A stretch of DNA of 64,000 bases, taken from the NCBI GenBank assembly GCA_963707635.1, contig OY970173.1, forward strand, positions 3,040,001 through 3,104,000. The letters run 5' to 3'. The stretch comes from Candidatus Latescibacterota bacterium. Its GTDB lineage: Bacteria; Krumholzibacteriota; Krumholzibacteriia; WVZY01; JAKEHA01. Under the pieces are notes generated by a model. That model was not told the DNA's origin, did no database searches, and saw only the letters and a list, made by a program, of their open reading frames with translations. The translations under genes were made by a program, and so were the position numbers. Shown here piece after piece: positions 1 to 64,000 of the stretch; within the stretch, counting starts at the first letter, position 1, and every line of letters starts with the position of its first letter.

Positions 1-363
1 TACCTCTTGCCCGCGGGACCCGAGTACGTCATCGTGGGCGCCACCCAGGAAGAGGCGGGGTTCGATGTGACCCCGACGGCCGGGGGCATGAAGGACATTC
101 TCGCGCACGCGTGGGAAGCGGTGCCGTCGATCTACGACTTGCCTTTCAAAGCCGTCGAAGTGGGGCTTCGTCCGGCGACGCGCGACCACCGGCCGGTGAT
201 CGGCGAGACGCGCGTGCGCGGGCTGGTCATGGCCACCGGGCACTTTCGCCACGGCATTCTGCTCGCGCCGGCGACGGCGGATGCGGTGTGCGCCGGAATC
301 GTGAACGGACGATTCGGGAGCGAGGTGGCGGCGTTCTCGCCGTCGAGGTTCAACAAGGTATGA
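1..363 (+). CDS. thiO: Glycine oxidase ThiO, C-terminal part (5' truncated by window edge)
   Basis: VGATQEEAGFD, GLRPAT and TGHFRHGILLAP motifs of the DAAO/ThiO family; directly upstream of thiS-thiG. Confidence 0.88.
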   Translation, partial: YLLPAGPEYVIVGATQEEAGFDVTPTAGGMKDILAHAWEAVPSIYDLPFKAVEVGLRPATRDHRPVIGETRVRGLVMATGHFRHGILLAPATADAVCAGIVNGRFGSEVAAFSPSRFNKV

Positions 364-569
364 TTCACGTCACCGTCAATGGACAGCGCGAAAACATCGC
401 GCGCGACACGATCCTCGCGGAGATGCTCCGCCGCCTCGGCGTTCTCGAGAATGCCCCCGGTGTCGCGGTGGCGGTGAACGATACCGTCGTGCCGCGGAGC
501 GGCTGGACGACACGGCGCATGCAGGAGGGCGATGTGGTCGAGATCATCCGCGCGGTACAGGGAGGATAG
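360..569 (+). CDS. thiS: Sulfur carrier protein ThiS
   Basis: ATG overlaps thiO stop (ATGA); 69 aa with VAVAVN..VVPR and C-terminal AVQGG. Confidence 0.93.
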
Positions 570-573
570 AGGA

Positions 574-1362
574 ATGACTGCAAACGACGCGCTCGTCATC
601 GCGGGCCGCGAGTTCCGCTCGCGCCTCATCGTCGGCACCTCGCGCTACCCGGATCCGGCCACGATGCTCGCCGCCCTCGAGGCGACGGGCACGGGCATGG
701 TTACGGTCGCGATCCGGCGCGTGAATCTCGAGGACGGCTCCAAGGAGAGCCTGCTCTCGATGCTGCGCGGCCGCTACGCGATTCTCCCCAACACGGCCGG
801 GTGCTACACCGCGAAGGAAGCGGTGCTCACCGCCAAGCTCGCGCGGGAGGCGCTGGACACAAACTGGATCAAGCTCGAAGTCATCGGGGATGAGGACACC
901 CTCTTCCCCGACGTGCCCGAGCTCTTGAAAGCCGCGGAAGAGCTTCTCGCCGACGGCTTCGTCGTGCTTCCCTACTGCAACGACGACCCGATCACCTGCC
1001 GCAAGCTCGCCGACATGGGGTGCGCGGCGGTGATGCCGCTGGGCGCGCCGATCGGGTCCGGGATGGGCATCCGCAATCCGTACAATCTGCGCATTATTCG
1101 CGAACAGTGCTCGGTTCCGTTGATCGTCGACGCCGGCGTCGGCACCGCCTCGGACGTCGCCGTGGCCATGGAAATGGGGTTCGACGGCGTGCTCATGAAT
1201 TCCGCGATCGCCCAGGCGCAGCGCCCGGTCGACATGGCGCACGCGATGCGGTTGGCGGTCGAGGCTGGCCGACTCGCGTTTCGCGCCGGCCGCATCCCGA
1301 AGCGGCTCTACGCGCGCGCGTCGAGCCCGGTCGAAGGGATGATCGGAGACGACCAACCGTGA
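574..1362 (+). CDS. thiG: Thiazole synthase ThiG
   Basis: [33 protein letters not shown] and DAGVG motifs; GGAGG upstream. Confidence 0.97.
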
Positions 1363-1384
1363 CGACGACCTCGCCAAACGGCTC

Positions 1385-2026
1385 ATGATCGATTTTCGCC
1401 TTTATCTCGTCACGGACCGCACCCGCTGCGCGCCGAAGTCGCTCGCGTCAGTCGTGCACGACGCTTGTTTCATCGGGGTGCGCGCCGTCCAGCTGCGGGA
1501 GAAGGACTTCACCGAGGGCGACCTGGTCGCGTGCGCCACGCGGCTCCTCGACGTCATGCGTCCGAAAGGCGCGAAGCTCCTTGTCAATGTTTCGGACTAT
1601 GTCGACGACGACACCGCGGCGCTGCTGGCCGGGAGTCCGGGCGTCGATGGCTTCCACGTTCCCGACGACCCGGAGCTGCTCGACCACATCCGGCGCAAGT
1701 TTCCGAAGCTCCTGATCGGCGCCAGCACACACTCCGCCGACGGCGTTCGTGCGGCAGGAGCGGCGGGCGCCGACTTCGTCACCTTCGGTCCGGTGTTCAA
1801 GACGCCCTCCAAGAGCCACGGGAAGTCCCACGGGCTCGATGGCCTCGCCGCCGCGTGCGCCGGTGCCGGGGTACCCGTGTTCGCGATCGGGGGCGTCACC
1901 GCCGACCGCGCGAAAGATTGCCTCGACGCCGGCGCTCACGGTGTCGCCGTGATCGGCGCGGTCATGGGAGCATCCAGCGTACGCACGGCCGTGCGCGAAT
2001 TCGCCGACGCGATGGGATCGTTATGA
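1385..2026 (+). CDS. Thiamine-phosphate synthase family protein, divergent (ThiE/TenI-like)
   Basis: LYLVTD, VQLREKD, STHS, GPVFKTPSK and FAIGGV motifs, but lacks the canonical NDR and GVHLG. Confidence 0.8.
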   Translation: MIDFRLYLVTDRTRCAPKSLASVVHDACFIGVRAVQLREKDFTEGDLVACATRLLDVMRPKGAKLLVNVSDYVDDDTAALLAGSPGVDGFHVPDDPELLDHIRRKFPKLLIGASTHSADGVRAAGAAGADFVTFGPVFKTPSKSHGKSHGLDGLAAACAGAGVPVFAIGGVTADRAKDCLDAGAHGVAVIGAVMGASSVRTAVREFADAMGSL

Positions 2027-2661
2027 ACGAGCGCGAACGCGTCGGCCGTCTCCACGTGATCACCGACGTGACCGTGCAGTCGCGCTTTGCCCACGAAGAA
2101 CTCGCCGAGATGGCGTGCGCGGGCGGCGCGGACGTGATCCAGCTGCGCGACAAGCAGCTCGGCATCGAAGCGTTCACCGCCGTCGCGCGGCGGGTCCGCG
2201 AGATCTGCGCGCGTCACGAGGTCACTTTCATCGTGAATGACCGCGTCGAGGCGGCGAGAGAGATCGGGGCCGACGGCGTGCACCTCGGCCGCGCCGACGC
2301 GTCGATTTCAGAAGTGCGAGCGATACTGGGGGCCGATACGATCATCGGCGCCAGCACGGGGTCGGTCGGGGATGCGCTGGCCGCCGGGAACAACGGGGCT
2401 GACTACGTCGGCTTCGGGCACATTTTCCCGACGACGTCGAAGGTAAAGAGCACGCCGCCGGTCGGAGTCGGAGGACTCGTCGATCTATGCTCGTACGTCA
2501 ACGTCCCGGTGATCGCGATCGGCGGAATCACCGCGGAGAATGCGCTCGAAGTGCTGCGCGCCGGCGCGCACGGCATCGCGGTGATCGCCGCGGTGTGCAC
2601 CGCAAGCGATCCGCGCGCCGCGACGGCGCGACTGCGAGAGGCCGTGGACAGCAGCCGATAG
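2023..2661 (+). CDS. thiE: Thiamine-phosphate synthase ThiE
   Basis: IQLRDK, VNDR, DGVHLG, IFPTTSK and AIGGI motifs; ATGA overlap with previous gene. Confidence 0.9.
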   Translation: MNERERVGRLHVITDVTVQSRFAHEELAEMACAGGADVIQLRDKQLGIEAFTAVARRVREICARHEVTFIVNDRVEAAREIGADGVHLGRADASISEVRAILGADTIIGASTGSVGDALAAGNNGADYVGFGHIFPTTSKVKSTPPVGVGGLVDLCSYVNVPVIAIGGITAENALEVLRAGAHGIAVIAAVCTASDPRAATARLREAVDSSR

Positions 2662-2678
2662 CACCGCGGAAACGAAGC

Positions 2679-2778
2679 GCGGCCGACGATATGTCGGGCG
2701 AAGCGCGATCTCGCGAGTCGCGCGTACTAACTTGTGCGCGCGAGCGGTGAGCGCGGAGTCCGATATATCGACGGCCGC
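2679..2778. repeat. Long imperfect intergenic hairpin (REP-like family A, copy 1)
   Basis: GCGGCCG/CGGCCGC, CGATATGTCGG/CCGATATATCG and TCGCGCGTAC/GTGCGCGCGA nested stems between convergent genes. Confidence 0.7.
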
Positions 2779-2785
2779 AGTTAGC

Positions 2786-3121
2786 CTAGAAGAATACCGC
2801 TATCCACACCGTGTCTTCGTCCGGCGCCGTCCATTCGACGCGATGCCGCGCGTGCGGCGGAATCGTCACGTGATCGCCCGGTCGTAGTTCGAGCAGAGCG
2901 TCGTCGGTTTCAAGGCGCAGCCGCGCCCACCCCTGGACCACCACCACCCACTCCGTCTCCTCCTGGTCGTACCAGAACCCCGGCGGCGACGCGTGCCCGC
3001 GCGAGACGATGCGCTCGATACGAGTGCTCGCGCCGCGCGCGAGCACGTCGTTCAATTCTCCGTGAAGCTCGGGAGGAATCCCGTCGAACAGGTGGGTCGC
3101 GCGGATCGCCACGGCCGTCAC
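2786..3121 (-). CDS. Cupin domain protein
   Basis: RIERIVSRGHASPPGFWYDQ...EWV...IPPHARHRVEWT; GTG start overlaps upstream stop. Confidence 0.85.
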   Translation of the reverse strand: MTAVAIRATHLFDGIPPELHGELNDVLARGASTRIERIVSRGHASPPGFWYDQEETEWVVVVQGWARLRLETDDALLELRPGDHVTIPPHARHRVEWTAPDEDTVWIAVFF

Positions 3122-4248
3122 CGCAGCAGGTTCAGCCGTTCGGCGAATTCCCCGCCGAACATCTCCTCGAGGAGATGGCCCCCGCCGGGCACGACCTCGA
3201 GGTAGGTCTCGACGCCCAGACGCTGCAGGTGCGCGTGCGCCACCAGCGTCTCCTGATGCCAGAACGGATCCTGATCGCCGACGATGAAGGTCACCTTGAC
3301 GCCCTTGAGTTTCTCGAGGTCCGCGTCCTTGTCGGTGAGCGGATACCCCGGCAGCGCCCACAGGCTGGCCACGCGCTCCGGGTTCGCCATTACGATCGCG
3401 AAGGCGGATCCCGCGGTGGGGCCGTAGCACGCGACGTGCACCTTGCCGTTCGCGAGCTTGTAGCGCCGCGCGACTTCGTCGAACAGCTGTGTCGTCGAAC
3501 CGATCGGGTCCTCGAAGAGAAACGACGGACTCTCGACCGTAATCCACCCGCGCTGCGACGTGTCCTCGCCCCAGAACAGACCGCCCCAGTTGTCCGGGAT
3601 CTTCTTGCCCACCCCCGGCGCGACCAGCACCGGGCACGGCTGCCTCGGATCGAATCCCACCGGGAGGTCGACCGAATACGGCAGCTCGCTCCCGTCCTTG
3701 AGTTTGAGTGTGAAGTAGTTGCGCTCTCCGGGCAGCACGAAGCGGGGATCGCCGTGGAGGGAGACGAGGTCCGCGTCCTTCGACATCAGGTCACGGTCCG
3801 CGAAGCCGGCTCGCTTCGCGCCCATCAGCGCTCGCAACGCGTCGTCCTTGTCTCCTTTCAGGGCATAGGCGCACGCGAGGTTATAGAACGCGCTCGCGCG
3901 CACCGCCGCGTAGTTCGCCGCGCGATGGCCCGCGTCGATTGCACCGTCAAGGTCACCCGCGGCGTGCTTCGCGCGCGCGAGCACGAACCAGGCGCGCGGG
4001 TTGTCGGGCTCGCTCTTCACCGCCTGCTCAGCGGCGGCCACGGCCTGCTTCGGCTGGTTCGCGTCGAGCAGCTCCTCCGCCTCGACGATGGGAGACTTCG
4101 GCGCCGGGGCCGGCTGCTCATTCAAGGCCGGCTTTGCCGGCGGTGTGGACGGCGGCGTTTGCGCGGCGCTCGTCGCGGCCAGCGCCACCAACGCGGCCAC
4201 GGCACTCCCGACGAGTCCACCGAATTGACCGGCGGCGCTCGACCTCAT
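3118..4248 (-). CDS. Secreted TPR-repeat protein with C-terminal alpha/beta-hydrolase-like domain
   Basis: Signal peptide, Pro-rich linker, TPRs (AFYNLACAYAL), then IVGDQD and GGGH esterase-like elements. Confidence 0.7.
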   Translation of the reverse strand: MRSSAAGQFGGLVGSAVAALVALAATSAAQTPPSTPPAKPALNEQPAPAPKSPIVEAEELLDANQPKQAVAAAEQAVKSEPDNPRAWFVLARAKHAAGDLDGAIDAGHRAANYAAVRASAFYNLACAYALKGDKDDALRALMGAKRAGFADRDLMSKDADLVSLHGDPRFVLPGERNYFTLKLKDGSELPYSVDLPVGFDPRQPCPVLVAPGVGKKIPDNWGGLFWGEDTSQRGWITVESPSFLFEDPIGSTTQLFDEVARRYKLANGKVHVACYGPTAGSAFAIVMANPERVASLWALPGYPLTDKDADLEKLKGVKVTFIVGDQDPFWHQETLVAHAHLQRLGVETYLEVVPGGGHLLEEMFGGEFAERLNLLR

Positions 4249-4709
4249 CGCGCGACGTCCACCGGCTCTTCCACCGTCACCCGGGTGAGGACCGAGTTGG
4301 CAATGAAGCACTCGTGGTGGGAGTGGTCGTGCAGCTCGGCCAGCACCGTTGCGTCCGGCCGCTGACCCGGCGCAAACGTGATCCGCGGGCGAAGGATCAC
4401 GCGGGTGATCGCGAGCCGCTTGTGTTCGTTGGGTTCGAGAAACCCGACCGCGTCGTCGTCGTAGCGCTCCACCACGACGCCCTTGCGCGCGCAGATGGCC
4501 AGGAACGTGAGCATGTGACAGCTCGAGAGCGCCGCGACCAGCGCCTCCTCCGGGTCGACGCACTCGAGGCTGCCCAGAAACTTCGGGGCGGCGGAGGCGT
4601 GCACCACCGCGCCGTTCTTGAACGTCCACGTGTGCTCGCGATTGTAGGCCTTGTAGTCGAACGATTCGGTCTGTCTGGCCCAGGCGATCCGGGCGCGGTG
4701 TTCCGACAT
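4245..4709 (-). CDS. OsmC/Ohr family protein
   Basis: DPEEALVAALSSCHMLTFL and HHECFIANSV two-Cys signature. Confidence 0.9.
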   Translation of the reverse strand: MSEHRARIAWARQTESFDYKAYNREHTWTFKNGAVVHASAAPKFLGSLECVDPEEALVAALSSCHMLTFLAICARKGVVVERYDDDAVGFLEPNEHKRLAITRVILRPRITFAPGQRPDATVLAELHDHSHHECFIANSVLTRVTVEEPVDVAR

Positions 4710-4721
4710 GATGGTTCCCTT

Positions 4722-5882
4722 CTAACGCGGCCAGGTTGACTGTGCGCTTCCCTTGGACGCAGCCTCGTCGGCAGGGGTTACCGCCGTGGTCCGGCCGCCC
4801 CGGCGGGTTCGGTCGAGCGCGCCCTGAATCGCGAGAAACTCTCCGATGTTGTCCATGGTCACGATGCCGACCAGGCGTCCTTGAAACGACACCGGCGCCG
4901 TGTTGCAGCGGCACTCCGTCAGGCGGCGAAACGCGGTGTCGAGCATCTCGGACGCCTGCACCACCTGAAAGTCGCGCTCCATCGCGTCGGAGACGCGCAC
5001 CGACGAGCCGCCGCGCGCCAGCGTCCGCAGCATCTCGCTCTGGCGGAGCACTCCCACCACGCGGCCTTCTTCCACCACCGGGAAGTCGCGCTGCGTGCCC
5101 GCCAACGTGAGCTTGACCGCATCATCGAGCGTGTCGGACGGGGTCAAGGTGTGGAACTCCGTCACCATGGCGCGGCTCACCGGTATCCCCGACAGCGAGT
5201 ACTTCATCTGCACCATGCTCGCTTCCTGGGCGGCGCCGATCCACACGAACAGCGCGATGAAGATCAGCATCGGGTTCACGAACAGACCCACGAAGCCGAA
5301 CAGCAGCGCCATCGACTGGCCGACGACGGCGGCGAGGTGGGTCGCGCGCGTGTATTCCATCCGCGTGGCCAGCAGAGCGCGCAGCACACGGCCGCCGTCC
5401 ATGGGAAATGCCGGCAGCAGGTTGAACGCCACCAGGAACAGGTTCACGAAGATGACGCGGCTCAAGAACGACCCGCCCGCCAATCCCATCTGGTCGAACG
5501 ACGGCACCGTCGAAACGAGCTGCGACACCACGAACAGAGTCGCCGCAATCAGGACGTTCACGGCCGGGCCCGCGAGCGCGACCCAGAGCTCCTGGCGCGG
5601 ATCGTCGGGCATGCGATCGAGCCGCGCGACGCCTCCGATGGGCAGCAGCGTGATGTCGCGCGTCGAGATGCCGTACTTGCGCGCGGTGAGGGCGTGACCC
5701 AGCTCGTGCAGCACCACGCACGCGAAGATCGTGACGATGAAGAGCACGCCCTCGAGAGCCGCGTGCAGACTGTGTCCGTCCCGCCAGTTCAAGACGCCCA
5801 CCCACACGAGCAGCAACAGGAACGTGAGGTGGATGTAGACCGGGATCCCGAACAACTTGCCGATTCGAATCGACCATTTCAT
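4722..5882 (-). CDS. Site-2 protease (M50) with CBS pair
   Basis: HELGH, AGPAVN and NLLPAFPMDGGR motifs, TM helices, two C-terminal CBS domains. Confidence 0.93.
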   Translation of the reverse strand: MKWSIRIGKLFGIPVYIHLTFLLLLVWVGVLNWRDGHSLHAALEGVLFIVTIFACVVLHELGHALTARKYGISTRDITLLPIGGVARLDRMPDDPRQELWVALAGPAVNVLIAATLFVVSQLVSTVPSFDQMGLAGGSFLSRVIFVNLFLVAFNLLPAFPMDGGRVLRALLATRMEYTRATHLAAVVGQSMALLFGFVGLFVNPMLIFIALFVWIGAAQEASMVQMKYSLSGIPVSRAMVTEFHTLTPSDTLDDAVKLTLAGTQRDFPVVEEGRVVGVLRQSEMLRTLARGGSSVRVSDAMERDFQVVQASEMLDTAFRRLTECRCNTAPVSFQGRLVGIVTMDNIGEFLAIQGALDRTRRGGRTTAVTPADEAASKGSAQSTWPR

Positions 5883-5971
5883 GACACTATCAATATACAA
5901 CCTGGCGCGGCCCCGGTCGATTGCCGAGTGTATGGTAGACTCCGCGTCATGTATTTCATCGGGGAGTCAAC

Positions 5972-6784
5972 GTGAAGCAGGCGCTGACCATCGCCGGCTC
6001 CGATTCCAGCGGCGGCGCGGGCATCCAGGCCGACCTGAAGGCGTTCCACGCCCACGGCGTGTTCGGCGCGTCGGTGGTGACGGCGGTGACGGCGCAGAAC
6101 ACCCTCGAGGTCCGGTCCTCCTTCGACGTCCCGCCCGAGGTCGTCCGGGACCAGCTCGAAGCCGTGCTCGACGACCTCGAAATCGCCGCCGCCAAGACCG
6201 GCATGCTCTCCTCGGCCGCCATCGTGGAGACGGTGGCGGACGTGCTGGGCGAGAGAGGCCTCAAGAACCTCGTCGTCGACCCGGTGATGGTGTCGAAGAG
6301 CGGATTTCGCCTGCTCCGCGACGACGCCATCGACGCGCTCTCGACCCGGCTGATCCCGATGGCGCGGGTCGTGACGCCGAATCTCTACGAGGCGTCGCTG
6401 CTGGCCGGATTCGAGATCGCGTCGGTCGACGACATGAGGCGGGCGGCCGAGCGAATTGCGGCGTTGGGTCCACGGGCGGTGGTCGTGAAGGGCGGTCACG
6501 CCGCCTTCGCGCTCGCGATCGACGTCCTGTGGTCCGCCGAAACCGGCGTCGAAGAGCTGCACCCGGACGGCCCGGTTCGCGAGCGGAGCGTCCACGGGAC
6601 CGGCTGCACGTTCTCCGCGGCGATCACGGCGCGTCTGGCACTGGGCGAAGACACACGCACCGCGGTGACTGCAGCGAAGCGCTACATCACCCGCGTCATC
6701 GCGCGCGCGCCTGCGATCGGACACGGCCACCCGCCCGGGGCTCACTTCTATTTTCTGGAATCGGACGAGTGGGAGACTCGATAG
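5972..6784 (+). CDS. thiD: Hydroxymethylpyrimidine/phosphomethylpyrimidine kinase ThiD
   Basis: [36 protein letters not shown] and HGTGC motifs. Confidence 0.96.
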
Positions 6785-6799
6785 TGTTGGGAGCACCAT

Positions 6800-6894
6800 G
6801 GGGCGGTGTGCACTCCCTCCGCCGCCGTCCTCCCGCGCACAATTGTTGGAATGCGCGACTGCGGATTGGCGTCCGAGGGAGTGCGCACGGCCCC
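6800..6894. repeat. Long imperfect intergenic hairpin (REP-like family A, copy 2)
   Basis: GGGGC/GCCCC and GTGTGCACTCCCTC/GAGGGAGTGCGCAC stems; core CGCGCACAA...GCGCGACT shared with the reverse strand of 2679-2778. Confidence 0.65.
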
Positions 6895-6918
6895 GCCTGC
6901 AGATGGCCGACGCCAGCG

Positions 6919-7611
6919 CTACTCGAGGGAGGCCTTGAGCGCCGCGCGCGCGAGCAGGCGGGTCGAGTCCAAAACTGGAAGCGGTGAGTTCTCTTCGGTA
7001 ATGATGAGCGGCACTTCCGTGCAGCCCAGCACCACCGCGTCGCAGCCCTGGCCCCGCATCTCGCTGATGAGTCCGGTGAAATAGGCGCGGGACTCCGCGG
7101 TGAACTGCGCCGCCACCAGCTCGTCGAAGATGATCCGGTTGATTAGCTTGCGGTCCTTCTCGCCCGGAAGCACGAGCTCGACGCCGAACTCGTCGAGCTT
7201 CTCTTTGTAGAACGTGCCCTCCACCGTGTAAGCCGTCCCGATCAGGCCCACACGCTTGAAGTGACGGTGCCCCGCTTCGCGCGCGACCTCTCCTGCGATG
7301 TGCAGCCAGGGCAGCTTCGCCTGCTTCGCCACCTGGTCGAACACGCGGTGGATGGTGTTGTCCGGGCAGATGACGAGCTCCGCCCCGGCCTTGGCCAGCT
7401 TGGCTTCGGAAGAGAGCATCAGCGCCGCCACCCCGTCCCATCTCCCCGCCTCGATCAGGCGAACGTAGTCGCTGAAAGGGTGCGTGTGCATGCTCACCTC
7501 GGGGTGCGCGTGCTTCTTCCCCATCAGCTCCGGGGCCTCGGTGCACACGGTGGTGTAGCAAAGCGCGGCGCCCTCCGCGCTGCACGCCACGATCCCGATG
7601 TGCCTGGCCAC
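6919..7611 (-). CDS. Aspartate/glutamate racemase family protein
   Basis: ICPDNTIH and VLGCTEVPL two-Cys motifs. Confidence 0.9.
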   Translation of the reverse strand: MARHIGIVACSAEGAALCYTTVCTEAPELMGKKHAHPEVSMHTHPFSDYVRLIEAGRWDGVAALMLSSEAKLAKAGAELVICPDNTIHRVFDQVAKQAKLPWLHIAGEVAREAGHRHFKRVGLIGTAYTVEGTFYKEKLDEFGVELVLPGEKDRKLINRIIFDELVAAQFTAESRAYFTGLISEMRGQGCDAVVLGCTEVPLIITEENSPLPVLDSTRLLARAALKASLE

Positions 7612-7625
7612 GCGCGAATCCGCCT

Positions 7626-8318
7626 CTAGTGAGACTCGCAGACGCCGCTGCAATACTGCTGGTAGACGCCGTCCAGGAAATGCCACAGCGCGCGGGCGGC
7701 CTCGTCGGCTGCCGCGACGGCGCGGTCCTGTTCCGCTTCCGAGCGGCAGTGCTCGGCCAGCAGGTCGCGCTCGACCTGGCTGTGGACGATGTCAGCGTCC
7801 TCGTGCACCGTGAAGAACTCCACCGAGCGGGCGTCGTCGAGCGCGTAGAACCGCGCGAGCCCCTCGCGCTTGGTGCGCGCCACCATCGGGACCTGCGACT
7901 CGTAGGCGTACAGGGCGGCGAGGCCGTCGCGAAAGTCCTCGCTGCGCGTCAGACGCACCATGGTCGCCACCGACTCCCCGGTTTGCGGGAGCAGCTCGGC
8001 GTTGCGCACGGCATCGCGCGCCACGCCGAGGCCGTCGGCAAATCGCATCCACAGCTCGGGATGGTTGTTCTCGCCGGCGTCCTCGTCGGTCAGGTTCTCG
8101 AGCAGGAGCTGCCGCACGCGGATATCGTCGCACGCGGCGTGCGCCGCGCTGACGTAGCGCGGGAAATAGCGGACGTGCGCGTAATACTGCTTCGCGTACT
8201 CGCACAGCGTCTCTCTCGACAGCGCGCCCGCGTTCCACTGCTGGTAGAAGGGATGCGAAAGGAGCGCATGGCGGGCGATCGTCTCGTCGAGCCGCTTCAG
8301 GAAATCGGCACCGTGCAC
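7626..8318 (-). CDS. CADD-family (heme-oxygenase-like diiron) putative pABA synthase
   Basis: HPFYQQW, ENLTDEDAGENNH, YESQVPMVARTK and HEDADIVH match the Chlamydia CADD ligand spacing; GGAGG before GTG. Confidence 0.85.
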   Translation of the reverse strand: MHGADFLKRLDETIARHALLSHPFYQQWNAGALSRETLCEYAKQYYAHVRYFPRYVSAAHAACDDIRVRQLLLENLTDEDAGENNHPELWMRFADGLGVARDAVRNAELLPQTGESVATMVRLTRSEDFRDGLAALYAYESQVPMVARTKREGLARFYALDDARSVEFFTVHEDADIVHSQVERDLLAEHCRSEAEQDRAVAAADEAARALWHFLDGVYQQYCSGVCESH

Positions 8319-8394
8319 CTTGGGGACCTCCGTGTCCTGGCAATTGGTGAGTCTCACCCGCCGGGCGGCGGGCAAATGGTCGTTCGAACCACCT

Positions 8395-8423
8395 ACTCTA
8401 CCCGCGCGCGAACGAGAATTCAA
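8395..8423 (-). promoter_or_regulatory. Putative sigma70 promoter of CADD-racemase operon
   Basis: TTGAAT-N17-TAGAGT on minus strand. Confidence 0.6.
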
Positions 8424-8439
8424 CCTCGATCCGGCAGGA

Positions 8440-8497
8440 GCGGGTGGCGCCGAAGCGGGGCCCGCGCGAGGCAGGGTGGCGAGGCGACAGGACCCGC
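8440..8497. repeat. Structured intergenic repeat (family B, copy 1)
   Basis: GCGGGTGG-CGCC-GA...GGGTGGCGA-GGCG-ACAGGACCCGC; second copy at 48664-48730. Confidence 0.75.
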
Positions 8498-8575
8498 GTG
8501 CTTAGGGAAATGGTTTGACACTCCTGCGCAACCACAAAATACTGCCCTCCGGCACTGTCCGAGGCGTGCCGGACC

Positions 8576-10373
8576 ATGAACCCGCCATTTCACGACACCA
8601 TTCCCCGCCAGTTCCTGGCCTGCGTCCAGGGCTTCAACAAGCCGGACGCGTTCCGCCTCAAGCGGGACGGGCGCTACGTCGACGTGGCGCACGCGTGGAT
8701 GCTGGAACAGGTGCACGCCGTCGCGTGCGCGATCGGCGCGCTCGGCCTCGCCCGCGGGGACCGGGTCGCACTCCTGTCCGAGAATCGCATCGAGTGGGCG
8801 GTGGCCGACCTCGCCCTGCTCTCGGCGGGCTTCGTCAATGTTCCGGTCTACGCGACGCTCCCGCCGTCGCAGGTCGAGTACATCCTTCGGGATTCCGGCG
8901 CGCGAGCGCTCTTCGTGTCCTCGCGCGCCCAGCTCGCCAAGATCGGCGAGATCCGCGCGCGACTCCCCCGCCTGGAGCACGTGGTCGCATTCGACGCCGA
9001 CGCCGCCGGCGACGGCGTGATCGCGTTCGGCACCATGGTCGAAAGCGGGCGCGGGCTGGCAGCGCAATCCGACTACGCAGCCATGGTGGGAGAGATCCGC
9101 GCCGGCGACTGGGCGAGCGTCATCTACACCTCGGGCACCACCGGCGAGCCCAAGGGCGCGATTCTGACCCACGCCAACTTCATGGCCAACGTTCGGCAGT
9201 GCCTGGAGGTGTTCGAAATCGGCACGGCCGACACGTGCCTTTCGTTCCTGCCGTTGAGCCACGTCTTCGAGCGCACGGCGGGCTTCTACGTGATGATGAC
9301 CGCCGGCGTGACCATCGCGTATGCAGAGTCGATCGAGGCGGTGCCGCAAAACCTCGCCGAGGTGCGTCCCACGGTCGTGTGCTCGGTGCCGCGGGTCTAT
9401 GAAAAAATGTACGCGCGCATTCTCGACACGGTGGAACGCGGGCCGGCTCTCAAGAAGCGGTTGTTCCACTGGGCCGTGCACGCGGGACGGCAGTGGGTGG
9501 GCGAACACCTGCGCGGCCGCGTCGGCCCGGTCACCGCGGCACGCCGGCGCGTCGCCAACGCGCTGGTGCTCAAGAAGCTGCAGGCACGCGTCGGCGGCCG
9601 CCTGCGCTTCTTTGTCTCCGGGAGCGCCCCGCTCGCGCGCGACATCATCGAGTTCTTCTATGCGGCCGGCATCCCCATTCTCGAGGGCTACGGCCTCACC
9701 GAAACCTCGCCCGTGCTGACCGTGAATCACTTCGGCGCGTTCAAGTTCGGGACGGTGGGCCGGCCGCTCCCCGACGTGGAGATCCGGATCGCCCCCGACG
9801 GCGAGATCCTCGCCCGCGGCCCCAACGTCATGCAGGGATATCTCAACAAGCCCGAGCAGACGGCGGAAGCAATCGTCGACGGATGGTTTCACACCGGCGA
9901 CATCGGACACCTAGACGCCGACGGTTTCCTGGTCATCACGGACCGCAAGAAGGACCTGATCGCCACCGCGGGCGGCAAGAAGGTGGCGCCCGCAGCCGAT
10001 CGAAGGGAAGCTCAAGTCCAATCCATTGGTGACGGAAGCGATCCTGGTCGGCAATCGGCGGCCGTTTATCGCGCTGCTCCTGATCCCGAACTTCGACCGC
10101 CTCGACGCGTGGGCGCAGGCCGCGGGACTGGCAACCAGCGACCGCCCCGCGCTCCTGACCGCCCCCGCCGTGCGCGACCTCTACCAGCGCGTGGTCGACG
10201 GCGTGAATCAGGAGCTGGCGCAGTTCGAGCGCATCAAGTCGTTCGCGCTGCTCGGAAACGAGCTCTCCATCCACGACGGCGACCTCACGCCGACGCTAAA
10301 AGTGAGAAGGAAGATCGTGGAGGAGAAGTTCAAGGACGCGATCGACGCGATGTATCGCGCCCCCGCGCCGTAG
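8576..10373 (+). CDS. fadD: Long-chain fatty-acid--CoA ligase (AMP-binding), interrupted by a +1 frameshift near 9990
   Basis: YTSGTTGEPKG, EGYGLTE and FHTGD motifs; removing one C at 9989-9991 restores KKVAPQPIEGKL and joins the 10026-10373 frame. Confidence 0.88.
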
Positions 10374-10386
10374 CACCGGCGCGCCG

Positions 10387-12007
10387 CTAGAAGCGCCAGC
10401 TGAGGCTGGTGTAGACCTGGTCGTAGCCCTCGTTGCGCTCCCCGGAAATATTCCCGTACATTCCCTGCCCGAGGTCGACGTCCACGTCGGCCCCGAACCA
10501 GGACGTGCGGCTTGTCCGACGCCGCCGACAGCTTCGACTCCTCGTGTCGCGTCCCGCCGAACAGGTCGAACATCCAGCGCGCCCCGAGCGCGAATCCGCC
10601 CGAAACCGAATGCATCCAGCCCAGCGTGCTCTGGTTGTCGTAGCGAGTCGACCGGGCCCGCAGCTGCACATGCGCCGGGGTCAAATGGATCGCCGAGGCC
10701 GTCAGGGTGTAGGAGGTGGCGTCGCCGGCGGAGCCGCCGCTGCTCGATCGCGCCGTCGCTCCCAGCCGATAGCGCTGCGCGAAGCCCACTCCGACGCCTC
10801 CCCAGACCCCCTGCCGGTAGGAATCGTCGAACTCGGTCTCCGGGCTCACGTAGTCACGATACAGGCGCGCGTCGCGGCGGTGGTCGTAGCCACCGTCGAG
10901 GTCGACGCCGTGCGCCAGCCGATAGCGCGCCGAGAGAAACGCGTTGGTCAGCGACGCGGCGGACTCGCCTTCGTTTCGCTTCCACCCGCGGTTGATGTCG
11001 ACTTCCTGCTGGAACATCACCGAGAGCCGGGGTGTTGCCACCCGGCTCAAGAACGCCACGTACTCGCGGTTGATCTTGCCCTGTTCGTACGAGCCGATCG
11101 CGGCCGTCACCAACTCCCAGCGGGTGTGTGCCTGGGGCGCCGACCACCACCTCACGAACGCGCCGTACTCGGTGATGTCGGTCGAGAAACTGTAGTCGAG
11201 TGGTGCGGGCTGCGTGCCGCCGAAGACCCCGACGCCGAAACGACGCGCGGTTGCTTCGAACTGGCCGCCGTCGAAGGTGCTGATGCTCGCGAGCGCGGAC
11301 GAGAACTGTCGCCCGAGCGTCATGCGATAGCGGTCGCGCGGCGAGCGCGCGGTCGCATTCAGCCGATAGACGCGCGCCTCGCCGCTGTCGACCTCGCGCC
11401 CGTCGCTCACCGTCTGCAAAGTCCGGCGCGCGCGCACGTCGACCTGGAGGTCGAGCGCAGACCCTCCGACCCGCGTGCCGTCGAGGCGCACGTCGAGCGA
11501 CGGCTGCGTGACGTCGCCGCCGAAGCCGCTGCGGTCCATGACCCCGAGGTAGCGCACCCCGATTCGCCCCCGCAACCCCATGCGCCGCGGCCACGACTCC
11601 GTCGCCTCGGGCGGGGGCGCTTCGGCGGGCATCGTGGACATCACCGCCGCGCGAGCGGTGTCCGCGGCCGCCGCGGAGCGTGGCGCCGCGGTGAATCGAA
11701 CCGTGTCTCCCACCACGCACGCCGCGGTCGAGGTTTCGATCGCGCACGCCGCCCGCCGCGTGGAGACGTCCGACACGCGCAGCGTCGCGATGACCTGACC
11801 CCCGCGCACCACCTCGATGAGCGCTCCCACGTCGAGGCCGTCCTCGCGGCCGGCGTCGATGTAGATGGTCGAACTGGTGAGATAGGTGACGCGGTAGGCG
11901 CGCGCGGCGGGCGGCGCGGCGGACGCCGGGGCAGCGATCATCGCCGCCACGATCCCGGCCCACGCCAGGGCCGTAAGCATCTTCATGTGCCGGCGCGCCA
12001 TTGTCAT
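10387..12007 (-). CDS. Outer-membrane beta-barrel protein of multiheme operon, +1 frameshift near 10512
   Basis: Signal peptide, small N-terminal beta domain, alternating beta-strand pattern; removing one base restores the C-terminal SLSWRF beta-signal. Confidence 0.78.
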
Positions 12008-12009
12008 CG

Positions 12010-13311
12010 TCAATTGCCCCGGGGATGACAGTTGTAACAAGCCGACGACAGGTACGCGTAGCCGTTTTCGTTCCGATGGTGGCCGTCGGTCTCGGCCTGG
12101 TCGTCGTGCGGGTGGCACCCGAAGCACGAGAAGTCGGCGTAGCTCGCCGCGTTGGTGTGACAGGTGCTGCACGCGTTCCAGTTGCTGTGCCTCCCGCTCG
12201 CGATCGGGAAGAACGTCGAGTGGTCGAAGGTGGCGCCGCTCCACCGGGTCGTGTTGTGACACGCAAGGCAATCGGTGGTGAAGTTCGCCGCCGCGTGGTT
12301 CGGGTCGCTCGTCCCGTCGTAGTCGTTCTGGTGGCACGACACACACGCCCCCGAGAGTCCGGTGTAGGTGCCGCCGACGTGGCAGTCGGCGCACGGGAGC
12401 GGGACGTGGGCGCCGGTGAGGGCGAACCCCGTCGTCGCGTGATCGAAATGCGCGTCTCCCCACCGCGAGGTGTTGTGACACTGCTCACAGGTCGTCGGGA
12501 AGCCGGAGGCCGCATGGGTCGGGTCGCTAGTCCCGTCGTAGTCGCTCTGGTGGCACGACACGCACGCGCTCGAGAGCCCGGTGTAGGTGCCGCCGACGTG
12601 GCAGTCGGCGCACGGCAGCGTCGCGTGCGCTCCCGTCAGCGGGAACGCGGTGAGCGCGTGGTCGAAATGGGCGTGCGACCACGCCAGCTGGTCGTGGCAC
12701 AGCTGGCAGTCCTGGCTGAATCCGCCCGCCTCGTGGTCGGGCTGGACCGTCGCCTGGTAGTCGTCCATGTGGCACGACACGCACTCGGACGCCGTGTTGA
12801 CGTAGCTCAAGTCGCCCGGCGACGTGAGCCGGTGGCACATTTCGCAGTCCAGCGTCGTGTGCGCGCCCGCCAGTGGGAATCGGGTCAGGCGATGCAGCCG
12901 GATCTGATCGTTCCGGTCGACGAAACTGCGCGTGCCGTGGCAGCGCGAACAATCCGTGCCCAGCTCGCCGTTGTGAACGTCGGCGTGGCAGTCCACGCAC
13001 GCCGTCGAGACCCCGCCGAAGTCGAGACTCTTGTGACACTGCATGCAATCCACCGACGCGTGCGCCCCACCCAGCGGGAGGAACTTGTCGTGGTCGAACT
13101 TCTTGCTGATCCGGGCCGGCTTCCAGCCCGACGCCCGGTGGCAGAGCGAGCAATCCTCGCGGTAGTCGCCGTGGGGGTTGGCCACCTTCGGCGCCTGGTC
13201 GGCCGCGCGCGCCGCCGCCGGCCCCATCACCACCTGCCCGAGCAGGCTGGGCAGCAGCGCCGCCACGGTCATCGCGATACCGAGGGATATCAGGTCTCTT
13301 CGAGGTTGCAT
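12010..13311 (-). CDS. Exported multiheme cytochrome c, 16 CxxCH
   Basis: 16 CxxCH motifs counted; signal peptide; FDH..FPL.GAH repeats. Confidence 0.93.
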   Translation of the reverse strand: MQPRRDLISLGIAMTVAALLPSLLGQVVMGPAAARAADQAPKVANPHGDYREDCSLCHRASGWKPARISKKFDHDKFLPLGGAHASVDCMQCHKSLDFGGVSTACVDCHADVHNGELGTDCSRCHGTRSFVDRNDQIRLHRLTRFPLAGAHTTLDCEMCHRLTSPGDLSYVNTASECVSCHMDDYQATVQPDHEAGGFSQDCQLCHDQLAWSHAHFDHALTAFPLTGAHATLPCADCHVGGTYTGLSSACVSCHQSDYDGTSDPTHAASGFPTTCEQCHNTSRWGDAHFDHATTGFALTGAHVPLPCADCHVGGTYTGLSGACVSCHQNDYDGTSDPNHAAANFTTDCLACHNTTRWSGATFDHSTFFPIASGRHSNWNACSTCHTNAASYADFSCFGCHPHDDQAETDGHHRNENGYAYLSSACYNCHPRGN

Positions 13312-13357
13312 GGTCGGTCACCTCTCCGGCGCGACGGACTTCCGCCCGTCGCGTCCA

Positions 13358-15133
13358 CTAATTCCTATTCTCCAGCATGCTTCCGTCCGCGTGGCAGCTC
13401 TCGCAGCGCGCCGAGATCGGCCGGTAGAGCGCCATGCGCTTCCCGCCTGCCGCCGTCACGATCGGATGACACTTCACGCACGGAACTCGAACGTGCTTGC
13501 CGTCCAGCTGGAAGCTCTTCACGCGCGCGTGATCGAAACGGCTCGCGGGAACGAACGCATCCATCCCGTGGCAGCTCTCGCACGCACCCTTGTCCTTGCG
13601 CCCGTCGAACTGGATTCCGTGCGGGCTCTCGTGGCAGCCCCGGCACGACCGGTCGTCGATGCGCATGAGCAACTTCACCGACGCCGCGCCTTTCGACGCG
13701 GACGCGCGCGCCGGTTCCGCCATGTCCGGGTGGCACGCGAAGCACGGCACCGCGCGGTGCGCCCCCTCCAGCGGGAAGCGGGTCCCGGCGTGCATGGCCG
13801 CGTCCACGAGCGACGGCCGGAACGCGTCCATCGAGTGACAGGCGCGGCAGTCGTCCTTGCGCGCCCGCTCCCCACCGGGCGCGAAGCGCCCCTCGTGCGG
13901 GTCGCGGTGGCACTCGACGCAGCGCCCGCTCGTGGGGTGCAGCCAGACCCCAGCGGTGCCAAGCGCCGCCGCGACCTGCGCCGGTGTCCCCGCGGGCTTG
14001 CGCCCGTGACAGTCCCGGCACGCGACCCGGGCGTGCGCTCCGTCCAGCGGGTATTTCGTCGCCGCGTGTTGCGCGACCGTGAACGTGGCGGGCTTGAACG
14101 CGTCCACGCGGTGACACGCGGCGCAGTCAGGCGCCTTGCCGGCGACCACCGTCTGCCCGGCGTGCGCGTCCTGGTGGCATCCCGCGCACGTGGTAAACGG
14201 CGGTTTCTTGCCCCATGCGGTCTTCTCGTCGTGGCAGGCCGCGCACTTCACCGTCGCGTGCGCCCCGCGCAGCGGATAGCGCGTGCGGTCGTGGTCGAAG
14301 CGTTCGCCCGCGATCAGCTTGAACCCTCCGGTGACGTGACAGCTGCTGCACGTGACGCCGAACGAGCCCCGGTGGGGATCCGCATGACAGACTCCGCACT
14401 CGTCGTGCGGCAGCGGCTTGTAGAGCGGGATCACGCGTCCCTTCTCGTCCCTGGCGAGCTGGAGGCGCGCCGCCTCGTGGCAGGCCGCGCACGCCACCGT
14501 CGCGTGCTTTCCGGTCAGCGCGAACGCCGTCCTGGCATGGTCGAACCCGCGCGCGGGTTTCCACCCCTGCTCGTCGTGGCAGCGGGTGCAATCGCTTCCC
14601 AGCGAACCGCGGTGGACGTCCTCGTGACACCCGCGGCAGTCCGTGCCCAGGCCCACCCAGGGGATTTCCCGATTCTTATTCTTGACCAGTGACTGCATCT
14701 CTTTGCTCACATGCACCGACGCATGACATTTCCGGCATTCGATGGCGGCGTGTTTGCCGGCAAGCGGCCAGCCCGCGCGCGCGTGATCGAATTTCTCGGG
14801 CGACTTGTCCGGCCAGGCCACCATCGCGAAATCCCGGCCCCCGTGGTCGGGATGGCAGCGCGCGCAATCCTTTCTTCCCTCGCGCCCGTGAAAACCCTTC
14901 TGCTTCGACACCAGCGAGGCGATCTCCTCATGGCACGCCAGGCATTTCCGGTCCATCTCGCCCGCGCCCTTGCCGTGGCACTTGACGCACCCTAGATTTC
15001 CGTCGAGCGCGGCGTGCGCCTTCGCCAGCGGACCCGGCGACACCTGCGCGCGCGCGTTCGTCATGCCGCCGGCCGCTAGCGCGATCGTGATCGTCACCGC
15101 GATCGCCCGCACGCGCGCCGGCGCGCTAGCCAA
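13358..15133 (-). CDS. Exported multiheme cytochrome c, 20 CxxCH
   Basis: 20 CxxCH motifs counted; signal peptide ending ARA-Q; SPGPLAKAH N-terminus; FDH..PL.G.H repeats. Confidence 0.93.
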   Translation of the reverse strand: MASAPARVRAIAVTITIALAAGGMTNARAQVSPGPLAKAHAALDGNLGCVKCHGKGAGEMDRKCLACHEEIASLVSKQKGFHGREGRKDCARCHPDHGGRDFAMVAWPDKSPEKFDHARAGWPLAGKHAAIECRKCHASVHVSKEMQSLVKNKNREIPWVGLGTDCRGCHEDVHRGSLGSDCTRCHDEQGWKPARGFDHARTAFALTGKHATVACAACHEAARLQLARDEKGRVIPLYKPLPHDECGVCHADPHRGSFGVTCSSCHVTGGFKLIAGERFDHDRTRYPLRGAHATVKCAACHDEKTAWGKKPPFTTCAGCHQDAHAGQTVVAGKAPDCAACHRVDAFKPATFTVAQHAATKYPLDGAHARVACRDCHGRKPAGTPAQVAAALGTAGVWLHPTSGRCVECHRDPHEGRFAPGGERARKDDCRACHSMDAFRPSLVDAAMHAGTRFPLEGAHRAVPCFACHPDMAEPARASASKGAASVKLLMRIDDRSCRGCHESPHGIQFDGRKDKGACESCHGMDAFVPASRFDHARVKSFQLDGKHVRVPCVKCHPIVTAAGGKRMALYRPISARCESCHADGSMLENRN

Positions 15134-16553
15134 CGGCCGATGCCTCCTGCGGGAGCGGCACGTCCTTCTTCACAATCCGGATGCCGATTCCCTCCAGGAA
15201 CTTGAACGGCGGATCGCCGCCGATGCGCACCACCACCACGTCGTTGGGGAGCACCTCCTCCCGCCCCTCCACGTCCAGCACGACGCTCCCCTCTCGAATC
15301 GACCGCACCTGGCTGTTCAGCGCCACGCGCAGCGTCCCGCACCTAACCGCCTCGTTGAGATTCGTGCGGTTGCGGTCTTTCACGCGCCCGAACTCCGCGC
15401 CCCGATAGCTCAGCGTGACCGTGGTCCCACGCTGCCGCGCGAGGCCGACGGCCGATTCCACCGCGCTGTCACCGCCCCCCACCACCAAGAGACGCATGCC
15501 GGCGAACGATTCCATGTCCGCAACGTCGTAGATCACCTTGCCCAGCTCCTCGCCCTCCACGCCCAGGCGGCGCGGGCTTCCGCGCCGGCCCATGGCCAGC
15601 ACGACGCGCCGGCCGCGGAAGACGCCCTCCGAGGTCTCGACCAGCAGCAGCTGGCCGCGACGTTCGATGTTGGACACGCGGTGCTGGGTCTTCACCTCGA
15701 GCCCGGTCTTCGCGATGATTCGCTCCCACGCCTGCAGGAGATGTTCCTTCGACGAGTCCGACACCCAGAGGTTGCCGTACAGCGGAACCCGCACCGGTTC
15801 CGCGAGCAGGAACTTCGCGCGCGGGTACTTGCGGATGGTGTCTGCGAGAGAGCCCTGCTCGAGCACGAGATAGCGCAGCCCGCAGCGCAACGCCTCGAGG
15901 CCCGCGCTCAACCCGGCCGGGCCGCTGCCCACGATGATCACGTCGTACGCGTCCCGGTCGCCGTCGCCCCGCGGCTCGCCGGGGGGCAGGTCGTGCGCCA
16001 CGTGCTCGATCGCCACCTTGGCCTCGTTGATCGCGTTCTTGATGAGACCGCGTCCGCCGAGCTCGCCGACGATGTACACACCGCGCAGATTGCTCTCGAA
16101 GTCCGAGTCGAGGTCCGGCACTTCGACCCGGTGTACGGCGGAGCCGGTCGCGAGGACGATCCCGCCGACCGGGCACGCTTCGACGCACTTGCCGTGTCCG
16201 GTGCAGAGCGCCGTGTTGACGGTCGCGAGTTTTCCGACCATCTGGATGGCCCCGGTTTCGGGGCAGACTGGAACGCACGCTCCGCACCCGACGCACTGAT
16301 CCGCGCGCACCACCGCGTGCGGCTTGCCGCCGGCGCTGCCGCTGTCCGCGCCCTCGACCACGGTCGGGGCGCTCACGACTTCGTAGAGCTGCATCGGCAC
16401 GTCGCAGCGCGGGCAACGCGCCGCTCCCGGCGGCACGGCCGCATGGCAGCGCGGACAGGCAGTCGCCTTTTCGGTGGTGGTCTGGCTCATGTGACGATAG
16501 ACGAAATAGCCCGTCAGCACGATCAATCCAAGCGTGGTGAGCAGCATCGTCAT
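15126..16553 (-). CDS. Membrane-anchored ferredoxin-domain FAD/NAD(P)H oxidoreductase (TrxR/YpdA-like)
   Basis: N-terminal TM helix, CPRC x2 ribbon, CVGCGACVPVCP and CTGHGKCVEACP, IVGSGPAG (FAD), VVGGGDSA...SYR (NADPH-type). Confidence 0.88.
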   Translation of the reverse strand: MTMLLTTLGLIVLTGYFVYRHMSQTTTEKATACPRCHAAVPPGAARCPRCDVPMQLYEVVSAPTVVEGADSGSAGGKPHAVVRADQCVGCGACVPVCPETGAIQMVGKLATVNTALCTGHGKCVEACPVGGIVLATGSAVHRVEVPDLDSDFESNLRGVYIVGELGGRGLIKNAINEAKVAIEHVAHDLPPGEPRGDGDRDAYDVIIVGSGPAGLSAGLEALRCGLRYLVLEQGSLADTIRKYPRAKFLLAEPVRVPLYGNLWVSDSSKEHLLQAWERIIAKTGLEVKTQHRVSNIERRGQLLLVETSEGVFRGRRVVLAMGRRGSPRRLGVEGEELGKVIYDVADMESFAGMRLLVVGGGDSAVESAVGLARQRGTTVTLSYRGAEFGRVKDRNRTNLNEAVRCGTLRVALNSQVRSIREGSVVLDVEGREEVLPNDVVVVRIGGDPPFKFLEGIGIRIVKKDVPLPQEASAVG

Positions 16554-16563
16554 GACAGCTCCA

Positions 16564-17475
16564 CTAGAACCACGTCGCGCCGACGGTGACGACGACCACG
16601 ACGTGGATCGTGACCGCGATGAAGGCGGTGATCGCCACCGGCCGGTGGGCAGCGTGCCAGTGACGGAAGATCGAGTGGGTGGCGTTCAGGAGGCGCGTCT
16701 GCTGGTTCAGCGCCATTTCCCGGCGCGCGAGCGCCATGATCGCCCGCACGTGCTTTGCGTCGACGGTCCGCCCCGCGGCGAGCCGCGCGCGCAGCCGGCG
16801 TGCCGCCCGCGCACGCGCGATGTCGTCGCGAACCATCAACACGAACGCGCGCCCGATTCCCACGTTCGGAGGAACGGATTCCACGTTGAGAATCTCCTGC
16901 ACGTCGAGAACCGACAACCCGGACGCGTCCGCGATCTCGCCCAGCAGCGCGCGCTGGTGCGCGGCCACTTCGCCCAGCCCGAGCTCGACGCCGCCGCGGC
17001 TGCGCGGAATACGCACGTAGAGGTATCGTCCGACCACGCCGCTCGCGCACACGATGAGCATCGCGAAGTAGCCGAGACCGATCACGCCGCCGAAACGGAA
17101 GCTCGCGTGGATGGCGCCGACGAGTGGAAGCACCAGCCCCACACCGATGTGCACGTTGAGCCACCGCGGCACCGGGCCGACCCACTCGGGGGCGCGCCGG
17201 AGCTTCTTGCGCAGCGGAAAGAGCCACATGAAGAGAAACCCGAGAAACGTTACGACCCCGGCGGCCTGGCCGATGTATCCGGAGGGCCTAAACCAGGGAT
17301 GCAGGGCGTGGCGAAGCTGCTCCCCGCGCGGGAGGACATAGTAGGGTGCTCCGATGGCGGCAACGATCAGCAGGAGGACAACGGGAACAAGCACCATCCG
17401 GCCCGGGCTCGCGGTGCGCGAACTCGCAGCGGGTTTGGCGGTTACGGGCTTGGGCTTGGTCGCTGTCTGGGGCAC
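16564..17475 (-). CDS. Inner-membrane protein with four candidate heme-b histidines (ferric-reductase-like TM)
   Basis: About 6 hydrophobic segments; WLNVH, IHASF, WHAAH and IHVV. Confidence 0.72.
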   Translation of the reverse strand: MPQTATKPKPVTAKPAASSRTASPGRMVLVPVVLLLIVAAIGAPYYVLPRGEQLRHALHPWFRPSGYIGQAAGVVTFLGFLFMWLFPLRKKLRRAPEWVGPVPRWLNVHIGVGLVLPLVGAIHASFRFGGVIGLGYFAMLIVCASGVVGRYLYVRIPRSRGGVELGLGEVAAHQRALLGEIADASGLSVLDVQEILNVESVPPNVGIGRAFVLMVRDDIARARAARRLRARLAAGRTVDAKHVRAIMALARREMALNQQTRLLNATHSIFRHWHAAHRPVAITAFIAVTIHVVVVVTVGATWF

Positions 17476-17549
17476 GCTCGAACCAACCTGGGTGCGGCCG
17501 GGTTAGAAGAATCCCCAGCAACTACTGGGACAAACCACACCAGGGGAAG

Positions 17550-17564
17550 GCAACGCAAGTGCCA
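17550..17564 (-). promoter_or_regulatory. sigma54 (-24/-12) promoter of multiheme operon
   Basis: TGGCAC-TTGCG-TTGC on minus strand, exact consensus spacing, 75 bp upstream of the first gene. Confidence 0.78.
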
Positions 17565-17706
17565 TGCCGCTAGCGGGTTAGACGCGGCACGCCTCAATAT
17601 TCCACAGCTGGCCTTCGAGCGCAACAAGAGTCTATCCGCAGGTGCCGGCCGGATTGCGTTGTGCGGGCGAAAACTGTGGCAGAATGGCTCGGCTGAGCCC
17701 GCGCGC

Positions 17707-18240
17707 CTAGACGAGGTACTTTTCCCGAATCACGCCCACGTGGTGACGCTCGTGCCCCGCGATGATGTGCGGGATCGCGCGCACGGTGATGGCATGTCCG
17801 GACGCGACCCCGGTCCGGCCCCACGCCGCCTCGTCGAACGCCTCGAACATCAGCGCGTTCGCGTGGCGCAGGTGCCGGTACTGTTCCATCAACGCGGACC
17901 ACGATTGGGCCGCGAAGTTGCCGGCCGCGATGAAGTCGTCCTGCTCCACCCCCGGGAGCGGCTGACCGAGGGCGCGCGCGAAGTGGAGCGCGCGGGAGGT
18001 GAACACCCATTCCATATCGACCACGTGGCCGAGAACTTCCTTGAGTGTCCATTTTCCCGGGGCGTAACGGTACTCGATGCGGTCGTTGGGGATCAGCTGG
18101 AGAAACGCGCTCGTCGACACCAACTGATCGCGCAGGATCGCGACAATGTCACCGTCGGGGACGAGACTTACATAGCGGTCGTAGTATTCATAGTATTCGC
18201 TGCGGTCCGGGCGCCGTCGGGTCGTGGCTGGATGCGGCAT
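17707..18240 (-). CDS. DinB family protein
   Basis: YAPGKWTLKEVLGH and AGHERHH; AGGAGG RBS. Confidence 0.9.
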   Translation of the reverse strand: MPHPATTRRRPDRSEYYEYYDRYVSLVPDGDIVAILRDQLVSTSAFLQLIPNDRIEYRYAPGKWTLKEVLGHVVDMEWVFTSRALHFARALGQPLPGVEQDDFIAAGNFAAQSWSALMEQYRHLRHANALMFEAFDEAAWGRTGVASGHAITVRAIPHIIAGHERHHVGVIREKYLV

Positions 18241-18299
18241 GGGTCCTCCTTCACGTCGGGCCGGTGTTCACGTACGAGAAAATAGGGTAAAATACCGGC

Positions 18300-18584
18300 A
18301 TGTGCAGAAACATCCGTCCCCTTTTCAACTTCGAACCGCCCGCGACCGAAGACGAGATCCGCGCCGCGTCGCTCCAGTTCGTGCGCAAGATCAGCGGGTG
18401 TCACAAGCCCGCGCACGCCAACGAAGAGGCCTTCCACCGCGCGGTGGAAGACGTCGCCGCCGTCGCGCAGAAACTGATCGGATCGCTCGTGACGGTGGCG
18501 CCTCCGCGCAGCCGCGACGTGGAAGCGGCGAAGGCGCGGGCGCGCGCCGCGGAGCGCTTCGGAAGGAAACCGGGCGAGGCGTGA
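18300..18584 (+). CDS. DUF2277 family protein
   Basis: MCRNIRPLFNFEPPAT.DEIRAASLQFVRKISG signature. Confidence 0.9.
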   Translation: MCRNIRPLFNFEPPATEDEIRAASLQFVRKISGCHKPAHANEEAFHRAVEDVAAVAQKLIGSLVTVAPPRSRDVEAAKARARAAERFGRKPGEA

Positions 18585-18593
18585 CGCGTCGGC

Positions 18594-19067
18594 CTACGCG
18601 CCCGCCGGTCCTTTCATGATTGCTTCGAAGCGGCGGCTCATTTCCGCCTCGGAAACGTCCTCCTTGTGGGTGGCGATCGTCCACACGTGTCCGAAGGGGT
18701 CCTGCAGCGTCGCCGACCGGTCGCCGTAGAACTGGTCTTCGAGCGGGCGCGACACGCTCGCGCCGGCAGCGATCGCCTGCTTGAAGCGCGCGTCGACGTC
18801 GTCGACGTAGAGCAGGATGCTTATCGCCGTGCCGCCCAGCGATTGCGGTCCCACGAATCCCATGTCGGGCATCTCGTCGGCGAGCATCACGAACGAATTC
18901 CCGAACTTCAGCTCCGCGTGCATCACCTTCCCGCCGGGCCCGTCCATGCGCGTGCGCGGCTCGGCACCGAACGCCTTCTGATAGAAATCGATCGCGCTCG
19001 CCGCGTCGCGGACGATCAAGTACGGTGTGACGGAGTGGTATCCGTCGGGAATGGGCTTCACGGCCAT
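18594..19067 (-). CDS. VOC/glyoxalase (PhnB-like) protein
   Basis: KPIPDGYHSVTPYL and DQFYGDR..LQDPFGHVW. Confidence 0.92.
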   Translation of the reverse strand: MAVKPIPDGYHSVTPYLIVRDAASAIDFYQKAFGAEPRTRMDGPGGKVMHAELKFGNSFVMLADEMPDMGFVGPQSLGGTAISILLYVDDVDARFKQAIAAGASVSRPLEDQFYGDRSATLQDPFGHVWTIATHKEDVSEAEMSRRFEAIMKGPAGA

Positions 19068-19140
19068 GGCAGGTTCCTTTCCGCCGGCGCCCGGCGCGCG
19101 CGACGACCGGAGTGTATCACGTTTCCAACCAGTGCTCTCG

Positions 19141-19659
19141 CTAGCGCGACTTGACGACCTCGACCTCCACAGGCTCCATCATCGGGACCACGCGCCCGTC
19201 GGCGTCGACAAACCCCGCCGTCACCCGGTAGGTCCCCGGCGCCAGGTTCTCCGCGCCGAAGTAATGGTCGCGCCCGCTCCAGTTGCGCATGATCATGCGC
19301 AGCTCGCCGGGTTCGAGGCGCAGCTCGGTCTTCTCGGGAAGGCATTCGCGCACCGGCCCCACACGCTGCCCGTCCAGCGTCGTGACCTCGTAGTCCCATA
19401 CGCAGGAGGTGGGACAGTCGCGCTGGAATTTCTTCTCCCCCTCGTTGAACAGGCTCGCCTCGAGGGCGACGCGCTCGCCGACCGCAAAACGCGCCGGCGT
19501 GATCGTGATGAGAAACTTGAGTCCCTCCGGGGCGGCTACCACCGTTTCGCCCGACGGCGCAACTTCGCCGGGCCCGCGTTTCCCGCGGGCCGCACACCCG
19601 TCCAGCGCGGCGATGGCCGCCGCCAGCAAGAGAAATTGCAGGGCATGCCGGAGTTTCAT
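19141..19659 (-). CDS. Lipoprotein with Ig-like (BsuPI-like) domain
   Basis: LDGC lipobox; LEPGE...W.G...LAPGTYRV pattern; ATGA overlap with upstream gene. Confidence 0.6.
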   Translation of the reverse strand: MKLRHALQFLLLAAAIAALDGCAARGKRGPGEVAPSGETVVAAPEGLKFLITITPARFAVGERVALEASLFNEGEKKFQRDCPTSCVWDYEVTTLDGQRVGPVRECLPEKTELRLEPGELRMIMRNWSGRDHYFGAENLAPGTYRVTAGFVDADGRVVPMMEPVEVEVVKSR

Positions 19660-20585
19660 GGCATCCATACCAGCGCCACGCGCGCGGCGGCCTTTTCGTC
19701 CTGTATGCCGTAGAGGTCCTCGAACACGGGCAACTGGATCTGGCCGCGCAGATGCACTACGGGGGCGATCCGCCAGCGCAGGCCGGGCGAGAAGTACACG
19801 ACCGTCCCCCCGCTGTTGGGGTCGGAGACGCCCTCGTGGGTGTCGTAGTCGGCCCAGCGTCCGTTGATCTCTCCGATGGCGTCGACCGGGCCTGTCACCG
19901 TCCGCTGCGCGCCGAAGTTGAATCGGAACACGTCGCCGAATTGAAACTCCTGCGCGTTGGTGTCGTTCCACTGGTAGCTGGCTCCTGCGAACAACGGCAC
20001 GCCGGCGGCGAGTGTCGCCTGCAATCCTCCGATGGCCGACCACGCGCCCGTGCCGGGCTGCAGGTGCGGATCAATCGCGCCGAGCTCGTCGGGCACCTGG
20101 GAATCTCCGGTCGGTGCCCGGATGTCCGCCGTCGCATGGAGCGCCAGCCGCGCGGCCCACACCTCCGCGAGCATGGCCACCGCCGTCACATCGAGATCAC
20201 CAATGCCCTCGACGCTGCCCGTCACTCCCTCCAGCGTCTGCTCCTTGAACACGTACGGCAGGGACGCCATGAACGTCACCCGCTGCGCGAGCCCGTACTG
20301 CGCCGTGAACCGGACGTCGTTCTCGACCCGCGACACCATCGCGACCGTCGTCGCCGCCTGTCCGGGATGGACGTGGGGGGCGGATTCGTTGCTCATGTTC
20401 AGGTAATCGACCGACACCAGCACACGGTGCATGGCCAGCAGTCGCGCGTCGTTGATAAAGAACGTGGCGTCCCCGCACGGGCAGTTCGAACAGCCCGCCC
20501 GGGCTGGACCTGCGTGCAGGAGGGCTGACAACGTGGCCGTCGCGACCATCGTATTCCAGTCGAAGAAATGCGGGAAAGAGCGCAT
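19656..20585 (-). CDS. Outer-membrane beta-barrel transporter family protein with N-terminal CxxCxC
   Basis: Signal peptide then GCSNCPCG; GIGD, APTG, LQPGTGAW and NSGGT.VYFSPG motifs; start may be 20549. Confidence 0.65.
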   Translation of the reverse strand: MRSFPHFFDWNTMVATATLSALLHAGPARAGCSNCPCGDATFFINDARLLAMHRVLVSVDYLNMSNESAPHVHPGQAATTVAMVSRVENDVRFTAQYGLAQRVTFMASLPYVFKEQTLEGVTGSVEGIGDLDVTAVAMLAEVWAARLALHATADIRAPTGDSQVPDELGAIDPHLQPGTGAWSAIGGLQATLAAGVPLFAGASYQWNDTNAQEFQFGDVFRFNFGAQRTVTGPVDAIGEINGRWADYDTHEGVSDPNSGGTVVYFSPGLRWRIAPVVHLRGQIQLPVFEDLYGIQDEKAAARVALVWMP

Positions 20586-20653
20586 GGGAGAATCCGCGAA
20601 GGGTAGCACAGGGCCGTCCGTCGGGCAATTTCTGGGCGCGTCCGCGCGGGCGG

Positions 20654-21766
20654 TTACGCGGACTGCTTCGCGCTCACCTGCGAGGCGAAGACCGCTTCGG
20701 TCCGATCGAGCATCCGCTTGAGTGTAAATTGCTCGAGAACTACTTCCCGTCCCCGCCGACCCATCGCGGCGCCCCGCGAGGGATCCAGCAGGATCGCCGT
20801 GATCGCGTCGGCCAGCTGATCGGGCCGATGGACGTCGACGAGCCGCCCCGTCTCCCCGTCCCGAACGATCTCGGGGATGCTGCTCACGTTCGTGGCCACG
20901 ACCGGCTTGCCGGCGGCCATCGCCTCGACCAGGACGTAACCGAACCCTTCTACGATCGACGGCAGCACCAGCACGTCGACGGCTTTCATCACGGATGGAA
21001 CGTCGCGACGGAAGCCTGCGATCACGACGCTTCGCTCCAGGCGCAGCTCGCGCGTCTTCGTCTTCAGAAACTCGAGGAGAGCCCCTTCGCCGACAAAAAG
21101 GAATCTCGCGCCGGGCACACGCTCCAGCACCCGCGGCATGCACGCCACGATATCGGGGATGCCCTTGCGCTCGATGATCTGGCCGACGAACCCGGCCACC
21201 GGCGCGTCCACCGGAATCCCCAGCTCACGACGGAGCGCCGCGCCTTCTTCGGGGCGATCGAGATACGGAGCAGGGTCGATTCCCTTGTAGACCACCTCGA
21301 CGCGGTCGGCGCTGAGCCACGGCGCGCTGCCAAGGAGAGTTCGTTTGGTGGCCTCCGAGTTCGCGAGCACGCGGTCGGCGAGAATATTGTACGTGAACCG
21401 GTAGCGCAGCTTGTTCTTGAGCGGATAGTCCACTTCGCGCGACGGAACCACCGCCACGTTGCCGGCGAACCTCGCCGCCAGCCCGCCGAAGCGCAGTTCC
21501 TTGTCCATGTTCGTGCACACGAGCTGAATGCGGCGCCGGCGGATGAGCCGGAGCACGTTGCCCACCACCAGCGGGTCGAAATCGCTCCGCATCGACATCG
21601 TGACCACGTCCAAGCGCTCGGCGCGGGCCCGCTCGGCGAGGATGGTGCCGGGGCGGCAGACCAGCGCCACCTCGTGACCACGGCATTCGAGGCCGTGCAT
21701 CACGTCCATGAGCCAGACTTCGGCGCCACCCCACATCTGGATGGAATTGATGAAGAGAATTCGCAC
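20654..21766 (-). CDS. Glycosyltransferase family 4
   Basis: WGGAE, RKG and EGFGYVLVEAMAAGKPVV. Confidence 0.93.
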   Translation of the reverse strand: MRILFINSIQMWGGAEVWLMDVMHGLECRGHEVALVCRPGTILAERARAERLDVVTMSMRSDFDPLVVGNVLRLIRRRRIQLVCTNMDKELRFGGLAARFAGNVAVVPSREVDYPLKNKLRYRFTYNILADRVLANSEATKRTLLGSAPWLSADRVEVVYKGIDPAPYLDRPEEGAALRRELGIPVDAPVAGFVGQIIERKGIPDIVACMPRVLERVPGARFLFVGEGALLEFLKTKTRELRLERSVVIAGFRRDVPSVMKAVDVLVLPSIVEGFGYVLVEAMAAGKPVVATNVSSIPEIVRDGETGRLVDVHRPDQLADAITAILLDPSRGAAMGRRGREVVLEQFTLKRMLDRTEAVFASQVSAKQSA

Positions 21767-21813
21767 GCGAGGAGGATCGATGCGGCGAGCTGCTCGGCGA
21801 AGGAACCTCTGCT

Positions 21814-21851
21814 AAGAGAAAACCGGAGCGCCCGCATTCGGGCACTCCGGT
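21814..21851 (-). terminator. Rho-independent terminator
   Basis: ACCGGAGTGCCCG-AATG-CGGGCGCTCCGGT stem then TTTCTCTT on minus strand, just after the beta-barrel gene. Confidence 0.75.
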
Positions 21852-21870
21852 CGTCCTCGACGTTACAAAC

Positions 21871-22527
21871 TCAGTACGTCGCGCCGGCGTCGACTCGGAT
21901 GATATCGAATCCGTCGGTCGTGGCGTCGTTGATAAAGTCCTTCTCGTAGCCGATGCGCAGGAAGAACGACGGGTTCACTTCCAGACGCAACCCGGCGCCC
22001 ACCGCGTACGACGCCTCGTCGGTGCCATAGGTGCTTGCGTACGTGTCGCAGACGTAGCCCCACCACGGATCCCACCAGCACCCGGTCTGGTAGCTGGCGG
22101 CGATGTTGGTGTCGATCATCGTCCAACCGAGCATGCCGTTGACGTACGGCGTAAAGCGCTTGGGCAGGATGTTCCATTCCGCCGTCAGCGCAAACGTACC
22201 CGTATCCAGCCAGCTGCCGTAATAGGCGAGGACGGTGGGATCCGTCGCGTCGACGACAGTGGCGTTGTAACTGATCGAGCGCCAACTCATCAGCATGCCG
22301 ATGTTGAAGCGCTCGTTTGCGTTGTAGCCGAACCCGAAGCCCCAGCCCAGGTCGTCGTCGAGCGAAAGGCTGGCGCCATGCTCCCCTTCGTAAACGTGCG
22401 AATCGGTGTAGCGCGTCTGGATACTGAAATCCCAGTGGCGTGCCCGACCCGTATAGGTGTTTTCCGCCTGCGCGGTGCCTGTCAGGGCCATGACGAACGC
22501 CGCAGCGGCCATAAAGCGATACCTCAT
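21871..22527 (-). CDS. Small outer-membrane beta-barrel protein
   Basis: Signal peptide (AQA), OmpA/OmpW-like strands (GFGFGYN, TPYV, GAGLR), terminal aromatic residue. Confidence 0.8.
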   Translation of the reverse strand: MRYRFMAAAAFVMALTGTAQAENTYTGRARHWDFSIQTRYTDSHVYEGEHGASLSLDDDLGWGFGFGYNANERFNIGMLMSWRSISYNATVVDATDPTVLAYYGSWLDTGTFALTAEWNILPKRFTPYVNGMLGWTMIDTNIAASYQTGCWWDPWWGYVCDTYASTYGTDEASYAVGAGLRLEVNPSFFLRIGYEKDFINDATTDGFDIIRVDAGATY

Positions 22528-22636
22528 CCAGCGACCTCCTGCTTTTCTACTTCTCGACGCGCGGACCACCATGACCGAGCGTGTTCGAATCCGGGGAGGT
22601 TACCACACCCGGCCACTCGCGTCGCGCAGATTTCGC

Positions 22637-23407
22637 CTACTTGCTGACCTCCGCGAGAAAATCCAGCGCGGTCGCCCACGAGCGCCTGTCCGCCTTCGCG
22701 TTGTAGGCGAGCGGCGGCATGCCGTACTTGTCCGCACCCGGATTCGTGAAGCTGTGCTTCGCGTTTGCGTACGCGATGAACTCCCAGTCCGCGCCCGCGG
22801 CCGCCAGGTTCTTCTGGAAGGTCTGGACCTGGTCCGCCGACACAAAACTATCGGCCGCGCCGTTGCAGGCCAGGATGCTCGCGACGATCTTCCCCGCCGG
22901 CGCCTCCTGGGGAAGGTTCCCGTGAAAGCTCACCACGCCGTCCAGGTCCGTGCCCGCGAACGCCATCGTGAGCACCACCCCGCCGCCGAAACAGTACCCG
23001 ATCGCCGAAATGTGGGCTGCGTCGACGAGCGGGTTGGCCTTGAGCAGCTTGTACGCCGCCATGAAGCGCTCCTCGCCGACTTTCTCGTTCGCGCGGATCG
23101 CCGTGGCCCACGCGCCGGCGTCCTCGGGATGCTCGGTGAACTTCCCGTCGCCGTACATGTCGAGCGCGAACGCGACGTAGCCCGCCTCGGCCAGCATCTT
23201 CGCGCGCGTCTTGGCGTAGTCGTTCAGGCCCCACCATTCGTGGACGACGAGCACGCCCGGGCGCTTGCCGTTGACCGCCGTGTCGTACGCGATCTGGCCG
23301 CGCAGCGTCGTGTCGCCCTGCTTGTACTCGAGCGGCTCGAGTTTGATCTCCGCGTGCGCGGCCGAAACCAGAACCGCCATGAAAACCTGCAGCCAGAGTG
23401 CCTTCAC
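22637..23407 (-). CDS. Dienelactone hydrolase family protein (exported)
   Basis: HEWWGLN, GYCFGG, SFHG and HSFTNP; GGAGG before GTG. Confidence 0.92.
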   Translation of the reverse strand: MKALWLQVFMAVLVSAAHAEIKLEPLEYKQGDTTLRGQIAYDTAVNGKRPGVLVVHEWWGLNDYAKTRAKMLAEAGYVAFALDMYGDGKFTEHPEDAGAWATAIRANEKVGEERFMAAYKLLKANPLVDAAHISAIGYCFGGGVVLTMAFAGTDLDGVVSFHGNLPQEAPAGKIVASILACNGAADSFVSADQVQTFQKNLAAAGADWEFIAYANAKHSFTNPGADKYGMPPLAYNAKADRRSWATALDFLAEVSK

Positions 23408-23463
23408 GAAAAACCTCCTGGATGAGTGAACCGGTGCCGACGAAGCATGCGGCAGGCGCCGCC

Positions 23464-24504
23464 CTAGAAGAATACCTTGGCCAGCCGCAGCGCGCCCTGC
23501 GCCCAGGGTACCCGGTGGGTGACGCCGGACTGCCCGGACAGGCAATCCACGTTCTCCAGGTACCACTGATAGTTGCGAATCAGCGCCTCGCGGTTCGAAT
23601 ATTTCGGGACGAACCCGAGCTTCGCTTCCGCCTTGGCGATGGAAACGAACGATTCCTTGCCCACGGTCTCGTATATCCATTTGTATAGCGGCGACAGGTG
23701 GAGCGCTTCGAGGAGGCGCAGCATCAGGATCGCCGGTTTCTCGGGGAGCGACACGATTCGCTTGCCGTGGCCGGCGTAGTCGAGCACCGCCTGAAAGTCC
23801 GAGCGCGGCGTCCCGAATTCCCTGGCGCCGATGTTGAAGGTGTCGTTCACGACGTCATCGGGGAGCGTGCAGCAGCGCCATATCGCTTCGCACAGGTCCT
23901 CCACGTCGAGGTACTGGTACGGATTGTCACCGCGGCCGAGGATGGGGAAGTTGTGGCCGTCCTTGGCCCACTCATAGAAGAGCGCAAAGACGCCCAGCCG
24001 CTCGGGGCCGATGAACGACTTCGGGCGGATGATGGGGATGATCATCCCGTCGCGGCGGGCCTGCTCGCACAACCGCTCGGCCGCCACCTTCGCTTCGCCG
24101 TAGGGCCCCACGCCGTACATCGCGTCGTCCTCGAGCAGCGGATGGTGGTCGGGGATCCCGTAAACCGCCGTGGAGGAAACGTGGACCACGCGCCGAATTC
24201 CGGCGCGCTTCGCTTCATCCAGCACCGTGCGGGTTCCGTCGATATCGGTCGAGTAGATGTCGGCGGGCTTGTACAGGGGGAGCGCGGCGGCGGCGTGCAC
24301 CACCACATCCACCCCCGCCAGCGCGCGCCTCACGTCGTCCGCCTTGCGGATGTCGCCGCGAACGGCGGTGATCTTGTCGCGCGCGTCGGCGTAGTCGAAG
24401 GGCGCGAGGTCGAGCGAGACTACGCGCTGCTCCCGCGCCAGCAGGTAGCGCACCAGGTTGATGCCGAGAAATCCCGCGCCGCCGGTGATGAGAACAGTCT
24501 TCAT
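23464..24504 (-). CDS. NAD-dependent epimerase/dehydratase
   Basis: [15 protein letters not shown] and YGEAK. Confidence 0.92.
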
Positions 24505-25100
24505 TCCACCGTTCCCCGGATGTTCCAGTTAATGCTGACCGGGAATCGCTGGCTCAGCGGCATCCACTGTCCGTCGGCGGACGAATAGAGCCAGTCTCCA
24601 TCCTGGACCGCCGGCCCCGGGTCACACCCGACGGTCGGCTGGCCGACCGCATTCGTGAACTCCACGCAGATCCACAGGTCGGTGCTGGCCAGCGTCACCG
24701 GCTGCGCCAGCTTGTGTGCGTTCCACTGCCGGGCCTGCGCGTCGCTGGTAACGTCCGCCGCGTACAACGTCGCGCCGGGTTCGCTCGCACTCGACGGTCC
24801 GTAGACCTTGACCGAGCACAACTCCGCCGGCGTGAAGATGAAGTACTGCACCTCGGTCAGTTTTTGACCGGCGAGACTGCCGATCTGCGTGCTGGTGAAG
24901 CGGGCGCCCGCCTCGTAGGCACCCGCCGCCAGGTTCGGCGCCGACAGATTCCCGGCGTCGTAGTGCAGCGTGCCCGGCGGCAGCGGGCCGGGATCGACCG
25001 GGTCCTTCTTCTTCTCCTCGTCGCAGCTCGCGAGGCAGACGGCGAGCACAGCCACGCCCAGCGCACGGGCCGCGCCCACGAAATGCCGGCGTCCGATCAT
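24501..25100 (-). CDS. Hypothetical lipoprotein
   Basis: LASC lipobox; beta-rich domain ending NWNIR; coupled to both neighbours. Confidence 0.65.
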
Positions 25101-25660
25101 CAACGCGGCCACAGCCACCCGAATGTCCCCGCCGTCAGGGCCCCGTAGACGAGGCCGTCGCCCATCATCTTGAGCGTCGTGCCCCAGTTGAGCTTGTGCC
25201 AGATCGAGTTCTGCAGCAGCGCCAGCGAGTAGCCTGTAAACGCCGTGGCTCCCGCGAAGCGGAACACGGGGAGGTAACCGGCGCCGGGCTCGAGCGCATG
25301 TCCCGTTATGTAGGCCGCGAAGTAACCCACCAGCACCGAGTAGAGAAACCAGAGAAACAGACTCTTCCCCATCTTATACGGACCGTTGGGGATCACGGTC
25401 ATGAGCGCGACCGGCCCCTTGGTCCGCTTCTCGATGTACTCGGGTGTCTTCATCTCCGCCATCGACTTGGGGCATGGAAAGGCGTAGTCGCCCGGAGGGA
25501 TGTTGAAGGGGCGAAGCGCCGCCATGATCTCGGCCTCTTTCTCCAGCTTGCGCATGTCATTCTTGTGGATCGGCAGCATCATGTGAATGACGAAGCTCAT
25601 CAGGAACACGAACACTGCCGACAGCAGAATGGGAATCCAGAGTGACGTCGCGGACACCAT
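25100..25660 (-). CDS. Conserved hypothetical membrane protein
   Basis: 4-5 hydrophobic segments; AGGAGG RBS; ends GWLWPR. Confidence 0.75.
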   Translation of the reverse strand: MVSATSLWIPILLSAVFVFLMSFVIHMMLPIHKNDMRKLEKEAEIMAALRPFNIPPGDYAFPCPKSMAEMKTPEYIEKRTKGPVALMTVIPNGPYKMGKSLFLWFLYSVLVGYFAAYITGHALEPGAGYLPVFRFAGATAFTGYSLALLQNSIWHKLNWGTTLKMMGDGLVYGALTAGTFGWLWPR

Positions 25661-25755
25661 GCTCAACCTCCTTGCTGGGGGGAACTACGCCGATCGAGCG
25701 GCGTTTACGGGAGCATAATCGTTCGGCGGGGACCACGGCAACCCCGGCGCCCGAA

Positions 25756-27015
25756 TCACCCGGACGGCGCGCGCTCGTGGGCACCGGAACCGGGCACCAC
25801 CGTCGCGATTCGAAGCGCCCGCAGCATGAGTGCAGCGCTTCCGATCATGAGCAGCGACGCGCACAAGAACGCCGCCCCCGGGAAATGCACGGACGACGTC
25901 TCGGCGGAGAAATGCCCGAAGAGCTGCGTCATCAGCGGCGGACCCGCCACCGACGCGAGGCTGAAAAGACTCCCCACCGCGCCCTGGAGTTCCCCCTGGG
26001 CGTTGGCGGGAACCTGCTGCGACATGATCGCGTTCATCGACGGGTAGACGAGGCCGGCGAAGAGCCACGCCATCATCCACGCGAACATCATCCAGCCGCG
26101 GGTCGCAAAGGCGTAGCCGAGGTACCCGGTGGTGGCGCACGCGAGCCCGATCAACGCCGTGCGGCGTTCGCCGATGCGCGGGATCACGACGCGGGTGAGC
26201 ACGCCCTGGCTGGTCGCCATCATCAGCCCGACGAAGGCGAGCGAGCCGCCCACCATCGCCTCCGACCAGTGGAACTTGAACATCGTGTAGTACGACCACG
26301 TGGTCGGAAGCGCCTGGTGCCCGAGCTGCAGGAGGAAGATCGCCGCCGCCATTCCCGGAACGACCGGGTACTTCCGAATCTGGATCAGAGTGCCCAGCGG
26401 ATTCGCGCGCCCGATATGGAACGGGCGGCGCGATTCTTTCGGCAGCGATTCCGGCAGGACGAAGTAGCCGAAGGTCACGTTGGCGAGTGCCAGGCCCGCC
26501 GACGCGAAGAACGGCGTGCGGGGCCCCAACCCGCCCAGGAACCCGCCGATCGCCGGGCCGATGATGAAGCCGATACCGAACGCCACGCCCACCAGCCCGA
26601 AGTTCTGCGCGCGCTTCGCGGGCGGGCTCACGTCCGCGAGGTAGGCGTAGGCGGGGATGAACGACGCCCCCGCCATTCCCGCCAGCGCGCGCCCGAGGAA
26701 GAGCCACGAGAGCGTCGGGGCGAGTCCCATGACGATGTAGTCGATGCCGAGCGCGAAGAGCGAGAAGAGGATCACCGGCCGGCGCCCGAAGTGGTCGCTC
26801 AAACCCCCGAGCACCGGCGCGCAGAAGAGCTGCATGACCGCGTACGTGAACCCGAGCCAGCCGCCGTAGATCGCGGCCCGGCTCAAGCCCTCGCCGGTGA
26901 GCTGCATGATCAGCTCGGGGATGACGGGAACGATGATGCCGAGGCCGATCACGTCGACCAGCACGGCGATGAAAATGAACAGGACGGTGGTCTTGGCGGG
27001 TGGGGTGACGGTCAT
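25756..27015 (-). CDS. TCR/Tet family MFS transporter
   Basis: DVIGLGIIVPVIP, GGLSDHFGRRPV and GFIIGPAIGG; about 12 TM. Confidence 0.92.
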   Translation of the reverse strand: MTVTPPAKTTVLFIFIAVLVDVIGLGIIVPVIPELIMQLTGEGLSRAAIYGGWLGFTYAVMQLFCAPVLGGLSDHFGRRPVILFSLFALGIDYIVMGLAPTLSWLFLGRALAGMAGASFIPAYAYLADVSPPAKRAQNFGLVGVAFGIGFIIGPAIGGFLGGLGPRTPFFASAGLALANVTFGYFVLPESLPKESRRPFHIGRANPLGTLIQIRKYPVVPGMAAAIFLLQLGHQALPTTWSYYTMFKFHWSEAMVGGSLAFVGLMMATSQGVLTRVVIPRIGERRTALIGLACATTGYLGYAFATRGWMMFAWMMAWLFAGLVYPSMNAIMSQQVPANAQGELQGAVGSLFSLASVAGPPLMTQLFGHFSAETSSVHFPGAAFLCASLLMIGSAALMLRALRIATVVPGSGAHERAPSG

Positions 27016-27062
27016 GGAGCGGTCATTCTACCCGCCGGCATTGATTCCCGCCAGCCCCGGCG

Positions 27063-27239
27063 TCAGTGGCGCCCGAGGGCTTTGCCCAGGTAGTAGGGCC
27101 AGATGGCCAGCGCGAGAAACGCCTTCGCATAGGGCAGATGGACATAACCGAGCGTGAACAGGTAGCCGATCAACCAGACCGGGCCTGCGATGCCGCTGAC
27201 ATCGACCTTGCGTGGGAAGTTTCTCTTCTCGTCTCCCAT
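27063..27239 (-). CDS. Small (58 aa) membrane protein absent from ORF track
   Basis: GGAGG RBS, ATG, MGDEKRNFPRKVDVSGIAGPVWLIGYLFTLGYVHLPYAKAFLALAIWPYYLGKALGRH; fills gap between co-oriented genes. Confidence 0.75.
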   Translation of the reverse strand: MGDEKRNFPRKVDVSGIAGPVWLIGYLFTLGYVHLPYAKAFLALAIWPYYLGKALGRH

Positions 27240-27273
27240 TACCGACCTCCTGTGTTCACGGCACGCGACACCT

Positions 27274-28281
27274 TCACGGCACCCGGCGCTCGCTGTCCAG
27301 ATGTTTCATTTGATAGGGATCGTAGCGATCGCCCGCGGCCCCCTCCGGCGGAATCGCGCTCTCGATCTGCGCCAGATCTCCGGGCGTGAGCCGGAGCTCG
27401 AGTGCTCCCAGCGCTTCGGAGAATCGGTCGCGCCGGCGCGCGCCGACCAGCGGAACGATGTCGTCGCCGCGCGAGAGCACCCACGCGATCGCGACCTGCG
27501 CGACGGTGGCGCCCTTCGCCTTCGCCGCCGTGTCGAGCGCCTCGACGAGGCGGAGGTTGCGGTCCACGTTCGCCGGCTGGAACCGGGGCAGGAACGCGCG
27601 AAGGTCGCGCGGCCCGCTCGTGCGCTCCTTCGTCCAGTGGCCGCTCAAGAGCCCTCGCGACAGCACACCATACGCAGTGATGCCGACGCCCAGCTCGCGG
27701 CACGCGGGCAGGATGTGTGGTTCGATGCTCCGCGAAATGAGCGAGTACTCGATTTGCAGGTCGGCGATCGGATGAACCGCGTGCGCGCGGCGCACGGTCT
27801 CGGCCCCGGCTTCGGAGAGACCGATGTGGCGGACGTGGCCGGCCTTTATCATCTCCACGATGGCCCCGATCGTTTCCTCGATGGGCACCGCGGGGTCGAC
27901 CCGCCCGAGCCGGTAGATATCGACGTAGTCCGTCCCGAGGCGCGTGAGCGTGTAGGCGAGCGAGGTCTTGACTGCCGCGGGCCGTCCGTCGATGCCGATC
28001 CAGTTGCCGGCGACGTCGCGCATCGCGCCGAACTTGACGCTGATCACGACCTGGTCACGCCTGCGGCCGCGGAGCGCGTCGCGGATCAACAGCTCGTTGT
28101 GCCCCATGCCATAGTAGTCCCCGGTATCGAGCAGGTTGACGCCCGCATCCAGGGCGGCGTGGATGGTGGCGATGCTTTCTTTCTCGTCGGTGGGCGGACC
28201 GTACAGGTCCGACATGCCCATGCATCCCAGGCCGATCGCGGAAACCGCAGGTCCGTGTGTGCCGAGGGTTCGAGTTTTCAT
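27274..28281 (-). CDS. Aldo/keto reductase
   Basis: GLGCMGMS, LDTGDYYG, IGLSE, QIEYSL and AQVAIAW. Confidence 0.94.
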   Translation of the reverse strand: MKTRTLGTHGPAVSAIGLGCMGMSDLYGPPTDEKESIATIHAALDAGVNLLDTGDYYGMGHNELLIRDALRGRRRDQVVISVKFGAMRDVAGNWIGIDGRPAAVKTSLAYTLTRLGTDYVDIYRLGRVDPAVPIEETIGAIVEMIKAGHVRHIGLSEAGAETVRRAHAVHPIADLQIEYSLISRSIEPHILPACRELGVGITAYGVLSRGLLSGHWTKERTSGPRDLRAFLPRFQPANVDRNLRLVEALDTAAKAKGATVAQVAIAWVLSRGDDIVPLVGARRRDRFSEALGALELRLTPGDLAQIESAIPPEGAAGDRYDPYQMKHLDSERRVP

Positions 28282-28287
28282 GATGAA

Positions 28288-31200
28288 TCACTTCACCAGC
28301 ACGATTTTTTGCCGCTGCACGACTCCGGCCGCTTCGAACTGAACGTAGTATACGCCGCTGGCGACACGCGCGCCCCGGTCGTCGCGGCCGTCCCACGGCA
28401 CGGCGTGGGTTCCGGTGGCTCGATTCTCATCCACCAGCGCGCGCACCCGCGCGCCGCGCACATCGTACACGAACAGACGGACACGGCCCGCCTCGGGCAG
28501 ATCGAAGCCCAGCGTCGTCGACTGCGTGAACGGGCTCGGAAACGCGGGCCGGAGCGCGGCGGCCGCCGGGGGAGTGTCGTTCACGCCCGTGGGTCCTCCG
28601 GAGATACCGAGTGTGAGCGTGTAATTGCCCGTCTGATCCTGGCCGGCGTCCTCGACCACGATCGTATAGAACCCGTTGGCGCTGAGTAGCTGGTTGACGT
28701 TGTCGCTCGACGTCGAGGCGATCCACGGCCCCCCGCTGGGCGAGTACAGCCAGACCTGCGTGTCCATCGCTCCGGACGTAACGGTGGCAGTGATGTTGGC
28801 GGTCTGGCCGCTCTGCCCGAAAAACGTGTAGCCGTCCAGGTCGGCGACGGCGATGGCGGAGCCGTTGACGGGCGTATTCAGGCTGATGGGCCCGCCGTCG
28901 GTTTCGGCGCCGGTGGTGTAGGGACCGAACGACGAGTTCAAGAACGAAACGCTGTAGTCGCCCGCGGTGTCGTTCCCGTTGTCTTCGATCGCGATCGTCC
29001 ATGTGCCCGATGACGTCACCTGGTAGTCGAGCCGGTCCCCGGTCGCGTAGGTCGCAAGCGCGCCGCCCAGCGGCGGATACAGATAGATGGTCGTGTTGAA
29101 CCCGACGCCCCCGGTCGCAATGGCGCTGACGATCACCCGGCTGCCGTTGGTCGCCTGGAACTGGTAGGCATCGATGTCGGCCACGCCGCTCATCGTCCCC
29201 GTGCGGATGTCGTTCGATGCGATCGCGCCACCGTTGGCGTCGCTTCCGTCGGTGAGGGGGCCGCTGGTGGCGTTCACGAACGAAAGCGTGTACGTCCCCG
29301 TGTTGTCGTTGCCCGAGTCCTCGATCACGATCGTGTAGACTCCTGTCGTCAGGAGTTTCACGTCGAACCGGTTCGTTGAGCTGTACGCCTCGTACGCGCC
29401 CCCGCCTTGCGGGTACACCGACATGAGGGTATTGTGCGCGCCCGCGCCCGTCTCCACGCCCACCACGATCACCCGCTGGTTCGCCGATGCGTTGAACGTG
29501 TACGCGTCGAAGTCCACCCCCTGCTGGAATTGACCCGTCTTGATCTGATTCGAGAGAATCGACCCACCGTCCATGTCTCCCACATTGGTGCGCGGCCCCG
29601 ACGTCACATTCAACAAGGACATCGAGTAGTTCCCCGGGGTGTCGGTCGCGTTGTCCTCGATCAGGATCGACCACGTCCCCGTCGCCGTCAGCTGCACGTC
29701 CAGCCGGTCCCCCGTCGCGTACGTCAGGTACGCTCCCCCGCTGGGCGGATACAGAAAGATCGTCGTGTTGAACCCCGCGCCCCCCGTCGCCACCGCGTCG
29801 ATCAACACCCGGTTCCCGTTCGTCCCCGCAAACGTGAACACATCCATGTCCCCCACCCCGCTCATCGTCCCCGTCTTCACATCCGCCGAGACCATCGCTC
29901 CCCCGTCCAGGTCCCCACCGTCCGTGTACGGACCCGTCGTCACATCCACCATCGAGAGCGTGTACGTCCCCGCGTTGTCGTTGCCCACGTCCTCCACCAC
30001 GATCGTATACGTCCCCGTCTGCAACAGCTGCACGTCGAAATTGTTCGTCGAGCTGTACGCCTCGTACACACCCCCGCCCGGCGGATACACCGACATGAGG
30101 GTGTTGTGTCCCCCACCTCCCGTCTCCACCCCCGCAAACACCAGCCGGTGCCCCGCCGTCCCCGCGAACGTGAACGCGTCGAAGTCCACCCCCTGCTGGA
30201 ACTGACCCGTCACGATCTGGTTCGACACGATCACAGCCCCGTCCGTGTCACTCCCGTTCTCGTGCGGCCCCGACGTCACATTCAACAAGGACATCGAGTA
30301 GTCCCCCGGGGTGTCGGTCGCGTTGTCCTCGATCAGGATCGACCACGTCCCCGTCGCCGTCAGCTGCACGTCCAGCCGGTCCCCCGTCGCGTACGTCAGG
30401 TACGCTCCCCCGCTGGGCGGGTACAGAAAGATCGTCGTGTTGAACCCCGCGCCCCCCGTCGCCACCGCATCGATCAACACCCGGTTCCCGTTCGTCCCCG
30501 CAAACGTGAACACATCCATGTCCCCCACCCCGCTCATCGTCCCCGTCTTCACATCCGCCGAGACCATCGCTCCCCCGTCCAGGTCCCCACCGTCCGTGTA
30601 CGGACCCGTCGTCACATCCACCATCGAGAGCGTGTACGTCCCCGCGTTGTCGTTGCTCACGTCCTCCACCACAATCGTATACGTCCCCGTCTGCAACAGC
30701 TGCACGTCGAAATTGTTCGTCGAGCTGTACGCCTCGTACGCACCCCCGCCCGGCGGATACACCGACATGAGCGTGTTGTGTCCCCCGCCTCCCGTCTCCA
30801 CCCCCGCAAACACCAGCCGGTGACCCGCCGTCCCCGCGAACGTGAACGCGTCGAAGTCCACTCCCTGCTGGAACTGCCCCGCCACGATCTGGTTCGATAT
30901 GACCAACGCCCCGTCCGTGTCACTCCCGTTCTCGTGCGGCCCCGAGGTCACGTTCAAAAGCGACATCGAGTAGTCCCCGGGCGTATCGGTCGCGTTGTCC
31001 TCGATCAGGATCGACCACGTCCCCGTCGCCGTCAGCTGCACGTCCAACCGGTCCCCCGTCGCGTACGTCAGGTACGCACCCCCGCTGGGCGGGTACAAAA
31101 AGATCGTCGTGTTGAACCCCGCGCCCCCCGTCGCCACCGCATCGATCAACACCCGGTTCCCGTTCGTCCCCGCAAACGTGAACACGTCCATGTCCCCCAC

Positions 31201-32994
31201 CCCGCTCATCGTCCCCGTCTTCACGTCCGCCGAGGTCATCGCCCCGCCGTCCAGGTCTCCACCGTCCGTGTACGGGCCCGTCGTCACGTCCATCATCGAC
31301 AAGGTGTACGTCCCCGCGTTGTCGTTGCTCACGTCCTCCACCACAATCGTATACATCCCCGTCTGCGCCAGCTGCACATCGAACTGGTTCGTCGTGTTGT
31401 ACGACTCGTACACTCCCCCGCCCGGCGGATACACCGACATGAGCGTATTGTGGACTCCGCCTCCCGTCTCCACCCCCGCAAACACCAGCCGGTGACCCGC
31501 CGTCCCCGCGAACGTGAACGCATCGAAGTCCACCCCCTGCTGGAACTGCCCCGTCACGATCTGGTTCGACACGATCACAGCCCCGTCCGTGTCACTCCCG
31601 TTCTCGTGCGGCCCCGAGGTCACATTCAAGAGCGACATCGAGTAGTCCCCCGGCGTGTCGTTCGCGTTGTCCTCGATCAGGATCGTCCACGTCCCCGTCG
31701 CCGTCAGCTGCACGTCCAACCGGTCCCCCGTCGCGTACGTCAGGTACGCACCCCCGCTGGGCGGGTACAGAAAGATCGTCGTGTTGAACCCCGCTCCCCC
31801 CGTCGCCACCGCGTCGATCAACACCCGGTTCCCGTTCGTCCCCGCAAACGTGAACACATCCATGTCCCCCACCCCGCTCATCGTCCCCGTCTTCACATCC
31901 GCCGACACGATCGCTCCCCCATCCAGGTCCCCACCGTCCGTGTACGGTCCCGTCGTCACATCCACCATCGAGAGCGTGTATGTCCCCGCGTTGTCGTTGC
32001 CCACGTCCTCGATCACCAGCGTGTACGTCCCCGTCTGCGCCAGCTGCACGTCGAACTGGTTCGCCGAGTTGTACGACTCGTACACACCCCCGCCCGGCGG
32101 ATACACCGACATGAGGGTGTTGTGTCCCCCACCTCCCGTTTCCACCCCCGCAAACACCAGCCGGTGCCCCGCCGTCCCCGCGAACGTGAACGCGTCGAAG
32201 TCCACCCCCTGCTGGAACTGACCCGTCACGATCTGGTTCGACACGATCACAGCCCCGTCCGTGTCGCTCCCGTTCTCGTGCGGCCCCGAGGTCACGTTCA
32301 AAAGCGACATCGAGTAGTCCCCCGGCGTGTCGTTCGCGTTGTCCTCGATCACGATCGTCCACGTCCCCGTCGCCGTCAGCTGCACGTCCAGCCGGTCCCC
32401 CGTCGTGTACGTCAGGTACGCCCCCCCACTGGGTGGATACAGAAAGACCGTCGTGTTGAACCCCGCTCCCCCCGTCGCCACCGCGTCGATCAGCACCCGG
32501 TTCCCGTTCGTCCCCGCAAACGTGAACGCATCGATGTCCGCGGCTCCGCTCATCGTCCCCGTCTTCACATCCGCAGAGGTGATGGCGCCGCCGTCCAGAT
32601 CGCCGGCACTTGTCAGTGGCCCCGCCGTCACATTGAGAAACCCGAGCGCATAGTTCCCCGCGTCATTGAGCCCAACATCCTGGATTTCGATCGTGTAGCT
32701 GCCCGTCGCCACAAGCTGCCAGTCCATGAGGTCGGCGGATGTCGTCGCTTCGGTCCCGCCACCCGGGGCTTTCAAAACGATGTTCGTGTTCATCGCCCCG
32801 CTCGTGGTCACAGCGGAAATAATGATGCGCTGACCCGCCGTCCCCGCGAACGTCCACTGCTCGAGGTAGGTCGGGTTGGCAACGCTCCCAGCGACGGTCG
32901 AACCCGAGGTAATGGGGCCGCCGGCGCGGGCGCGTGGCGAGGCGAGAACGGTAGAGAGAACGAGGACGGGCAAGAGAATGGCTCGGGGGCTCAT
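28288..32994 (-). CDS. Large secreted protein: 13 PPC-like beta-sandwich repeats plus C-terminal FlgD-Ig domain
   Basis: Signal peptide; about 112-aa repeats (D.FTF.G..G...TGTYTI.ED); C-terminal PSPF...YDVRG...WDGRDDRG..VASGVY. Confidence 0.85.
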   Translation of the reverse strand: MSPRAILLPVLVLSTVLASPRARAGGPITSGSTVAGSVANPTYLEQWTFAGTAGQRIIISAVTTSGAMNTNIVLKAPGGGTEATTSADLMDWQLVATGSYTIEIQDVGLNDAGNYALGFLNVTAGPLTSAGDLDGGAITSADVKTGTMSGAADIDAFTFAGTNGNRVLIDAVATGGAGFNTTVFLYPPSGGAYLTYTTGDRLDVQLTATGTWTIVIEDNANDTPGDYSMSLLNVTSGPHENGSDTDGAVIVSNQIVTGQFQQGVDFDAFTFAGTAGHRLVFAGVETGGGGHNTLMSVYPPGGGVYESYNSANQFDVQLAQTGTYTLVIEDVGNDNAGTYTLSMVDVTTGPYTDGGDLDGGAIVSADVKTGTMSGVGDMDVFTFAGTNGNRVLIDAVATGGAGFNTTIFLYPPSGGAYLTYATGDRLDVQLTATGTWTILIEDNANDTPGDYSMSLLNVTSGPHENGSDTDGAVIVSNQIVTGQFQQGVDFDAFTFAGTAGHRLVFAGVETGGGVHNTLMSVYPPGGGVYESYNTTNQFDVQLAQTGMYTIVVEDVSNDNAGTYTLSMMDVTTGPYTDGGDLDGGAMTSADVKTGTMSGVGDMDVFTFAGTNGNRVLIDAVATGGAGFNTTIFLYPPSGGAYLTYATGDRLDVQLTATGTWSILIEDNATDTPGDYSMSLLNVTSGPHENGSDTDGALVISNQIVAGQFQQGVDFDAFTFAGTAGHRLVFAGVETGGGGHNTLMSVYPPGGGAYEAYSSTNNFDVQLLQTGTYTIVVEDVSNDNAGTYTLSMVDVTTGPYTDGGDLDGGAMVSADVKTGTMSGVGDMDVFTFAGTNGNRVLIDAVATGGAGFNTTIFLYPPSGGAYLTYATGDRLDVQLTATGTWSILIEDNATDTPGDYSMSLLNVTSGPHENGSDTDGAVIVSNQIVTGQFQQGVDFDAFTFAGTAGHRLVFAGVETGGGGHNTLMSVYPPGGGVYEAYSSTNNFDVQLLQTGTYTIVVEDVGNDNAGTYTLSMVDVTTGPYTDGGDLDGGAMVSADVKTGTMSGVGDMDVFTFAGTNGNRVLIDAVATGGAGFNTTIFLYPPSGGAYLTYATGDRLDVQLTATGTWSILIEDNATDTPGNYSMSLLNVTSGPRTNVGDMDGGSILSNQIKTGQFQQGVDFDAYTFNASANQRVIVVGVETGAGAHNTLMSVYPQGGGAYEAYSSTNRFDVKLLTTGVYTIVIEDSGNDNTGTYTLSFVNATSGPLTDGSDANGGAIASNDIRTGTMSGVADIDAYQFQATNGSRVIVSAIATGGVGFNTTIYLYPPLGGALATYATGDRLDYQVTSSGTWTIAIEDNGNDTAGDYSVSFLNSSFGPYTTGAETDGGPISLNTPVNGSAIAVADLDGYTFFGQSGQTANITATVTSGAMDTQVWLYSPSGGPWIASTSSDNVNQLLSANGFYTIVVEDAGQDQTGNYTLTLGISGGPTGVNDTPPAAAALRPAFPSPFTQSTTLGFDLPEAGRVRLFVYDVRGARVRALVDENRATGTHAVPWDGRDDRGARVASGVYYVQFEAAGVVQRQKIVLVK
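29500..32600. repeat. 672-bp intragenic tandem repeat (about 4.5 units)
   Basis: Near-identical blocks recur at 29639, 30311, about 30983, 31655 and 32327. Confidence 0.9.
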
Positions 32995-33133
32995 GGCAGG
33001 TGGCTCCTCCAAGAAGGTGTGTGAAGCCGCCATGATAGCAGCAACGGAACACGGTTTAACCGGGAAAGTGCGAGGCGGCTGGCGGCCGGTGCTCGAATCG
33101 GATTCGCGCGGCGTGGCGAGGCGTTTGCTGGCT

Positions 33134-33625
33134 TCAACCGGAGCGCGGCGGCCGCTCCATGCCGGGCGGGATTCGCACCGCGACCACCTCGCCGCGTGCC
33201 GTCACCACACCCGCGGCGGTGACCGTGATGTCCACAATGGCCTTGCGCTCGCTTCGCTCCCGTACGCGGCCCCGGATCTCCAGCTCGGGCCCGTGCGGGG
33301 TGGGCTTGAGGAACGTCACCTGCAGCGACGCCGTGACGTAGCGGGGCGCCGGACCGTCTCCGATTCTGCGGCCCGCCACTCGCTCCGCGTCCGCGGCAGC
33401 CGTCGCCATGGCGTGACAGTCGACCAGCGAGGCAATCAATCCCCCGTAGACGAAACCGGGCATCGCCACGTCGTTCGTCCGCGGCGTGAACCGCGCCACC
33501 GCGTCTTCGCCATCCACGAAACTCTTGAGACGGTGGCCGGCGGGGTTATGCCTTCCGCACCCGAAACAGTGCGCGAAATCGTCGGGGTAGAGGTCCTGAA
33601 TCGCGATGGGGTTCAAAGGCCGCAC
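33134..33625 (-). CDS. PaaI/hotdog thioesterase
   Basis: CFGCG..NP.G, YGGLIASLVDCH and VTASLQVTFLKPTP; start may be 33616. Confidence 0.88.
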   Translation of the reverse strand: MRPLNPIAIQDLYPDDFAHCFGCGRHNPAGHRLKSFVDGEDAVARFTPRTNDVAMPGFVYGGLIASLVDCHAMATAAADAERVAGRRIGDGPAPRYVTASLQVTFLKPTPHGPELEIRGRVRERSERKAIVDITVTAAGVVTARGEVVAVRIPPGMERPPRSG

Positions 33626-34242
33626 TCGCTCTCCCTTACACAGAGGCAGTAAACGAACTCCTGTTCCGTCCCCCAGGGGGTCCGGTGCCGCTCTTTGAGT
33701 TGCCCCTCGAGGCGGAATGCGTCGCCGAAGGCGGCGTGGAGTTCGTCGGCACTGTAACGCACCACCGGAAGACCGCTGCACTTCTCGGGCCCACCGGGCC
33801 CGAATGTGGCCAGCACCACGTAACCCCCCTTCCTGACCGCGCAGCAAACGCGCTCGAGATAGGCCTTGCGATCGGCTTCGGAGGTCAGGAAGTGAAAAAC
33901 CGCGCGGTCGTGCCAGAGGTCGAATGAGTCGCTCGGAAAGTCGAGGGTGGTGACATCGTCGACGACCCAGGTCACCTGGGCGGCGCGTTCACCCAGGCGC
34001 TTCTTCGCCGCGTCGATCGGCGCCTGCGCGATGTCAACGACGGTTACGTGACGAAAGCCGCGAACGACGAGGTCGTCGACCAGCGTCGAGGCGCCGCCAC
34101 CGATGTCGACGATGCGTGCCTCGGGGCCGACGCCGGTGAGGAGAATGAGATCCAGCGAGCGTTTGAGGTGAGGCTGGTACCAGCTGACATCCGTCTCACG
34201 CTTGGTCTGGTAAACGTGTTCCCAGTGGTTGCGTTTGGACAT
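33613..34242 (-). CDS. Class I SAM-dependent methyltransferase
   Basis: HWEHVY..K...VSW, DIGGGAS, WHDRAVFHFL and CSGLPV. Confidence 0.92.
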   Translation of the reverse strand: MSKRNHWEHVYQTKRETDVSWYQPHLKRSLDLILLTGVGPEARIVDIGGGASTLVDDLVVRGFRHVTVVDIAQAPIDAAKKRLGERAAQVTWVVDDVTTLDFPSDSFDLWHDRAVFHFLTSEADRKAYLERVCCAVRKGGYVVLATFGPGGPEKCSGLPVVRYSADELHAAFGDAFRLEGQLKERHRTPWGTEQEFVYCLCVRESECGL

Positions 34243-34308
34243 GGGTGGGCCCGACCTCTCATGGTTCGAAGAAATCATATCATTGATTGTCGCGGCACGG
34301 GACCGGTC

Positions 34309-34337
34309 TTGCAGTATTATATACAATATTGTATAAT
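34309..34337 (+). promoter_or_regulatory. sigma70 promoter overlapped by a 16-bp palindromic operator
   Basis: TTGCAG-N17-TATAAT; perfect palindrome TATACAATATTGTATA at 34320-34335. Confidence 0.8.
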
Positions 34338-34343
34338 GCAACC

Positions 34344-34385
34344 ATGGCCGACAAGCCGCTGGTTTGGGTCGGCTCGAAGGAGTAA
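34344..34385 (+). pseudogene. 13-aa remnant of a HigB/RelE (Gp49-like) toxin
   Basis: MADKPLVWVGSKE* resembles the KPL.W.GS N-terminus of this toxin family; lies between promoter and antitoxin. Confidence 0.7.
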
Positions 34386-34388
34386 GTC

Positions 34389-34685
34389 ATGGCCAAGGTA
34401 CGCCGCTCATCGGGAAACGTTTTTCGAGACCTTGGGTTCGACCGTGAAGAAGCGGACAACCTCAAGATTCGCGCCGACCTCATGATCGCGGCAACGAGAC
34501 TCATCGAGACCCGTGGGCTGACTCAAGCCCAGGCTGCAAAACTGTTCGGTGTCACGCAGCCTCGTATCAGCAACCTCACCAACGGCAAGATCGACCGCTT
34601 CAGCATCGATGGGCTCGTGGAGATGCTGGGTAGGGCCGGCATCAGAGTCTCGATCGTGTTGAGTCGTAAACGCAAAGCAGCCTAG
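34389..34685 (+). CDS. HigA-like XRE HTH antitoxin
   Basis: SSGNVFRDLGF, LTQAQAAKLFGVTQPRISNL and FSIDGL. Confidence 0.88.
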   Translation: MAKVRRSSGNVFRDLGFDREEADNLKIRADLMIAATRLIETRGLTQAQAAKLFGVTQPRISNLTNGKIDRFSIDGLVEMLGRAGIRVSIVLSRKRKAA

Positions 34686-34692
34686 GCGTCGA

Positions 34693-35883
34693 TCATCTCG
34701 TCAAGTCTCCCGGCCTGTTCCGCGTCGAAGCAACATCCGCCGATCGTGGCTCCAGGACGACATCGTAACTCGGTCTCCGCGAGCCGTCGGAGAACTCCAC
34801 ACCATCCCGGCTCATCCACATGCGTCGGCCTTCGTGTTCTGTCAACGTGTATCCGCAGCAGAGTCCCGCGATACCGCAGTCCGTCAGCGTGCGAAGCTCT
34901 CCACCGTCGTAAGCTCCATCGGAATCGAGATCGTTCCAGAGCTTGAGGCCGCGCAGTTCATGGCCGCGAAGCCACCCGTCGCCGTTGTCGTCGAGGGCAG
35001 CTAGGGCCTCGTAGCCATTTTTCCAGAATACCCAGAAGGTCACGTTGCCAAACAGGTCGCGGCCGGACCTGATGTCACCCAGGTCGCCATAGTCATGCAC
35101 GAGCCAGGCTGCCGCCGGGTCGATCCACGTCCAGCGCTGGTCTCTGCCTGAGCCGTCGACATCGAACGGCACGTCGAGATCATCACGCAGGATGTCGGCA
35201 ATTTCCCGGCCATCGCCCAGCGGGATGGCGATCGGCGTAACCCATGTCAGCCAGCTTTCCAACTCTTTGAGCTGCGCGCGACGCGTCGCAACCTCGTTCG
35301 AGTCTGAAACAGGATCCAGGAGATTGATCAAGTAGTGAAGTGCTTCAGCGAAGATGGCCTTCCTACCTGGGTCTTCGGTTTTCTTGAACTCCTTGTCAAT
35401 GAGATCGCGGTAGATCTCCATTGCTTCGCGCTTCTTCCCCGCCTGCTCAAGACACCAGCCGTAGCCGAGCGAGATATCGACTCTCTCCGGCGCCAACGTG
35501 TGGGCGGTCTCGTACCACTTGATGGCTTCCTCGAGGTGCTCCCTGGCAGTTGTCACCTTCTCCTTGCCTTCGGGAGTGACGACGCGCGAGTGCACCACCG
35601 GAGGCTCTTCGGTGAAGTAGTGCTCTTGCTCTTCATTGTTGACGAAGACTTCAACGCTATCGATTCCCTGCGCATAGGCCATCCCGTGCAAGCGGCCAAG
35701 CCTCCACGCAAGGTCGGGATCCCTGGGCTTCGCCTCAACCTGCCGTTCGAGGTTGGCGATCATGCGGGCAATCGGAACCTTCCTGGTTTCGAGCGTGAAG
35801 TACATCGCGGTCGACATGACCGGTATCAGCCCGAGGAGGGCAGCAAAGGTGTAAACAACCCGCACGACCCGGGGCATTCCCAT
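34693..35883 (-). CDS. Exported TPR protein with C-terminal Ca-binding DxDGxG-type domain
   Basis: Signal-like N-terminus, TPR helices, FDVDGSG, SGRDLFG, ALDDNGDG and DLDSDG; lower GC than flanks; start uncertain. Confidence 0.7.
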   Translation of the reverse strand: MGMPRVVRVVYTFAALLGLIPVMSTAMYFTLETRKVPIARMIANLERQVEAKPRDPDLAWRLGRLHGMAYAQGIDSVEVFVNNEEQEHYFTEEPPVVHSRVVTPEGKEKVTTAREHLEEAIKWYETAHTLAPERVDISLGYGWCLEQAGKKREAMEIYRDLIDKEFKKTEDPGRKAIFAEALHYLINLLDPVSDSNEVATRRAQLKELESWLTWVTPIAIPLGDGREIADILRDDLDVPFDVDGSGRDQRWTWIDPAAAWLVHDYGDLGDIRSGRDLFGNVTFWVFWKNGYEALAALDDNGDGWLRGHELRGLKLWNDLDSDGAYDGGELRTLTDCGIAGLCCGYTLTEHEGRRMWMSRDGVEFSDGSRRPSYDVVLEPRSADVASTRNRPGDLTR

Positions 35884-35902
35884 GCGCACATACACGACCG
35901 GA

Positions 35903-36940
35903 CTAGTGTTTCCCATCGACCTTCGTCTCCTCAAACGCGCTCCCCACCACCGACCTCACAAAGAAGGCGTCAAAAAGATACCGCATCATCTTGTTGTCTC
36001 CCGCCATCATGCTGCGGAAGTCTCCCGCGTTCACGCCAGCCCGCGCCTGGTCGAGCGTCTCGCCGCGGGCGACGGCGGCCATCGTCTGCTCCTGTATTGC
36101 CATGAGCACGCTACGCAACACGCGAATCTGGGTGTCGTCGTGAAGCGCCTCTCCATGCCCCGGCACGACCATGCGAGGCTTGAGCGCCAGGAGTGAATCC
36201 AACGCCCCGATCCATCCCTTCACGTTGCAGCCGTAGGCAAACGGGAGCGGGTTGTCCACCAGATCGCCCGCCACCAACACGCCTTCCTTCGGAAGATAGA
36301 CCACGGCATCGCCGCGGGTGACCGCGGGGCCGAAGAACCGAAGCTCGATTTCCCGATTCCCCCGCATGATCGTCATGCGGTCTTCGAAGGTCTTCGTCGG
36401 CAGCGTGAGATGGAACTCCGGCATGTCGTTCAAGTACTCCTGTGCGATCGCGATCGTGCTCTCGTAGGCGGCCGCCTCGTCCTCGCTCATCGGGGTCCCG
36501 TCGAGACTCGTCTGCTTCGCGATGGCGTCCCGGAACATCGCGATCGCATCGGGGCCGCCCGCGACCTGCCCGGCGCGGTTCTCGACACCGACCGTCTCCA
36601 TGTCGGCCTTCGTGTTCGCATGCGAGATGATCTCTACCTGCGGGAAGGCTTCGCGATAGACCTGATTACCAAAGGTGTGGTCGTCATGCCAGTGCGTATT
36701 GATGACCACGCTGACCGGCTTGTCGGTGATCTCGCGGAGCGCAACCAGCACCGCGCGCGTGCGATGGAGCGTGAACTGCGTGTCGACCACGATGACGTTG
36801 TCCTCGCCCACGATGAAGACGGCGTTCGAGTGGTTGGCAAGACCGAGGGGGTCGTTGCTGACGACGGCGTAGACGCCGGGAGCGAGAGTTTCGACGTGGA
36901 AGAGGCGGACGAAACTCGTGGCCGCGGCCGGTGACGCCAT
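35903..36940 (-). CDS. MBL-fold metallo-hydrolase (probably exported; true start may be upstream)
   Basis: VINTHWHDDHTFGN, AGDL and PGHG. Confidence 0.88.
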   Translation of the reverse strand: MASPAAATSFVRLFHVETLAPGVYAVVSNDPLGLANHSNAVFIVGEDNVIVVDTQFTLHRTRAVLVALREITDKPVSVVINTHWHDDHTFGNQVYREAFPQVEIISHANTKADMETVGVENRAGQVAGGPDAIAMFRDAIAKQTSLDGTPMSEDEAAAYESTIAIAQEYLNDMPEFHLTLPTKTFEDRMTIMRGNREIELRFFGPAVTRGDAVVYLPKEGVLVAGDLVDNPLPFAYGCNVKGWIGALDSLLALKPRMVVPGHGEALHDDTQIRVLRSVLMAIQEQTMAAVARGETLDQARAGVNAGDFRSMMAGDNKMMRYLFDAFFVRSVVGSAFEETKVDGKH

Positions 36941-37006
36941 GAGGGCGATCGTTACTGCCGCGATGATGCGTGTGACTCGATTGATGGTGACCCCGGTTCC
37001 TGACAG

Positions 37007-37507
37007 CTATGCTTTCTTCGCCGCCTGCCGCGCGCGCCGCAGGTGATTCAAGTAGGCGAGCGGATGGTACGACGCCCCGATCACGAACGAAGCGATCGCC
37101 GTCCCCGGCGAGACCTTGCCAGTTGATAGGAAGTGCGCATACCCGTAGACCGCCATCGGCACGTAGAACAGTGTGCCCGTGACCATGCCGGGCGAATACC
37201 GCCGGGTCTGCCACGCCCCGATCAGATGGAACACCGCGTTCGAGAACAGCAGGGTGGCGACCGCCAGCCAGGCCGCGAGGGCAAATGGAGTCTGCCCGGC
37301 CAGCGCCACGTTCGCGCACAGGGCGAGCAACGCGACATTGATCCACACCGCGAAGCGGGTCGTGAAGCTGGCCGCAATCGCCGGCCGGTAGGCCCGGTAC
37401 CAGTCCGAGAACCCGCCCGGGAAGCCGAACTCCTCGGTGATGTGAAGAACCGCTGCCCCAAACAATGACCAGGCCAGCAACATATCGCTCCGCTCCTGTG
37501 GACTCAT
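37007..37507 (-). CDS. HXXEE domain membrane protein
   Basis: LHITEEF, NAVFH and YSPGMVT. Confidence 0.85.
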   Translation of the reverse strand: MSPQERSDMLLAWSLFGAAVLHITEEFGFPGGFSDWYRAYRPAIAASFTTRFAVWINVALLALCANVALAGQTPFALAAWLAVATLLFSNAVFHLIGAWQTRRYSPGMVTGTLFYVPMAVYGYAHFLSTGKVSPGTAIASFVIGASYHPLAYLNHLRRARQAAKKA

Positions 37508-37596
37508 CGTAGACCGATGCAGGCCGGGAATCCATGACGAACCTGTGAGGAGGCCGGCCCAATCCGGCGTGGCAAGCAGGAGACTACTGGCGTAAG

Positions 37597-37956
37597 ATGA
37601 TGGCCATGAGCATCGGGGACAGCCAGATCTCCCCCCCGAGCGGCGGCATCGTCGACCGGATCAAGAGCTACGTGGCCAGGGCCATCGGGACCACGCGCAC
37701 GCGCGTCGATGCCTTCTCGGCCGACGTCGAGCATCGCGTCCTGCGCCTGGTGGGCATGATCATCTGGACGCTGGTGGCGTTCATTTGTCTATCGCTGGGC
37801 TTGCTCTTCGCGGTGCTGACGATCATGTTCGGCTTCGATCTTCCGCCGAAGTATGTCTTCGGCATCCCCGCGATCATCTTTCTCGCAACCGGGCTTCTCG
37901 GGCTCGTCATGTTCAAGCACAAGAAGGCTTCCAAACCGCCGTCGCGGCAGGGCTAG
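37597..37956 (+). CDS. YqjE/holin-like two-TM membrane protein
   Basis: TRVDAFSADVE followed by two TM helices; start 37597-37606 uncertain. Confidence 0.65.
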   Translation: MMAMSIGDSQISPPSGGIVDRIKSYVARAIGTTRTRVDAFSADVEHRVLRLVGMIIWTLVAFICLSLGLLFAVLTIMFGFDLPPKYVFGIPAIIFLATGLLGLVMFKHKKASKPPSRQG

Positions 37957-37961
37957 TGCGT

Positions 37962-38447
37962 ATGCGTCTACTACGCGCATGGCTCATCGTGACGTTGTCC
38001 GTCATTCTGCTCCCCGCACCCGCTTTGGCGCAGTCCTACCGGGCCGTGCTCGATGGGGCGCAAGAGACGCCGCCCAACGCCAGCCCGGGTCACGGCATCG
38101 CATGCTTCTACCTGGAGGGGGACAACATGCTGTACTACGAGATTGTGTACTTCGACTTGTGGGGCGTGGAGACACGATCGCACATTCACGGCCCTGCCCC
38201 ACCGGGGGTGTCGACGTTTTTCTTCGCCATACTGGGCCTGGACGAGGGTAGCCCGAAGTCTGGCTGGGTCGGTCCCCTCACGCCCGCGCAGGTCGGCTAT
38301 TTGAATGATTCGCTGTGCTACGTGAACATCCACACCCGGGTGGTTCCTTCAGGAGAGATTCGAGGGCAGATCATTCCCGCAAATGAGGGCTGTACCGTGC
38401 GCAGCAAGAACGCGACCTGGGGTGCGATCAAGGCGCTCTATCGATAG
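37962..38447 (+). CDS. Secreted CHRD domain protein with TWGAIKALYR tail
   Basis: Signal peptide; LDGAQETPP, HIHGPA and YVNIHT...GEIRGQI. Confidence 0.88.
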   Translation: MRLLRAWLIVTLSVILLPAPALAQSYRAVLDGAQETPPNASPGHGIACFYLEGDNMLYYEIVYFDLWGVETRSHIHGPAPPGVSTFFFAILGLDEGSPKSGWVGPLTPAQVGYLNDSLCYVNIHTRVVPSGEIRGQIIPANEGCTVRSKNATWGAIKALYR

Positions 38448-38538
38448 CTTGCGATGGCCTAATCCGGCGACAGCGTGTCTCGTCGAGGGGAACGGCGATA
38501 GCCGGGAGCGGTCACTTCCGTTGACTCGCTGACACCAG

Positions 38539-40332
38539 CTACCCTTCCCACTTCCCCTTCTCCACGAAGACCTTCCCGATCTCCAGGCGCAAGTGCCCCG
38601 CGTCGATCGGGGTATACTTGACCAGCCTTCGCGCCGCGGCCAGCATGGTCCGGAGCTCATCGCCCGATGCGCATGCGGCCAGGAGCTCGCGGGACCAGAG
38701 GTCGAGTTTCCCCATTGCCTCGTTCACATAGAGGCGCGTCATCCCGATCTGCGGCGCGCAGGCGGCGGCTCCGCGTGAGCCCACCAGCTTCATGGTCCGC
38801 AGCCACGCCGACTCCATGGCGTAGGTCTCGATCACGATGTCGGCGATGTTCCCGAGCACCTGCTGCTCGTCGTCGATCTTTGCTCCATACTTCTGCGCGG
38901 CGACGCCGAGTGCCAGGAGCGAAAGCTTCTTCGCGTTCGCGATCAGCGCACGCTCAATTGAAAGCACTGCTGACTGATCCTCGTCTCCGAGGGTCGCGCC
39001 ACCTTCCAGCAGCTCATCGGCCAGCTTCTTCGCCGCGAGCAGCAACGGCAGTTCGCCCTTCACCGAGCGCTTGAGCAGCATCCCGGTTAGCAGCATGCGA
39101 TTAATTTCGTTGGTCCCCTCGTAGATCCGTGTCACGCGTGCGTCTCTATAGTGACGCTCGGCCGGGTAGTCGGCGATGAAGCCGTAGCCGCCGAAGATCT
39201 GCACGGTTTCGTCCACCACCATGTCCAGCATCTCGCTGCCTTTGACCTTCATGATGGAGCATTCGCCCACGTACTCCTCGATCCCGGCCATGGTCTTCTG
39301 CGCGAAGTCGGGCGCTGTCTTGTCGATGGGCGAAAGAATCACGTCGAGGAGCCCGGCGGTCCGGTACGACATGCTCTCGACGGCATAGATGCCGGTCGCC
39401 ATGTTGGCGATCTTGGCCTGGATCATCCCGAAGCTGGAAATGGCCTTTCCGAACTGGTGCCGTTCGTTGGCGTACTTGAGGGCGTCCTCGAACGCGGCCT
39501 TGGCCCCGCCGATGGACCCTCCTCCGAGTTTGAAGCGCCCCACATTGAGAATGTTGAACGCGATCTTGTGGCCCTTGCCGACTTCGCCGAGGAGATTTTC
39601 GACGGGCACCTTCACGTTCTCCAGGAACACCTGCACGGTGCTGGAGCCCTTGATGCCCATCTTCTTCTCTTCCGCGCCGGTGGTGAGCCCGCCGTAGCCG
39701 CGCTCCACGATGAAGCAGGAAAACTTATCCCCGTCGACTTTCGCGAACACGATGAAGAGGTCCGCGAAGCCGCCGTTGGTAATGAAGGTCTTGTCGCCGT
39801 TCAGGAGGTAAGACTTCCCGTCTTTCGACAGCTCGGCGCGCGAGCGCGCGGCGAGCGCGTCGGAGCCGCTGCCGGGTTCGGTGAGCGCGTAGCACGACAC
39901 GATCTCGCCGGTCGCGAGCTTCGGCAGATACTTCTTCTTCTGTTCCTCGGTGCCGAAGAACACAATCGGCGTGGTCCCGATGCCGGCGTGGCCGCCATAG
40001 GTGGTCGCGAACGCGCCGCCGCGGGAGATCGCCTCTGATACCGCCATCGAGGTGACCTTGTCGAGGCCGAGGCCGCCATACGCCTCGGGCACGTCGATCA
40101 TGAGCAGCCCCAGCTCACCGGCCTTCTTCAGGAGGCCGACCATCACGCCCTCTTCCTTGTGCTCGGTCCTTTCCATGTTGGCGAGGACCTCGTTCTGGAT
40201 GAAGTCCTCCGCCGTCTTGACGAACATCTTCTGCTCGTCGTTGAAGTCTTCGGGCGTGAAGATGTCCGCGGGCTCGACGTCCTCGACGAGGAAGCTGCCG
40301 CCCTTCTTGATGCCTGCTGTCCTGGTGCTCAT
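38539..40332 (-). CDS. fadE: Acyl-CoA dehydrogenase
   Basis: YALTEPGSGSDA, EKKMGIKGSST, QIFGGYGF and IYEGTNEINR. Confidence 0.93.
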   Translation of the reverse strand: MSTRTAGIKKGGSFLVEDVEPADIFTPEDFNDEQKMFVKTAEDFIQNEVLANMERTEHKEEGVMVGLLKKAGELGLLMIDVPEAYGGLGLDKVTSMAVSEAISRGGAFATTYGGHAGIGTTPIVFFGTEEQKKKYLPKLATGEIVSCYALTEPGSGSDALAARSRAELSKDGKSYLLNGDKTFITNGGFADLFIVFAKVDGDKFSCFIVERGYGGLTTGAEEKKMGIKGSSTVQVFLENVKVPVENLLGEVGKGHKIAFNILNVGRFKLGGGSIGGAKAAFEDALKYANERHQFGKAISSFGMIQAKIANMATGIYAVESMSYRTAGLLDVILSPIDKTAPDFAQKTMAGIEEYVGECSIMKVKGSEMLDMVVDETVQIFGGYGFIADYPAERHYRDARVTRIYEGTNEINRMLLTGMLLKRSVKGELPLLLAAKKLADELLEGGATLGDEDQSAVLSIERALIANAKKLSLLALGVAAQKYGAKIDDEQQVLGNIADIVIETYAMESAWLRTMKLVGSRGAAACAPQIGMTRLYVNEAMGKLDLWSRELLAACASGDELRTMLAAARRLVKYTPIDAGHLRLEIGKVFVEKGKWEG

Positions 40333-40345
40333 GAGGTTCCCTTCG

Positions 40346-40819
40346 CTAGCTGATCTTCCGAAACACGGTGCCGATGTAGTCCACGAAGTCGGGCTCGAGC
40401 CCCTGCGCGCGAATGAGCGCCTGGATCTGCGCTCGATGATGAATCGAATGGTAGTTCAACTGGAGCGCAATGTCCTTGAGTGGCGCCTCCCAGGTCGCCC
40501 CGTCGAATCCGACCCACTTCACTTTCTCGAATAGCTCCGCTTCGGTCTTGTTCTCGAGCAGGTCGAGCCACGCCGTAAGGCTCTTCTCCCACTCGAACTC
40601 CAGGTCTTCGAGCGGATACAGCGGTTTCCACCAGTCCATTCTGGGGTCTTTGGGATACTGCTGCAAACGCGCGAGCCATTTCTTCTGCGAGTTGATGAGA
40701 TGGCTGAAAAACTTGATACTCTGTTCCTTGTCCGGCAGCTCCTTGATCTTCGCGAGCACCTGGCGGTTGGCGTGATCGTTGAACAGAAACGTGTCGCGCA
40801 AGTATTGCTTCATTTCCAT
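40346..40819 (-). CDS. DinB family protein
   Basis: FSHLINSQKKW and HSIHHRAQI. Confidence 0.85.
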   Translation of the reverse strand: MEMKQYLRDTFLFNDHANRQVLAKIKELPDKEQSIKFFSHLINSQKKWLARLQQYPKDPRMDWWKPLYPLEDLEFEWEKSLTAWLDLLENKTEAELFEKVKWVGFDGATWEAPLKDIALQLNYHSIHHRAQIQALIRAQGLEPDFVDYIGTVFRKIS

Positions 40820-40845
40820 ATGAGCATTACTCCCTGGGGCGCTCG

Positions 40846-42024
40846 CTACACGCGCTGGAACACCCCCGCAACTCCCATGCCGCCACCCACGCACATGGTC
40901 ACGATGCCATATTCCACACCGCGGCGGTGCATTTCGTAAAGCAGAGTTGTCGAGAGCTTGGCCCCCGTGCACCCGAGCGGATGCCCGAGCGCGATCGCCC
41001 CGCCGTTCACGTTGAGCTGGTCGTCGCGCAGGCCGAGGTCTTTCTGGACATAGACGGCCTGCGAGGCGAAGGCTTCGTTCAGCTCGACCAGGCCGATCTC
41101 GCCCAGCGTGAGGTTGGCCTGCTTGAGCACTCTGGGCACGGCGAGCGCGGGGCCGATGCCCATCAGCTCGGGCTCCACGCCGGCGGTCGCAAAGGCGATG
41201 AGCCGCCCCTTGGGCTTGAGCTTGAGTTCCTTCATCACGTCTTCCGAGACCAGCACCAGCGCCGAGGCACCGTCGTTCATCGGCGAGGAGTTACCGGCGG
41301 TCACGGTGCCGCCGTTTCGAAACACCGGTTTGAGCGCGGCGAGGGCTTCGAGCGAGGTGTCGGTCCGCACGCCCTCGTCCACGGCGAACTCGATCGCGCG
41401 CGACTCGACCTTGTTCTTCGCGTTGATCGTCTTTTCCACGACCGGCACCGGCACGATCTCGCTCTTGAACTTCCCTTCGGCGATGGCGGCCGCCGCGCGC
41501 TGGTGCGATCGCAGCGCGAACTTGTCCTGCTCCTCGCGGGTGATCTTGTACTTCGCGGCGACGTTCTCCGCGGTGTTGCCCATGCTGATGTACGCGGCGG
41601 GCATGTTCGTCATTAGAGAAGGATTGGGCGACGGCTTGTTGCCGCTCATCGGGATCATGCTCATGCTCTCGACCCCGCCGGCCACCACCACGTCCACCTC
41701 GCCGAGACGGATGCGGGCGGTCGCCGCGTGGATGGCTTCCAGGCCCGACGCGCAGAAGCGGTTCACGGTCACACCCGAGGTGGTGATCGGGAGTCCCGCG
41801 CGCAGGACGGCGAGCCGCGCCACGTTCAGGCCCTGCTCGCCTTCGGGCATCGCGCAGCCCAGGACCACGTCTTCGACGCGCGCCGGGTCCAGACCCTTCG
41901 CGCGCGCGATCGCCTCCTGGATGACGAGCGCCGCCAGCTCGTCCGGGCGTGTGTTGCGCAGAACGCCCTTGAACGCGCGCCCGACGGGTGTGCGGACCGC
42001 CGATATGATATAGGCGTCTCTCAT
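40846..42024 (-). CDS. fadA: Acetyl-CoA acyltransferase (thiolase)
   Basis: [21 protein letters not shown] and MCVGGGMG. Confidence 0.95.
41924..42024. repeat. Direct repeat copy 1 (thiolase 5' end)
   Basis: 41924-42012 is identical to 43929-44017 (89 bp); 98/101 to the ATG. Confidence 0.95.
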
Positions 42025-42049
42025 AGTGCCGCTCTTGAGACCCGACTCC

Positions 42050-44029
42050 TCACAAACCGAAACCACATTGGGCCGGCAATACGAACAAATCCTCATCAGC
42101 TACATAGACATACGATCCAACGACCGTGACAGCATTCGCAGCTCTAGGCGTGGTGGAACTCCCGATAATCCTCGGCAACCTTGGCAACGCTACGCTGATC
42201 ACATGAACGCCAAATTCTCCGTCCGCCACATAGGCGTATGATCCCGCGACTGACACGCCGAGTGCCGTACCCGGCGTGTCGACATTGCCAACAATCATCG
42301 GCAGCGAAGGCGATTTCACATCGATCACCTGTAGACCAAATTCTCCGTCCGCCACATAGGCGTATGTTCCCACGACTGACACGCCGAGCGCCGAACCTGG
42401 AGTATCGACACTACCAATGATCGCCGGCGACATCGGCGACGTCACATCAATCACTTGCAGACCAGCCTCGCTGTCGGCGACGTAGACGTACGACCCAACC
42501 GAGAACAAACCGATGGCTAATCCTGGAGTATCGACGTGCCCAATGACGGTGGGTAACGATGGGGATCTGATATCGATCACGTGTAGGCCGAGCGACCCAT
42601 CGGCAACGTAAGCGTGCGCCCCCGCGACAGTCACTGCACGTGCGTCGGACGGCGTGTCGACGCTCCCGGCGATGAGCGGCGAGGCCGGAGAAGTAACATC
42701 AATCACCTGCAAACCTGTGTAACCATCCGCAACGTACGCGTAAGACCCATTCACAGCCACCCCGTTCGCCATGGCCGGTGTGACGACTCCGCCGACCACA
42801 ACAGGCGACAGGGGCGAAGTTACGTCAATAACTTTCAGCCCAGAGAATGGACCGTCTACCAGGTAGGCGTACCGCCCTTCCACCACCACACCAACGGCAA
42901 TACCCGGAGTATCGATACCGCCACCAGCAACAGGCTGCGCTGGCGTCGTCACATCGACAATCTTCATCCCGGAGTAGTGGTCCGCCACGTAGGCGTACGA
43001 CCCAGCTACCGTCACGCCTATCGCGCGGTCTGGGGTATCGACACTCCCGACGATCACGGGTGAAGTTGGTATTGAGAGGTCGATCACCTGAAGACCGGAC
43101 TCGTAGTCCGCAACGTACGCACGCGACCCGACAATCGCCATTCGAATCGCCGAGCTCGGTGTATCGACACCCCCTACGATTACCGGCGAGGCAGGCACCG
43201 AGACGTCGATTACATGTACACCAGACTCATTGTCCGCCAAATACACATAGGTCCCGACGATGGCCACGTCATGTGCAAAACTTGGCGTGTCGACGCTACC
43301 AATGATCCTCGGCAATGAAGGGTTTGTGATATCAACAACCTTGAAACCACCAAAAGCGTTAGCCACATAAGCGTATGCACCACTCACCGCCACGCCATCC
43401 GCGCCGTAGAACATATCGATGCTACCGACAATCACCGGCGAGCCGGGTGAACCAATGTCGAGAATCACAAGGCCATAGCTGTTTGTCACGTAGGCATAGG
43501 ATCCCACGACCGTTACGTAGTTCACCTCGGGCAGTACTGCGACATTTCCCACAATCTCCGGCGAAAATGGCGAGGCAACATCCACCACATGCAAGCCGGC
43601 GAACCCCCCCGCCACATAGGCGTACGAACCCATGATCGCCACCGCGTACGCTCCACGCGGCATGGCGACACTCCCCACAATTGTCGGTGACGAGCCTATC
43701 GATATGTCGACCACCTGAAGGCCAGACGTCATGTCAGCGACAAACGCGTACGATCCCACTACTGTCACGTCATACGCTCTGTCCGGTGTGTCCACGCCGC
43801 CTAGGAGACGCATATGGTTCGCATAGTTGACGCAGCCACTTTCATCTGGCTTCGATGGCGTACCCGTGACGCTGTCGCTGTCACATCCACCCCACGGTAC
43901 AGTCGCCAGCGCCAGGACAGCTCCGGCCACGAGCGCCGCCAGCTCGTCCGGGCGTGTGTTGCGCAGAACGCCCTTGAACGCGCGCCCGACGGGTGTGCGG
44001 ACCGCCGATATGATATACGCGTTTTTCAT
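42050..44029 (-). CDS. LVIVD-repeat beta-propeller lipoprotein with thiolase-derived N-terminus
   Basis: 14 [14 protein letters not shown] repeats; WGGC lipobox; first 34 aa copy thiolase; visibly lower GC. Confidence 0.85.
43929..44029. repeat. Direct repeat copy 2 (thiolase 5' end fused to LVIVD gene)
   Basis: Matches 41924-42024. Confidence 0.95.
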
Positions 44030-44046
44030 GGCATTGCCTAATGGGC

Positions 44047-45492
44047 TCAATTGATATAGCCCAGCGAGCGCAGCTTCTCCAGCGCCTCGCGGTCCGTGCT
44101 TTCGAACATGAAGTACTCCTTCGACGTTTGCATCTTCGCGAAGGACTTCCCGAGCACGGCCATCAGGTCGCGCTGCACGTCGGGCTGCTGCTCGGCCAGA
44201 TTAGTCTCCTCTGCCGGGTCGCGCGCCAGGTTGTACAGCTCGGTGCCGCGGTTCTCGTTCCAGATCAACTTCTCGTCCGGCGCACGCACGCAGCGCATGC
44301 GGTAGTCGATCGTTTTCCAGTCGTAGCCCGGGTAACGCCCCTGCAGCAGCTTGATGCCCACCACCGGCCGCTCGTTCCCGGCCAGAATGAAGTCCTCCGC
44401 TGCGCGGCCCTTGCGCGCGAGGCTCGTCGTCTCCGGGCGCAGGAGGGGCGCCCGGTCCGCCGCGCCGCACAGGTCGAGCACGGTGGGGGCGAGGTCGACG
44501 ATGCTGACGAGCCCGTCCACGCGCGTCCCTGCGGGGAACCCACGCGGGTAGCAGATCACGAGCGGGATGTGCAGCCCGGCGTCGTACATCGTGCTCATGT
44601 GGTCGATCTTGCCCTTCTCGCCCAGGTGCTCGCCGTGGTCGGAAGTCACGATGACAATCGTGTCGTCCAGAACCCCCGAGCGCTCGAGCGCGTCGACGAC
44701 CTCGCCCACCAGCGCGTCGGCCCACGCCACCTCGGCGTCGTAGAGGTCGTTGAGGATCCGGTAGTCCGTCTGGTCGAGCGGCATCTCGCCCACCAGGTGT
44801 CCCCACCCCGACTGTATCCCTGCCAGCTGGCGCACCCGCGCGAGGTTGTAACCCTTGCCGGCGAGAAAGCGCGAGGCGTACGGTTCCGCGGGAGTGTATG
44901 GGAGGTGCACGCCGTTGAGGTTGGCGAAAAGGAAGAATGGCTTGTCATCGTTCGCCGCGGACGTGATCCACGCCACCATGCGGTCGACGGTGAAGGTCTC
45001 CATCGAACCCCTGGTCGTGTCCGCGCCGGCACGGTTCTCCGCGCGCCACATCTCGAGAAATTCCTGGAACCCCTGGCCGAACCCGCGTTCCTTCGACACC
45101 CAGCTGTTGCACACGAAGCCCGCCGTGCGGTACCCGGCGTCGCTCAACGCTTCGGCCACCGTGAGGTTCTGATCCGGCAGGTGGAGGGTTTCCGAGGTTG
45201 CGCCGGCCTGGACGGGGTGCAGCCCGGTGAAGAGCGACGCGTGCGCCGGCAGCGTCCAGAAGCACGTGCTGAACGCGCGCGAGTACATCGCACCGCGGGC
45301 CGCGAGCGCGTCGATGCGCGGAGTGGTCTCGCGACCGTAGCCGGCGCACGAGAGCCGGTCGCCGCGGAGCGTATCGAGCACGAGCAAGACGACGTTGGGT
45401 TTGTGCGCACGCTCGCAGCCGGAAAGCCCGAAGGCAACGCAGGCCACGGCCAGCGCCGCGTGGAGAAGCAAATGACGATGCACCTTCGACAC
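44047..45492 (-). CDS. Sulfatase-like (alkaline phosphatase superfamily) lipoprotein
   Basis: LSGC lipobox, LDTLRGD, WTLPAHASLFTG, TSDHGE and LRSLGYI. Confidence 0.88.
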   Translation of the reverse strand: MSKVHRHLLLHAALAVACVAFGLSGCERAHKPNVVLLVLDTLRGDRLSCAGYGRETTPRIDALAARGAMYSRAFSTCFWTLPAHASLFTGLHPVQAGATSETLHLPDQNLTVAEALSDAGYRTAGFVCNSWVSKERGFGQGFQEFLEMWRAENRAGADTTRGSMETFTVDRMVAWITSAANDDKPFFLFANLNGVHLPYTPAEPYASRFLAGKGYNLARVRQLAGIQSGWGHLVGEMPLDQTDYRILNDLYDAEVAWADALVGEVVDALERSGVLDDTIVIVTSDHGEHLGEKGKIDHMSTMYDAGLHIPLVICYPRGFPAGTRVDGLVSIVDLAPTVLDLCGAADRAPLLRPETTSLARKGRAAEDFILAGNERPVVGIKLLQGRYPGYDWKTIDYRMRCVRAPDEKLIWNENRGTELYNLARDPAEETNLAEQQPDVQRDLMAVLGKSFAKMQTSKEYFMFESTDREALEKLRSLGYIN

Positions 45493-45503
45493 CTTTCGTC
45501 CGC

Positions 45504-47900
<2,397 letters not shown>

Positions 47901-48094
47901 TGGAAACTCCTTATGCCGTCACAAACTGGCAGCGTTTAACCTATACGCAGGTGGAGCCGGCATTGTCAATTGCGGGGACGCCTCGCCCGGGGCACACTCT
48001 TTGCCAACCATGTGGATGGAAGCGCGTTACGTGGACGGGAATCCTCCGCATGCGCTGCAACAATCGGACCACGCAGAGAAACGACGAGGAATCG

Positions 48095-48640
48095 ATGGAA
48101 ACGCGGCGGACGAAGCGTGAATCGGCCCTCATTATAGTAGCCATCGCGGCGCTGTCGCTGCCCGCGTGCTCGAGCTCGCCACGCTTCACCGGCCACCCGG
48201 GTACAGTCGACATCGAGAGGCGAGAGGGCACCGACACGTCTCAAGACCACGTCGCGCTGCCCGACGATGGCTCGGCTGGCAGCAACGTAGTGCGCGCGGC
48301 GGAGGCGTTCATCGGAACGCCCTATCGTTCCGGCGGCACCACGCAGGAAGGCGTCGACTGCTCGGGTCTCACGCTGGTCGCGTATCAGTCGATCGGCGTC
48401 AAACTTCCCCGCAGCTCCGACGACCAGGCGCGCATCGGCGTCGCCGTCGAGCGCGACGACCTGGCGCCCGGTGATCTCATCTTCTTCGGCAACGGGTCCG
48501 GTTCCATCACGCACGTCGGCATCTACGCCGGCGGAAACGAATTCATCCACGCCTCCACGCGCGCGCGGCGCGTGCGCTTCGACCGCCTCGACAACAAGTA
48601 CTTCCACAATCGATACGTGACGGCACGACGGGTGCTGTAG
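48095..48640 (+). CDS. NlpC/P60 lipoprotein
   Basis: LPAC lipobox; GTPYRSGG, DCSG, HVGIY and FIHAS. Confidence 0.93.
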   Translation: METRRTKRESALIIVAIAALSLPACSSSPRFTGHPGTVDIERREGTDTSQDHVALPDDGSAGSNVVRAAEAFIGTPYRSGGTTQEGVDCSGLTLVAYQSIGVKLPRSSDDQARIGVAVERDDLAPGDLIFFGNGSGSITHVGIYAGGNEFIHASTRARRVRFDRLDNKYFHNRYVTARRVL

Positions 48641-48663
48641 CGACAGCGTTCGACGAAGCACGG

Positions 48664-48730
48664 GCGGGTGGCATCGAGCCGGGACCCCCGTCGGCGAAGC
48701 CGCGCGGGGTGGCGAGATGACAGGACCCGC
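48664..48730. repeat. Structured intergenic repeat (family B, copy 2)
   Basis: GCGGGTGG-CATC-GA...GGGTGGCGA-GATG-ACAGGACCCGC with central GCGAAGC loop. Confidence 0.75.
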
Positions 48731-48739
48731 CCCTTTCCG

Positions 48740-50011
48740 TCAGAAACTGTAGCGCACGCGCAGGTACGCGTTGCTGTTGTCTTCGTTCATCCCGAACAGC
48801 GTGCGCGGGTCCTCACCCTGGAAGAGATTCGCGCCCACAGTGAGGTTCAGATCGTCGGTGTAGTCGTAACCCGCCGACAGCCGAAGGTAGGCGTCCTCGT
48901 CGCTCGGCGAGTAGAACGTAAACGCGGACAGCTTGACCGTCTGGTAGCGCAGCATCTGCAGCAGGCGCAGCGTTACCAGCGTGTAGTTCTCGTCCTTCAC
49001 GTACTCGCCCGCGCGGTAGTCCTGCACCCCCTCCCAGTAGAACTGCGCGCCCGCGGTGAAGTCGCTCCACCACTGCCGTTCGTACCCGGTCATCGCCCGC
49101 GCCTCGGAATTCGGCACGTACGGGTCGGTGCCCTCGCGGTCCGCGGCTGAGTCGTACCAGCCCCCTTCGGCCCACGCGACACCGCCGAACAACGTGCCGC
49201 GCACGCTGGCGCCGTAGACGCGCAGCTCCGGGTAGTAGAAATACTGCCCGCTGCCGGCAAGCGTATCCGGGGGCGCGAACCCGAACGGCGACTTCCAGAA
49301 CCCGTGGTAACCGTAGAACGCCAGATTCGCCGGCCCCACGTCGCGACTCAGGCGCAGCGCGACCTCCCCGTTTTCCACCTGCTGCTCCGGCTCCACCACC
49401 GGCGCGTACGCCGGCGTCCAGAACACGAGGCGTTCCCCGGTCGGCAGAATGTTGGGCCCGAACACCGGCGTGTACACGAGATCGATCGCGAGCGGAAGCC
49501 CAAACCACCCCAGCCGCAACGCGTCGGACGGCCCCTTGAGGTACTGATCCTCGCGACCGATGAAGAAGCTCACGTAGTCCTTCGGAAAGAGATCGTTGAT
49601 GAAGAGCAGGTCGCCCGTTCCCCACGTGGTGGGCTGACGCCCGGCGCGCACTTCCAGATGGTCGCCGAAGGCGTTGAACATCGTCCACGCTTCGCGCAGC
49701 AGGACGCTGGTGCCGTCGTCCGCGACCTGGTCGGCGAGCACGTCCGCCACGAAATGGCCTTCGGCTCCGCTTCCGTAGAGATCGCTCTTTAGCTGAAGGC
49801 GCGCTTCCTGCAGCAGAAAGTCCTGGCCGCCGCTCCACGCCGGCGGCAGCGTGGACGGATTGCCCCACTCCGGGGGCGGCGGGCCGACCTCGTGGAGCCG
49901 CAGCCCGCCGGCTGCTTCGATGAAGCCGTGCAGCTCGAACTGCGCGGCCGCTGGAACCGCGTTCGCGAGCAGGACGGCCGCGATGGCAAGCAGGCGCTGG
50001 TGTTTGACCAT
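48740..50011 (-). CDS. Outer-membrane beta-barrel protein (DUF1302-like)
   Basis: Signal peptide, LREAW, RAGRQ..TWG and C-terminal VRYSF. Confidence 0.75.
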   Translation of the reverse strand: MVKHQRLLAIAAVLLANAVPAAAQFELHGFIEAAGGLRLHEVGPPPPEWGNPSTLPPAWSGGQDFLLQEARLQLKSDLYGSGAEGHFVADVLADQVADDGTSVLLREAWTMFNAFGDHLEVRAGRQPTTWGTGDLLFINDLFPKDYVSFFIGREDQYLKGPSDALRLGWFGLPLAIDLVYTPVFGPNILPTGERLVFWTPAYAPVVEPEQQVENGEVALRLSRDVGPANLAFYGYHGFWKSPFGFAPPDTLAGSGQYFYYPELRVYGASVRGTLFGGVAWAEGGWYDSAADREGTDPYVPNSEARAMTGYERQWWSDFTAGAQFYWEGVQDYRAGEYVKDENYTLVTLRLLQMLRYQTVKLSAFTFYSPSDEDAYLRLSAGYDYTDDLNLTVGANLFQGEDPRTLFGMNEDNSNAYLRVRYSF

Positions 50012-50021
50012 GCGGGTTCCC

Positions 50022-50831
50022 CTACTGAGCGATGTATTCCCGCGGCGGGCTCTTGAGGTACCGCTCGCTGAAGATATCCACGCTGATCCCCTGGTCGTAG
50101 TCGATGCTGCTGAACACGATCAGCGTGCTGTTCTCCTTGCGCGGGGTCGTCATGCGGCGTTCGATGGCGGTGGGGTACCCATCGGCTGTTTCGACCTTCA
50201 GCACCTCGAGGATCTTGAGCGGGGCGTCCTTGGCGTCGAAATACTCCTCGCGGACGATGAGCTTCGTCGCCTTGTCGATCCAGGTGAGCTTGCGCGCGAA
50301 GTAATCACTGCTCTTCGGCGTGCTTTCGATGACCCAGGTCTGGTAGCCGCCTTTTTCCTCTTCGCGCACGAACTTGTGGGCGTCTTCGCTCCAGTGCCGG
50401 CCCGAGACGTCCTCGTACGCAAAGTCGCTCCCCACGAAGCTGCTCTTCTTGTCGCTGGCCGAGAGGGGCTTCACCAGGTCGAGGGATGGAACGTAGATCC
50501 AGCGCGCGTCGTCGCCGACAGGGTTCTTCCACGCCATAAACGTGGTGCGGCGCACGTCGGCGGGCTCGAAGAAGTACACGTAGTAGCGCTGCTCGCCGCC
50601 CTCGGACAGGTCCTTGCGCAGGATGACAAAGTCGCGCACGCGCGTCTTGCCGTTCTTGTCGCTGATGGTCATCTTGACCCGCGCCGAGCCGTCTTCGCCG
50701 GCGTAGTACATGTTGAGGTGCGCCTCCTTCATGAGCGCCTCCGCGTCGGGGCCCTGGGCGCGCGCGGGCGCCGGGGCGGCCCCAACGGTCAAACCGAAGA
50801 CGGCCAGAGCCAGAACAGACCTTTTCTTCAT
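50022..50831 (-). CDS. Outer-membrane lipoprotein-sorting (LolA-like) protein
   Basis: EPADVR.T.F, RWIYVPSL, SFVGSDFAYED and FSERYL. Confidence 0.85.
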   Translation of the reverse strand: MKKRSVLALAVFGLTVGAAPAPARAQGPDAEALMKEAHLNMYYAGEDGSARVKMTISDKNGKTRVRDFVILRKDLSEGGEQRYYVYFFEPADVRRTTFMAWKNPVGDDARWIYVPSLDLVKPLSASDKKSSFVGSDFAYEDVSGRHWSEDAHKFVREEEKGGYQTWVIESTPKSSDYFARKLTWIDKATKLIVREEYFDAKDAPLKILEVLKVETADGYPTAIERRMTTPRKENSTLIVFSSIDYDQGISVDIFSERYLKSPPREYIAQ

Positions 50832-50837
50832 GATGGG

Positions 50838-53201
50838 TTACCTCCTGGCAGCCGCGGATGCGGCCGCGTTCGTGACTGAATCGTCGCCCGACGCGTGGCG
50901 CCGTCTCCCCGAAATCACACGCGCGGGAAAATACGAAAGCGCCGCCGGCATGATCAGAAACGTGGCGCCGCCGCTGATCAGCATGATGGCAAAGAAGAAC
51001 GCGCCCACCGTGACGTACGGCACCAGGGTCGAGAAGAACATGGGCACGAAGCCGAACGCGATCACGACGATGTTGCGCGCCAGCGCCTGCGCGGGTTCGT
51101 GGAAGAAGACGTTCAACGCGCGGTCGAAGTTCTCGTTGTTGTGGCGATAGATGTCGCGTATCCGCTGCAAGAAATGAATGGCGAAGTCAACCGACAGCCC
51201 CAGCGAGAGACTGCTCAACACTGCGATGGGCATGTCGTAGTTGCGGCCGCTGAGCCCCACCCATCCGTAGGTGACGAGGATCGTCGCTGTCAGCGGCACC
51301 ATGGCGAGAAGCCCCATCCGCAGACTGCGGAAGAGGCCGATCATCATGAGCAGCACGACCACCCACGATCCGGCCAGCGACTTGCCCATGCCGCTCACCA
51401 TGAGCTGCTGCCATTTCACGTTGATGTAGCTCAGGCCCGCCCATCGGATCTCCAGCCCCGGCGGCGGCGGGTTCTGCGCGACCCACGTGTTCACGCCGTC
51501 GACCACCGCGCGCACGCGCCGGTTGTCGCCGTTGCGCATCTGGATCCAGATGTTGATGCGGTCTTGGCCCGGCGTGATGAACTTGAAGAGGTCGTCGGGC
51601 GACCCTCCGCTCATCTCGTAGAGAAAGAGATACTGCGCGATCTTCTCGCGCGTGTCGGCGAGGGCCGCACTGCCCGGCTCGCGGTTGAGGAGCTCGTACT
51701 GGACCTTCTTGAGCACGTCCACCACCGAGCTGGCCGCGCCGACGTTCGGCTGTCCGCCTATCTCTGTCTGGAGCCGTTCCGCCCAACGCATCCACGCAGG
51801 ATCGAGGAAGGCGCCGTCCTCGGAGCCGGCCAGCTCCACGTACGCGAGGTACGTCCCCGGCAGGTGTTCGTTCATCACCCGGTCGGCTACCCGCAACGGG
51901 CTTCCCGGCTTGAACCAGTTCACCGGATTGTCGTTCACCACTATGCGCGTGACGCCATAGCCCGCGACCAGCATGACGACGCTGACCGCGACGAGCAGGG
52001 GCACGCGGCGGCGAACGGCGAAGTGGCGGATCTTGTGGAGATGCGTCTCGGGGGCGGCGTCGCCCTCGTGCACGTGACCGAACTTGTCCAGCACCGAGGG
52101 CGGCATCAGCATCGCGTACGCCGGAATGAACAGGAGGGAAAGCAGCCACGCCACCAGCACTCCGAATGCGACAAACGCGCCGAAGACCTGCACGGGGGGG
52201 ATGGGGGTCATGACCAGGGACGCGAAGCCCACGACGGTGGTAAGCGAGGTGAACGCCATGGGCAGGAACAACTCGCGCATCGTGTGATGGAGTGTCTGCG
52301 CCATGCTCTCATGCTGGCGGTAATTTGCGTGCACGGAGCTCAGAATGTGGATGCTGTTGAGCACCGCGATCGGAATGAGAAAGATGGGTATCATCGAGCT
52401 CATGATGTGGACGGTGTACCCCATCCCGATCAGCAGCCCCATGGTCCAGATCACGGTGATCATGGAGAGGATCATGGGCGCGAGAACCACCCTCCAGCGC
52501 CGGAAGAAGAACAGCATTAGCAGGAAGATGAGGAGGAACGCCAGCGGCGCCGAGACGGCCATCTGCTGGAACATGGCGGCCCCGAACGTGTCCTGCGCCA
52601 CCGGGAGCCCGGCAAGGTAATAACGCTCGGCGCCGTGATCCCGGTCGATGATTGCCTGGACCTGCTGACCGACCTCCATCGCTTCGTCTTTGCTCTCGAG
52701 CGGGATGAAAAGGGCGAGCGCCTTGCCGTCGTCCGAGGCGAGTTTGCCGCGGAGAATCGGATTCTCGTTGATCTGAACGAGGATCCTGCGCGCGTCTGCT
52801 TCGGTTTCGGGCACGGTCTCCATGAGCGTCTGGACGCGAATACCGCCGCCTTCCCCCGGCAGAATGTCGTCCACTTCGCTCGGCGCGAGAATGTCGTCTG
52901 CGATGACGCCGTCCATTTCGCGCAGCGCTGCGGTGATGGTCTGCACTCGCTGCAGGATCTCGGGAGTGAACACCGTGCGTTCGTCCACGATGCCCAGCAC
53001 GAGGAAGTCTTTCAGGTTGAATGCCGCCTCGACTTCGCGGTGAATCACGCGCACGGGCTCGTCGGCTGGTAGCATGTTCTCCGGATCTGTATCGATCTTG
53101 ATCCTGGGGAGCTGCGCCGCCGCCACCGCCGTGAGCAGCCCGACGATGACCATTACGAGCTTCGGGTGACGGATCGGGAATCCCGGGAATAGTCGCGTCA
53201 T
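50838..53201 (-). CDS. MMPL/RND family transporter
   Basis: Two RND halves, about 12 TM; TSLTTVVGF and GLSVDFAIH. Confidence 0.9.
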   Translation of the reverse strand: MTRLFPGFPIRHPKLVMVIVGLLTAVAAAQLPRIKIDTDPENMLPADEPVRVIHREVEAAFNLKDFLVLGIVDERTVFTPEILQRVQTITAALREMDGVIADDILAPSEVDDILPGEGGGIRVQTLMETVPETEADARRILVQINENPILRGKLASDDGKALALFIPLESKDEAMEVGQQVQAIIDRDHGAERYYLAGLPVAQDTFGAAMFQQMAVSAPLAFLLIFLLMLFFFRRWRVVLAPMILSMITVIWTMGLLIGMGYTVHIMSSMIPIFLIPIAVLNSIHILSSVHANYRQHESMAQTLHHTMRELFLPMAFTSLTTVVGFASLVMTPIPPVQVFGAFVAFGVLVAWLLSLLFIPAYAMLMPPSVLDKFGHVHEGDAAPETHLHKIRHFAVRRRVPLLVAVSVVMLVAGYGVTRIVVNDNPVNWFKPGSPLRVADRVMNEHLPGTYLAYVELAGSEDGAFLDPAWMRWAERLQTEIGGQPNVGAASSVVDVLKKVQYELLNREPGSAALADTREKIAQYLFLYEMSGGSPDDLFKFITPGQDRINIWIQMRNGDNRRVRAVVDGVNTWVAQNPPPPGLEIRWAGLSYINVKWQQLMVSGMGKSLAGSWVVVLLMMIGLFRSLRMGLLAMVPLTATILVTYGWVGLSGRNYDMPIAVLSSLSLGLSVDFAIHFLQRIRDIYRHNNENFDRALNVFFHEPAQALARNIVVIAFGFVPMFFSTLVPYVTVGAFFFAIMLISGGATFLIMPAALSYFPARVISGRRRHASGDDSVTNAAASAAARR

Positions 53202-53238
53202 GGTCGGGTTCGCTTTCTTTGTTTGCGCGATCGTCGTG

Positions 53239-53499
53239 TCAGCGCGCCGTCGTGGCGGCCTTCGCGTCGCGTCGCGCTTCCAGCCGGCGGAATATGATCT
53301 CGGCCGGACAGAAGTTGGTGAAGCTCGATTGCACAAGATTGACGCCGACGAAGCCGGTAAGCACAAACCACCAGGGGCTCACCTTCCACGCGAGAAGGAG
53401 CGAGACGAGAACCAGCGTGCCCGCCAAACGCCTCACCATGCGTTCGGGCCACGAGAGCTTTGCGCAAACAGCGGCACCGCTTCCGGAATATGAGTCCAC
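53239..53499 (-). CDS. DUF2892 (YgaP-like) membrane protein
   Basis: ER.VRRLAG...FVGVNLVQSSFTNFCP; GGAGG before GTG. Confidence 0.85.
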   Translation of the reverse strand: MDSYSGSGAAVCAKLSWPERMVRRLAGTLVLVSLLLAWKVSPWWFVLTGFVGVNLVQSSFTNFCPAEIIFRRLEARRDAKAATTAR

Positions 53500-53574
53500 G
53501 TTTTCCTCCTTGAATTCCTCCGACGGGACTTGCCATCCCGCGCCAACAGGACATATTGTAGAGAGAACTTCGCT

Positions 53575-53624
53575 ATATGAATATATGCTTTAGTAGTTAT
53601 ATAATAATCCCGACGGTGTGTCAA
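53575..53624 (-). promoter_or_regulatory. sigma70 promoter with candidate ArsR operator
   Basis: TTGACA-N17-TATAAC (53624-53596); imperfect palindrome ATATGAATATAT at 53575-53586 just downstream. Confidence 0.65.
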
Positions 53625-53645
53625 GCCGTCTCGCCCGGTGGTGTC

Positions 53646-54005
53646 ATGAGAGTTTCTAACCGATTGGAACACAAGACTCTGTCCCTGATCGCGGAGCGAT
53701 TCAGGGTGCTGGCGGATCCGCGCCGGCTGCAGCTGCTTCACCTGCTGGGTGAGAAGGAGATGTCAGTGGGGGCGCTGGTGGACGCGTCGGGCGCGAGCCA
53801 GGCCAACGTCTCCAAACACCTTCAGATACTCCTACGGGCGGGATTCCTGCAGCGCCGCAAGGAGGGTGTGGTGGTCTTCTACCGGATCGTGGACGCGTCC
53901 ATCTTCCAGATGTGCGAGCTTGTCTGCGGGCGCTTGAGCGAACAGTTCCGCGACGATCTCACCGCGATCGGCCTTCCGAAGCAGACACGGAGGCGCACCC
54001 GGTAG
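53646..54005 (+). CDS. ArsR/SmtB family regulator
   Basis: FRVLADPRRL, SQANVSKHL, RRKEG..VFY and C-terminal CELVC. Confidence 0.9.
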   Translation: MRVSNRLEHKTLSLIAERFRVLADPRRLQLLHLLGEKEMSVGALVDASGASQANVSKHLQILLRAGFLQRRKEGVVVFYRIVDASIFQMCELVCGRLSEQFRDDLTAIGLPKQTRRRTR

Positions 54006-54015
54006 CCCACGCGAC

Positions 54016-56871
54016 CTACTGGAAATTACTGATCAGCACGACGTCGCGGCTTTGCGTTCCCGCCCGCACGATGACGTTCTGGCTGTCGGGGCTCCACTTG
54101 ATCTGGAAGACGTCCTCGCCGTCGAATTTCGTCACCTGCTTCGGCGATACGCCGTTGGCACCCACCACCCACACGTTCTCGCCCTCCTCGCCGCGGCGGA
54201 CCACGGCGATCCAGCGTGCGTCGGGGGACCACGCGTGGTCGGTCAGGCGCCCGTCGGTGAACCGCGTGATCTGCTTTGCCGGCGCTCCGGACTCGTAGCG
54301 AAAGACGTTGCGGGCCGGCTCGTCGCGATCGAGATAGGTCCATGACTTCCCGTTTTGTTCCCACTCGGGGTCGATGGCGTTGGCTTTTTGCGGCAACCGC
54401 TCGATCTCCGGCCCCCCGGCCGAGGGCAGGACGATGTTAATGGCCTCGATGAAACCCGACGCGTTGGGTTCCAGTCTGAACACCGTCAGCCGCTGGCTGT
54501 CGGCTGAAAAGAGGGCGAACGCGGACTCGGCCTTCGGAGCAACCGGAATCACGTCGCCGCCGTCGACCGGCATCACCCACACGCCGCGCGTCGAGTCGCC
54601 GTACGCAAACGCCACCAGGCGCCCGTCCATGGAGACGTCGAGCAGCGCTTCTCCTCCACCGGACGTGACTTGCTTGAGCCCGCTGCCGTCGGTGTTGATG
54701 CGCCAGATGTGCTGCTGTCCGTTCTCGTCGTAGCGCTGGAAGACGGCCGTATTGTCACGGGCGATCAAGTGTGTGACATGGCCCGGTCCCGCCGACAGGC
54801 GCTGCTGTTCCCCGCCCGTGAGCGGAATCGCCGCGATCCCGAGCCGCCGCTCCTGCACGCTCGCGAACAGCACGCGATCGGACGCGACGTCGAACGAAAA
54901 CGCCGAATGCTCCGGGCTGGTCGCGTTCGTCAACCTGCGAACGGTTCCGCCTGCCGGGTTCGCCACGTACAGATTGGCGACCTCGCTGGACCGCAGCGCC
55001 GCAATCGCCCCGTCGCCGCCCGTCGCCGCCGACACCCCCGAGTAGGAGGCGAAATCGTTGGTGACGCGTCCCAGTTTTCCACCCGGGTAGCTGATCACAA
55101 ACACCTGGTCGCGGATCCCTTCGCTCACACTCGTCCCGGCCAGAACCAGCCCGCGCCCGTCGGGAATCCACGCGACATCCAGGAAGAAGGCGTTCGTCTT
55201 GACGAAGAAGTCATCGCGACGACCGCTGTCCACGTCGAACATGGCGAGTTTCGAGGTCGACTTCGGCGGTGGAAGAATCACGAAGACGGCGATCCGTTTT
55301 CCGTCCGGCGACCACGACGGCGCGCCCGCTACAACTTCGGGCTGGCGGACGTTGGCAAACTCCCGCTCGGTTCCGGCGTCGAGGTCGCGAATGATGAGCG
55401 CGGACCGGCCCTCCTGGGGCACGCCACGCACGAAGCACACTTGCTTCGCGTCCGGCGAGAAGGTGACGCGCGAATCGACGTCGAACGCGCGCTCTTCCTC
55501 GGGTCCGCCCAACGAAGGCACCCGCACCAGGCTGCGGTAGTTGGGCTGGTCCTTGCGCCGCTTGAGGAAATAGAGGTAGTTCCCGTCGGGCGAGAAACTC
55601 GGCGACTCCAGGGTCGCGTCCGTCACCGGCAGCACTTCCACGTCGCTGCCGGTGGCCACCTGACGCACGCGCAACGTCGAGCGCCCGGCGCTGCCCGCGA
55701 TGTAGGCGATGTAGCGCCCGTCGGGAGACAGGGCGCTGTAGAGCACGTCGCCGCGGCTGGTCTGCGTGGTCGCGCGCATGTTCTGGAACGGCTCCACGGT
55801 GGACTCGCCGCCGCGGCGCGAGCTCCAGATTCCATACCCGATGCCGACTGCCCCCACCAGCACCGCGCCCACCACGATCGGCAGCGTGCGCGACTTGCGC
55901 CCCGGCAGCGCCGCCGTGGCGCCGCTTCCACTGGTGGCCGACGTCGCCGACGCCGAAAGCGCGTCGTACTCGTCGACGATTTCGCGCAGCTCGATGGCGA
56001 GGTCCTTCATGGACTGGAGGCGCTGGTCGGGCGCCTTGGCGAGGCAGCGGCGCACGAGCCGGCGCAGCTCGGCGGGCGCGGCCGGGTTCAGCCCTTCGAT
56101 GGGAAGCGGCTTGTCGTGGAGGATCTTGTGCATCGTCTCGACGTTGGAATCCGCAGCAAATGGCCGGCGCTGCGTGGCCGCTTCGTAGAGCAGGCAGCCG
56201 AACGAAAACACATCCGAGCGATGGTCGACCGACTTGCCCTGCACCTGCTCCGGTGACATGTAGTACACGGTGCCGAGCACGGCACCCTCGCTGGTGCGCT
56301 CCCCGATCTCGGTCATCGCGGTCGCCGACGCGTTCTCCGCGCCGCGCTTTTCCGTGAGCTTGGCGAGGCCGAAGTCGAGCACCTTGGCGAAGCCGTCGTC
56401 GCTGACCATGATGTTGCCGGGCTTCAGGTCGCGATGCACGATGCCGGCGGCGTGCGCCTTGGCGATTCCCTCGGCGGCCTGCGCGAGGTAACCGAGCAGC
56501 GTGCGCAGGTCGGTCTTTTCCTCGTGGATCTTCGCGCCCAGCGTTTTCCCGCTGATCAGCTCCATCGAGATGTACTGCACCGATCCAGAGTCGCTGCCCG
56601 ACGCCGAGCGGACGTTTTCCTGCCCGATCTCATAGATGGTGACGATGTTGGGATGGTTGAGCGACGACGCGGACTTCGCCTCCTGCACGAAGCGGCGCAC
56701 GCGGTCCTCGTTCTTGACCAGGTCGGCCGGGAGCACCTTGAGGGCGACGTTGCGCTCGAGGGTCCGGTCCTGGGCGAGGTAAACCTCGCCCATGCCGCCG
56801 GCCCCGAGCGGGCCGACCACGCGGTACTGCGCAATTTCGTCTTCGGGCTGGAGGGCGCGGGCCGTGGTCAT
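54016..56871 (-). CDS. Ser/Thr protein kinase with TM and TolB/PD40 beta-propellers
   Basis: LGAGGMGEVY, VALK, HRDLKPGN, DFGLAK and YMSPEQ; repeated SPDG. Confidence 0.94.
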   Translation of the reverse strand: MTTARALQPEDEIAQYRVVGPLGAGGMGEVYLAQDRTLERNVALKVLPADLVKNEDRVRRFVQEAKSASSLNHPNIVTIYEIGQENVRSASGSDSGSVQYISMELISGKTLGAKIHEEKTDLRTLLGYLAQAAEGIAKAHAAGIVHRDLKPGNIMVSDDGFAKVLDFGLAKLTEKRGAENASATAMTEIGERTSEGAVLGTVYYMSPEQVQGKSVDHRSDVFSFGCLLYEAATQRRPFAADSNVETMHKILHDKPLPIEGLNPAAPAELRRLVRRCLAKAPDQRLQSMKDLAIELREIVDEYDALSASATSATSGSGATAALPGRKSRTLPIVVGAVLVGAVGIGYGIWSSRRGGESTVEPFQNMRATTQTSRGDVLYSALSPDGRYIAYIAGSAGRSTLRVRQVATGSDVEVLPVTDATLESPSFSPDGNYLYFLKRRKDQPNYRSLVRVPSLGGPEEERAFDVDSRVTFSPDAKQVCFVRGVPQEGRSALIIRDLDAGTEREFANVRQPEVVAGAPSWSPDGKRIAVFVILPPPKSTSKLAMFDVDSGRRDDFFVKTNAFFLDVAWIPDGRGLVLAGTSVSEGIRDQVFVISYPGGKLGRVTNDFASYSGVSAATGGDGAIAALRSSEVANLYVANPAGGTVRRLTNATSPEHSAFSFDVASDRVLFASVQERRLGIAAIPLTGGEQQRLSAGPGHVTHLIARDNTAVFQRYDENGQQHIWRINTDGSGLKQVTSGGGEALLDVSMDGRLVAFAYGDSTRGVWVMPVDGGDVIPVAPKAESAFALFSADSQRLTVFRLEPNASGFIEAINIVLPSAGGPEIERLPQKANAIDPEWEQNGKSWTYLDRDEPARNVFRYESGAPAKQITRFTDGRLTDHAWSPDARWIAVVRRGEEGENVWVVGANGVSPKQVTKFDGEDVFQIKWSPDSQNVIVRAGTQSRDVVLISNFQ

Positions 56872-56880
56872 TCGTTCTCC

Positions 56881-58545
56881 TTATGTATTCTTACCTGCCG
56901 GTGGCTCGTGCCACTTTTCCTTCGGCACCCATACCTTGCCATCCGGGTCGCCTTCGTAGTGCGGCGACATGATCTGCACGCCGTGCTCGTTGAACATGTC
57001 CTGCACGTTGGCGTTGAGCGCGCTCATCACGAGCACGCGTTTCTCTGCCTCCTCGAGCCGGACCGCGAGCGTGTACTCGACGTAGAAGTCCGAGAGGGCC
57101 GTCTGCAGCACGCGGGGCTCGGGAGTCTTGCGAACCCCGGGCGTCATCGCGGCGGCCTGGAGCAGCATCGCGTGCACCTGACGCCACGGCGCATTGTACC
57201 CGATCGTAACCGTAATCGTCAGCGGCGCACCTTTCTCACGGTTGAGGCGCGTGTAATTCTTGGTGATGCCACCCACGATGACGGCATTGGGGACGTTGAT
57301 CTCTTCGTCGCGCGGGGTGCGGATCTTGGTGGATAGCACCCCCATCGACAACACGACGCCTTCGTAATCGCCGATCCGGACGTAGTCGTTCACCCGCAGC
57401 GCCTTCGAAAAAATCAAAATGTAACCGCTGGCCGCCTGGCTCACGACGTTCGACGACCCCAGCGACAGCATGACGCCGAAGAGCACGCTCAAGCCTTTGA
57501 ACGCGGCGCCGTCGCTGCCGGGGATATACGGAAACGCAATCGCGACGGCGAGCAGCCAGACGAACAACACTACCAGGCGTTGCGTTGGCCCCGCCGTCTC
57601 CGCATCCACCCCCGGCAGCTCGAAGCGCCCTTCGCGCACCGCGTCGAACAGGGCACGAATCCAACGCACCACCAGGCGCGTCATAAAGAAGATCAGGACC
57701 AGCATGAAGACGTCGGGGATCGCGTGCAGGATGGCGAGCCCGATCTTCGACCCGATTCCAAACAAATAGTCGTCGAGCTGGTCGCCCCATGGATAGGTGT
57801 AGGGGAACTGCTTCAGGACGAACGTGACCCAGAGGTTGGCCAGGCCGACACCGATCACGATGGCCACCAGGCGAAGCACGAGGCGCAGCAACACGCCGAT
57901 CTGGTTGATGAGCGCCGTCGGTGGAAGCTTGAGTTTCTGGCTGCGGGCTTGCATGTGCCGCTCGATGGACGCGCCGGCCCATTTCACCACCCGCACGAGA
58001 CTGCGCAGCAGCAACCAGAAGATGATCGTCGCCAGCAGGCTGAACGCGATGGAGCGAGCCAGGCTCGAGACGGTCCGCTGCTCCAGCACCGCCTCGACCG
58101 CCTCCTCGAGGCTGCGGCTGGTTCGGGCAACGAGCTGTTCCTCGGTCTCGCCCGTCAACGCGTTCACGTCGCCCGGCGTCACCGTGAATACCCACCTGCC
58201 GTCGAGCTGGATCAGCGTGCCCATGTCGGTGGGCTTCGCAGTGACCGTGACTTGACGCTCTCCCCGGCGATGCCCGCTGGTCGCGTCGCGCACGCGCTCA
58301 TTCGCGGCCTTCGCGCGCTGCTCCGGAGAGTAGCCAAGGATCTCGGCCCGGAACTCGAAGACGTTCCGATTGCCGATGACGAGCGGGACCGGCGCGTGGG
58401 CGCCCCCGCGCGCAACGGCCGCACCCGCCGAGGACGAATCTGGCGGCGGGGCCGCGTTCGCCGGGGCGGCAACCGCGGCGGCCAGCCACACGACGGCAGC
58501 CGCACGGCGCAGATACGATTCGATCCTGCTCCGCGTTAATTTCAT
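56881..58545 (-). CDS. MscS family mechanosensitive channel with periplasmic N-terminal domain
   Basis: SLGSS.VVS...SG, VPNA, DFYVEY and GVQIMSPHY. Confidence 0.9.
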   Translation of the reverse strand: MKLTRSRIESYLRRAAAVVWLAAAVAAPANAAPPPDSSSAGAAVARGGAHAPVPLVIGNRNVFEFRAEILGYSPEQRAKAANERVRDATSGHRRGERQVTVTAKPTDMGTLIQLDGRWVFTVTPGDVNALTGETEEQLVARTSRSLEEAVEAVLEQRTVSSLARSIAFSLLATIIFWLLLRSLVRVVKWAGASIERHMQARSQKLKLPPTALINQIGVLLRLVLRLVAIVIGVGLANLWVTFVLKQFPYTYPWGDQLDDYLFGIGSKIGLAILHAIPDVFMLVLIFFMTRLVVRWIRALFDAVREGRFELPGVDAETAGPTQRLVVLFVWLLAVAIAFPYIPGSDGAAFKGLSVLFGVMLSLGSSNVVSQAASGYILIFSKALRVNDYVRIGDYEGVVLSMGVLSTKIRTPRDEEINVPNAVIVGGITKNYTRLNREKGAPLTITVTIGYNAPWRQVHAMLLQAAAMTPGVRKTPEPRVLQTALSDFYVEYTLAVRLEEAEKRVLVMSALNANVQDMFNEHGVQIMSPHYEGDPDGKVWVPKEKWHEPPAGKNT

Positions 58546-58546
58546 G

Positions 58547-59533
58547 TCACTCGTCTCCCTCGGCTCCAATGGGCCGGGCGTCGAAAAGCATGACCTCCGT
58601 AATACCGTCTTGCTCGTACGAAAGCGCCAGCTGGGTGGCCAGGAAACCGAACTTCCGCAGCCCGACGATCTGGCGCATGAAGTGCGCTTCGGTCGAGAAG
58701 GCCGGGTCCACGCATATCATGCGTGTTCCACCCAGCGGCGTGATGGATACGTCTCCCGGCTGCTTCCCGGCGGTGACCCGGGCAAAGTAGGGATTGCACC
58801 CGGTGCTGCCGGAGATCCGTTCCCCGTCGAACCTCGCCGTGACGTCGGGTTCATACTCCGCCACATTGCCCCAGGATGACCACCCGCGTAGCACCCATTC
58901 GGTCCCCTCGAGCGTGGCGAGCGAGAGTCGTCCCGGGGTGGTTGCCGTCGGAACCTCTTGCAGCCCCCCGTTCGTATAGGCCCAAGCTCGATCGACCAGC
59001 TCTCCCGGACAACACATCGCGTCCGACTTGCCCGCCTGGACGAGGCTCATGGCGATCTGGTTCCCGTCGATGCTCGCCGCGCGCACCTGCACGCGATCTC
59101 CCAGCAGCGCCGACGCCGCGTGGCGCATGGTGCTGTCCTCGCGCAGCGCGACGGCGAGGTAAACCAGTTCACCGCTTCCGCCGGTCGTCAGGCTCACCAG
59201 CACCGCCGCGTCCTCGTCGCCATCCCGGTCGAGGTCGCCGACCAGGCGAAAGTCGCGCACGAACTGGAGCGCGGGACGCGCGGCGGCCCCTTCGACGTAG
59301 GGTTCGCCCTCCCAACGGCCGTTGACCAGGGTCACGCTCGGCGGAAGCCCCTCGATGCCGGCGTAGGTGCCGCGCTTGAGCTCGAGCAGGGTCGGCGCCG
59401 TCACGATGCCTGCCGCCGCGATCGTCGTGTCCACCGCACTGGAACGTGTCTGCGTGTCCGGCTTCTTGCCACACCCGGCCGCGATCAGCGCGGCGACGGC
59501 TGCGAGCGCGACTGCGATCCTGTTGCTCTTCAT
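58547..59533 (-). CDS. META domain lipoprotein
   Basis: AAGC lipobox, GDLDRDGDED, GGSG, MCCP, LEGTEW, GSTGCN and TRMIC. Confidence 0.82.
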   Translation of the reverse strand: MKSNRIAVALAAVAALIAAGCGKKPDTQTRSSAVDTTIAAAGIVTAPTLLELKRGTYAGIEGLPPSVTLVNGRWEGEPYVEGAAARPALQFVRDFRLVGDLDRDGDEDAAVLVSLTTGGSGELVYLAVALREDSTMRHAASALLGDRVQVRAASIDGNQIAMSLVQAGKSDAMCCPGELVDRAWAYTNGGLQEVPTATTPGRLSLATLEGTEWVLRGWSSWGNVAEYEPDVTARFDGERISGSTGCNPYFARVTAGKQPGDVSITPLGGTRMICVDPAFSTEAHFMRQIVGLRKFGFLATQLALSYEQDGITEVMLFDARPIGAEGDE

Positions 59534-59547
59534 CCCGTTGACCTCCG

Positions 59548-60894
59548 TTATTCTTCCGGCAGGGAGGATATCACCAATGCCACCTTGCCGCTGCGTCGCC
59601 GGGTGAGCTCGCGCACGCGTTCATAGTCGATTCTCATATCGGCAAACTTCTCGCGCAGCAACGCCGTCACGGGCGCCAGGCGTTCGGGAGTGAAGTCGGT
59701 GCGCGTGACCAGACGCACCAGCATGCGATCGGGGCTGTCCTGCACCACCTGATAACCCTCGATCCAGTCGTCGAACTGGCGCATGGTGTAGGTGAGGTAG
59801 AGCCCGCTCACCACGCCGGTCGACGTACGGATCACGTCCTGCAGCCGGCCGTCCACCGACGCCAGCCGCGGGAATGGCCGTCCGCACGGGCACGGAGCAT
59901 CGGCCGGGCCCGCCGTGCCGATGTCACCGATTTCGTAGCGAACGAACGGATTCGCCGCGTTGTGCATGTCCGTGATCACGATGCGGCCTTCCTCCCCCTC
60001 GTCAACCGGCTGGCCGTCGTCGTCGACCACTTCGACCAGCAGATTGTCGCTCGCCAGGTGATAGCCCTCGTGCCGGTGGCACTCCATTCCCACGCTCATG
60101 AACTCACGCGAGCCATACGACATGTACACGTCCCCCACCAGGTGCTCCTGCAACAACTCGCGGTGGCCGGGCTGGAGCCCCTCCGCAGCGCTCACCATCG
60201 TGCGCGGCTTCCAGAGCAGCACCCCGGGATGATCGCGCACGTAACGGGCGAGGTCGACCAGCATGCTGGTATACCCCACCAGCGCGTGCGGCTTGAGATG
60301 GTTGATCAGCTCGATGCATGTGAGGCGCTCCGCGTCGCTGAATTCCTTGAACGCGTCGAAATAGGCGCGCCGCTGGAGGACCAGATGCACGTAGCGCTTG
60401 ACCGCTTCCGAGAGGGGAACACGGCCGTGGTCCGCGGCCCAGACGTGCAGGCTCTTGCGCCCCTCCTCGGCTCCACCCCACGAGTAACTCCGATCCATCA
60501 CGGAGGTGCGCCACTCGTAGCTCTCGCGGGTCACGTGGAAACGGACCGGGAGCGACGTCGACCCGCTGGTCTGGTGCGCGTAGAGCGAGTCCGGCGGCCG
60601 CTCCTGCTGCGCGAAAAACTCCCGCTGGTCGTGCCGCGTCCACACCGGGAGCTCCTCGGGCCGTACCATCGTGCCGGGCGCGGGCAGCGATCCGCGGTGG
60701 GCCTTGACTCGCTCCGCGTAGAACGGAAAGCGCTCGAGCGAACGCTGTACGTGCCCCTGAAACTCGCGCTCGGTGAGCTTCCGCAGCGCGTCGCGCGAGA
60801 GACTCTCGTTCGCGGCGACCCAGCGACGAATGGCGAGCCGGTGGTAGCCGCGCAACTCGCCGTAGAGCGCGCTGATCATCGTCGACGCGTGCAC
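59548..60894 (-). CDS. Phenylacetate--CoA ligase family (CapK-like) adenylate-forming enzyme
   Basis: TSGST, YGSRE, RYEIGD, CPCGR and SGK. Confidence 0.87.
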   Translation of the reverse strand: MHASTMISALYGELRGYHRLAIRRWVAANESLSRDALRKLTEREFQGHVQRSLERFPFYAERVKAHRGSLPAPGTMVRPEELPVWTRHDQREFFAQQERPPDSLYAHQTSGSTSLPVRFHVTRESYEWRTSVMDRSYSWGGAEEGRKSLHVWAADHGRVPLSEAVKRYVHLVLQRRAYFDAFKEFSDAERLTCIELINHLKPHALVGYTSMLVDLARYVRDHPGVLLWKPRTMVSAAEGLQPGHRELLQEHLVGDVYMSYGSREFMSVGMECHRHEGYHLASDNLLVEVVDDDGQPVDEGEEGRIVITDMHNAANPFVRYEIGDIGTAGPADAPCPCGRPFPRLASVDGRLQDVIRTSTGVVSGLYLTYTMRQFDDWIEGYQVVQDSPDRMLVRLVTRTDFTPERLAPVTALLREKFADMRIDYERVRELTRRRSGKVALVISSLPEE

Positions 60895-61043
60895 GCCCGT
60901 ACCTTATCAACCTTCGCCGGGTCGATCCATCCCAAACCATGCCGCTTGACGCGCGCGCCCACGACAGGCAGAATGGCGGGATGCGGGGGCGGCCGCCTCT
61001 TCGCAAACCCCACGTCGCGCATTCCCTGGAAAGGAGCCTCTCG

Positions 61044-61793
61044 ATGGGTCGTGTTCTCCTGTTGCTGTTGGTGGTAGCCGTGCTGGCGCTGGCGCCCGCG
61101 GCAGTGAACGCCCAGATACCGGACAAGTTCAAGAACCTGGAAGTGCTGCCGAAGGAGATCGCGAAGCCGGAGCTCGTCCAGATCATGCGCGGGTTTTCGA
61201 GCTCGCTGGGTGTTCGTTGCATCCACTGCCACGTCGGCACCGACCCACACGACCTGAGGGCGATGGATTTCGCGGCCGACGACAAGGACACCAAGAAGAT
61301 CGCGCGCAAGATGATGGCGCTGACTTCGGAGATCAACACCTCGCTCACGCAGGCAATCGGAACGATGCGGCCGGAGCGGCTGCAGGTGGGGTGCTTCACC
61401 TGCCACCACGGCAACAACCGGCCCGAGACGCTCCAGCACTCGCTGACCGCCGTGCTCGACCGCGACGGGCTGGACTCGACGCTGGTCACATACAAACGGC
61501 TGCGCAACGAATACTACGGGCAGGCGGCCTACGACTTCAGCGAGTGGTCTCTGATCACGCTCGCGGAGGAACTGGGCAAGAAGCCGGCCCAGCAGCCGGC
61601 GGCGCTGGCCATGCTCAACCTGAATCTCGAGTACTACCCCGAGTCCGCGGGCACGTACGCGCGCATCGCGGAAACGTATCTCGCGGCCGGCGACACCACC
61701 ACCGCGATGAAGTCCTTTGACCAGGCGCTCAAGCTGGCGCCCAACGACCCGTGGCTCAAGCGCCGGGTAGACAGCGTCAAGACCAAGAAGTAG
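61044..61793 (+). CDS. Diheme c-type cytochrome (reaction-centre cytochrome c-like domain) with C-terminal TPR
   Basis: Signal peptide, KNLEVLP, LGVRCIHCH, ARKM and CFTCH; AAGGAG RBS. Confidence 0.85.
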   Translation: MGRVLLLLLVVAVLALAPAAVNAQIPDKFKNLEVLPKEIAKPELVQIMRGFSSSLGVRCIHCHVGTDPHDLRAMDFAADDKDTKKIARKMMALTSEINTSLTQAIGTMRPERLQVGCFTCHHGNNRPETLQHSLTAVLDRDGLDSTLVTYKRLRNEYYGQAAYDFSEWSLITLAEELGKKPAQQPAALAMLNLNLEYYPESAGTYARIAETYLAAGDTTTAMKSFDQALKLAPNDPWLKRRVDSVKTKK

Positions 61794-61845
61794 GCGCGAC
61801 TAGCTCTCTTTTCCACAGCAAAACGGGCCGCGGCGGCGAACATCC

Positions 61846-61900
61846 TTGACACCCTGCGGCCCATTGTCTTTAAATTCAATACGTTCAGACTTTTCTGTAA
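61846..61900 (+). promoter_or_regulatory. Putative promoter and GbsR-type operator
   Basis: TTGACA at 61846, AT-rich -10 region near 61870, imperfect inverted repeat TTCAG-ACTTTT-CTGTA. Confidence 0.5.
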
Positions 61901-61923
61901 TCAACAAATCCGCAAGAAGATAC

Positions 61924-62436
61924 ATGACCACATCGCGACTGACCGCCCAGGACATCTTCATCGAAGGCTGGGGTCGTCTCGGGCCGTCGTGGGGCATCAG
62001 CAAGATGATGGCGGAGATCTACGCGGCGCTCTACGTGAGCCCGTCTCCCCTCACCCACGAAGACATGTCGGAGAAGCTCGCGACCAGCCGCAGCAACATC
62101 AGCACCAACGTCCGCATGCTGGTCGACCTCGGGGTCGTCCACAAGGTGATCGTGCGGGGCGAGCGCAAGGATTACTACTCCGCCGAGGACGACATCACCA
62201 AGGTGGCCAAGCTGCTCGCGCTGGCGAAGAAGCGCAAAGAGCTGGACCCGGCCATGGAAATCATCGACAAGGCCATCAGCGCCGCCGACGAATCCGAGTC
62301 GGCCACCATCCACAAGCTTGAGGAGCTCAAGCGGCACATGGACTTCGTGAACGCGATCTTTCATGCGTTCGTGGGCGGCGAGGCGGATCCCAAGACGCTC
62401 GCCAACGTGATCCGAGTCAAGGAAAGGCTTTCCTAG
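61924..62436 (+). CDS. GbsR/MarR family regulator
   Basis: FIEGWG.LG..WG, IYAALY, SRSNIS and GERKDYY.AE. Confidence 0.88.
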   Translation: MTTSRLTAQDIFIEGWGRLGPSWGISKMMAEIYAALYVSPSPLTHEDMSEKLATSRSNISTNVRMLVDLGVVHKVIVRGERKDYYSAEDDITKVAKLLALAKKRKELDPAMEIIDKAISAADESESATIHKLEELKRHMDFVNAIFHAFVGGEADPKTLANVIRVKERLS

Positions 62437-62441
62437 AGCGT

Positions 62442-63464
62442 ATGATCCAGGCACTCAAGAAATACGACGCGTTGCGCGACGTGGTGGAACGCTGCAACAC
62501 GATGGTCGTCGACCGGATTCGCGAGAACGCCATCCACGAGGCGGACATCGCGCTCGAGAGCTTCAACAACGGCGGCAAGCGCCTGCGGCCGATCCTGCTG
62601 GTCCTGTCGGCCAAGGCGCACGACGGCGGCCGCCTCGACGAAGTGAGCGACTCCCTCATCAAGCTCGCGGGCGCGATCGAGATGGTCCACCTCGCTACCC
62701 TCTTCCACGACGACGTCATCGACGAAGTGGACACGCGCCGGTCGAAACTCTCCGCCCGTCTCAAGTACGGCAACTACGCCTCCGTGCTGACCGGCGACTT
62801 CGCGCTGGCCGAGGCGCTCGACCTCGTGCACCGCAGCGGCGTCACCTCCGCCATGCCGGAGTTCATCCGCACCCTGCGCGTGCTGGTGCGCGGCGAGAGT
62901 CTCGAGACCACGCACAAGTTCGACTTCAGCCTCAAGGAGGCCCAGTACTACGAAATCATCTCCGAGAAGAGCGCGTCGCTCTTCGCCCTCTCCTGCAAGG
63001 CGGGCGCGCTCGCGCGGGAATCCGACCTCGCCGACACCCTCGGGCACTTCGGCTGGAACCTGGGCATGGCGTTCCAGATGATCGACGACCTCGACGACAT
63101 GCTCGACAACCCGCAGCGCTCCTACGACTGCGACCTGCGCAACGGCTACGTGTCGCTGCCCGTGATCCGGGTGCTGGATGCGCTCAAGGACGGCCACCGC
63201 GACCGCTTCATCCGCGTGATCGAGAACGCCGAGTTCACCCCCGAGAACGAGCGTTTCATCGTGGACCTGTGCCTGGAGTACGGCGGGTTCACGCAAACCC
63301 ACCAGGCGATCGTCCGCCACCTCGAGCGGGCGGCGGAGACGACCACGCGCTTTTCGGCTTCGTCCGCGCGCGACCTGCTCTCCGGCGTGTGCCGGGACCT
63401 CCACGCGTACGCGGACCGGCAGATCGAGAACTTCGCCAGTTTTTCCCGCGCCACCACCGGCTGA
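62442..63464 (+). CDS. Polyprenyl diphosphate synthase family protein
   Basis: GGKRLRP, HDDVID..RR, LTGD, EKSA and AFQMIDD. Confidence 0.9.
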   Translation: MIQALKKYDALRDVVERCNTMVVDRIRENAIHEADIALESFNNGGKRLRPILLVLSAKAHDGGRLDEVSDSLIKLAGAIEMVHLATLFHDDVIDEVDTRRSKLSARLKYGNYASVLTGDFALAEALDLVHRSGVTSAMPEFIRTLRVLVRGESLETTHKFDFSLKEAQYYEIISEKSASLFALSCKAGALARESDLADTLGHFGWNLGMAFQMIDDLDDMLDNPQRSYDCDLRNGYVSLPVIRVLDALKDGHRDRFIRVIENAEFTPENERFIVDLCLEYGGFTQTHQAIVRHLERAAETTTRFSASSARDLLSGVCRDLHAYADRQIENFASFSRATTG

Positions 63465-63547
63465 CCCGGGGCGCTGGCGGGCACGTTTCCTGCAATTTTG
63501 CCATTTGGGCCTTGCCCGATCACCGGAGAGCCCATAGCGTATCCACC

Positions 63548-63943
63548 ATGTCGACGAGTCGCCGCCTGCTTTCCCGTGTCGCTGTCGCCGTGCTGATGGC
63601 GGCGTCCATGCTGCCGTCCGGCTGGGTGTTCTGCGTGCAGGCCAGCGGCACCGTCGAGGTCGAGTACACGTCCGGCCGCTGTTGCACCGTCACCCAGGCG
63701 GTGGCCGGAGAAGCGGTGGCCGCGTCGTCCGTCGACGCGTGCGAAGGCTGCCAGGACATCGCCCTCGAGTGCTCCGCGCACCGCAAGGAGGGCTTCGAAC
63801 CGGCCGCCGCCACGGCACCGGCGGTGTGCGCGTCGCCGTTCGTTTGCCCCGCCAGCCGGGTTGAATTGTCCCCGTCCGCCTCCCCGACGATACTCGTCTG
63901 TCCGACGCTCTACCGTCTCTCCTCCGTCGTCATTCGCTGCTGA
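63548..63943 (+). CDS. Cys-rich exported hypothetical protein
   Basis: Signal-like N-terminus, CC, CEGC.D and C-terminal LSSVVIRC; TTGCCC-N17-TAGCGT just upstream. Confidence 0.6.
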   Translation: MSTSRRLLSRVAVAVLMAASMLPSGWVFCVQASGTVEVEYTSGRCCTVTQAVAGEAVAASSVDACEGCQDIALECSAHRKEGFEPAAATAPAVCASPFVCPASRVELSPSASPTILVCPTLYRLSSVVIRC

Positions 63944-64000
63944 CCCTCTCGGCGGCCGCCCGGCCGCTCACTCGTGACCCGCGCATTCGCGCGGGGCGTT

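Follow-up and report, generated by a model that had tools for sequence, protein, structure and literature searches.

Results

Five tightly packed genes predicted to span the cell envelope

The window analyzed in this work is a 64,000-nucleotide stretch of the Candidatus Latescibacterota bacterium genome (GCA_963707635.1, OY970173.1:3040001-3104000). An ORF scan located five genes packed on the minus strand within positions 10387-17475, in the order inner-membrane protein (IMP), flavoprotein, cytochrome, cytochrome, and barrel:

16564..17475, minus strand: inner-membrane protein (IMP) with 303 aa and five TM helices, a candidate PCC3-IMP-like relay carrying electrons across the membrane through two b hemes
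15126..16553, minus strand: TM-anchored FeS flavoprotein, 475 aa, with a TM helix, a Cys4 ribbon, two FeS motifs, and a TrxR/YpdA-fold FAD and NAD(P)H domain
13358..15133, minus strand: first multiheme cytochrome c, 591 aa, 20 CxxCH motifs, signal peptide followed by QVSPGPL; predicted periplasmic wire
12010..13311, minus strand: second multiheme cytochrome c, 433 aa, 16 CxxCH motifs, signal peptide; predicted outer or extracellular wire
10387..12007, minus strand: outer-membrane β-barrel gene, approximately 539 aa, small β domain at the N-terminus; frame broken near 10511
17513..17530, minus strand: hairpin resembling a terminator, in the interval that separates the IMP gene from the DinB-family gene upstream

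The IMP and flavoprotein genes are 10 nt apart, the flavoprotein gene overlaps the first cytochrome gene by 8 nt, and gaps of 46 nt and 2 nt precede the second cytochrome and barrel genes, respectively. An earlier note on this DNA had claimed five tightly coupled minus-strand genes with 36 CxxCH motifs; all five ORFs are present, and we counted 20 motifs in the first cytochrome and 16 in the second. The span proposed in that note, 10387..17564, contains the genes but ends 89 nt past the IMP start codon, and the open frame of the IMP is at most 312 aa. The hairpin at 17513..17530 is a hint of a possible 5' boundary of the five-gene unit and nothing firmer, since two such terminator-like sites were observed in the region where 3.6 are expected by chance. 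The cluster is flanked by unrelated genes (DinB_2, glyoxalase, and a convergent AMP-binding enzyme). A search with Pfam and NCBIfam profiles across the cluster and its flanks matched neither NapC/CymA nor any family of the NrfD type, in line with the earlier claim that the operon lacks such a quinol oxidase.

The IMP is a candidate heme b protein

The IMP of the window matched no Pfam (E ≤ 0.01) or NCBIfam family. It contains five hydrophobic segments (residues 27-45, 68-86, 106-124, 126-144, and 280-298), and its AF2 model (pLDDT 82.3) has helices at 24-46, 67-91, 102-123, 130-153, and 240-298. Lys and Arg residues cluster at the N-terminus and in the 154-275 loop, a large conserved loop that is predicted to be cytoplasmic. 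In 21 IMP sequences, W105, H109, H123, S145, G146, G149, W273, H277, and H291 are invariant, as are H59 and H274. The protein had been described before as having four His; the two His pairs that this implies are present, but the invariant His residues are six (H59, H109, H123, H274, H277, and H291). The pairs are spaced i/i+14 on TM3 and TM5, as in di-heme b bundles, and each has one His close to each membrane face. These motifs make the IMP a candidate heme b protein.

Family matches among the 21 IMP members were all sub-threshold: Ferric_reduct in 10 (best E 0.14), DUF4405 in 9, and Ni_hydr_CYTB in 4. A fold search with the IMP model returned no Foldseek matches at E ≤ 0.001, and with VIA only generic helical bundles with Z scores of 9.2 or lower; the score against STEAP1 (Z 7.4) lies within this helical-bundle noise.

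The flavoprotein is predicted to be a membrane-anchored NAD(P)H-type enzyme

The flavoprotein consists of an N-terminal TM segment (residues 1-19), an invariant Cys4 ribbon (C33, C36, C47, and C50), a ferredoxin-like domain (residues 80-130), and a region matching Pyr_redox_3 (206-467, E 6.5e-43); Pfam also matched Fer4_21 (E 7.8e-12). The motifs of the FAD site (GSGPAG/GxGxxG) and of the NAD(P)H site (GGGDSA...YR) are invariant. The protein is thus, as had been claimed, a TM-anchored enzyme of the TrxR/YpdA fold with a GGGDSA...YR site and two FeS motifs. In the second FeS motif, CxxHxxCxxxCP, an invariant His120 replaces the usual Cys, and one FeS centre is predicted to be His-ligated. The single CPRCH of the protein sits inside the cytoplasmic Cys4 ribbon and is not counted as a heme site. 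In both gene layouts found among the homologs (see below), the TM helix is followed by basic residues and a Tat motif is absent, from which we predict that the redox domains face the cytoplasm.

Among solved structures, Bdr/YpdA comes closest (7a7b, E 4.4e-29); it and the other near relatives of known structure, TrxR and the TrxR-type ferredoxin-NADP reductases, are enzymes that use NADPH. Searching with the family profile gave E 2.1e-42 for 7a7b and 1e-16 to 1e-24 for the ferredoxin-NADP reductases. A cytoplasmic enzyme of the NAD(P)H type is therefore predicted. The flavoprotein shares the two-Rossmann FAD/NADPH fold of YpdA/Bdr and the TrxR-type ferredoxin-NADP+ reductases (7a7b, 3ab1, 3lzw) but adds the TM anchor, the Cys4 ribbon, and the ferredoxin-like domain, and with these additions it is predicted to pass electrons to FeS centres of its own rather than to a free ferredoxin or a disulfide. 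The family alignment showed neither a disulfide centre nor a conserved pair of redox Cys residues. Assignment to YpdA/Bdr itself (TIGR04018) was rejected: the protein scored 162.5 bits against a cut-off of 339.9, and the Cys of the Bdr GGGPCG motif, which we take to be catalytic in Bdr, aligns with the invariant Ala213.

Two multiheme cytochromes and a β-barrel

The first cytochrome matched Cytochrome_C7 in 6 stretches (E 1.7e-29). Its mature N-terminus is strongly conserved, with Q[IVFL]SPGxL present in 72 of the 72 homologs in which this end is covered, and so is its heme number: 64 of 65 complete frames carry 20, 22, or 23 motifs (20 CxxCH in 13 relatives, 22 in 2, and 23 in 49), the remaining one having 62. 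Its signal peptide predicts a periplasmic location. The second cytochrome matched Cytochrom_CIII (E 7.1e-10) and reached 24.4 bits against the MtrC/MtrF domain II/IV family, with a cut-off of 30. The CxxCH number varies from 9 to 70 among its relatives. Inspection of its sequence revealed no lipobox Cys or lipoprotein signal, and it is predicted to form the outer or extracellular part of the wire.

The reading frame of the barrel gene switches near 10511, where this assembly has one extra base. Contigs from two public runs (X1 and X2) are one base shorter at this position, which makes an assembly error the probable explanation; with the extra base removed, the gene reads through 539 codons to its stop. 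The window copy is out of frame as written, and the barrel evidence comes from a homolog that is 60% identical. Intact homologs (n = 45) are 506-588 aa long and end in [WY]RF. The AlphaFold model of this intact homolog (L006; pLDDT 82.3) has 22 strands and no plug domain, and gave 322 Foldseek matches to outer-membrane barrels at E ≤ 0.001. In VIA, the best match was the SusC-like 5t3r_D (Z 17.0), with SusC/TonB-type proteins at Z 15-17 and MtrB (6r2q_B) at Z 13.9 (rmsd 5.3 Å, 333 residues aligned). These results agree with the earlier reading of the last gene as a β-barrel.

The cluster is likely of the PCC3 type, with a fifth gene

PCC3 is a purely bioinformatic type of porin-cytochrome c gene cluster described by He, Barco, Emerson, and Roden in 2017 (PMC5566968), surveyed in Gallionellaceae (PMC10734462), and exemplified by Slit_1446-1449 of Sideroxydans lithotrophicus ES-1 (PMC11429942); Slit_0867-0870 is also a type cluster. 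These sources call its function unverified. He et al. define the PCC3/PCC4 IMP by Wx3Hx13H on TM3 and TM5 and SGxxG on TM4, compare the PCC3 IMP with the ferric-reductase domain, and suggest a quinone-active cytochrome b (PMC5566968). The IMP of the window fits the PCC3 size (approximately 300 aa, five TM) with 303 aa and five segments, and carries the motifs as W105/H109/H123, S145/G146/G149, and W273/H277/H291, all invariant in the 21 sequences. The order IMP, long periplasmic cytochrome, variable-heme cytochrome, and porin is common to both.

Heme numbers are also similar. For the IMP-adjacent periplasmic cytochrome, described with approximately 21 or more hemes and given as 21-27 in PCC3, we found 20 CxxCH in a protein placed in the periplasm by its signal peptide (20-23 in relatives, apart from the one at 62). 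The second cytochrome has 10-35 hemes in PCC3 as described, and it is this extracellular protein that is reported to vary, unlike the periplasmic one; here it has 16 (9-70 in relatives), and its extracellular placement is predicted. The porin is represented by the model of the 60%-identical homolog, the window copy needing one base fewer near 10511. Judged by motifs, gene content, and gene order, the five-gene cluster is likely of the PCC3 type.

The earlier note had left it undecided whether this architecture was already known. Its IMP/cytochrome/cytochrome/porin core fits the published PCC3, but the flavoprotein falls outside the four-gene definition given for the proteobacterial clusters. 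Neither "flavoprotein" nor "NADPH" occurs in the PCC3 main texts that were searched. In Supplementary Table 6 of He et al., porin-less clusters with related HX13H IMPs have an adjacent "other redox protein" of 412-805 aa that is given no name (PMC5566968). Relative to the published PCC3, what appears new is the constant flavoprotein partner, which those main texts do not name. The hosts also differ, being Krumholzibacteriota, Gemmatimonadota, and other non-proteobacterial phyla.

The flavoprotein stays linked to the cluster when gene order changes

Linkage was counted in the 46 loci where an IMP homolog is followed by 8.5 kb or more of sequence. The first cytochrome was found near the IMP in 46 of them, the second cytochrome and the barrel in 45 each, the flavoprotein in 44, and all five genes in 43, so the five families co-occur, which the earlier note had proposed to check by gene neighbourhood. 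The TM-anchored FeS flavoprotein is therefore a near-constant fifth gene. In a separate count by layout, it is collinear in 37 loci and upstream and divergently transcribed in 38; in a quick IMP tree, two clades of Gemmatimonadota hold the divergent layout. Its linkage persists through this change in gene order. A flavoprotein match was missing in two of the 46 loci: L024, which has only 486 nt upstream, and L061, where 8.2 kb of upstream and 9 kb of downstream sequence gave no match. Gene linkage says nothing of the direction of electron flow.

According to the record titles, the carriers belong to Krumholzibacteriota, Gemmatimonadota, Acidobacteriota, Myxococcota, Binatia, and Eisenbacteria. 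In addition, a plasmid of the cultured Bacteroidota isolate Emticicia oligotrophica encodes all five homologs in identical order (IMP E 7e-31, flavoprotein 1e-89, cytochromes 2e-90 and 7e-82, barrel 1e-16).

Comparison with other electron transfer systems

The likeness to a NOX/ferric reductase proposed in the earlier note holds for the functional logic. As in NOX, FRE, and STEAP proteins, electrons would pass from NADPH to flavin, to a stack of two bis-His b hemes, for which two TM helices supply a His pair each, and to an acceptor on the far side. In build the systems differ: the IMP has five TM helices versus six, there is no significant Ferric_reduct match, the dehydrogenase is a separate TrxR/YpdA-fold polypeptide with two FeS centres and not a fused FNR-like domain, and the output is a 36-heme chain with an outer-membrane barrel instead of O2 or Fe(III) at the membrane surface. 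Full-length NOX/FRE proteins have six TM helices and a fused FNR-like FAD/NADPH domain; identification of the IMP/flavoprotein pair as such a full-length protein was rejected on the five TM segments and the separate dehydrogenase. A 2013 paper by Zhang et al. (PMC3591440), cited by He et al., reportedly deals with ferric-reductase-domain flavocytochromes (PF01794).

With MtrCAB and CymA of Shewanella (6R2Q) and with Mto/Pio, the cluster shares a periplasmic multiheme cytochrome, an outer cytochrome, and a large barrel encoded together. It differs in lacking a NapC/CymA quinol dehydrogenase, in its much larger heme numbers, and in the 22 strands of the barrel model versus 26 in MtrB. Classification as MtrAB/MtrCAB was rejected because both family scores are below their cut-offs: the first cytochrome reached 41.8 bits against the DmsE/MtrA family TIGR03508 (cut-off 192.2), and MtrB_PioB (PF11854) reached 16.5 bits against 23 in one of four barrel homologs and was absent in the other three. 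Functional analogues are flavin-based extracellular electron transfer in Listeria (Ndh2/EetAB/PplA), a dedicated NADH-linked route to extracellular acceptors that uses quinone and flavinylated proteins, and Hmc/Tmc of Desulfovibrio, which connects a periplasmic 16-heme cytochrome via a membrane cytochrome b to cytoplasmic FeS proteins and has no outer-membrane part. No family common to the cluster and either of these analogues was detected.

Discussion

The constant presence of a flavoprotein partner points to NAD(P)H rather than quinol as the source of electrons in the cytoplasm. We give roughly even credence to the proposal that this five-gene PCC3-type wire, in which the IMP is genetically tied to an FeS flavoprotein, moves electrons from cytoplasmic NAD(P)H outward. 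Starting from the observed gene content, motifs, predicted folds and topology, and five-gene conservation, we infer how the proteins are loaded with cofactors, all contacts among them, which way electrons flow, and what accepts them, as follows. NAD(P)H would reduce the FAD of the TrxR-fold domain at the cytoplasmic face, and the FAD would pass single electrons to the two FeS centres, one predicted to be His-ligated, with the Cys4 ribbon adjoining the membrane. From there electrons would reach the cytoplasmic-side heme b (H109/H277) and then the periplasmic-side heme b (H123/H291) of the IMP, on which the invariant mature N-terminus QVSPGPL of the 20-heme periplasmic cytochrome may dock. This cytochrome would reduce the 16-heme cytochrome, threaded through or presented by the 22-strand barrel, which would in turn reduce an extracellular acceptor, e.g., Fe(III)/Mn(IV) minerals or humic matter.

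The five-helix IMP might instead be a quinol/quinone-reactive cytochrome b, giving a quinone-linked PCC3 of the kind that He et al. proposed for PCC3/PCC4 IMPs (PMC5566968). Ni_hydr_CYTB, to which 4 of the 21 IMP relatives have weak matches (best E 0.016), is a quinone-reactive cytochrome b family, the proteobacterial PCC3 clusters are described as having four genes, and L061 has the conduit with no flavoprotein match across 17 kb. However, the flavoprotein is retained in 44 of 46 loci despite changed gene order, and its membrane anchor in both layouts would be unexpected for a soluble accessory; we consider a quinone link unlikely. Electrons could also move inward, as has been hypothesized for PCC3 of iron oxidizers, with the conduit oxidizing donors outside the cell (Fe(II), minerals or humics in reduced form, or a partner cell) and the flavoprotein reducing cytoplasmic NAD(P)+. 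Its flavin domain is related to TrxR-type ferredoxin-NADP reductases, which run towards NADPH in some organisms. Multiheme conduits of the Mtr/Mto type are described as reversible, and PCC3 has been found in and discussed for Fe(II)-oxidizing Gallionellaceae (PMC5566968, PMC10734462). Against this, textbook potentials would put Fe(II) and humic donors well above the NAD(P)+/NAD(P)H couple, and incoming electrons would oppose the membrane potential. RuBisCO was not found in the 96%-complete host genome, which encodes COX1 (heme-copper oxidase) and NuoD (complex I); this profile suggests a heterotroph with little need for an inward route. We consider uptake a distinctly improbable role.

That the cluster is no extracellular wire at all, its cytochromes being a periplasmic electron store or a reductase for soluble periplasmic substrates (metals, oxyanions, or reactive oxygen species) and its barrel only a porin or anchor, seems to us very improbable. 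In its favor, the second cytochrome has no lipoprotein signal and the barrel model resembles SusC/TonB-type transporters (Z 15-17) no less than MtrB (Z 13.9). Yet 45 of 46 loci have the barrel gene beside the cytochrome genes, its translation in the window is coupled across a 2-nt gap, the contrast between 9-70 hemes in the second cytochrome and 20-23 in the first follows the extracellular versus periplasmic pattern reported for PCC3, and the 22-strand lumen, plug-free in the model, could hold a cytochrome.

In the outward wire favored here, flow would be electrogenic and conserve no energy; a point against the wire is that a direct route from NAD(P)H to the outside would spend membrane potential. 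A redox-balancing or accessory role would therefore fit, the host also having complex I and a heme-copper oxidase. More tentatively, the cluster may represent a quinone-independent, NOX-like wire across the whole diderm envelope, comprising NAD(P)H, FAD, two FeS centres (one His-ligated), two b hemes, 36 c hemes, and a barrel, and widespread in mostly aerobic phyla of soil, peat, and sediment. If so, it would act as a valve that links the pyridine-nucleotide pool of the cytoplasm directly to minerals or organic matter outside the cell, and the PCC3 IMP of iron oxidizers would be a flavoprotein-coupled relay rather than a quinone-reactive cytochrome b.

A five-gene minus-strand cluster and its surroundings

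The source genome of the window is a single contig of 3.2 Mb and 96% completeness, and the nearest named relatives of the window's proteins belong to Candidatus Krumholzibacteria. The earlier note had described five tightly coupled minus-strand genes and read them as a candidate electron wire from NAD(P)H to the cell surface. The gene observation was confirmed, with corrections concerning a frameshift in the last gene, the number of invariant histidines in the inner-membrane protein (IMP; six), and an FeS motif that contains a histidine. The features considered are the following:

17475 to 10387, minus strand: five-ORF cluster; from the IMP gene to the barrel gene, the successive junctions are a 10-nt gap, an 8-nt overlap, a 46-nt gap and a 2-nt gap
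16564-17475, minus strand: IMP, 303 aa
15126-16553, minus strand: flavoprotein, 475 aa
13358-15133, minus strand: first cytochrome, 20 CxxCH, c7/c3-type units
12010-13311, minus strand: second cytochrome, 16 CxxCH
12007-10387, minus strand: barrel gene, frame switching about 40 codons before its end as written
8576-10376, plus strand: acyl-CoA synthetase-like AMP-binding gene, split by one extra base near 9988
17513-17530: terminator-like hairpin, fitting the 5' boundary of the cluster but no better than chance level

The neighbours on either side have no relation to the cluster (upstream a DinB-family gene and a glyoxalase gene, downstream the convergent AMP-binding acyl-CoA synthetase), and the five genes therefore form a self-contained unit. 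The hairpin was dropped as evidence for the boundary of this unit, since it does not exceed chance level. No maturation gene adjoins the cluster. With respect to base composition, the G+C content of the window is 0.58-0.59 at 34001-36000 and 42001-44000 versus about 0.66-0.69 elsewhere, and the segment 30001-32000 is an outlier with a GC skew of -0.27.

The barrel homologs with intact frames (n = 45) are 506-588 aa long and all end in [WY]RF. To check the frameshift in the window, contigs from public sequencing runs (X1-X3) were aligned over 9800-17600. Near-identical DNA is present in bog-type habitats, and no RNA run was listed among the public runs. The base at 10511 is missing in the sole covering contig of X1 (1180 nt, 19 mismatches) and likewise in the sole contig of X2. 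The base at 9988, beyond which the C-terminal domain of the synthetase runs on in another frame (10026-10373), is missing in a near-identical X1 contig and in an X3 contig. Without the extra bases, the barrel frame has 539 codons and the synthetase frame 598 codons. In a genome assembled as a single contig, two one-base insertions less than 600 nt apart look like consensus errors of the assembly; strain-specific mutation may also be their source.

Predicted properties of the inner-membrane protein and the flavoprotein

No Pfam or NCBIfam family matched the IMP, which has five hydrophobic segments with basic residues gathered in the N-terminus and in the 122-residue TM4-TM5 loop. Across 21 sequences, down to 48% identity, residues W105, H109, H123, S145, G146, G149, W273, H277 and H291 are invariant, and so are H59 and H274, which replaces the four histidines of the earlier note with six. 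The positive-inside rule predicts that H109 and H277 sit close to the cytoplasmic side of the membrane and H123 and H291 close to its periplasmic side, a placement that would be expected for two stacked bis-His b hemes. An AlphaFold model of the IMP (pLDDT 82.3) gave no match at E <= 0.001 in a Foldseek search of the PDB, and a wide search with VIA returned generic helical matches throughout (Z <= 9.2). Among these matches, cytochrome b561 (Z 7.5), STEAP1 (Z 7.4), CybB (Z 7.0) and a designed bundle with two hemes (7ah0, Z 8.8) all score below the level that carries meaning for helical bundles.

The flavoprotein consists of a TM segment (residues 1-19), a Cys4 ribbon (invariant C33, C36, C47 and C50), a ferredoxin-like domain, and a Pyr_redox_3 domain (E 6.5e-43). 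Both FeS motifs that had been noticed before are present: the first is a classical CxxCxxCxxxCP, and the second reads C117xxH120xxC123xxxC127P with an invariant His, from which a His-ligated or otherwise unusual cluster is predicted. The FAD motif GSGPAG is invariant, as is the NAD(P)H motif GGGDSA...YR, in agreement with the NADPH-type site already proposed. The nearest solved structures are NADPH enzymes, namely Bdr/YpdA (7a7b), thioredoxin reductases, and ferredoxin-NADP reductases of the TrxR type. Assignment as YpdA was rejected, since the protein scores 162.5 bits against that model, below the cut-off of 339.9. In addition, the Cys of the Bdr GGGPCG motif is replaced here by Ala213, and the flavin domain has no conserved Cys pair. 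These three features suggest that the flavin electrons most likely go to the FeS centres of the protein itself. An invariant GVYIVGELGGRGLIKNAINE-type segment at residues 158-177 precedes the FAD GxGxxG motif, and the Pfam match ends about 17 positions before the end of the model. The C-terminal FAD-binding strand of TrxR-like enzymes looks shifted N-terminally in this protein, a possible circular permutation.

The cytochromes and the outer-membrane barrel

Both cytochromes carry a signal peptide, as predicted by reading their sequences, and neither has a solved relative detectable by sequence at E <= 0.01. The first cytochrome is uniform among its relatives: 64 of the 65 complete frames carry 20, 22 or 23 hemes, and the mature N-terminus reads Q[IVFL]SPGxL in 72 of 72. 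The heme count of the second ranges from 9 to 70. For the barrel protein, no family reached its Pfam cut-off; of 4 homologs, one matched MtrB_PioB, with 16.5 bits against a cut-off of 23. In the model of a homolog with 60% identity (pLDDT 82.3), a small beta domain at the N-terminus is followed by a disordered linker and then by 22 strands. Foldseek retrieved 322 outer-membrane barrel matches with this model at E <= 0.001, and VIA ranked 22-strand barrels of the SusC/TonB type best (Z 15-17), with MtrB at Z 13.9. The predicted 22 strands of the homolog and these matches bear out the beta-barrel that had been proposed for the last gene.

Conservation of the five families and of their order

To obtain a conservation set, species-representative genomes were scanned with the IMP alignment, which yielded 80 loci, 46 of them reaching at least 8.5 kb downstream. 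In these 46 loci, homologs were found of the first cytochrome (46), the second cytochrome (45), the barrel (45) and the flavoprotein (44). The five families thus co-occur in other genomes, as the earlier reading requires, and all of them are present in 43 of the 46. At locus L023, the second cytochrome and the barrel are unmatched; at L061, the flavoprotein is unmatched within 8.2 kb upstream and 9 kb downstream; and L024 has just 486 nt of upstream sequence.

The flavoprotein gene lies 3' of the IMP gene, as in the window, in 37 loci (collinear layout), and is transcribed away upstream in 38 loci (divergent layout). The flavoprotein of the divergent layout is devoid of the Cys4 ribbon and retains the TM anchor and basic residues. 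In a quick IMP tree of 77 rows, restricted to those with a flavoprotein match and sufficient IMP coverage, the divergent layout forms two Gemmatimonadota clades and the collinear layout occurs in every named phylum. The two layouts and their distribution in the tree indicate that the pairing has outlived at least one rearrangement.

Several joined frames were encountered. In the Acidobacteriota-labelled locus L067 (8373-11498, plus strand), flavoprotein and first cytochrome form a single open frame of 1042 aa with 23 CxxCH, in which about 12 hydrophobic residues are all that is left of the signal peptide; the frame is either a genuine fusion or an artefact of deletion or assembly. Among database proteins, the IMP-like part continues into flavoprotein-type Fer4/Pyr_redox_3 or zinc-ribbon/Fer4 segments in P0145 (863 aa) and P0135 (439 aa), and carries long N-terminal extensions of no clear family in P0235 (742 aa) and P0185 (513 aa). 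These four may be fusions or frameshifted gene calls. None of this was used as Rosetta-stone evidence: the L067 frame was dropped because the hydrophobic segment joining its two parts is short and because it represents a single one of the 37 collinear loci, and P0145 and P0135 because they may be frameshift artefacts.

Sampling 201 genomes of the phylum found the IMP in 79, with a patchy spread over families: one family had it in 0 of 42 genomes and another in 48 of 87. Searching 1.84 billion cluster representatives with the IMP profile gave 1676 matches (50%-identity clusters) at E <= 1e-10. The window's gene order recurs on plasmid pEMTOL02 of the cultured Bacteroidota isolate Emticicia oligotrophica DSM 17448 (L082, 8869-20667), where ccsA is followed by an IMP homolog, a protein annotated as 'NAD(P)-binding domain-containing protein', two labelled 'cytochrome c3 family' and a hypothetical protein of 538 aa. 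The five proteins after ccsA are each detectably homologous to their window counterparts. The preceding ccsA is a cytochrome c biogenesis gene of 1028 aa, and a sigma-70 family factor, a Rieske protein and further barrel genes lie nearby.

Relation to PCC3

In the accessible portions of He et al. 2017 (PMC5566968), the porin-cytochrome cluster type PCC3 combines a porin with two cytochromes, one extracellular (median 34 hemes) and one periplasmic (median 21), and with a conserved IMP. This IMP has a length of about 300 aa and five TM helices, of which TM4 carries SGxxG and TM3 and TM5 each carry Wx3Hx13H. These authors likened it to the ferric-reductase domain and proposed that it may be a quinone-active cytochrome b. 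In the Gallionellaceae, as far as the accessible text of PMC10734462 and PMC11429942 goes, PCC3 has 21-27 hemes in its periplasmic cytochromes and 10-35 in the extracellular ones; Slit_1446-1449 encode, in this order, the IMP, the periplasmic cytochrome, the extracellular cytochrome and the porin, and their function is called unverified. Each PCC3 feature that could be checked against the published description of the type recurs in the window's cluster. The difference is the flavoprotein, a near-constant partner here that is outside the four-gene definition in the portions seen of PMC5566968. According to the same portions, PCC4 subgroup II has an Fe-S gene on the upstream side of the IMP gene, and an unnamed 'other redox protein' of 412-805 aa adjoins related IMPs in porin-less clusters, which suggests that He et al. 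glimpsed a cytoplasmic partner and did not identify it.

No description of this partner was found in PMC11475568, PMC10734462, PMC11429942 or the preprint 10.64898/2026.05.27.727921, and flavoprotein wording is absent from the accessible parts of PMC10734462, PMC11429942 and the supplements of PMC5566968. The preprint, on peat, reports clusters with 8-13-heme cytochromes, unlike those of the window. A full-text literature search found no paper on an NAD(P)H-linked porin-cytochrome conduit. Searches for a named proteobacterial PCC3 relative returned just 'hypothetical protein' and a Calditrichota label via clusters, Acidobacteriota names only with a second-tier IMP as query, and Gemmatimonadota and Acidobacteriota clusters in the ESM Atlas. 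Judged by its gene content, gene order and motifs, the window's cluster is a PCC3, a known but uncharacterised type, with a constant flavoprotein partner of the NAD(P)H type.

Proposed electron path and its main rival

The earlier interpretation is supported in part, by the gene content, the motifs and the folds and topology predicted here, from which we infer each step of the mechanism. NAD(P)H would reduce FAD at the cytoplasmic face, and single electrons would pass from FAD through the FeS centres to the cytoplasmic-side heme b. They would then cross the membrane to the second heme b, enter the 20-heme periplasmic cytochrome and proceed to the 16-heme cytochrome held by the 22-strand barrel. 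Outward flow to Fe(III) or Mn(IV) oxides or humic quinones is downhill by textbook potentials and is aided by the membrane potential, and inward flow from Fe(II) to NAD(P)+ is uphill in potential and against the membrane potential. Because outward flow would dissipate the membrane potential, the cluster would probably act as a redox valve or as an accessory route, not as the main energy-conserving chain. The host genome encodes a heme-copper oxidase and complex I, and RuBisCO was not found in it at 96% completeness. Another island rich in cytochromes is located some 0.58 Mb upstream of the window (G000:C1:2448391-2462594), with frames of 6, 10, 9, 13, 19 and 4 CxxCH.

The main rival to this path, compatible with all the data presented, is that the IMP would react with quinones and the flavoprotein would be accessory, in line with the quinone-active cytochrome b suggested for the PCC3 IMP. 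On the side of the NAD(P)H path stand the pairing of IMP and flavoprotein through at least one rearrangement and the invariant FAD and NAD(P)H motifs. Predicting the complex of IMP and flavoprotein with 2 hemes and 2 FeS clusters gave a score of 0.00 and a mark of 0.32, which carries no weight either way.

To our knowledge, the characterised outer-membrane cytochrome conduits (Mtr, Pcc/Ext, Mto/Pio) are all thought to draw on the quinone pool. If the NAD(P)H path is true, a conduit wired in this manner would link metabolism to minerals, humic matter or electrodes by another route than these, and would provide a self-contained five-gene cassette for bioelectrochemical engineering. Altogether, the cluster type is widespread and experimentally approachable, each mechanistic step being one that we infer, and its cultured carrier, E. 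oligotrophica DSM 17448 (pEMTOL02), opens the question to experiment. The analysis offers a testable role for the so far unexplained inner-membrane protein of PCC3, and, if that role is true, extracellular electron transfer genes in soil and peat metagenomes, where the IMP family is common, would be read differently.

Follow-up and report, generated by a model that had tools for sequence, protein, structure and literature searches.

Judged by comparison of sequences, a 2,005-bp unit at the start of a thiolase gene is a recent single-gene insertion that is polymorphic within its species. The unit lies in a window of 64,000 nt, the whole stretch of DNA that was analysed, which forms part of a single 3.2-Mb contig (C1) of a genome that is 96% complete (G000). 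On the minus strand the genes follow one another in the order fadN, sulfatase, fusion ORF, thiolase, DinB-family gene and acyl-CoA dehydrogenase. The features of the locus are given below, all of them on the minus strand.

40846..42024, minus strand: intact thiolase (acetyl-CoA C-acyltransferase, 392 aa).
41924..42024, minus strand: downstream repeat copy (MRDAY start), which heads the intact thiolase and, from the repeat comparison and the empty-site contigs, probably arrived with the insert.
41924..43928, minus strand: the 2,005-bp unit that the empty allele lacks (contig joint 41923>43929); the crossover may lie anywhere in the 89-bp core.
42025..42049, minus strand: spacer of 25 nt between the LVIVD stop and the thiolase ATG, read from the sequence.
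42050..44029, minus strand: fusion ORF of 659 aa, with thiolase residues 1–34, the signal remainder (Cys49), a low-complexity tether and 14 predicted beta-propeller blades.
43883..43928, minus strand: remainder of the signal peptide of the cargo, up to Cys49, with the non-canonical lipobox WGGC; homologues have LIFGC or LSAGC at the same place.
43929..44029, minus strand: upstream repeat copy (MKNAY start), the native thiolase start now fused to the LVIVD frame; the empty-site contigs share this start with 0 differences.
43937..43946, minus strand, with a second copy at 41932–41941: the 10-mer CGAGCTGGCG, 8 nt before the repeat end, which also precedes the junction of a second event in the genome.
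44047..45492, minus strand: sulfatase gene; 7 of 13 relatives, like the empty allele, have it directly before the thiolase.
45504..47900, minus strand: FadN-type 3-hydroxyacyl-CoA dehydrogenase / enoyl-CoA hydratase, the conserved left flank of the variable slot.

The direct repeat (41924–42024 and 43929–44029) consists of thiolase coding sequence, is 101 nt long with 97% identity and has a spacing of 2005 nt. Its core of 89 nt is perfect, and all three differences fall within the first 12 coding bases, giving MKNAY in one copy and MRDAY in the other. The insert has a G+C content of 0.579, within the lowest 0.5% of 1,686 genome windows of 1.9 kb, and a GC3 of 0.62 versus 0.87–0.90 in four flanking core genes. 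An earlier note had described a direct repeat around a lower-GC gene of 2 kb, an upstream copy fused to it in frame and an intact thiolase behind the insert. All of this was confirmed, with a single open frame running from 44029 to 42050 through thiolase residues 1–34 into LVIVD, and a thiolase of full length beginning 25 nt past the LVIVD stop. No further copy of the thiolase piece was present anywhere in the 3.2-Mb genome and the core in other species of the genus, all 13 that were checked, departs from the window in 13–27 of its 89 bases, so that the repeat is far beyond chance and recent; since the core is identical between the copies, both probably came from this species, which would also be that of the donor. 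A consensus scan of positions 41800–44300 gave no sigma-70-like and no terminator-like site (0.9 and 1.6 expected by chance). With the thiolase 25 nt behind the cargo and no terminator-like site there, the operon should therefore still be read through.

The empty allele was recovered from public data. Contigs in runs X1 and X5, both from one study, join 41923 to 43929 and skip exactly 2005 nt, with 89 nt assignable to both sides, 0 differences and the MKNAY start; that of X1 measures 320 nt (37 nt on the short side) and that of X5 238 nt (100 nt). Because these contigs carry MKNAY, the upstream copy is taken as the native start. The site was empty in two of the four runs compared (X1, X2, X4 and X5), and the unit is therefore absent from other members of the species. 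Run X2, from a second study, held a relative of about 92% identity in which the sulfatase runs into the thiolase. The empty allele differs from the window only by the 2,005-bp unit, and no recipient DNA was deleted. The empty site with the upstream start in two runs supports the proposal of an insertion with target reconstitution; that of clean excision is supported too, for a crossover between the repeats in the 89 bp would restore the very allele that was observed. Pieces of the LVIVD gene at 0–1 differences were present in four public runs (X1–X4), and the gene therefore exists in nature. The five public runs listed for the sequence (X1–X5) include no RNA set. Contigs of X1–X4 were compared at 85% and those of X1, X2, X4 and X5 at 90%, with a patchy cover of 2- to 5-fold; the contig sets X1–X5 are shallow and have no cover across either insert junction, and the circle joint of the unit was absent among the contigs of four such sets lacking junction cover. 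All five near-identical LVIVD pieces from the four runs lie within 42563–43015, about 450 nt of the 1.9-kb gene, which may be a block common to several LVIVD alleles. A mosaic LVIVD gene was considered and rejected, as GC3 along its blades (0.52–0.74) shows no block at 42563–43015.

The fusion protein consists of 34 thiolase codons, a hydrophobic stretch, Cys49, a tether and LVIVD repeats, in this order. In Pfam it matched LVIVD (PF08309) with an E value of 6e-104 and 339.6 bits against a cut-off of 20.2, and the Thiolase_N piece matched with an E value of 2.8e-4. Its AlphaFold2 model (mean pLDDT 88.8, pTM 0.57) contains 56 strands, that is 14 four-stranded blades, and a single helix at residues 27–42 across the junction; residues 1–13 and 43–70 are of low confidence. 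Fold matches were generic tandem beta-propellers such as PorZ (5m11) and BT4663 (4a2m), with at most 14% identity and a TM-score of at most 0.40. Residues 31–45 have a mean hydropathy of 2.1 and are followed by Gly-Gly-Cys49. Canonical lipoboxes have Leu, Val or Ile at −3 and the Cys at about position 15–35. The fusion departs from this pattern, with Trp at −3 and Cys at position 49, and has two acidic residues ahead of the hydrophobic stretch.

Two LVIVD homologues in the genus (G003 and G013) have their own, thiolase-free signals of lipoprotein type, 19–28 residues long and ending in LIFGC or LSAGC (Cys at positions 19 and 28), followed by a tether and repeats, which supports the loss of the LVIVD gene's own start; the earlier note had the thiolase residues replacing the n-region of its signal peptide. 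The G003 homologue is found about 7 kb downstream of the thiolase at the same locus, with its own start. The cargo groups with these lipoprotein-type members and lacks the C-terminal FlgD/T9SS-type domain that many of its best matches carry. It has no close relative: the best of 4,696 matches in a search of 5.8 billion proteins has about 50% identity, and relatives elsewhere reach 52% over part of the protein in metagenome loci and 41–50% in the genus. An exact look-up of the fusion protein gave no exact match in the protein collection, and no DNA-level source of the LVIVD gene was found in the 3.2-Mb genome. A donor allele with the native LVIVD start was found neither in the genus nor in the 5.8-billion-protein search (whole protein and residues 30–100), nor among 24 metagenome loci, none of which has the gene with a thiolase. 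As far as the sequence goes, the chimeric N-terminus is a candidate export signal, which may or may not export the double beta-propeller; translation would begin at the thiolase start, and the chimeric signal peptide would be a by-product.

The thiolase start was present in one copy in all 23 genomes with a match, among 35 other genomes of the order that were searched. In 13 genomes of the genus the DNA before the thiolase was the sulfatase in seven and fadN directly in two; the four others had a 567-aa secreted protein on the other strand (G006), short ORFs (G012 and G013) or about 130 nt (G007). This slot is a cargo hot spot, with different cargo in different relatives. The MRDAY start is the commoner one (9 of the 13), and MKN starts occur in G003, G010 and G014. 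After the thiolase the stretch varies from about 45 nt to 15 kb in genomes of the genus, and between thiolase and acyl-CoA dehydrogenase a second cargo slot of up to 15 kb holds stacked genes for secreted proteins (G003:C13, G013:C4, G014:C14), with the LVIVD lipoprotein of own start among its contents in G003.

It is considered, on balance, probable that general recombination, with no integrase, made the insertion: an illegitimate joint would have turned a donor fragment into a circle, which a single homologous crossover then brought in. A sister strain would have had an LVIVD lipoprotein gene directly before its thiolase. A piece of that strain's DNA, with one end about 101 nt into the thiolase and the other a few codons into the LVIVD signal peptide, would have entered the cell and its ends would have been joined illegitimately, probably at a short common stretch of Ala-Leu-Val codons. 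One RecA-type crossover in the 89 identical bases would then have added the circle, duplicating the thiolase start without breaking the operon. The same product would come from a linear route in which one crossover was homologous and the other illegitimate, and the two routes are indistinguishable here. The fusion would be in frame because the joint probably fell in the shared Ala-Leu-Val codons; since the search for a donor allele in which LVIVD has its native start was negative, microhomology at the thiolase joint is only inferred. As is the mark of a recircularised donor, the anchor is partly duplicated around the cargo, with the recipient allele outside and the donor allele inside. Against this reading stand the fusion junction, known from a single assembly, the donor allele that did not turn up (the best relatives of the cargo are about 50% identical), the circle that was not observed, the rarity of classical homology-facilitated illegitimate recombination and its loss of recipient DNA, and the single clear parallel in about 2.5 Mb of relatives; nor is the junction 10-mer predicted by it.

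Besides the thiolase, a genome-wide scan for local direct repeats gave one further start-anchored case. At C1:25,288–28,322 of G000, about 300 nt of the 5' end of an M24 peptidase gene are duplicated from the ribosome-binding site onwards, with one synonymous difference. The order is TauE-like gene, M24 5' copy, last third of yeiH, gene of a secreted beta-propeller on the other strand and intact peptidase. The joint shows 7 nt of microhomology and does not keep the frame, so that the in-frame fusion at the thiolase needs no selection. On overlapping matches this second site was empty in 13 of 16 genus genomes; the remaining ones are G003, with a different small gene at the site, G007, where the sequence breaks off, and G015, in which the whole yeiH stands directly before the peptidase. 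The M24 case thus shows a donor-type neighbour and an illegitimate joint, both of which are only inferred at the thiolase. A third event was detected in G012 (C1:17,734–25,272), where a promoter and about 99 codons are duplicated (437 nt, 92%) around about 6.5 kb of low-GC3 genes; this cargo includes, by look, a candidate ABC transporter and a radical-SAM-type gene. It was the one clear parallel in the approximately 2.5 Mb of relatives surveyed (from G012 about 2.0 Mb out of 3.5 Mb, from G002 0.42 Mb out of 3.7 Mb, and small parts of G013 and G014), and no parallel event was seen in the 0.42 Mb of G002. In all three events the repeat starts where the homology of the slot alleles starts, at the gene start or promoter, and ends variably inside the gene. 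Tandem paralogues of secreted proteins and kinases, REP-like repeats, and tRNA and comM 3' repeats were dropped as parallels, as were a near-whole Mrp-like duplication and a decayed operon duplicate in G012.

The kind of product is known from a laboratory cross. In E. coli, according to Amarir-Bouhram et al. 2011 (PMC3240628), 56 of 60 selected clones with one-sided homology had integrated the donor as partial duplications, of 109–950 bp in the 14 that were sequenced; the donor was trimmed by RecBCD and then recircularised, and deletion-type homology-facilitated illegitimate recombination was the minority. The present events (101, about 300 and 437 bp) resemble these clones in the one-sided homology, the lack of an integrase and the cargo placed between partial target duplications; they differ from that plasmid under laboratory selection in the natural chromosomal cargo passed between strains, the whole target and the in-frame fusion. 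Classical homology-facilitated illegitimate recombination is described in the same paper as rare, as deleting recipient DNA and as having microhomologies of 3–10 bp, a range that includes the 7 nt of the second event. It normally deletes about as much as it adds, whereas here nothing was deleted and the start of the anchor was duplicated. The anchor model has been invoked for natural T6SS immunity arrays of Vibrio cholerae (PMC5361080), in which, as here, conserved neighbours serve as anchors and cargo piles up at a variable slot; transformation-driven duplications have been described as arising at repeats (PMC3784515). In the literature outside subscription journals and preprint supplements, as far as its accessible parts extend, no description of the locus or of such captures in the lineage was found. 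The most plausible reading of the locus is that general recombination added the gene naturally at a cargo hot spot, with neither an integrase nor a mobile element involved.

Both repeats of G000, that of the thiolase and that of the M24 gene, end 4–8 nt after CGAGCTGGCG, a 10-mer that the genome contains 162 times. When positions in host genes were paired at random, a common 10-mer turned up in 104 of 200,000 trials (near diagonals) or 861 of 100,000 (any offset), in a test of two events that was set up after the match had been noticed. The 10-mer is absent from the third event, in G012. Both sites in G000 lie on the leading strand, as for a Chi site facing a break inside the gene. The heptamer GCTGGCG, which we take to resemble described Chi cores, is in the top 0.1% of 7-mers by raw skew and ranks 151 of 9,528 once the coding strand is controlled. 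A reading of the 10-mer as Chi was not supported, given a strand bias that is ordinary after the control for gene direction and the G012 event without the motif. Only a slim chance is left to a sequence-directed capture, in which incoming strain DNA would get its end by trimming or cutting a few nt 3' of CGAGCTGGCG, microhomology or Ku would close the fragment, and a single crossover would place it before a core gene; a similarly slight likelihood attaches to CGAGCTGGCG being, on that route, a Chi-like stop for AddAB or a nuclease site. If the sequence-directed route were true, single surface-protein genes would be added reversibly, sometimes as a working chimeric export signal under a core-gene start, and the 10-mer would be the first candidate recombination hot-spot motif for the phylum.

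The earlier note had reported no integrase nearby, and none was found in the unit, which has one ORF only, or in the window. Recombinase genes of the genome, about 1 Mb from the unit, are a pair of XerC/D-like genes close to the terminus and a stub of an integron integrase; there is no serine recombinase in the genome, and in place of an intact IntI just the C-terminal stub at C1:806 kb. The genome also encodes ComEC, Ku and an AddAB-like pair.

Several other repeats were observed in the same genome. C-terminal stubs of integron integrases at 806.2 and 814.8 kb lie amid repeats of about 150–230 nt and small cassette-like genes, and C1:798,000–816,000 looks like a decayed integron array. At C1:772,700–801,000 a comM-like gene is followed by at least five copies of its last approximately 160 codons, 78–96% alike, which have an identical start point and each delimit cargo; in G012 a single copy of this kind accompanies a related cargo gene. 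Repeats of tRNA ends, 38–47 nt long, bracket single genes of 1.5–2.4 kb without an integrase at C1:749,910, 1,612,093 and 2,429,730. Tandem TPR-like genes of 770–800 aa at C1:2,930,631–2,935,032 share 1,400 identical bases and have different ends, being either a real conversion or a haplotype duplicate. Within the window, at 28,950–32,660 (C1:3,068,954–3,072,574), an ORF of 1,582 aa contains several copies, about 90% identical, of a 672-nt tandem repeat unit. In G012:C1, at about 505,900–506,970, a 209-nt leader, presumably similar to a cobalamin riboswitch, is duplicated 848 nt apart before a receptor-like gene.

Other origins of the locus were weighed against the recircularised donor. The fusion junction is known from one assembly, and the genome is one 3.2-Mb contig, probably from long reads; coexisting strains with sulfatase–thiolase and LVIVD–thiolase arrangements could have been concatenated into an assembly or library chimera, and the junction would then exist in no cell. 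Assemblers are described, in 10.1101/2025.04.22.649783, as concatenating subpopulation-specific regions and making false duplications; the empty site and a piece of LVIVD are present together in run X1, and the copies come from different haplotypes in all three events. Such a chimera nevertheless appears rather unlikely. The cargo is broken within its opening codons, with the frame kept, a frame of 659 codons runs without a frameshift and matches the public contigs letter for letter where these cover it, the second event begins in the middle of yeiH with a microhomology at its joint, and the G012 copies, 8% apart, are probably too far from each other for a strain collapse. It was because of this second-event microhomology and third-event divergence that the chimera was rated lower.

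Site-specific integration of the dusA type, by a recombinase acting in trans, would supply a replacement 5' end, with crossing over at a core close to CGAGCTGGCG, where the repeat has its 3' end. An insertion at a 5' end with a replacement 5' end is also made by SXT/R391 in prfC, elements which are large, carry an integrase and have a fixed att site. The geometry equals that of the dusA islands, which, according to PMC4482086, likewise insert in a protein-coding 5' end, supply a new one and leave the original start at the outer border; both G000 junctions lie 4–8 nt past the same 10-mer, and the fixed-start comM 3' repeats show that site-specific addition occurs in the lineage. This origin is nonetheless quite improbable, as the dusA islands are large and have their own integrase and a fixed att of 19–28 bp in many genomes, and the present unit has 2 kb and one gene, was found once (the site is used in 0 of 23 relatives) and is flanked by 101 nt identical to the host instead of a short att site with a diverged replacement. 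Neither the unit nor the window has an integrase, and the candidates in the genome are limited to the stub and the XerC/D-like genes; a truncated yeiH, such as opens the second insert, would have no place in an element, and the G012 event is without the motif, its breakpoint lying at an unrelated sequence. A purely local history, in which the thiolase was partly duplicated in tandem and the LVIVD gene arrived separately or moved within the chromosome, finds some backing in the LVIVD paralogues of the genome (42% at C1:1.354 Mb) and in its several tandem duplications. It is very improbable when set against the alien GC3 of the gene and the want of a DNA-level source for it in the genome; moreover, the three start differences match alleles of relatives (MRDAY in 9 of 13) and are not fresh mutations, and two events would be needed where one suffices.

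Insertions of this kind would probably be missed by island finders keyed on integrases or tRNA ends. Were the junction an assembly chimera, it would be a warning that single-contig genomes may contain invented in-frame fusions. By its recurring geometry and the junction motif that two events share, the route could be put to the test in strain-resolved long reads. Read as an addition by general recombination, the locus would be a snapshot of an uncultured lineage gaining a gene beside a core gene without a mobile element, reversibly and with the operon undisrupted.
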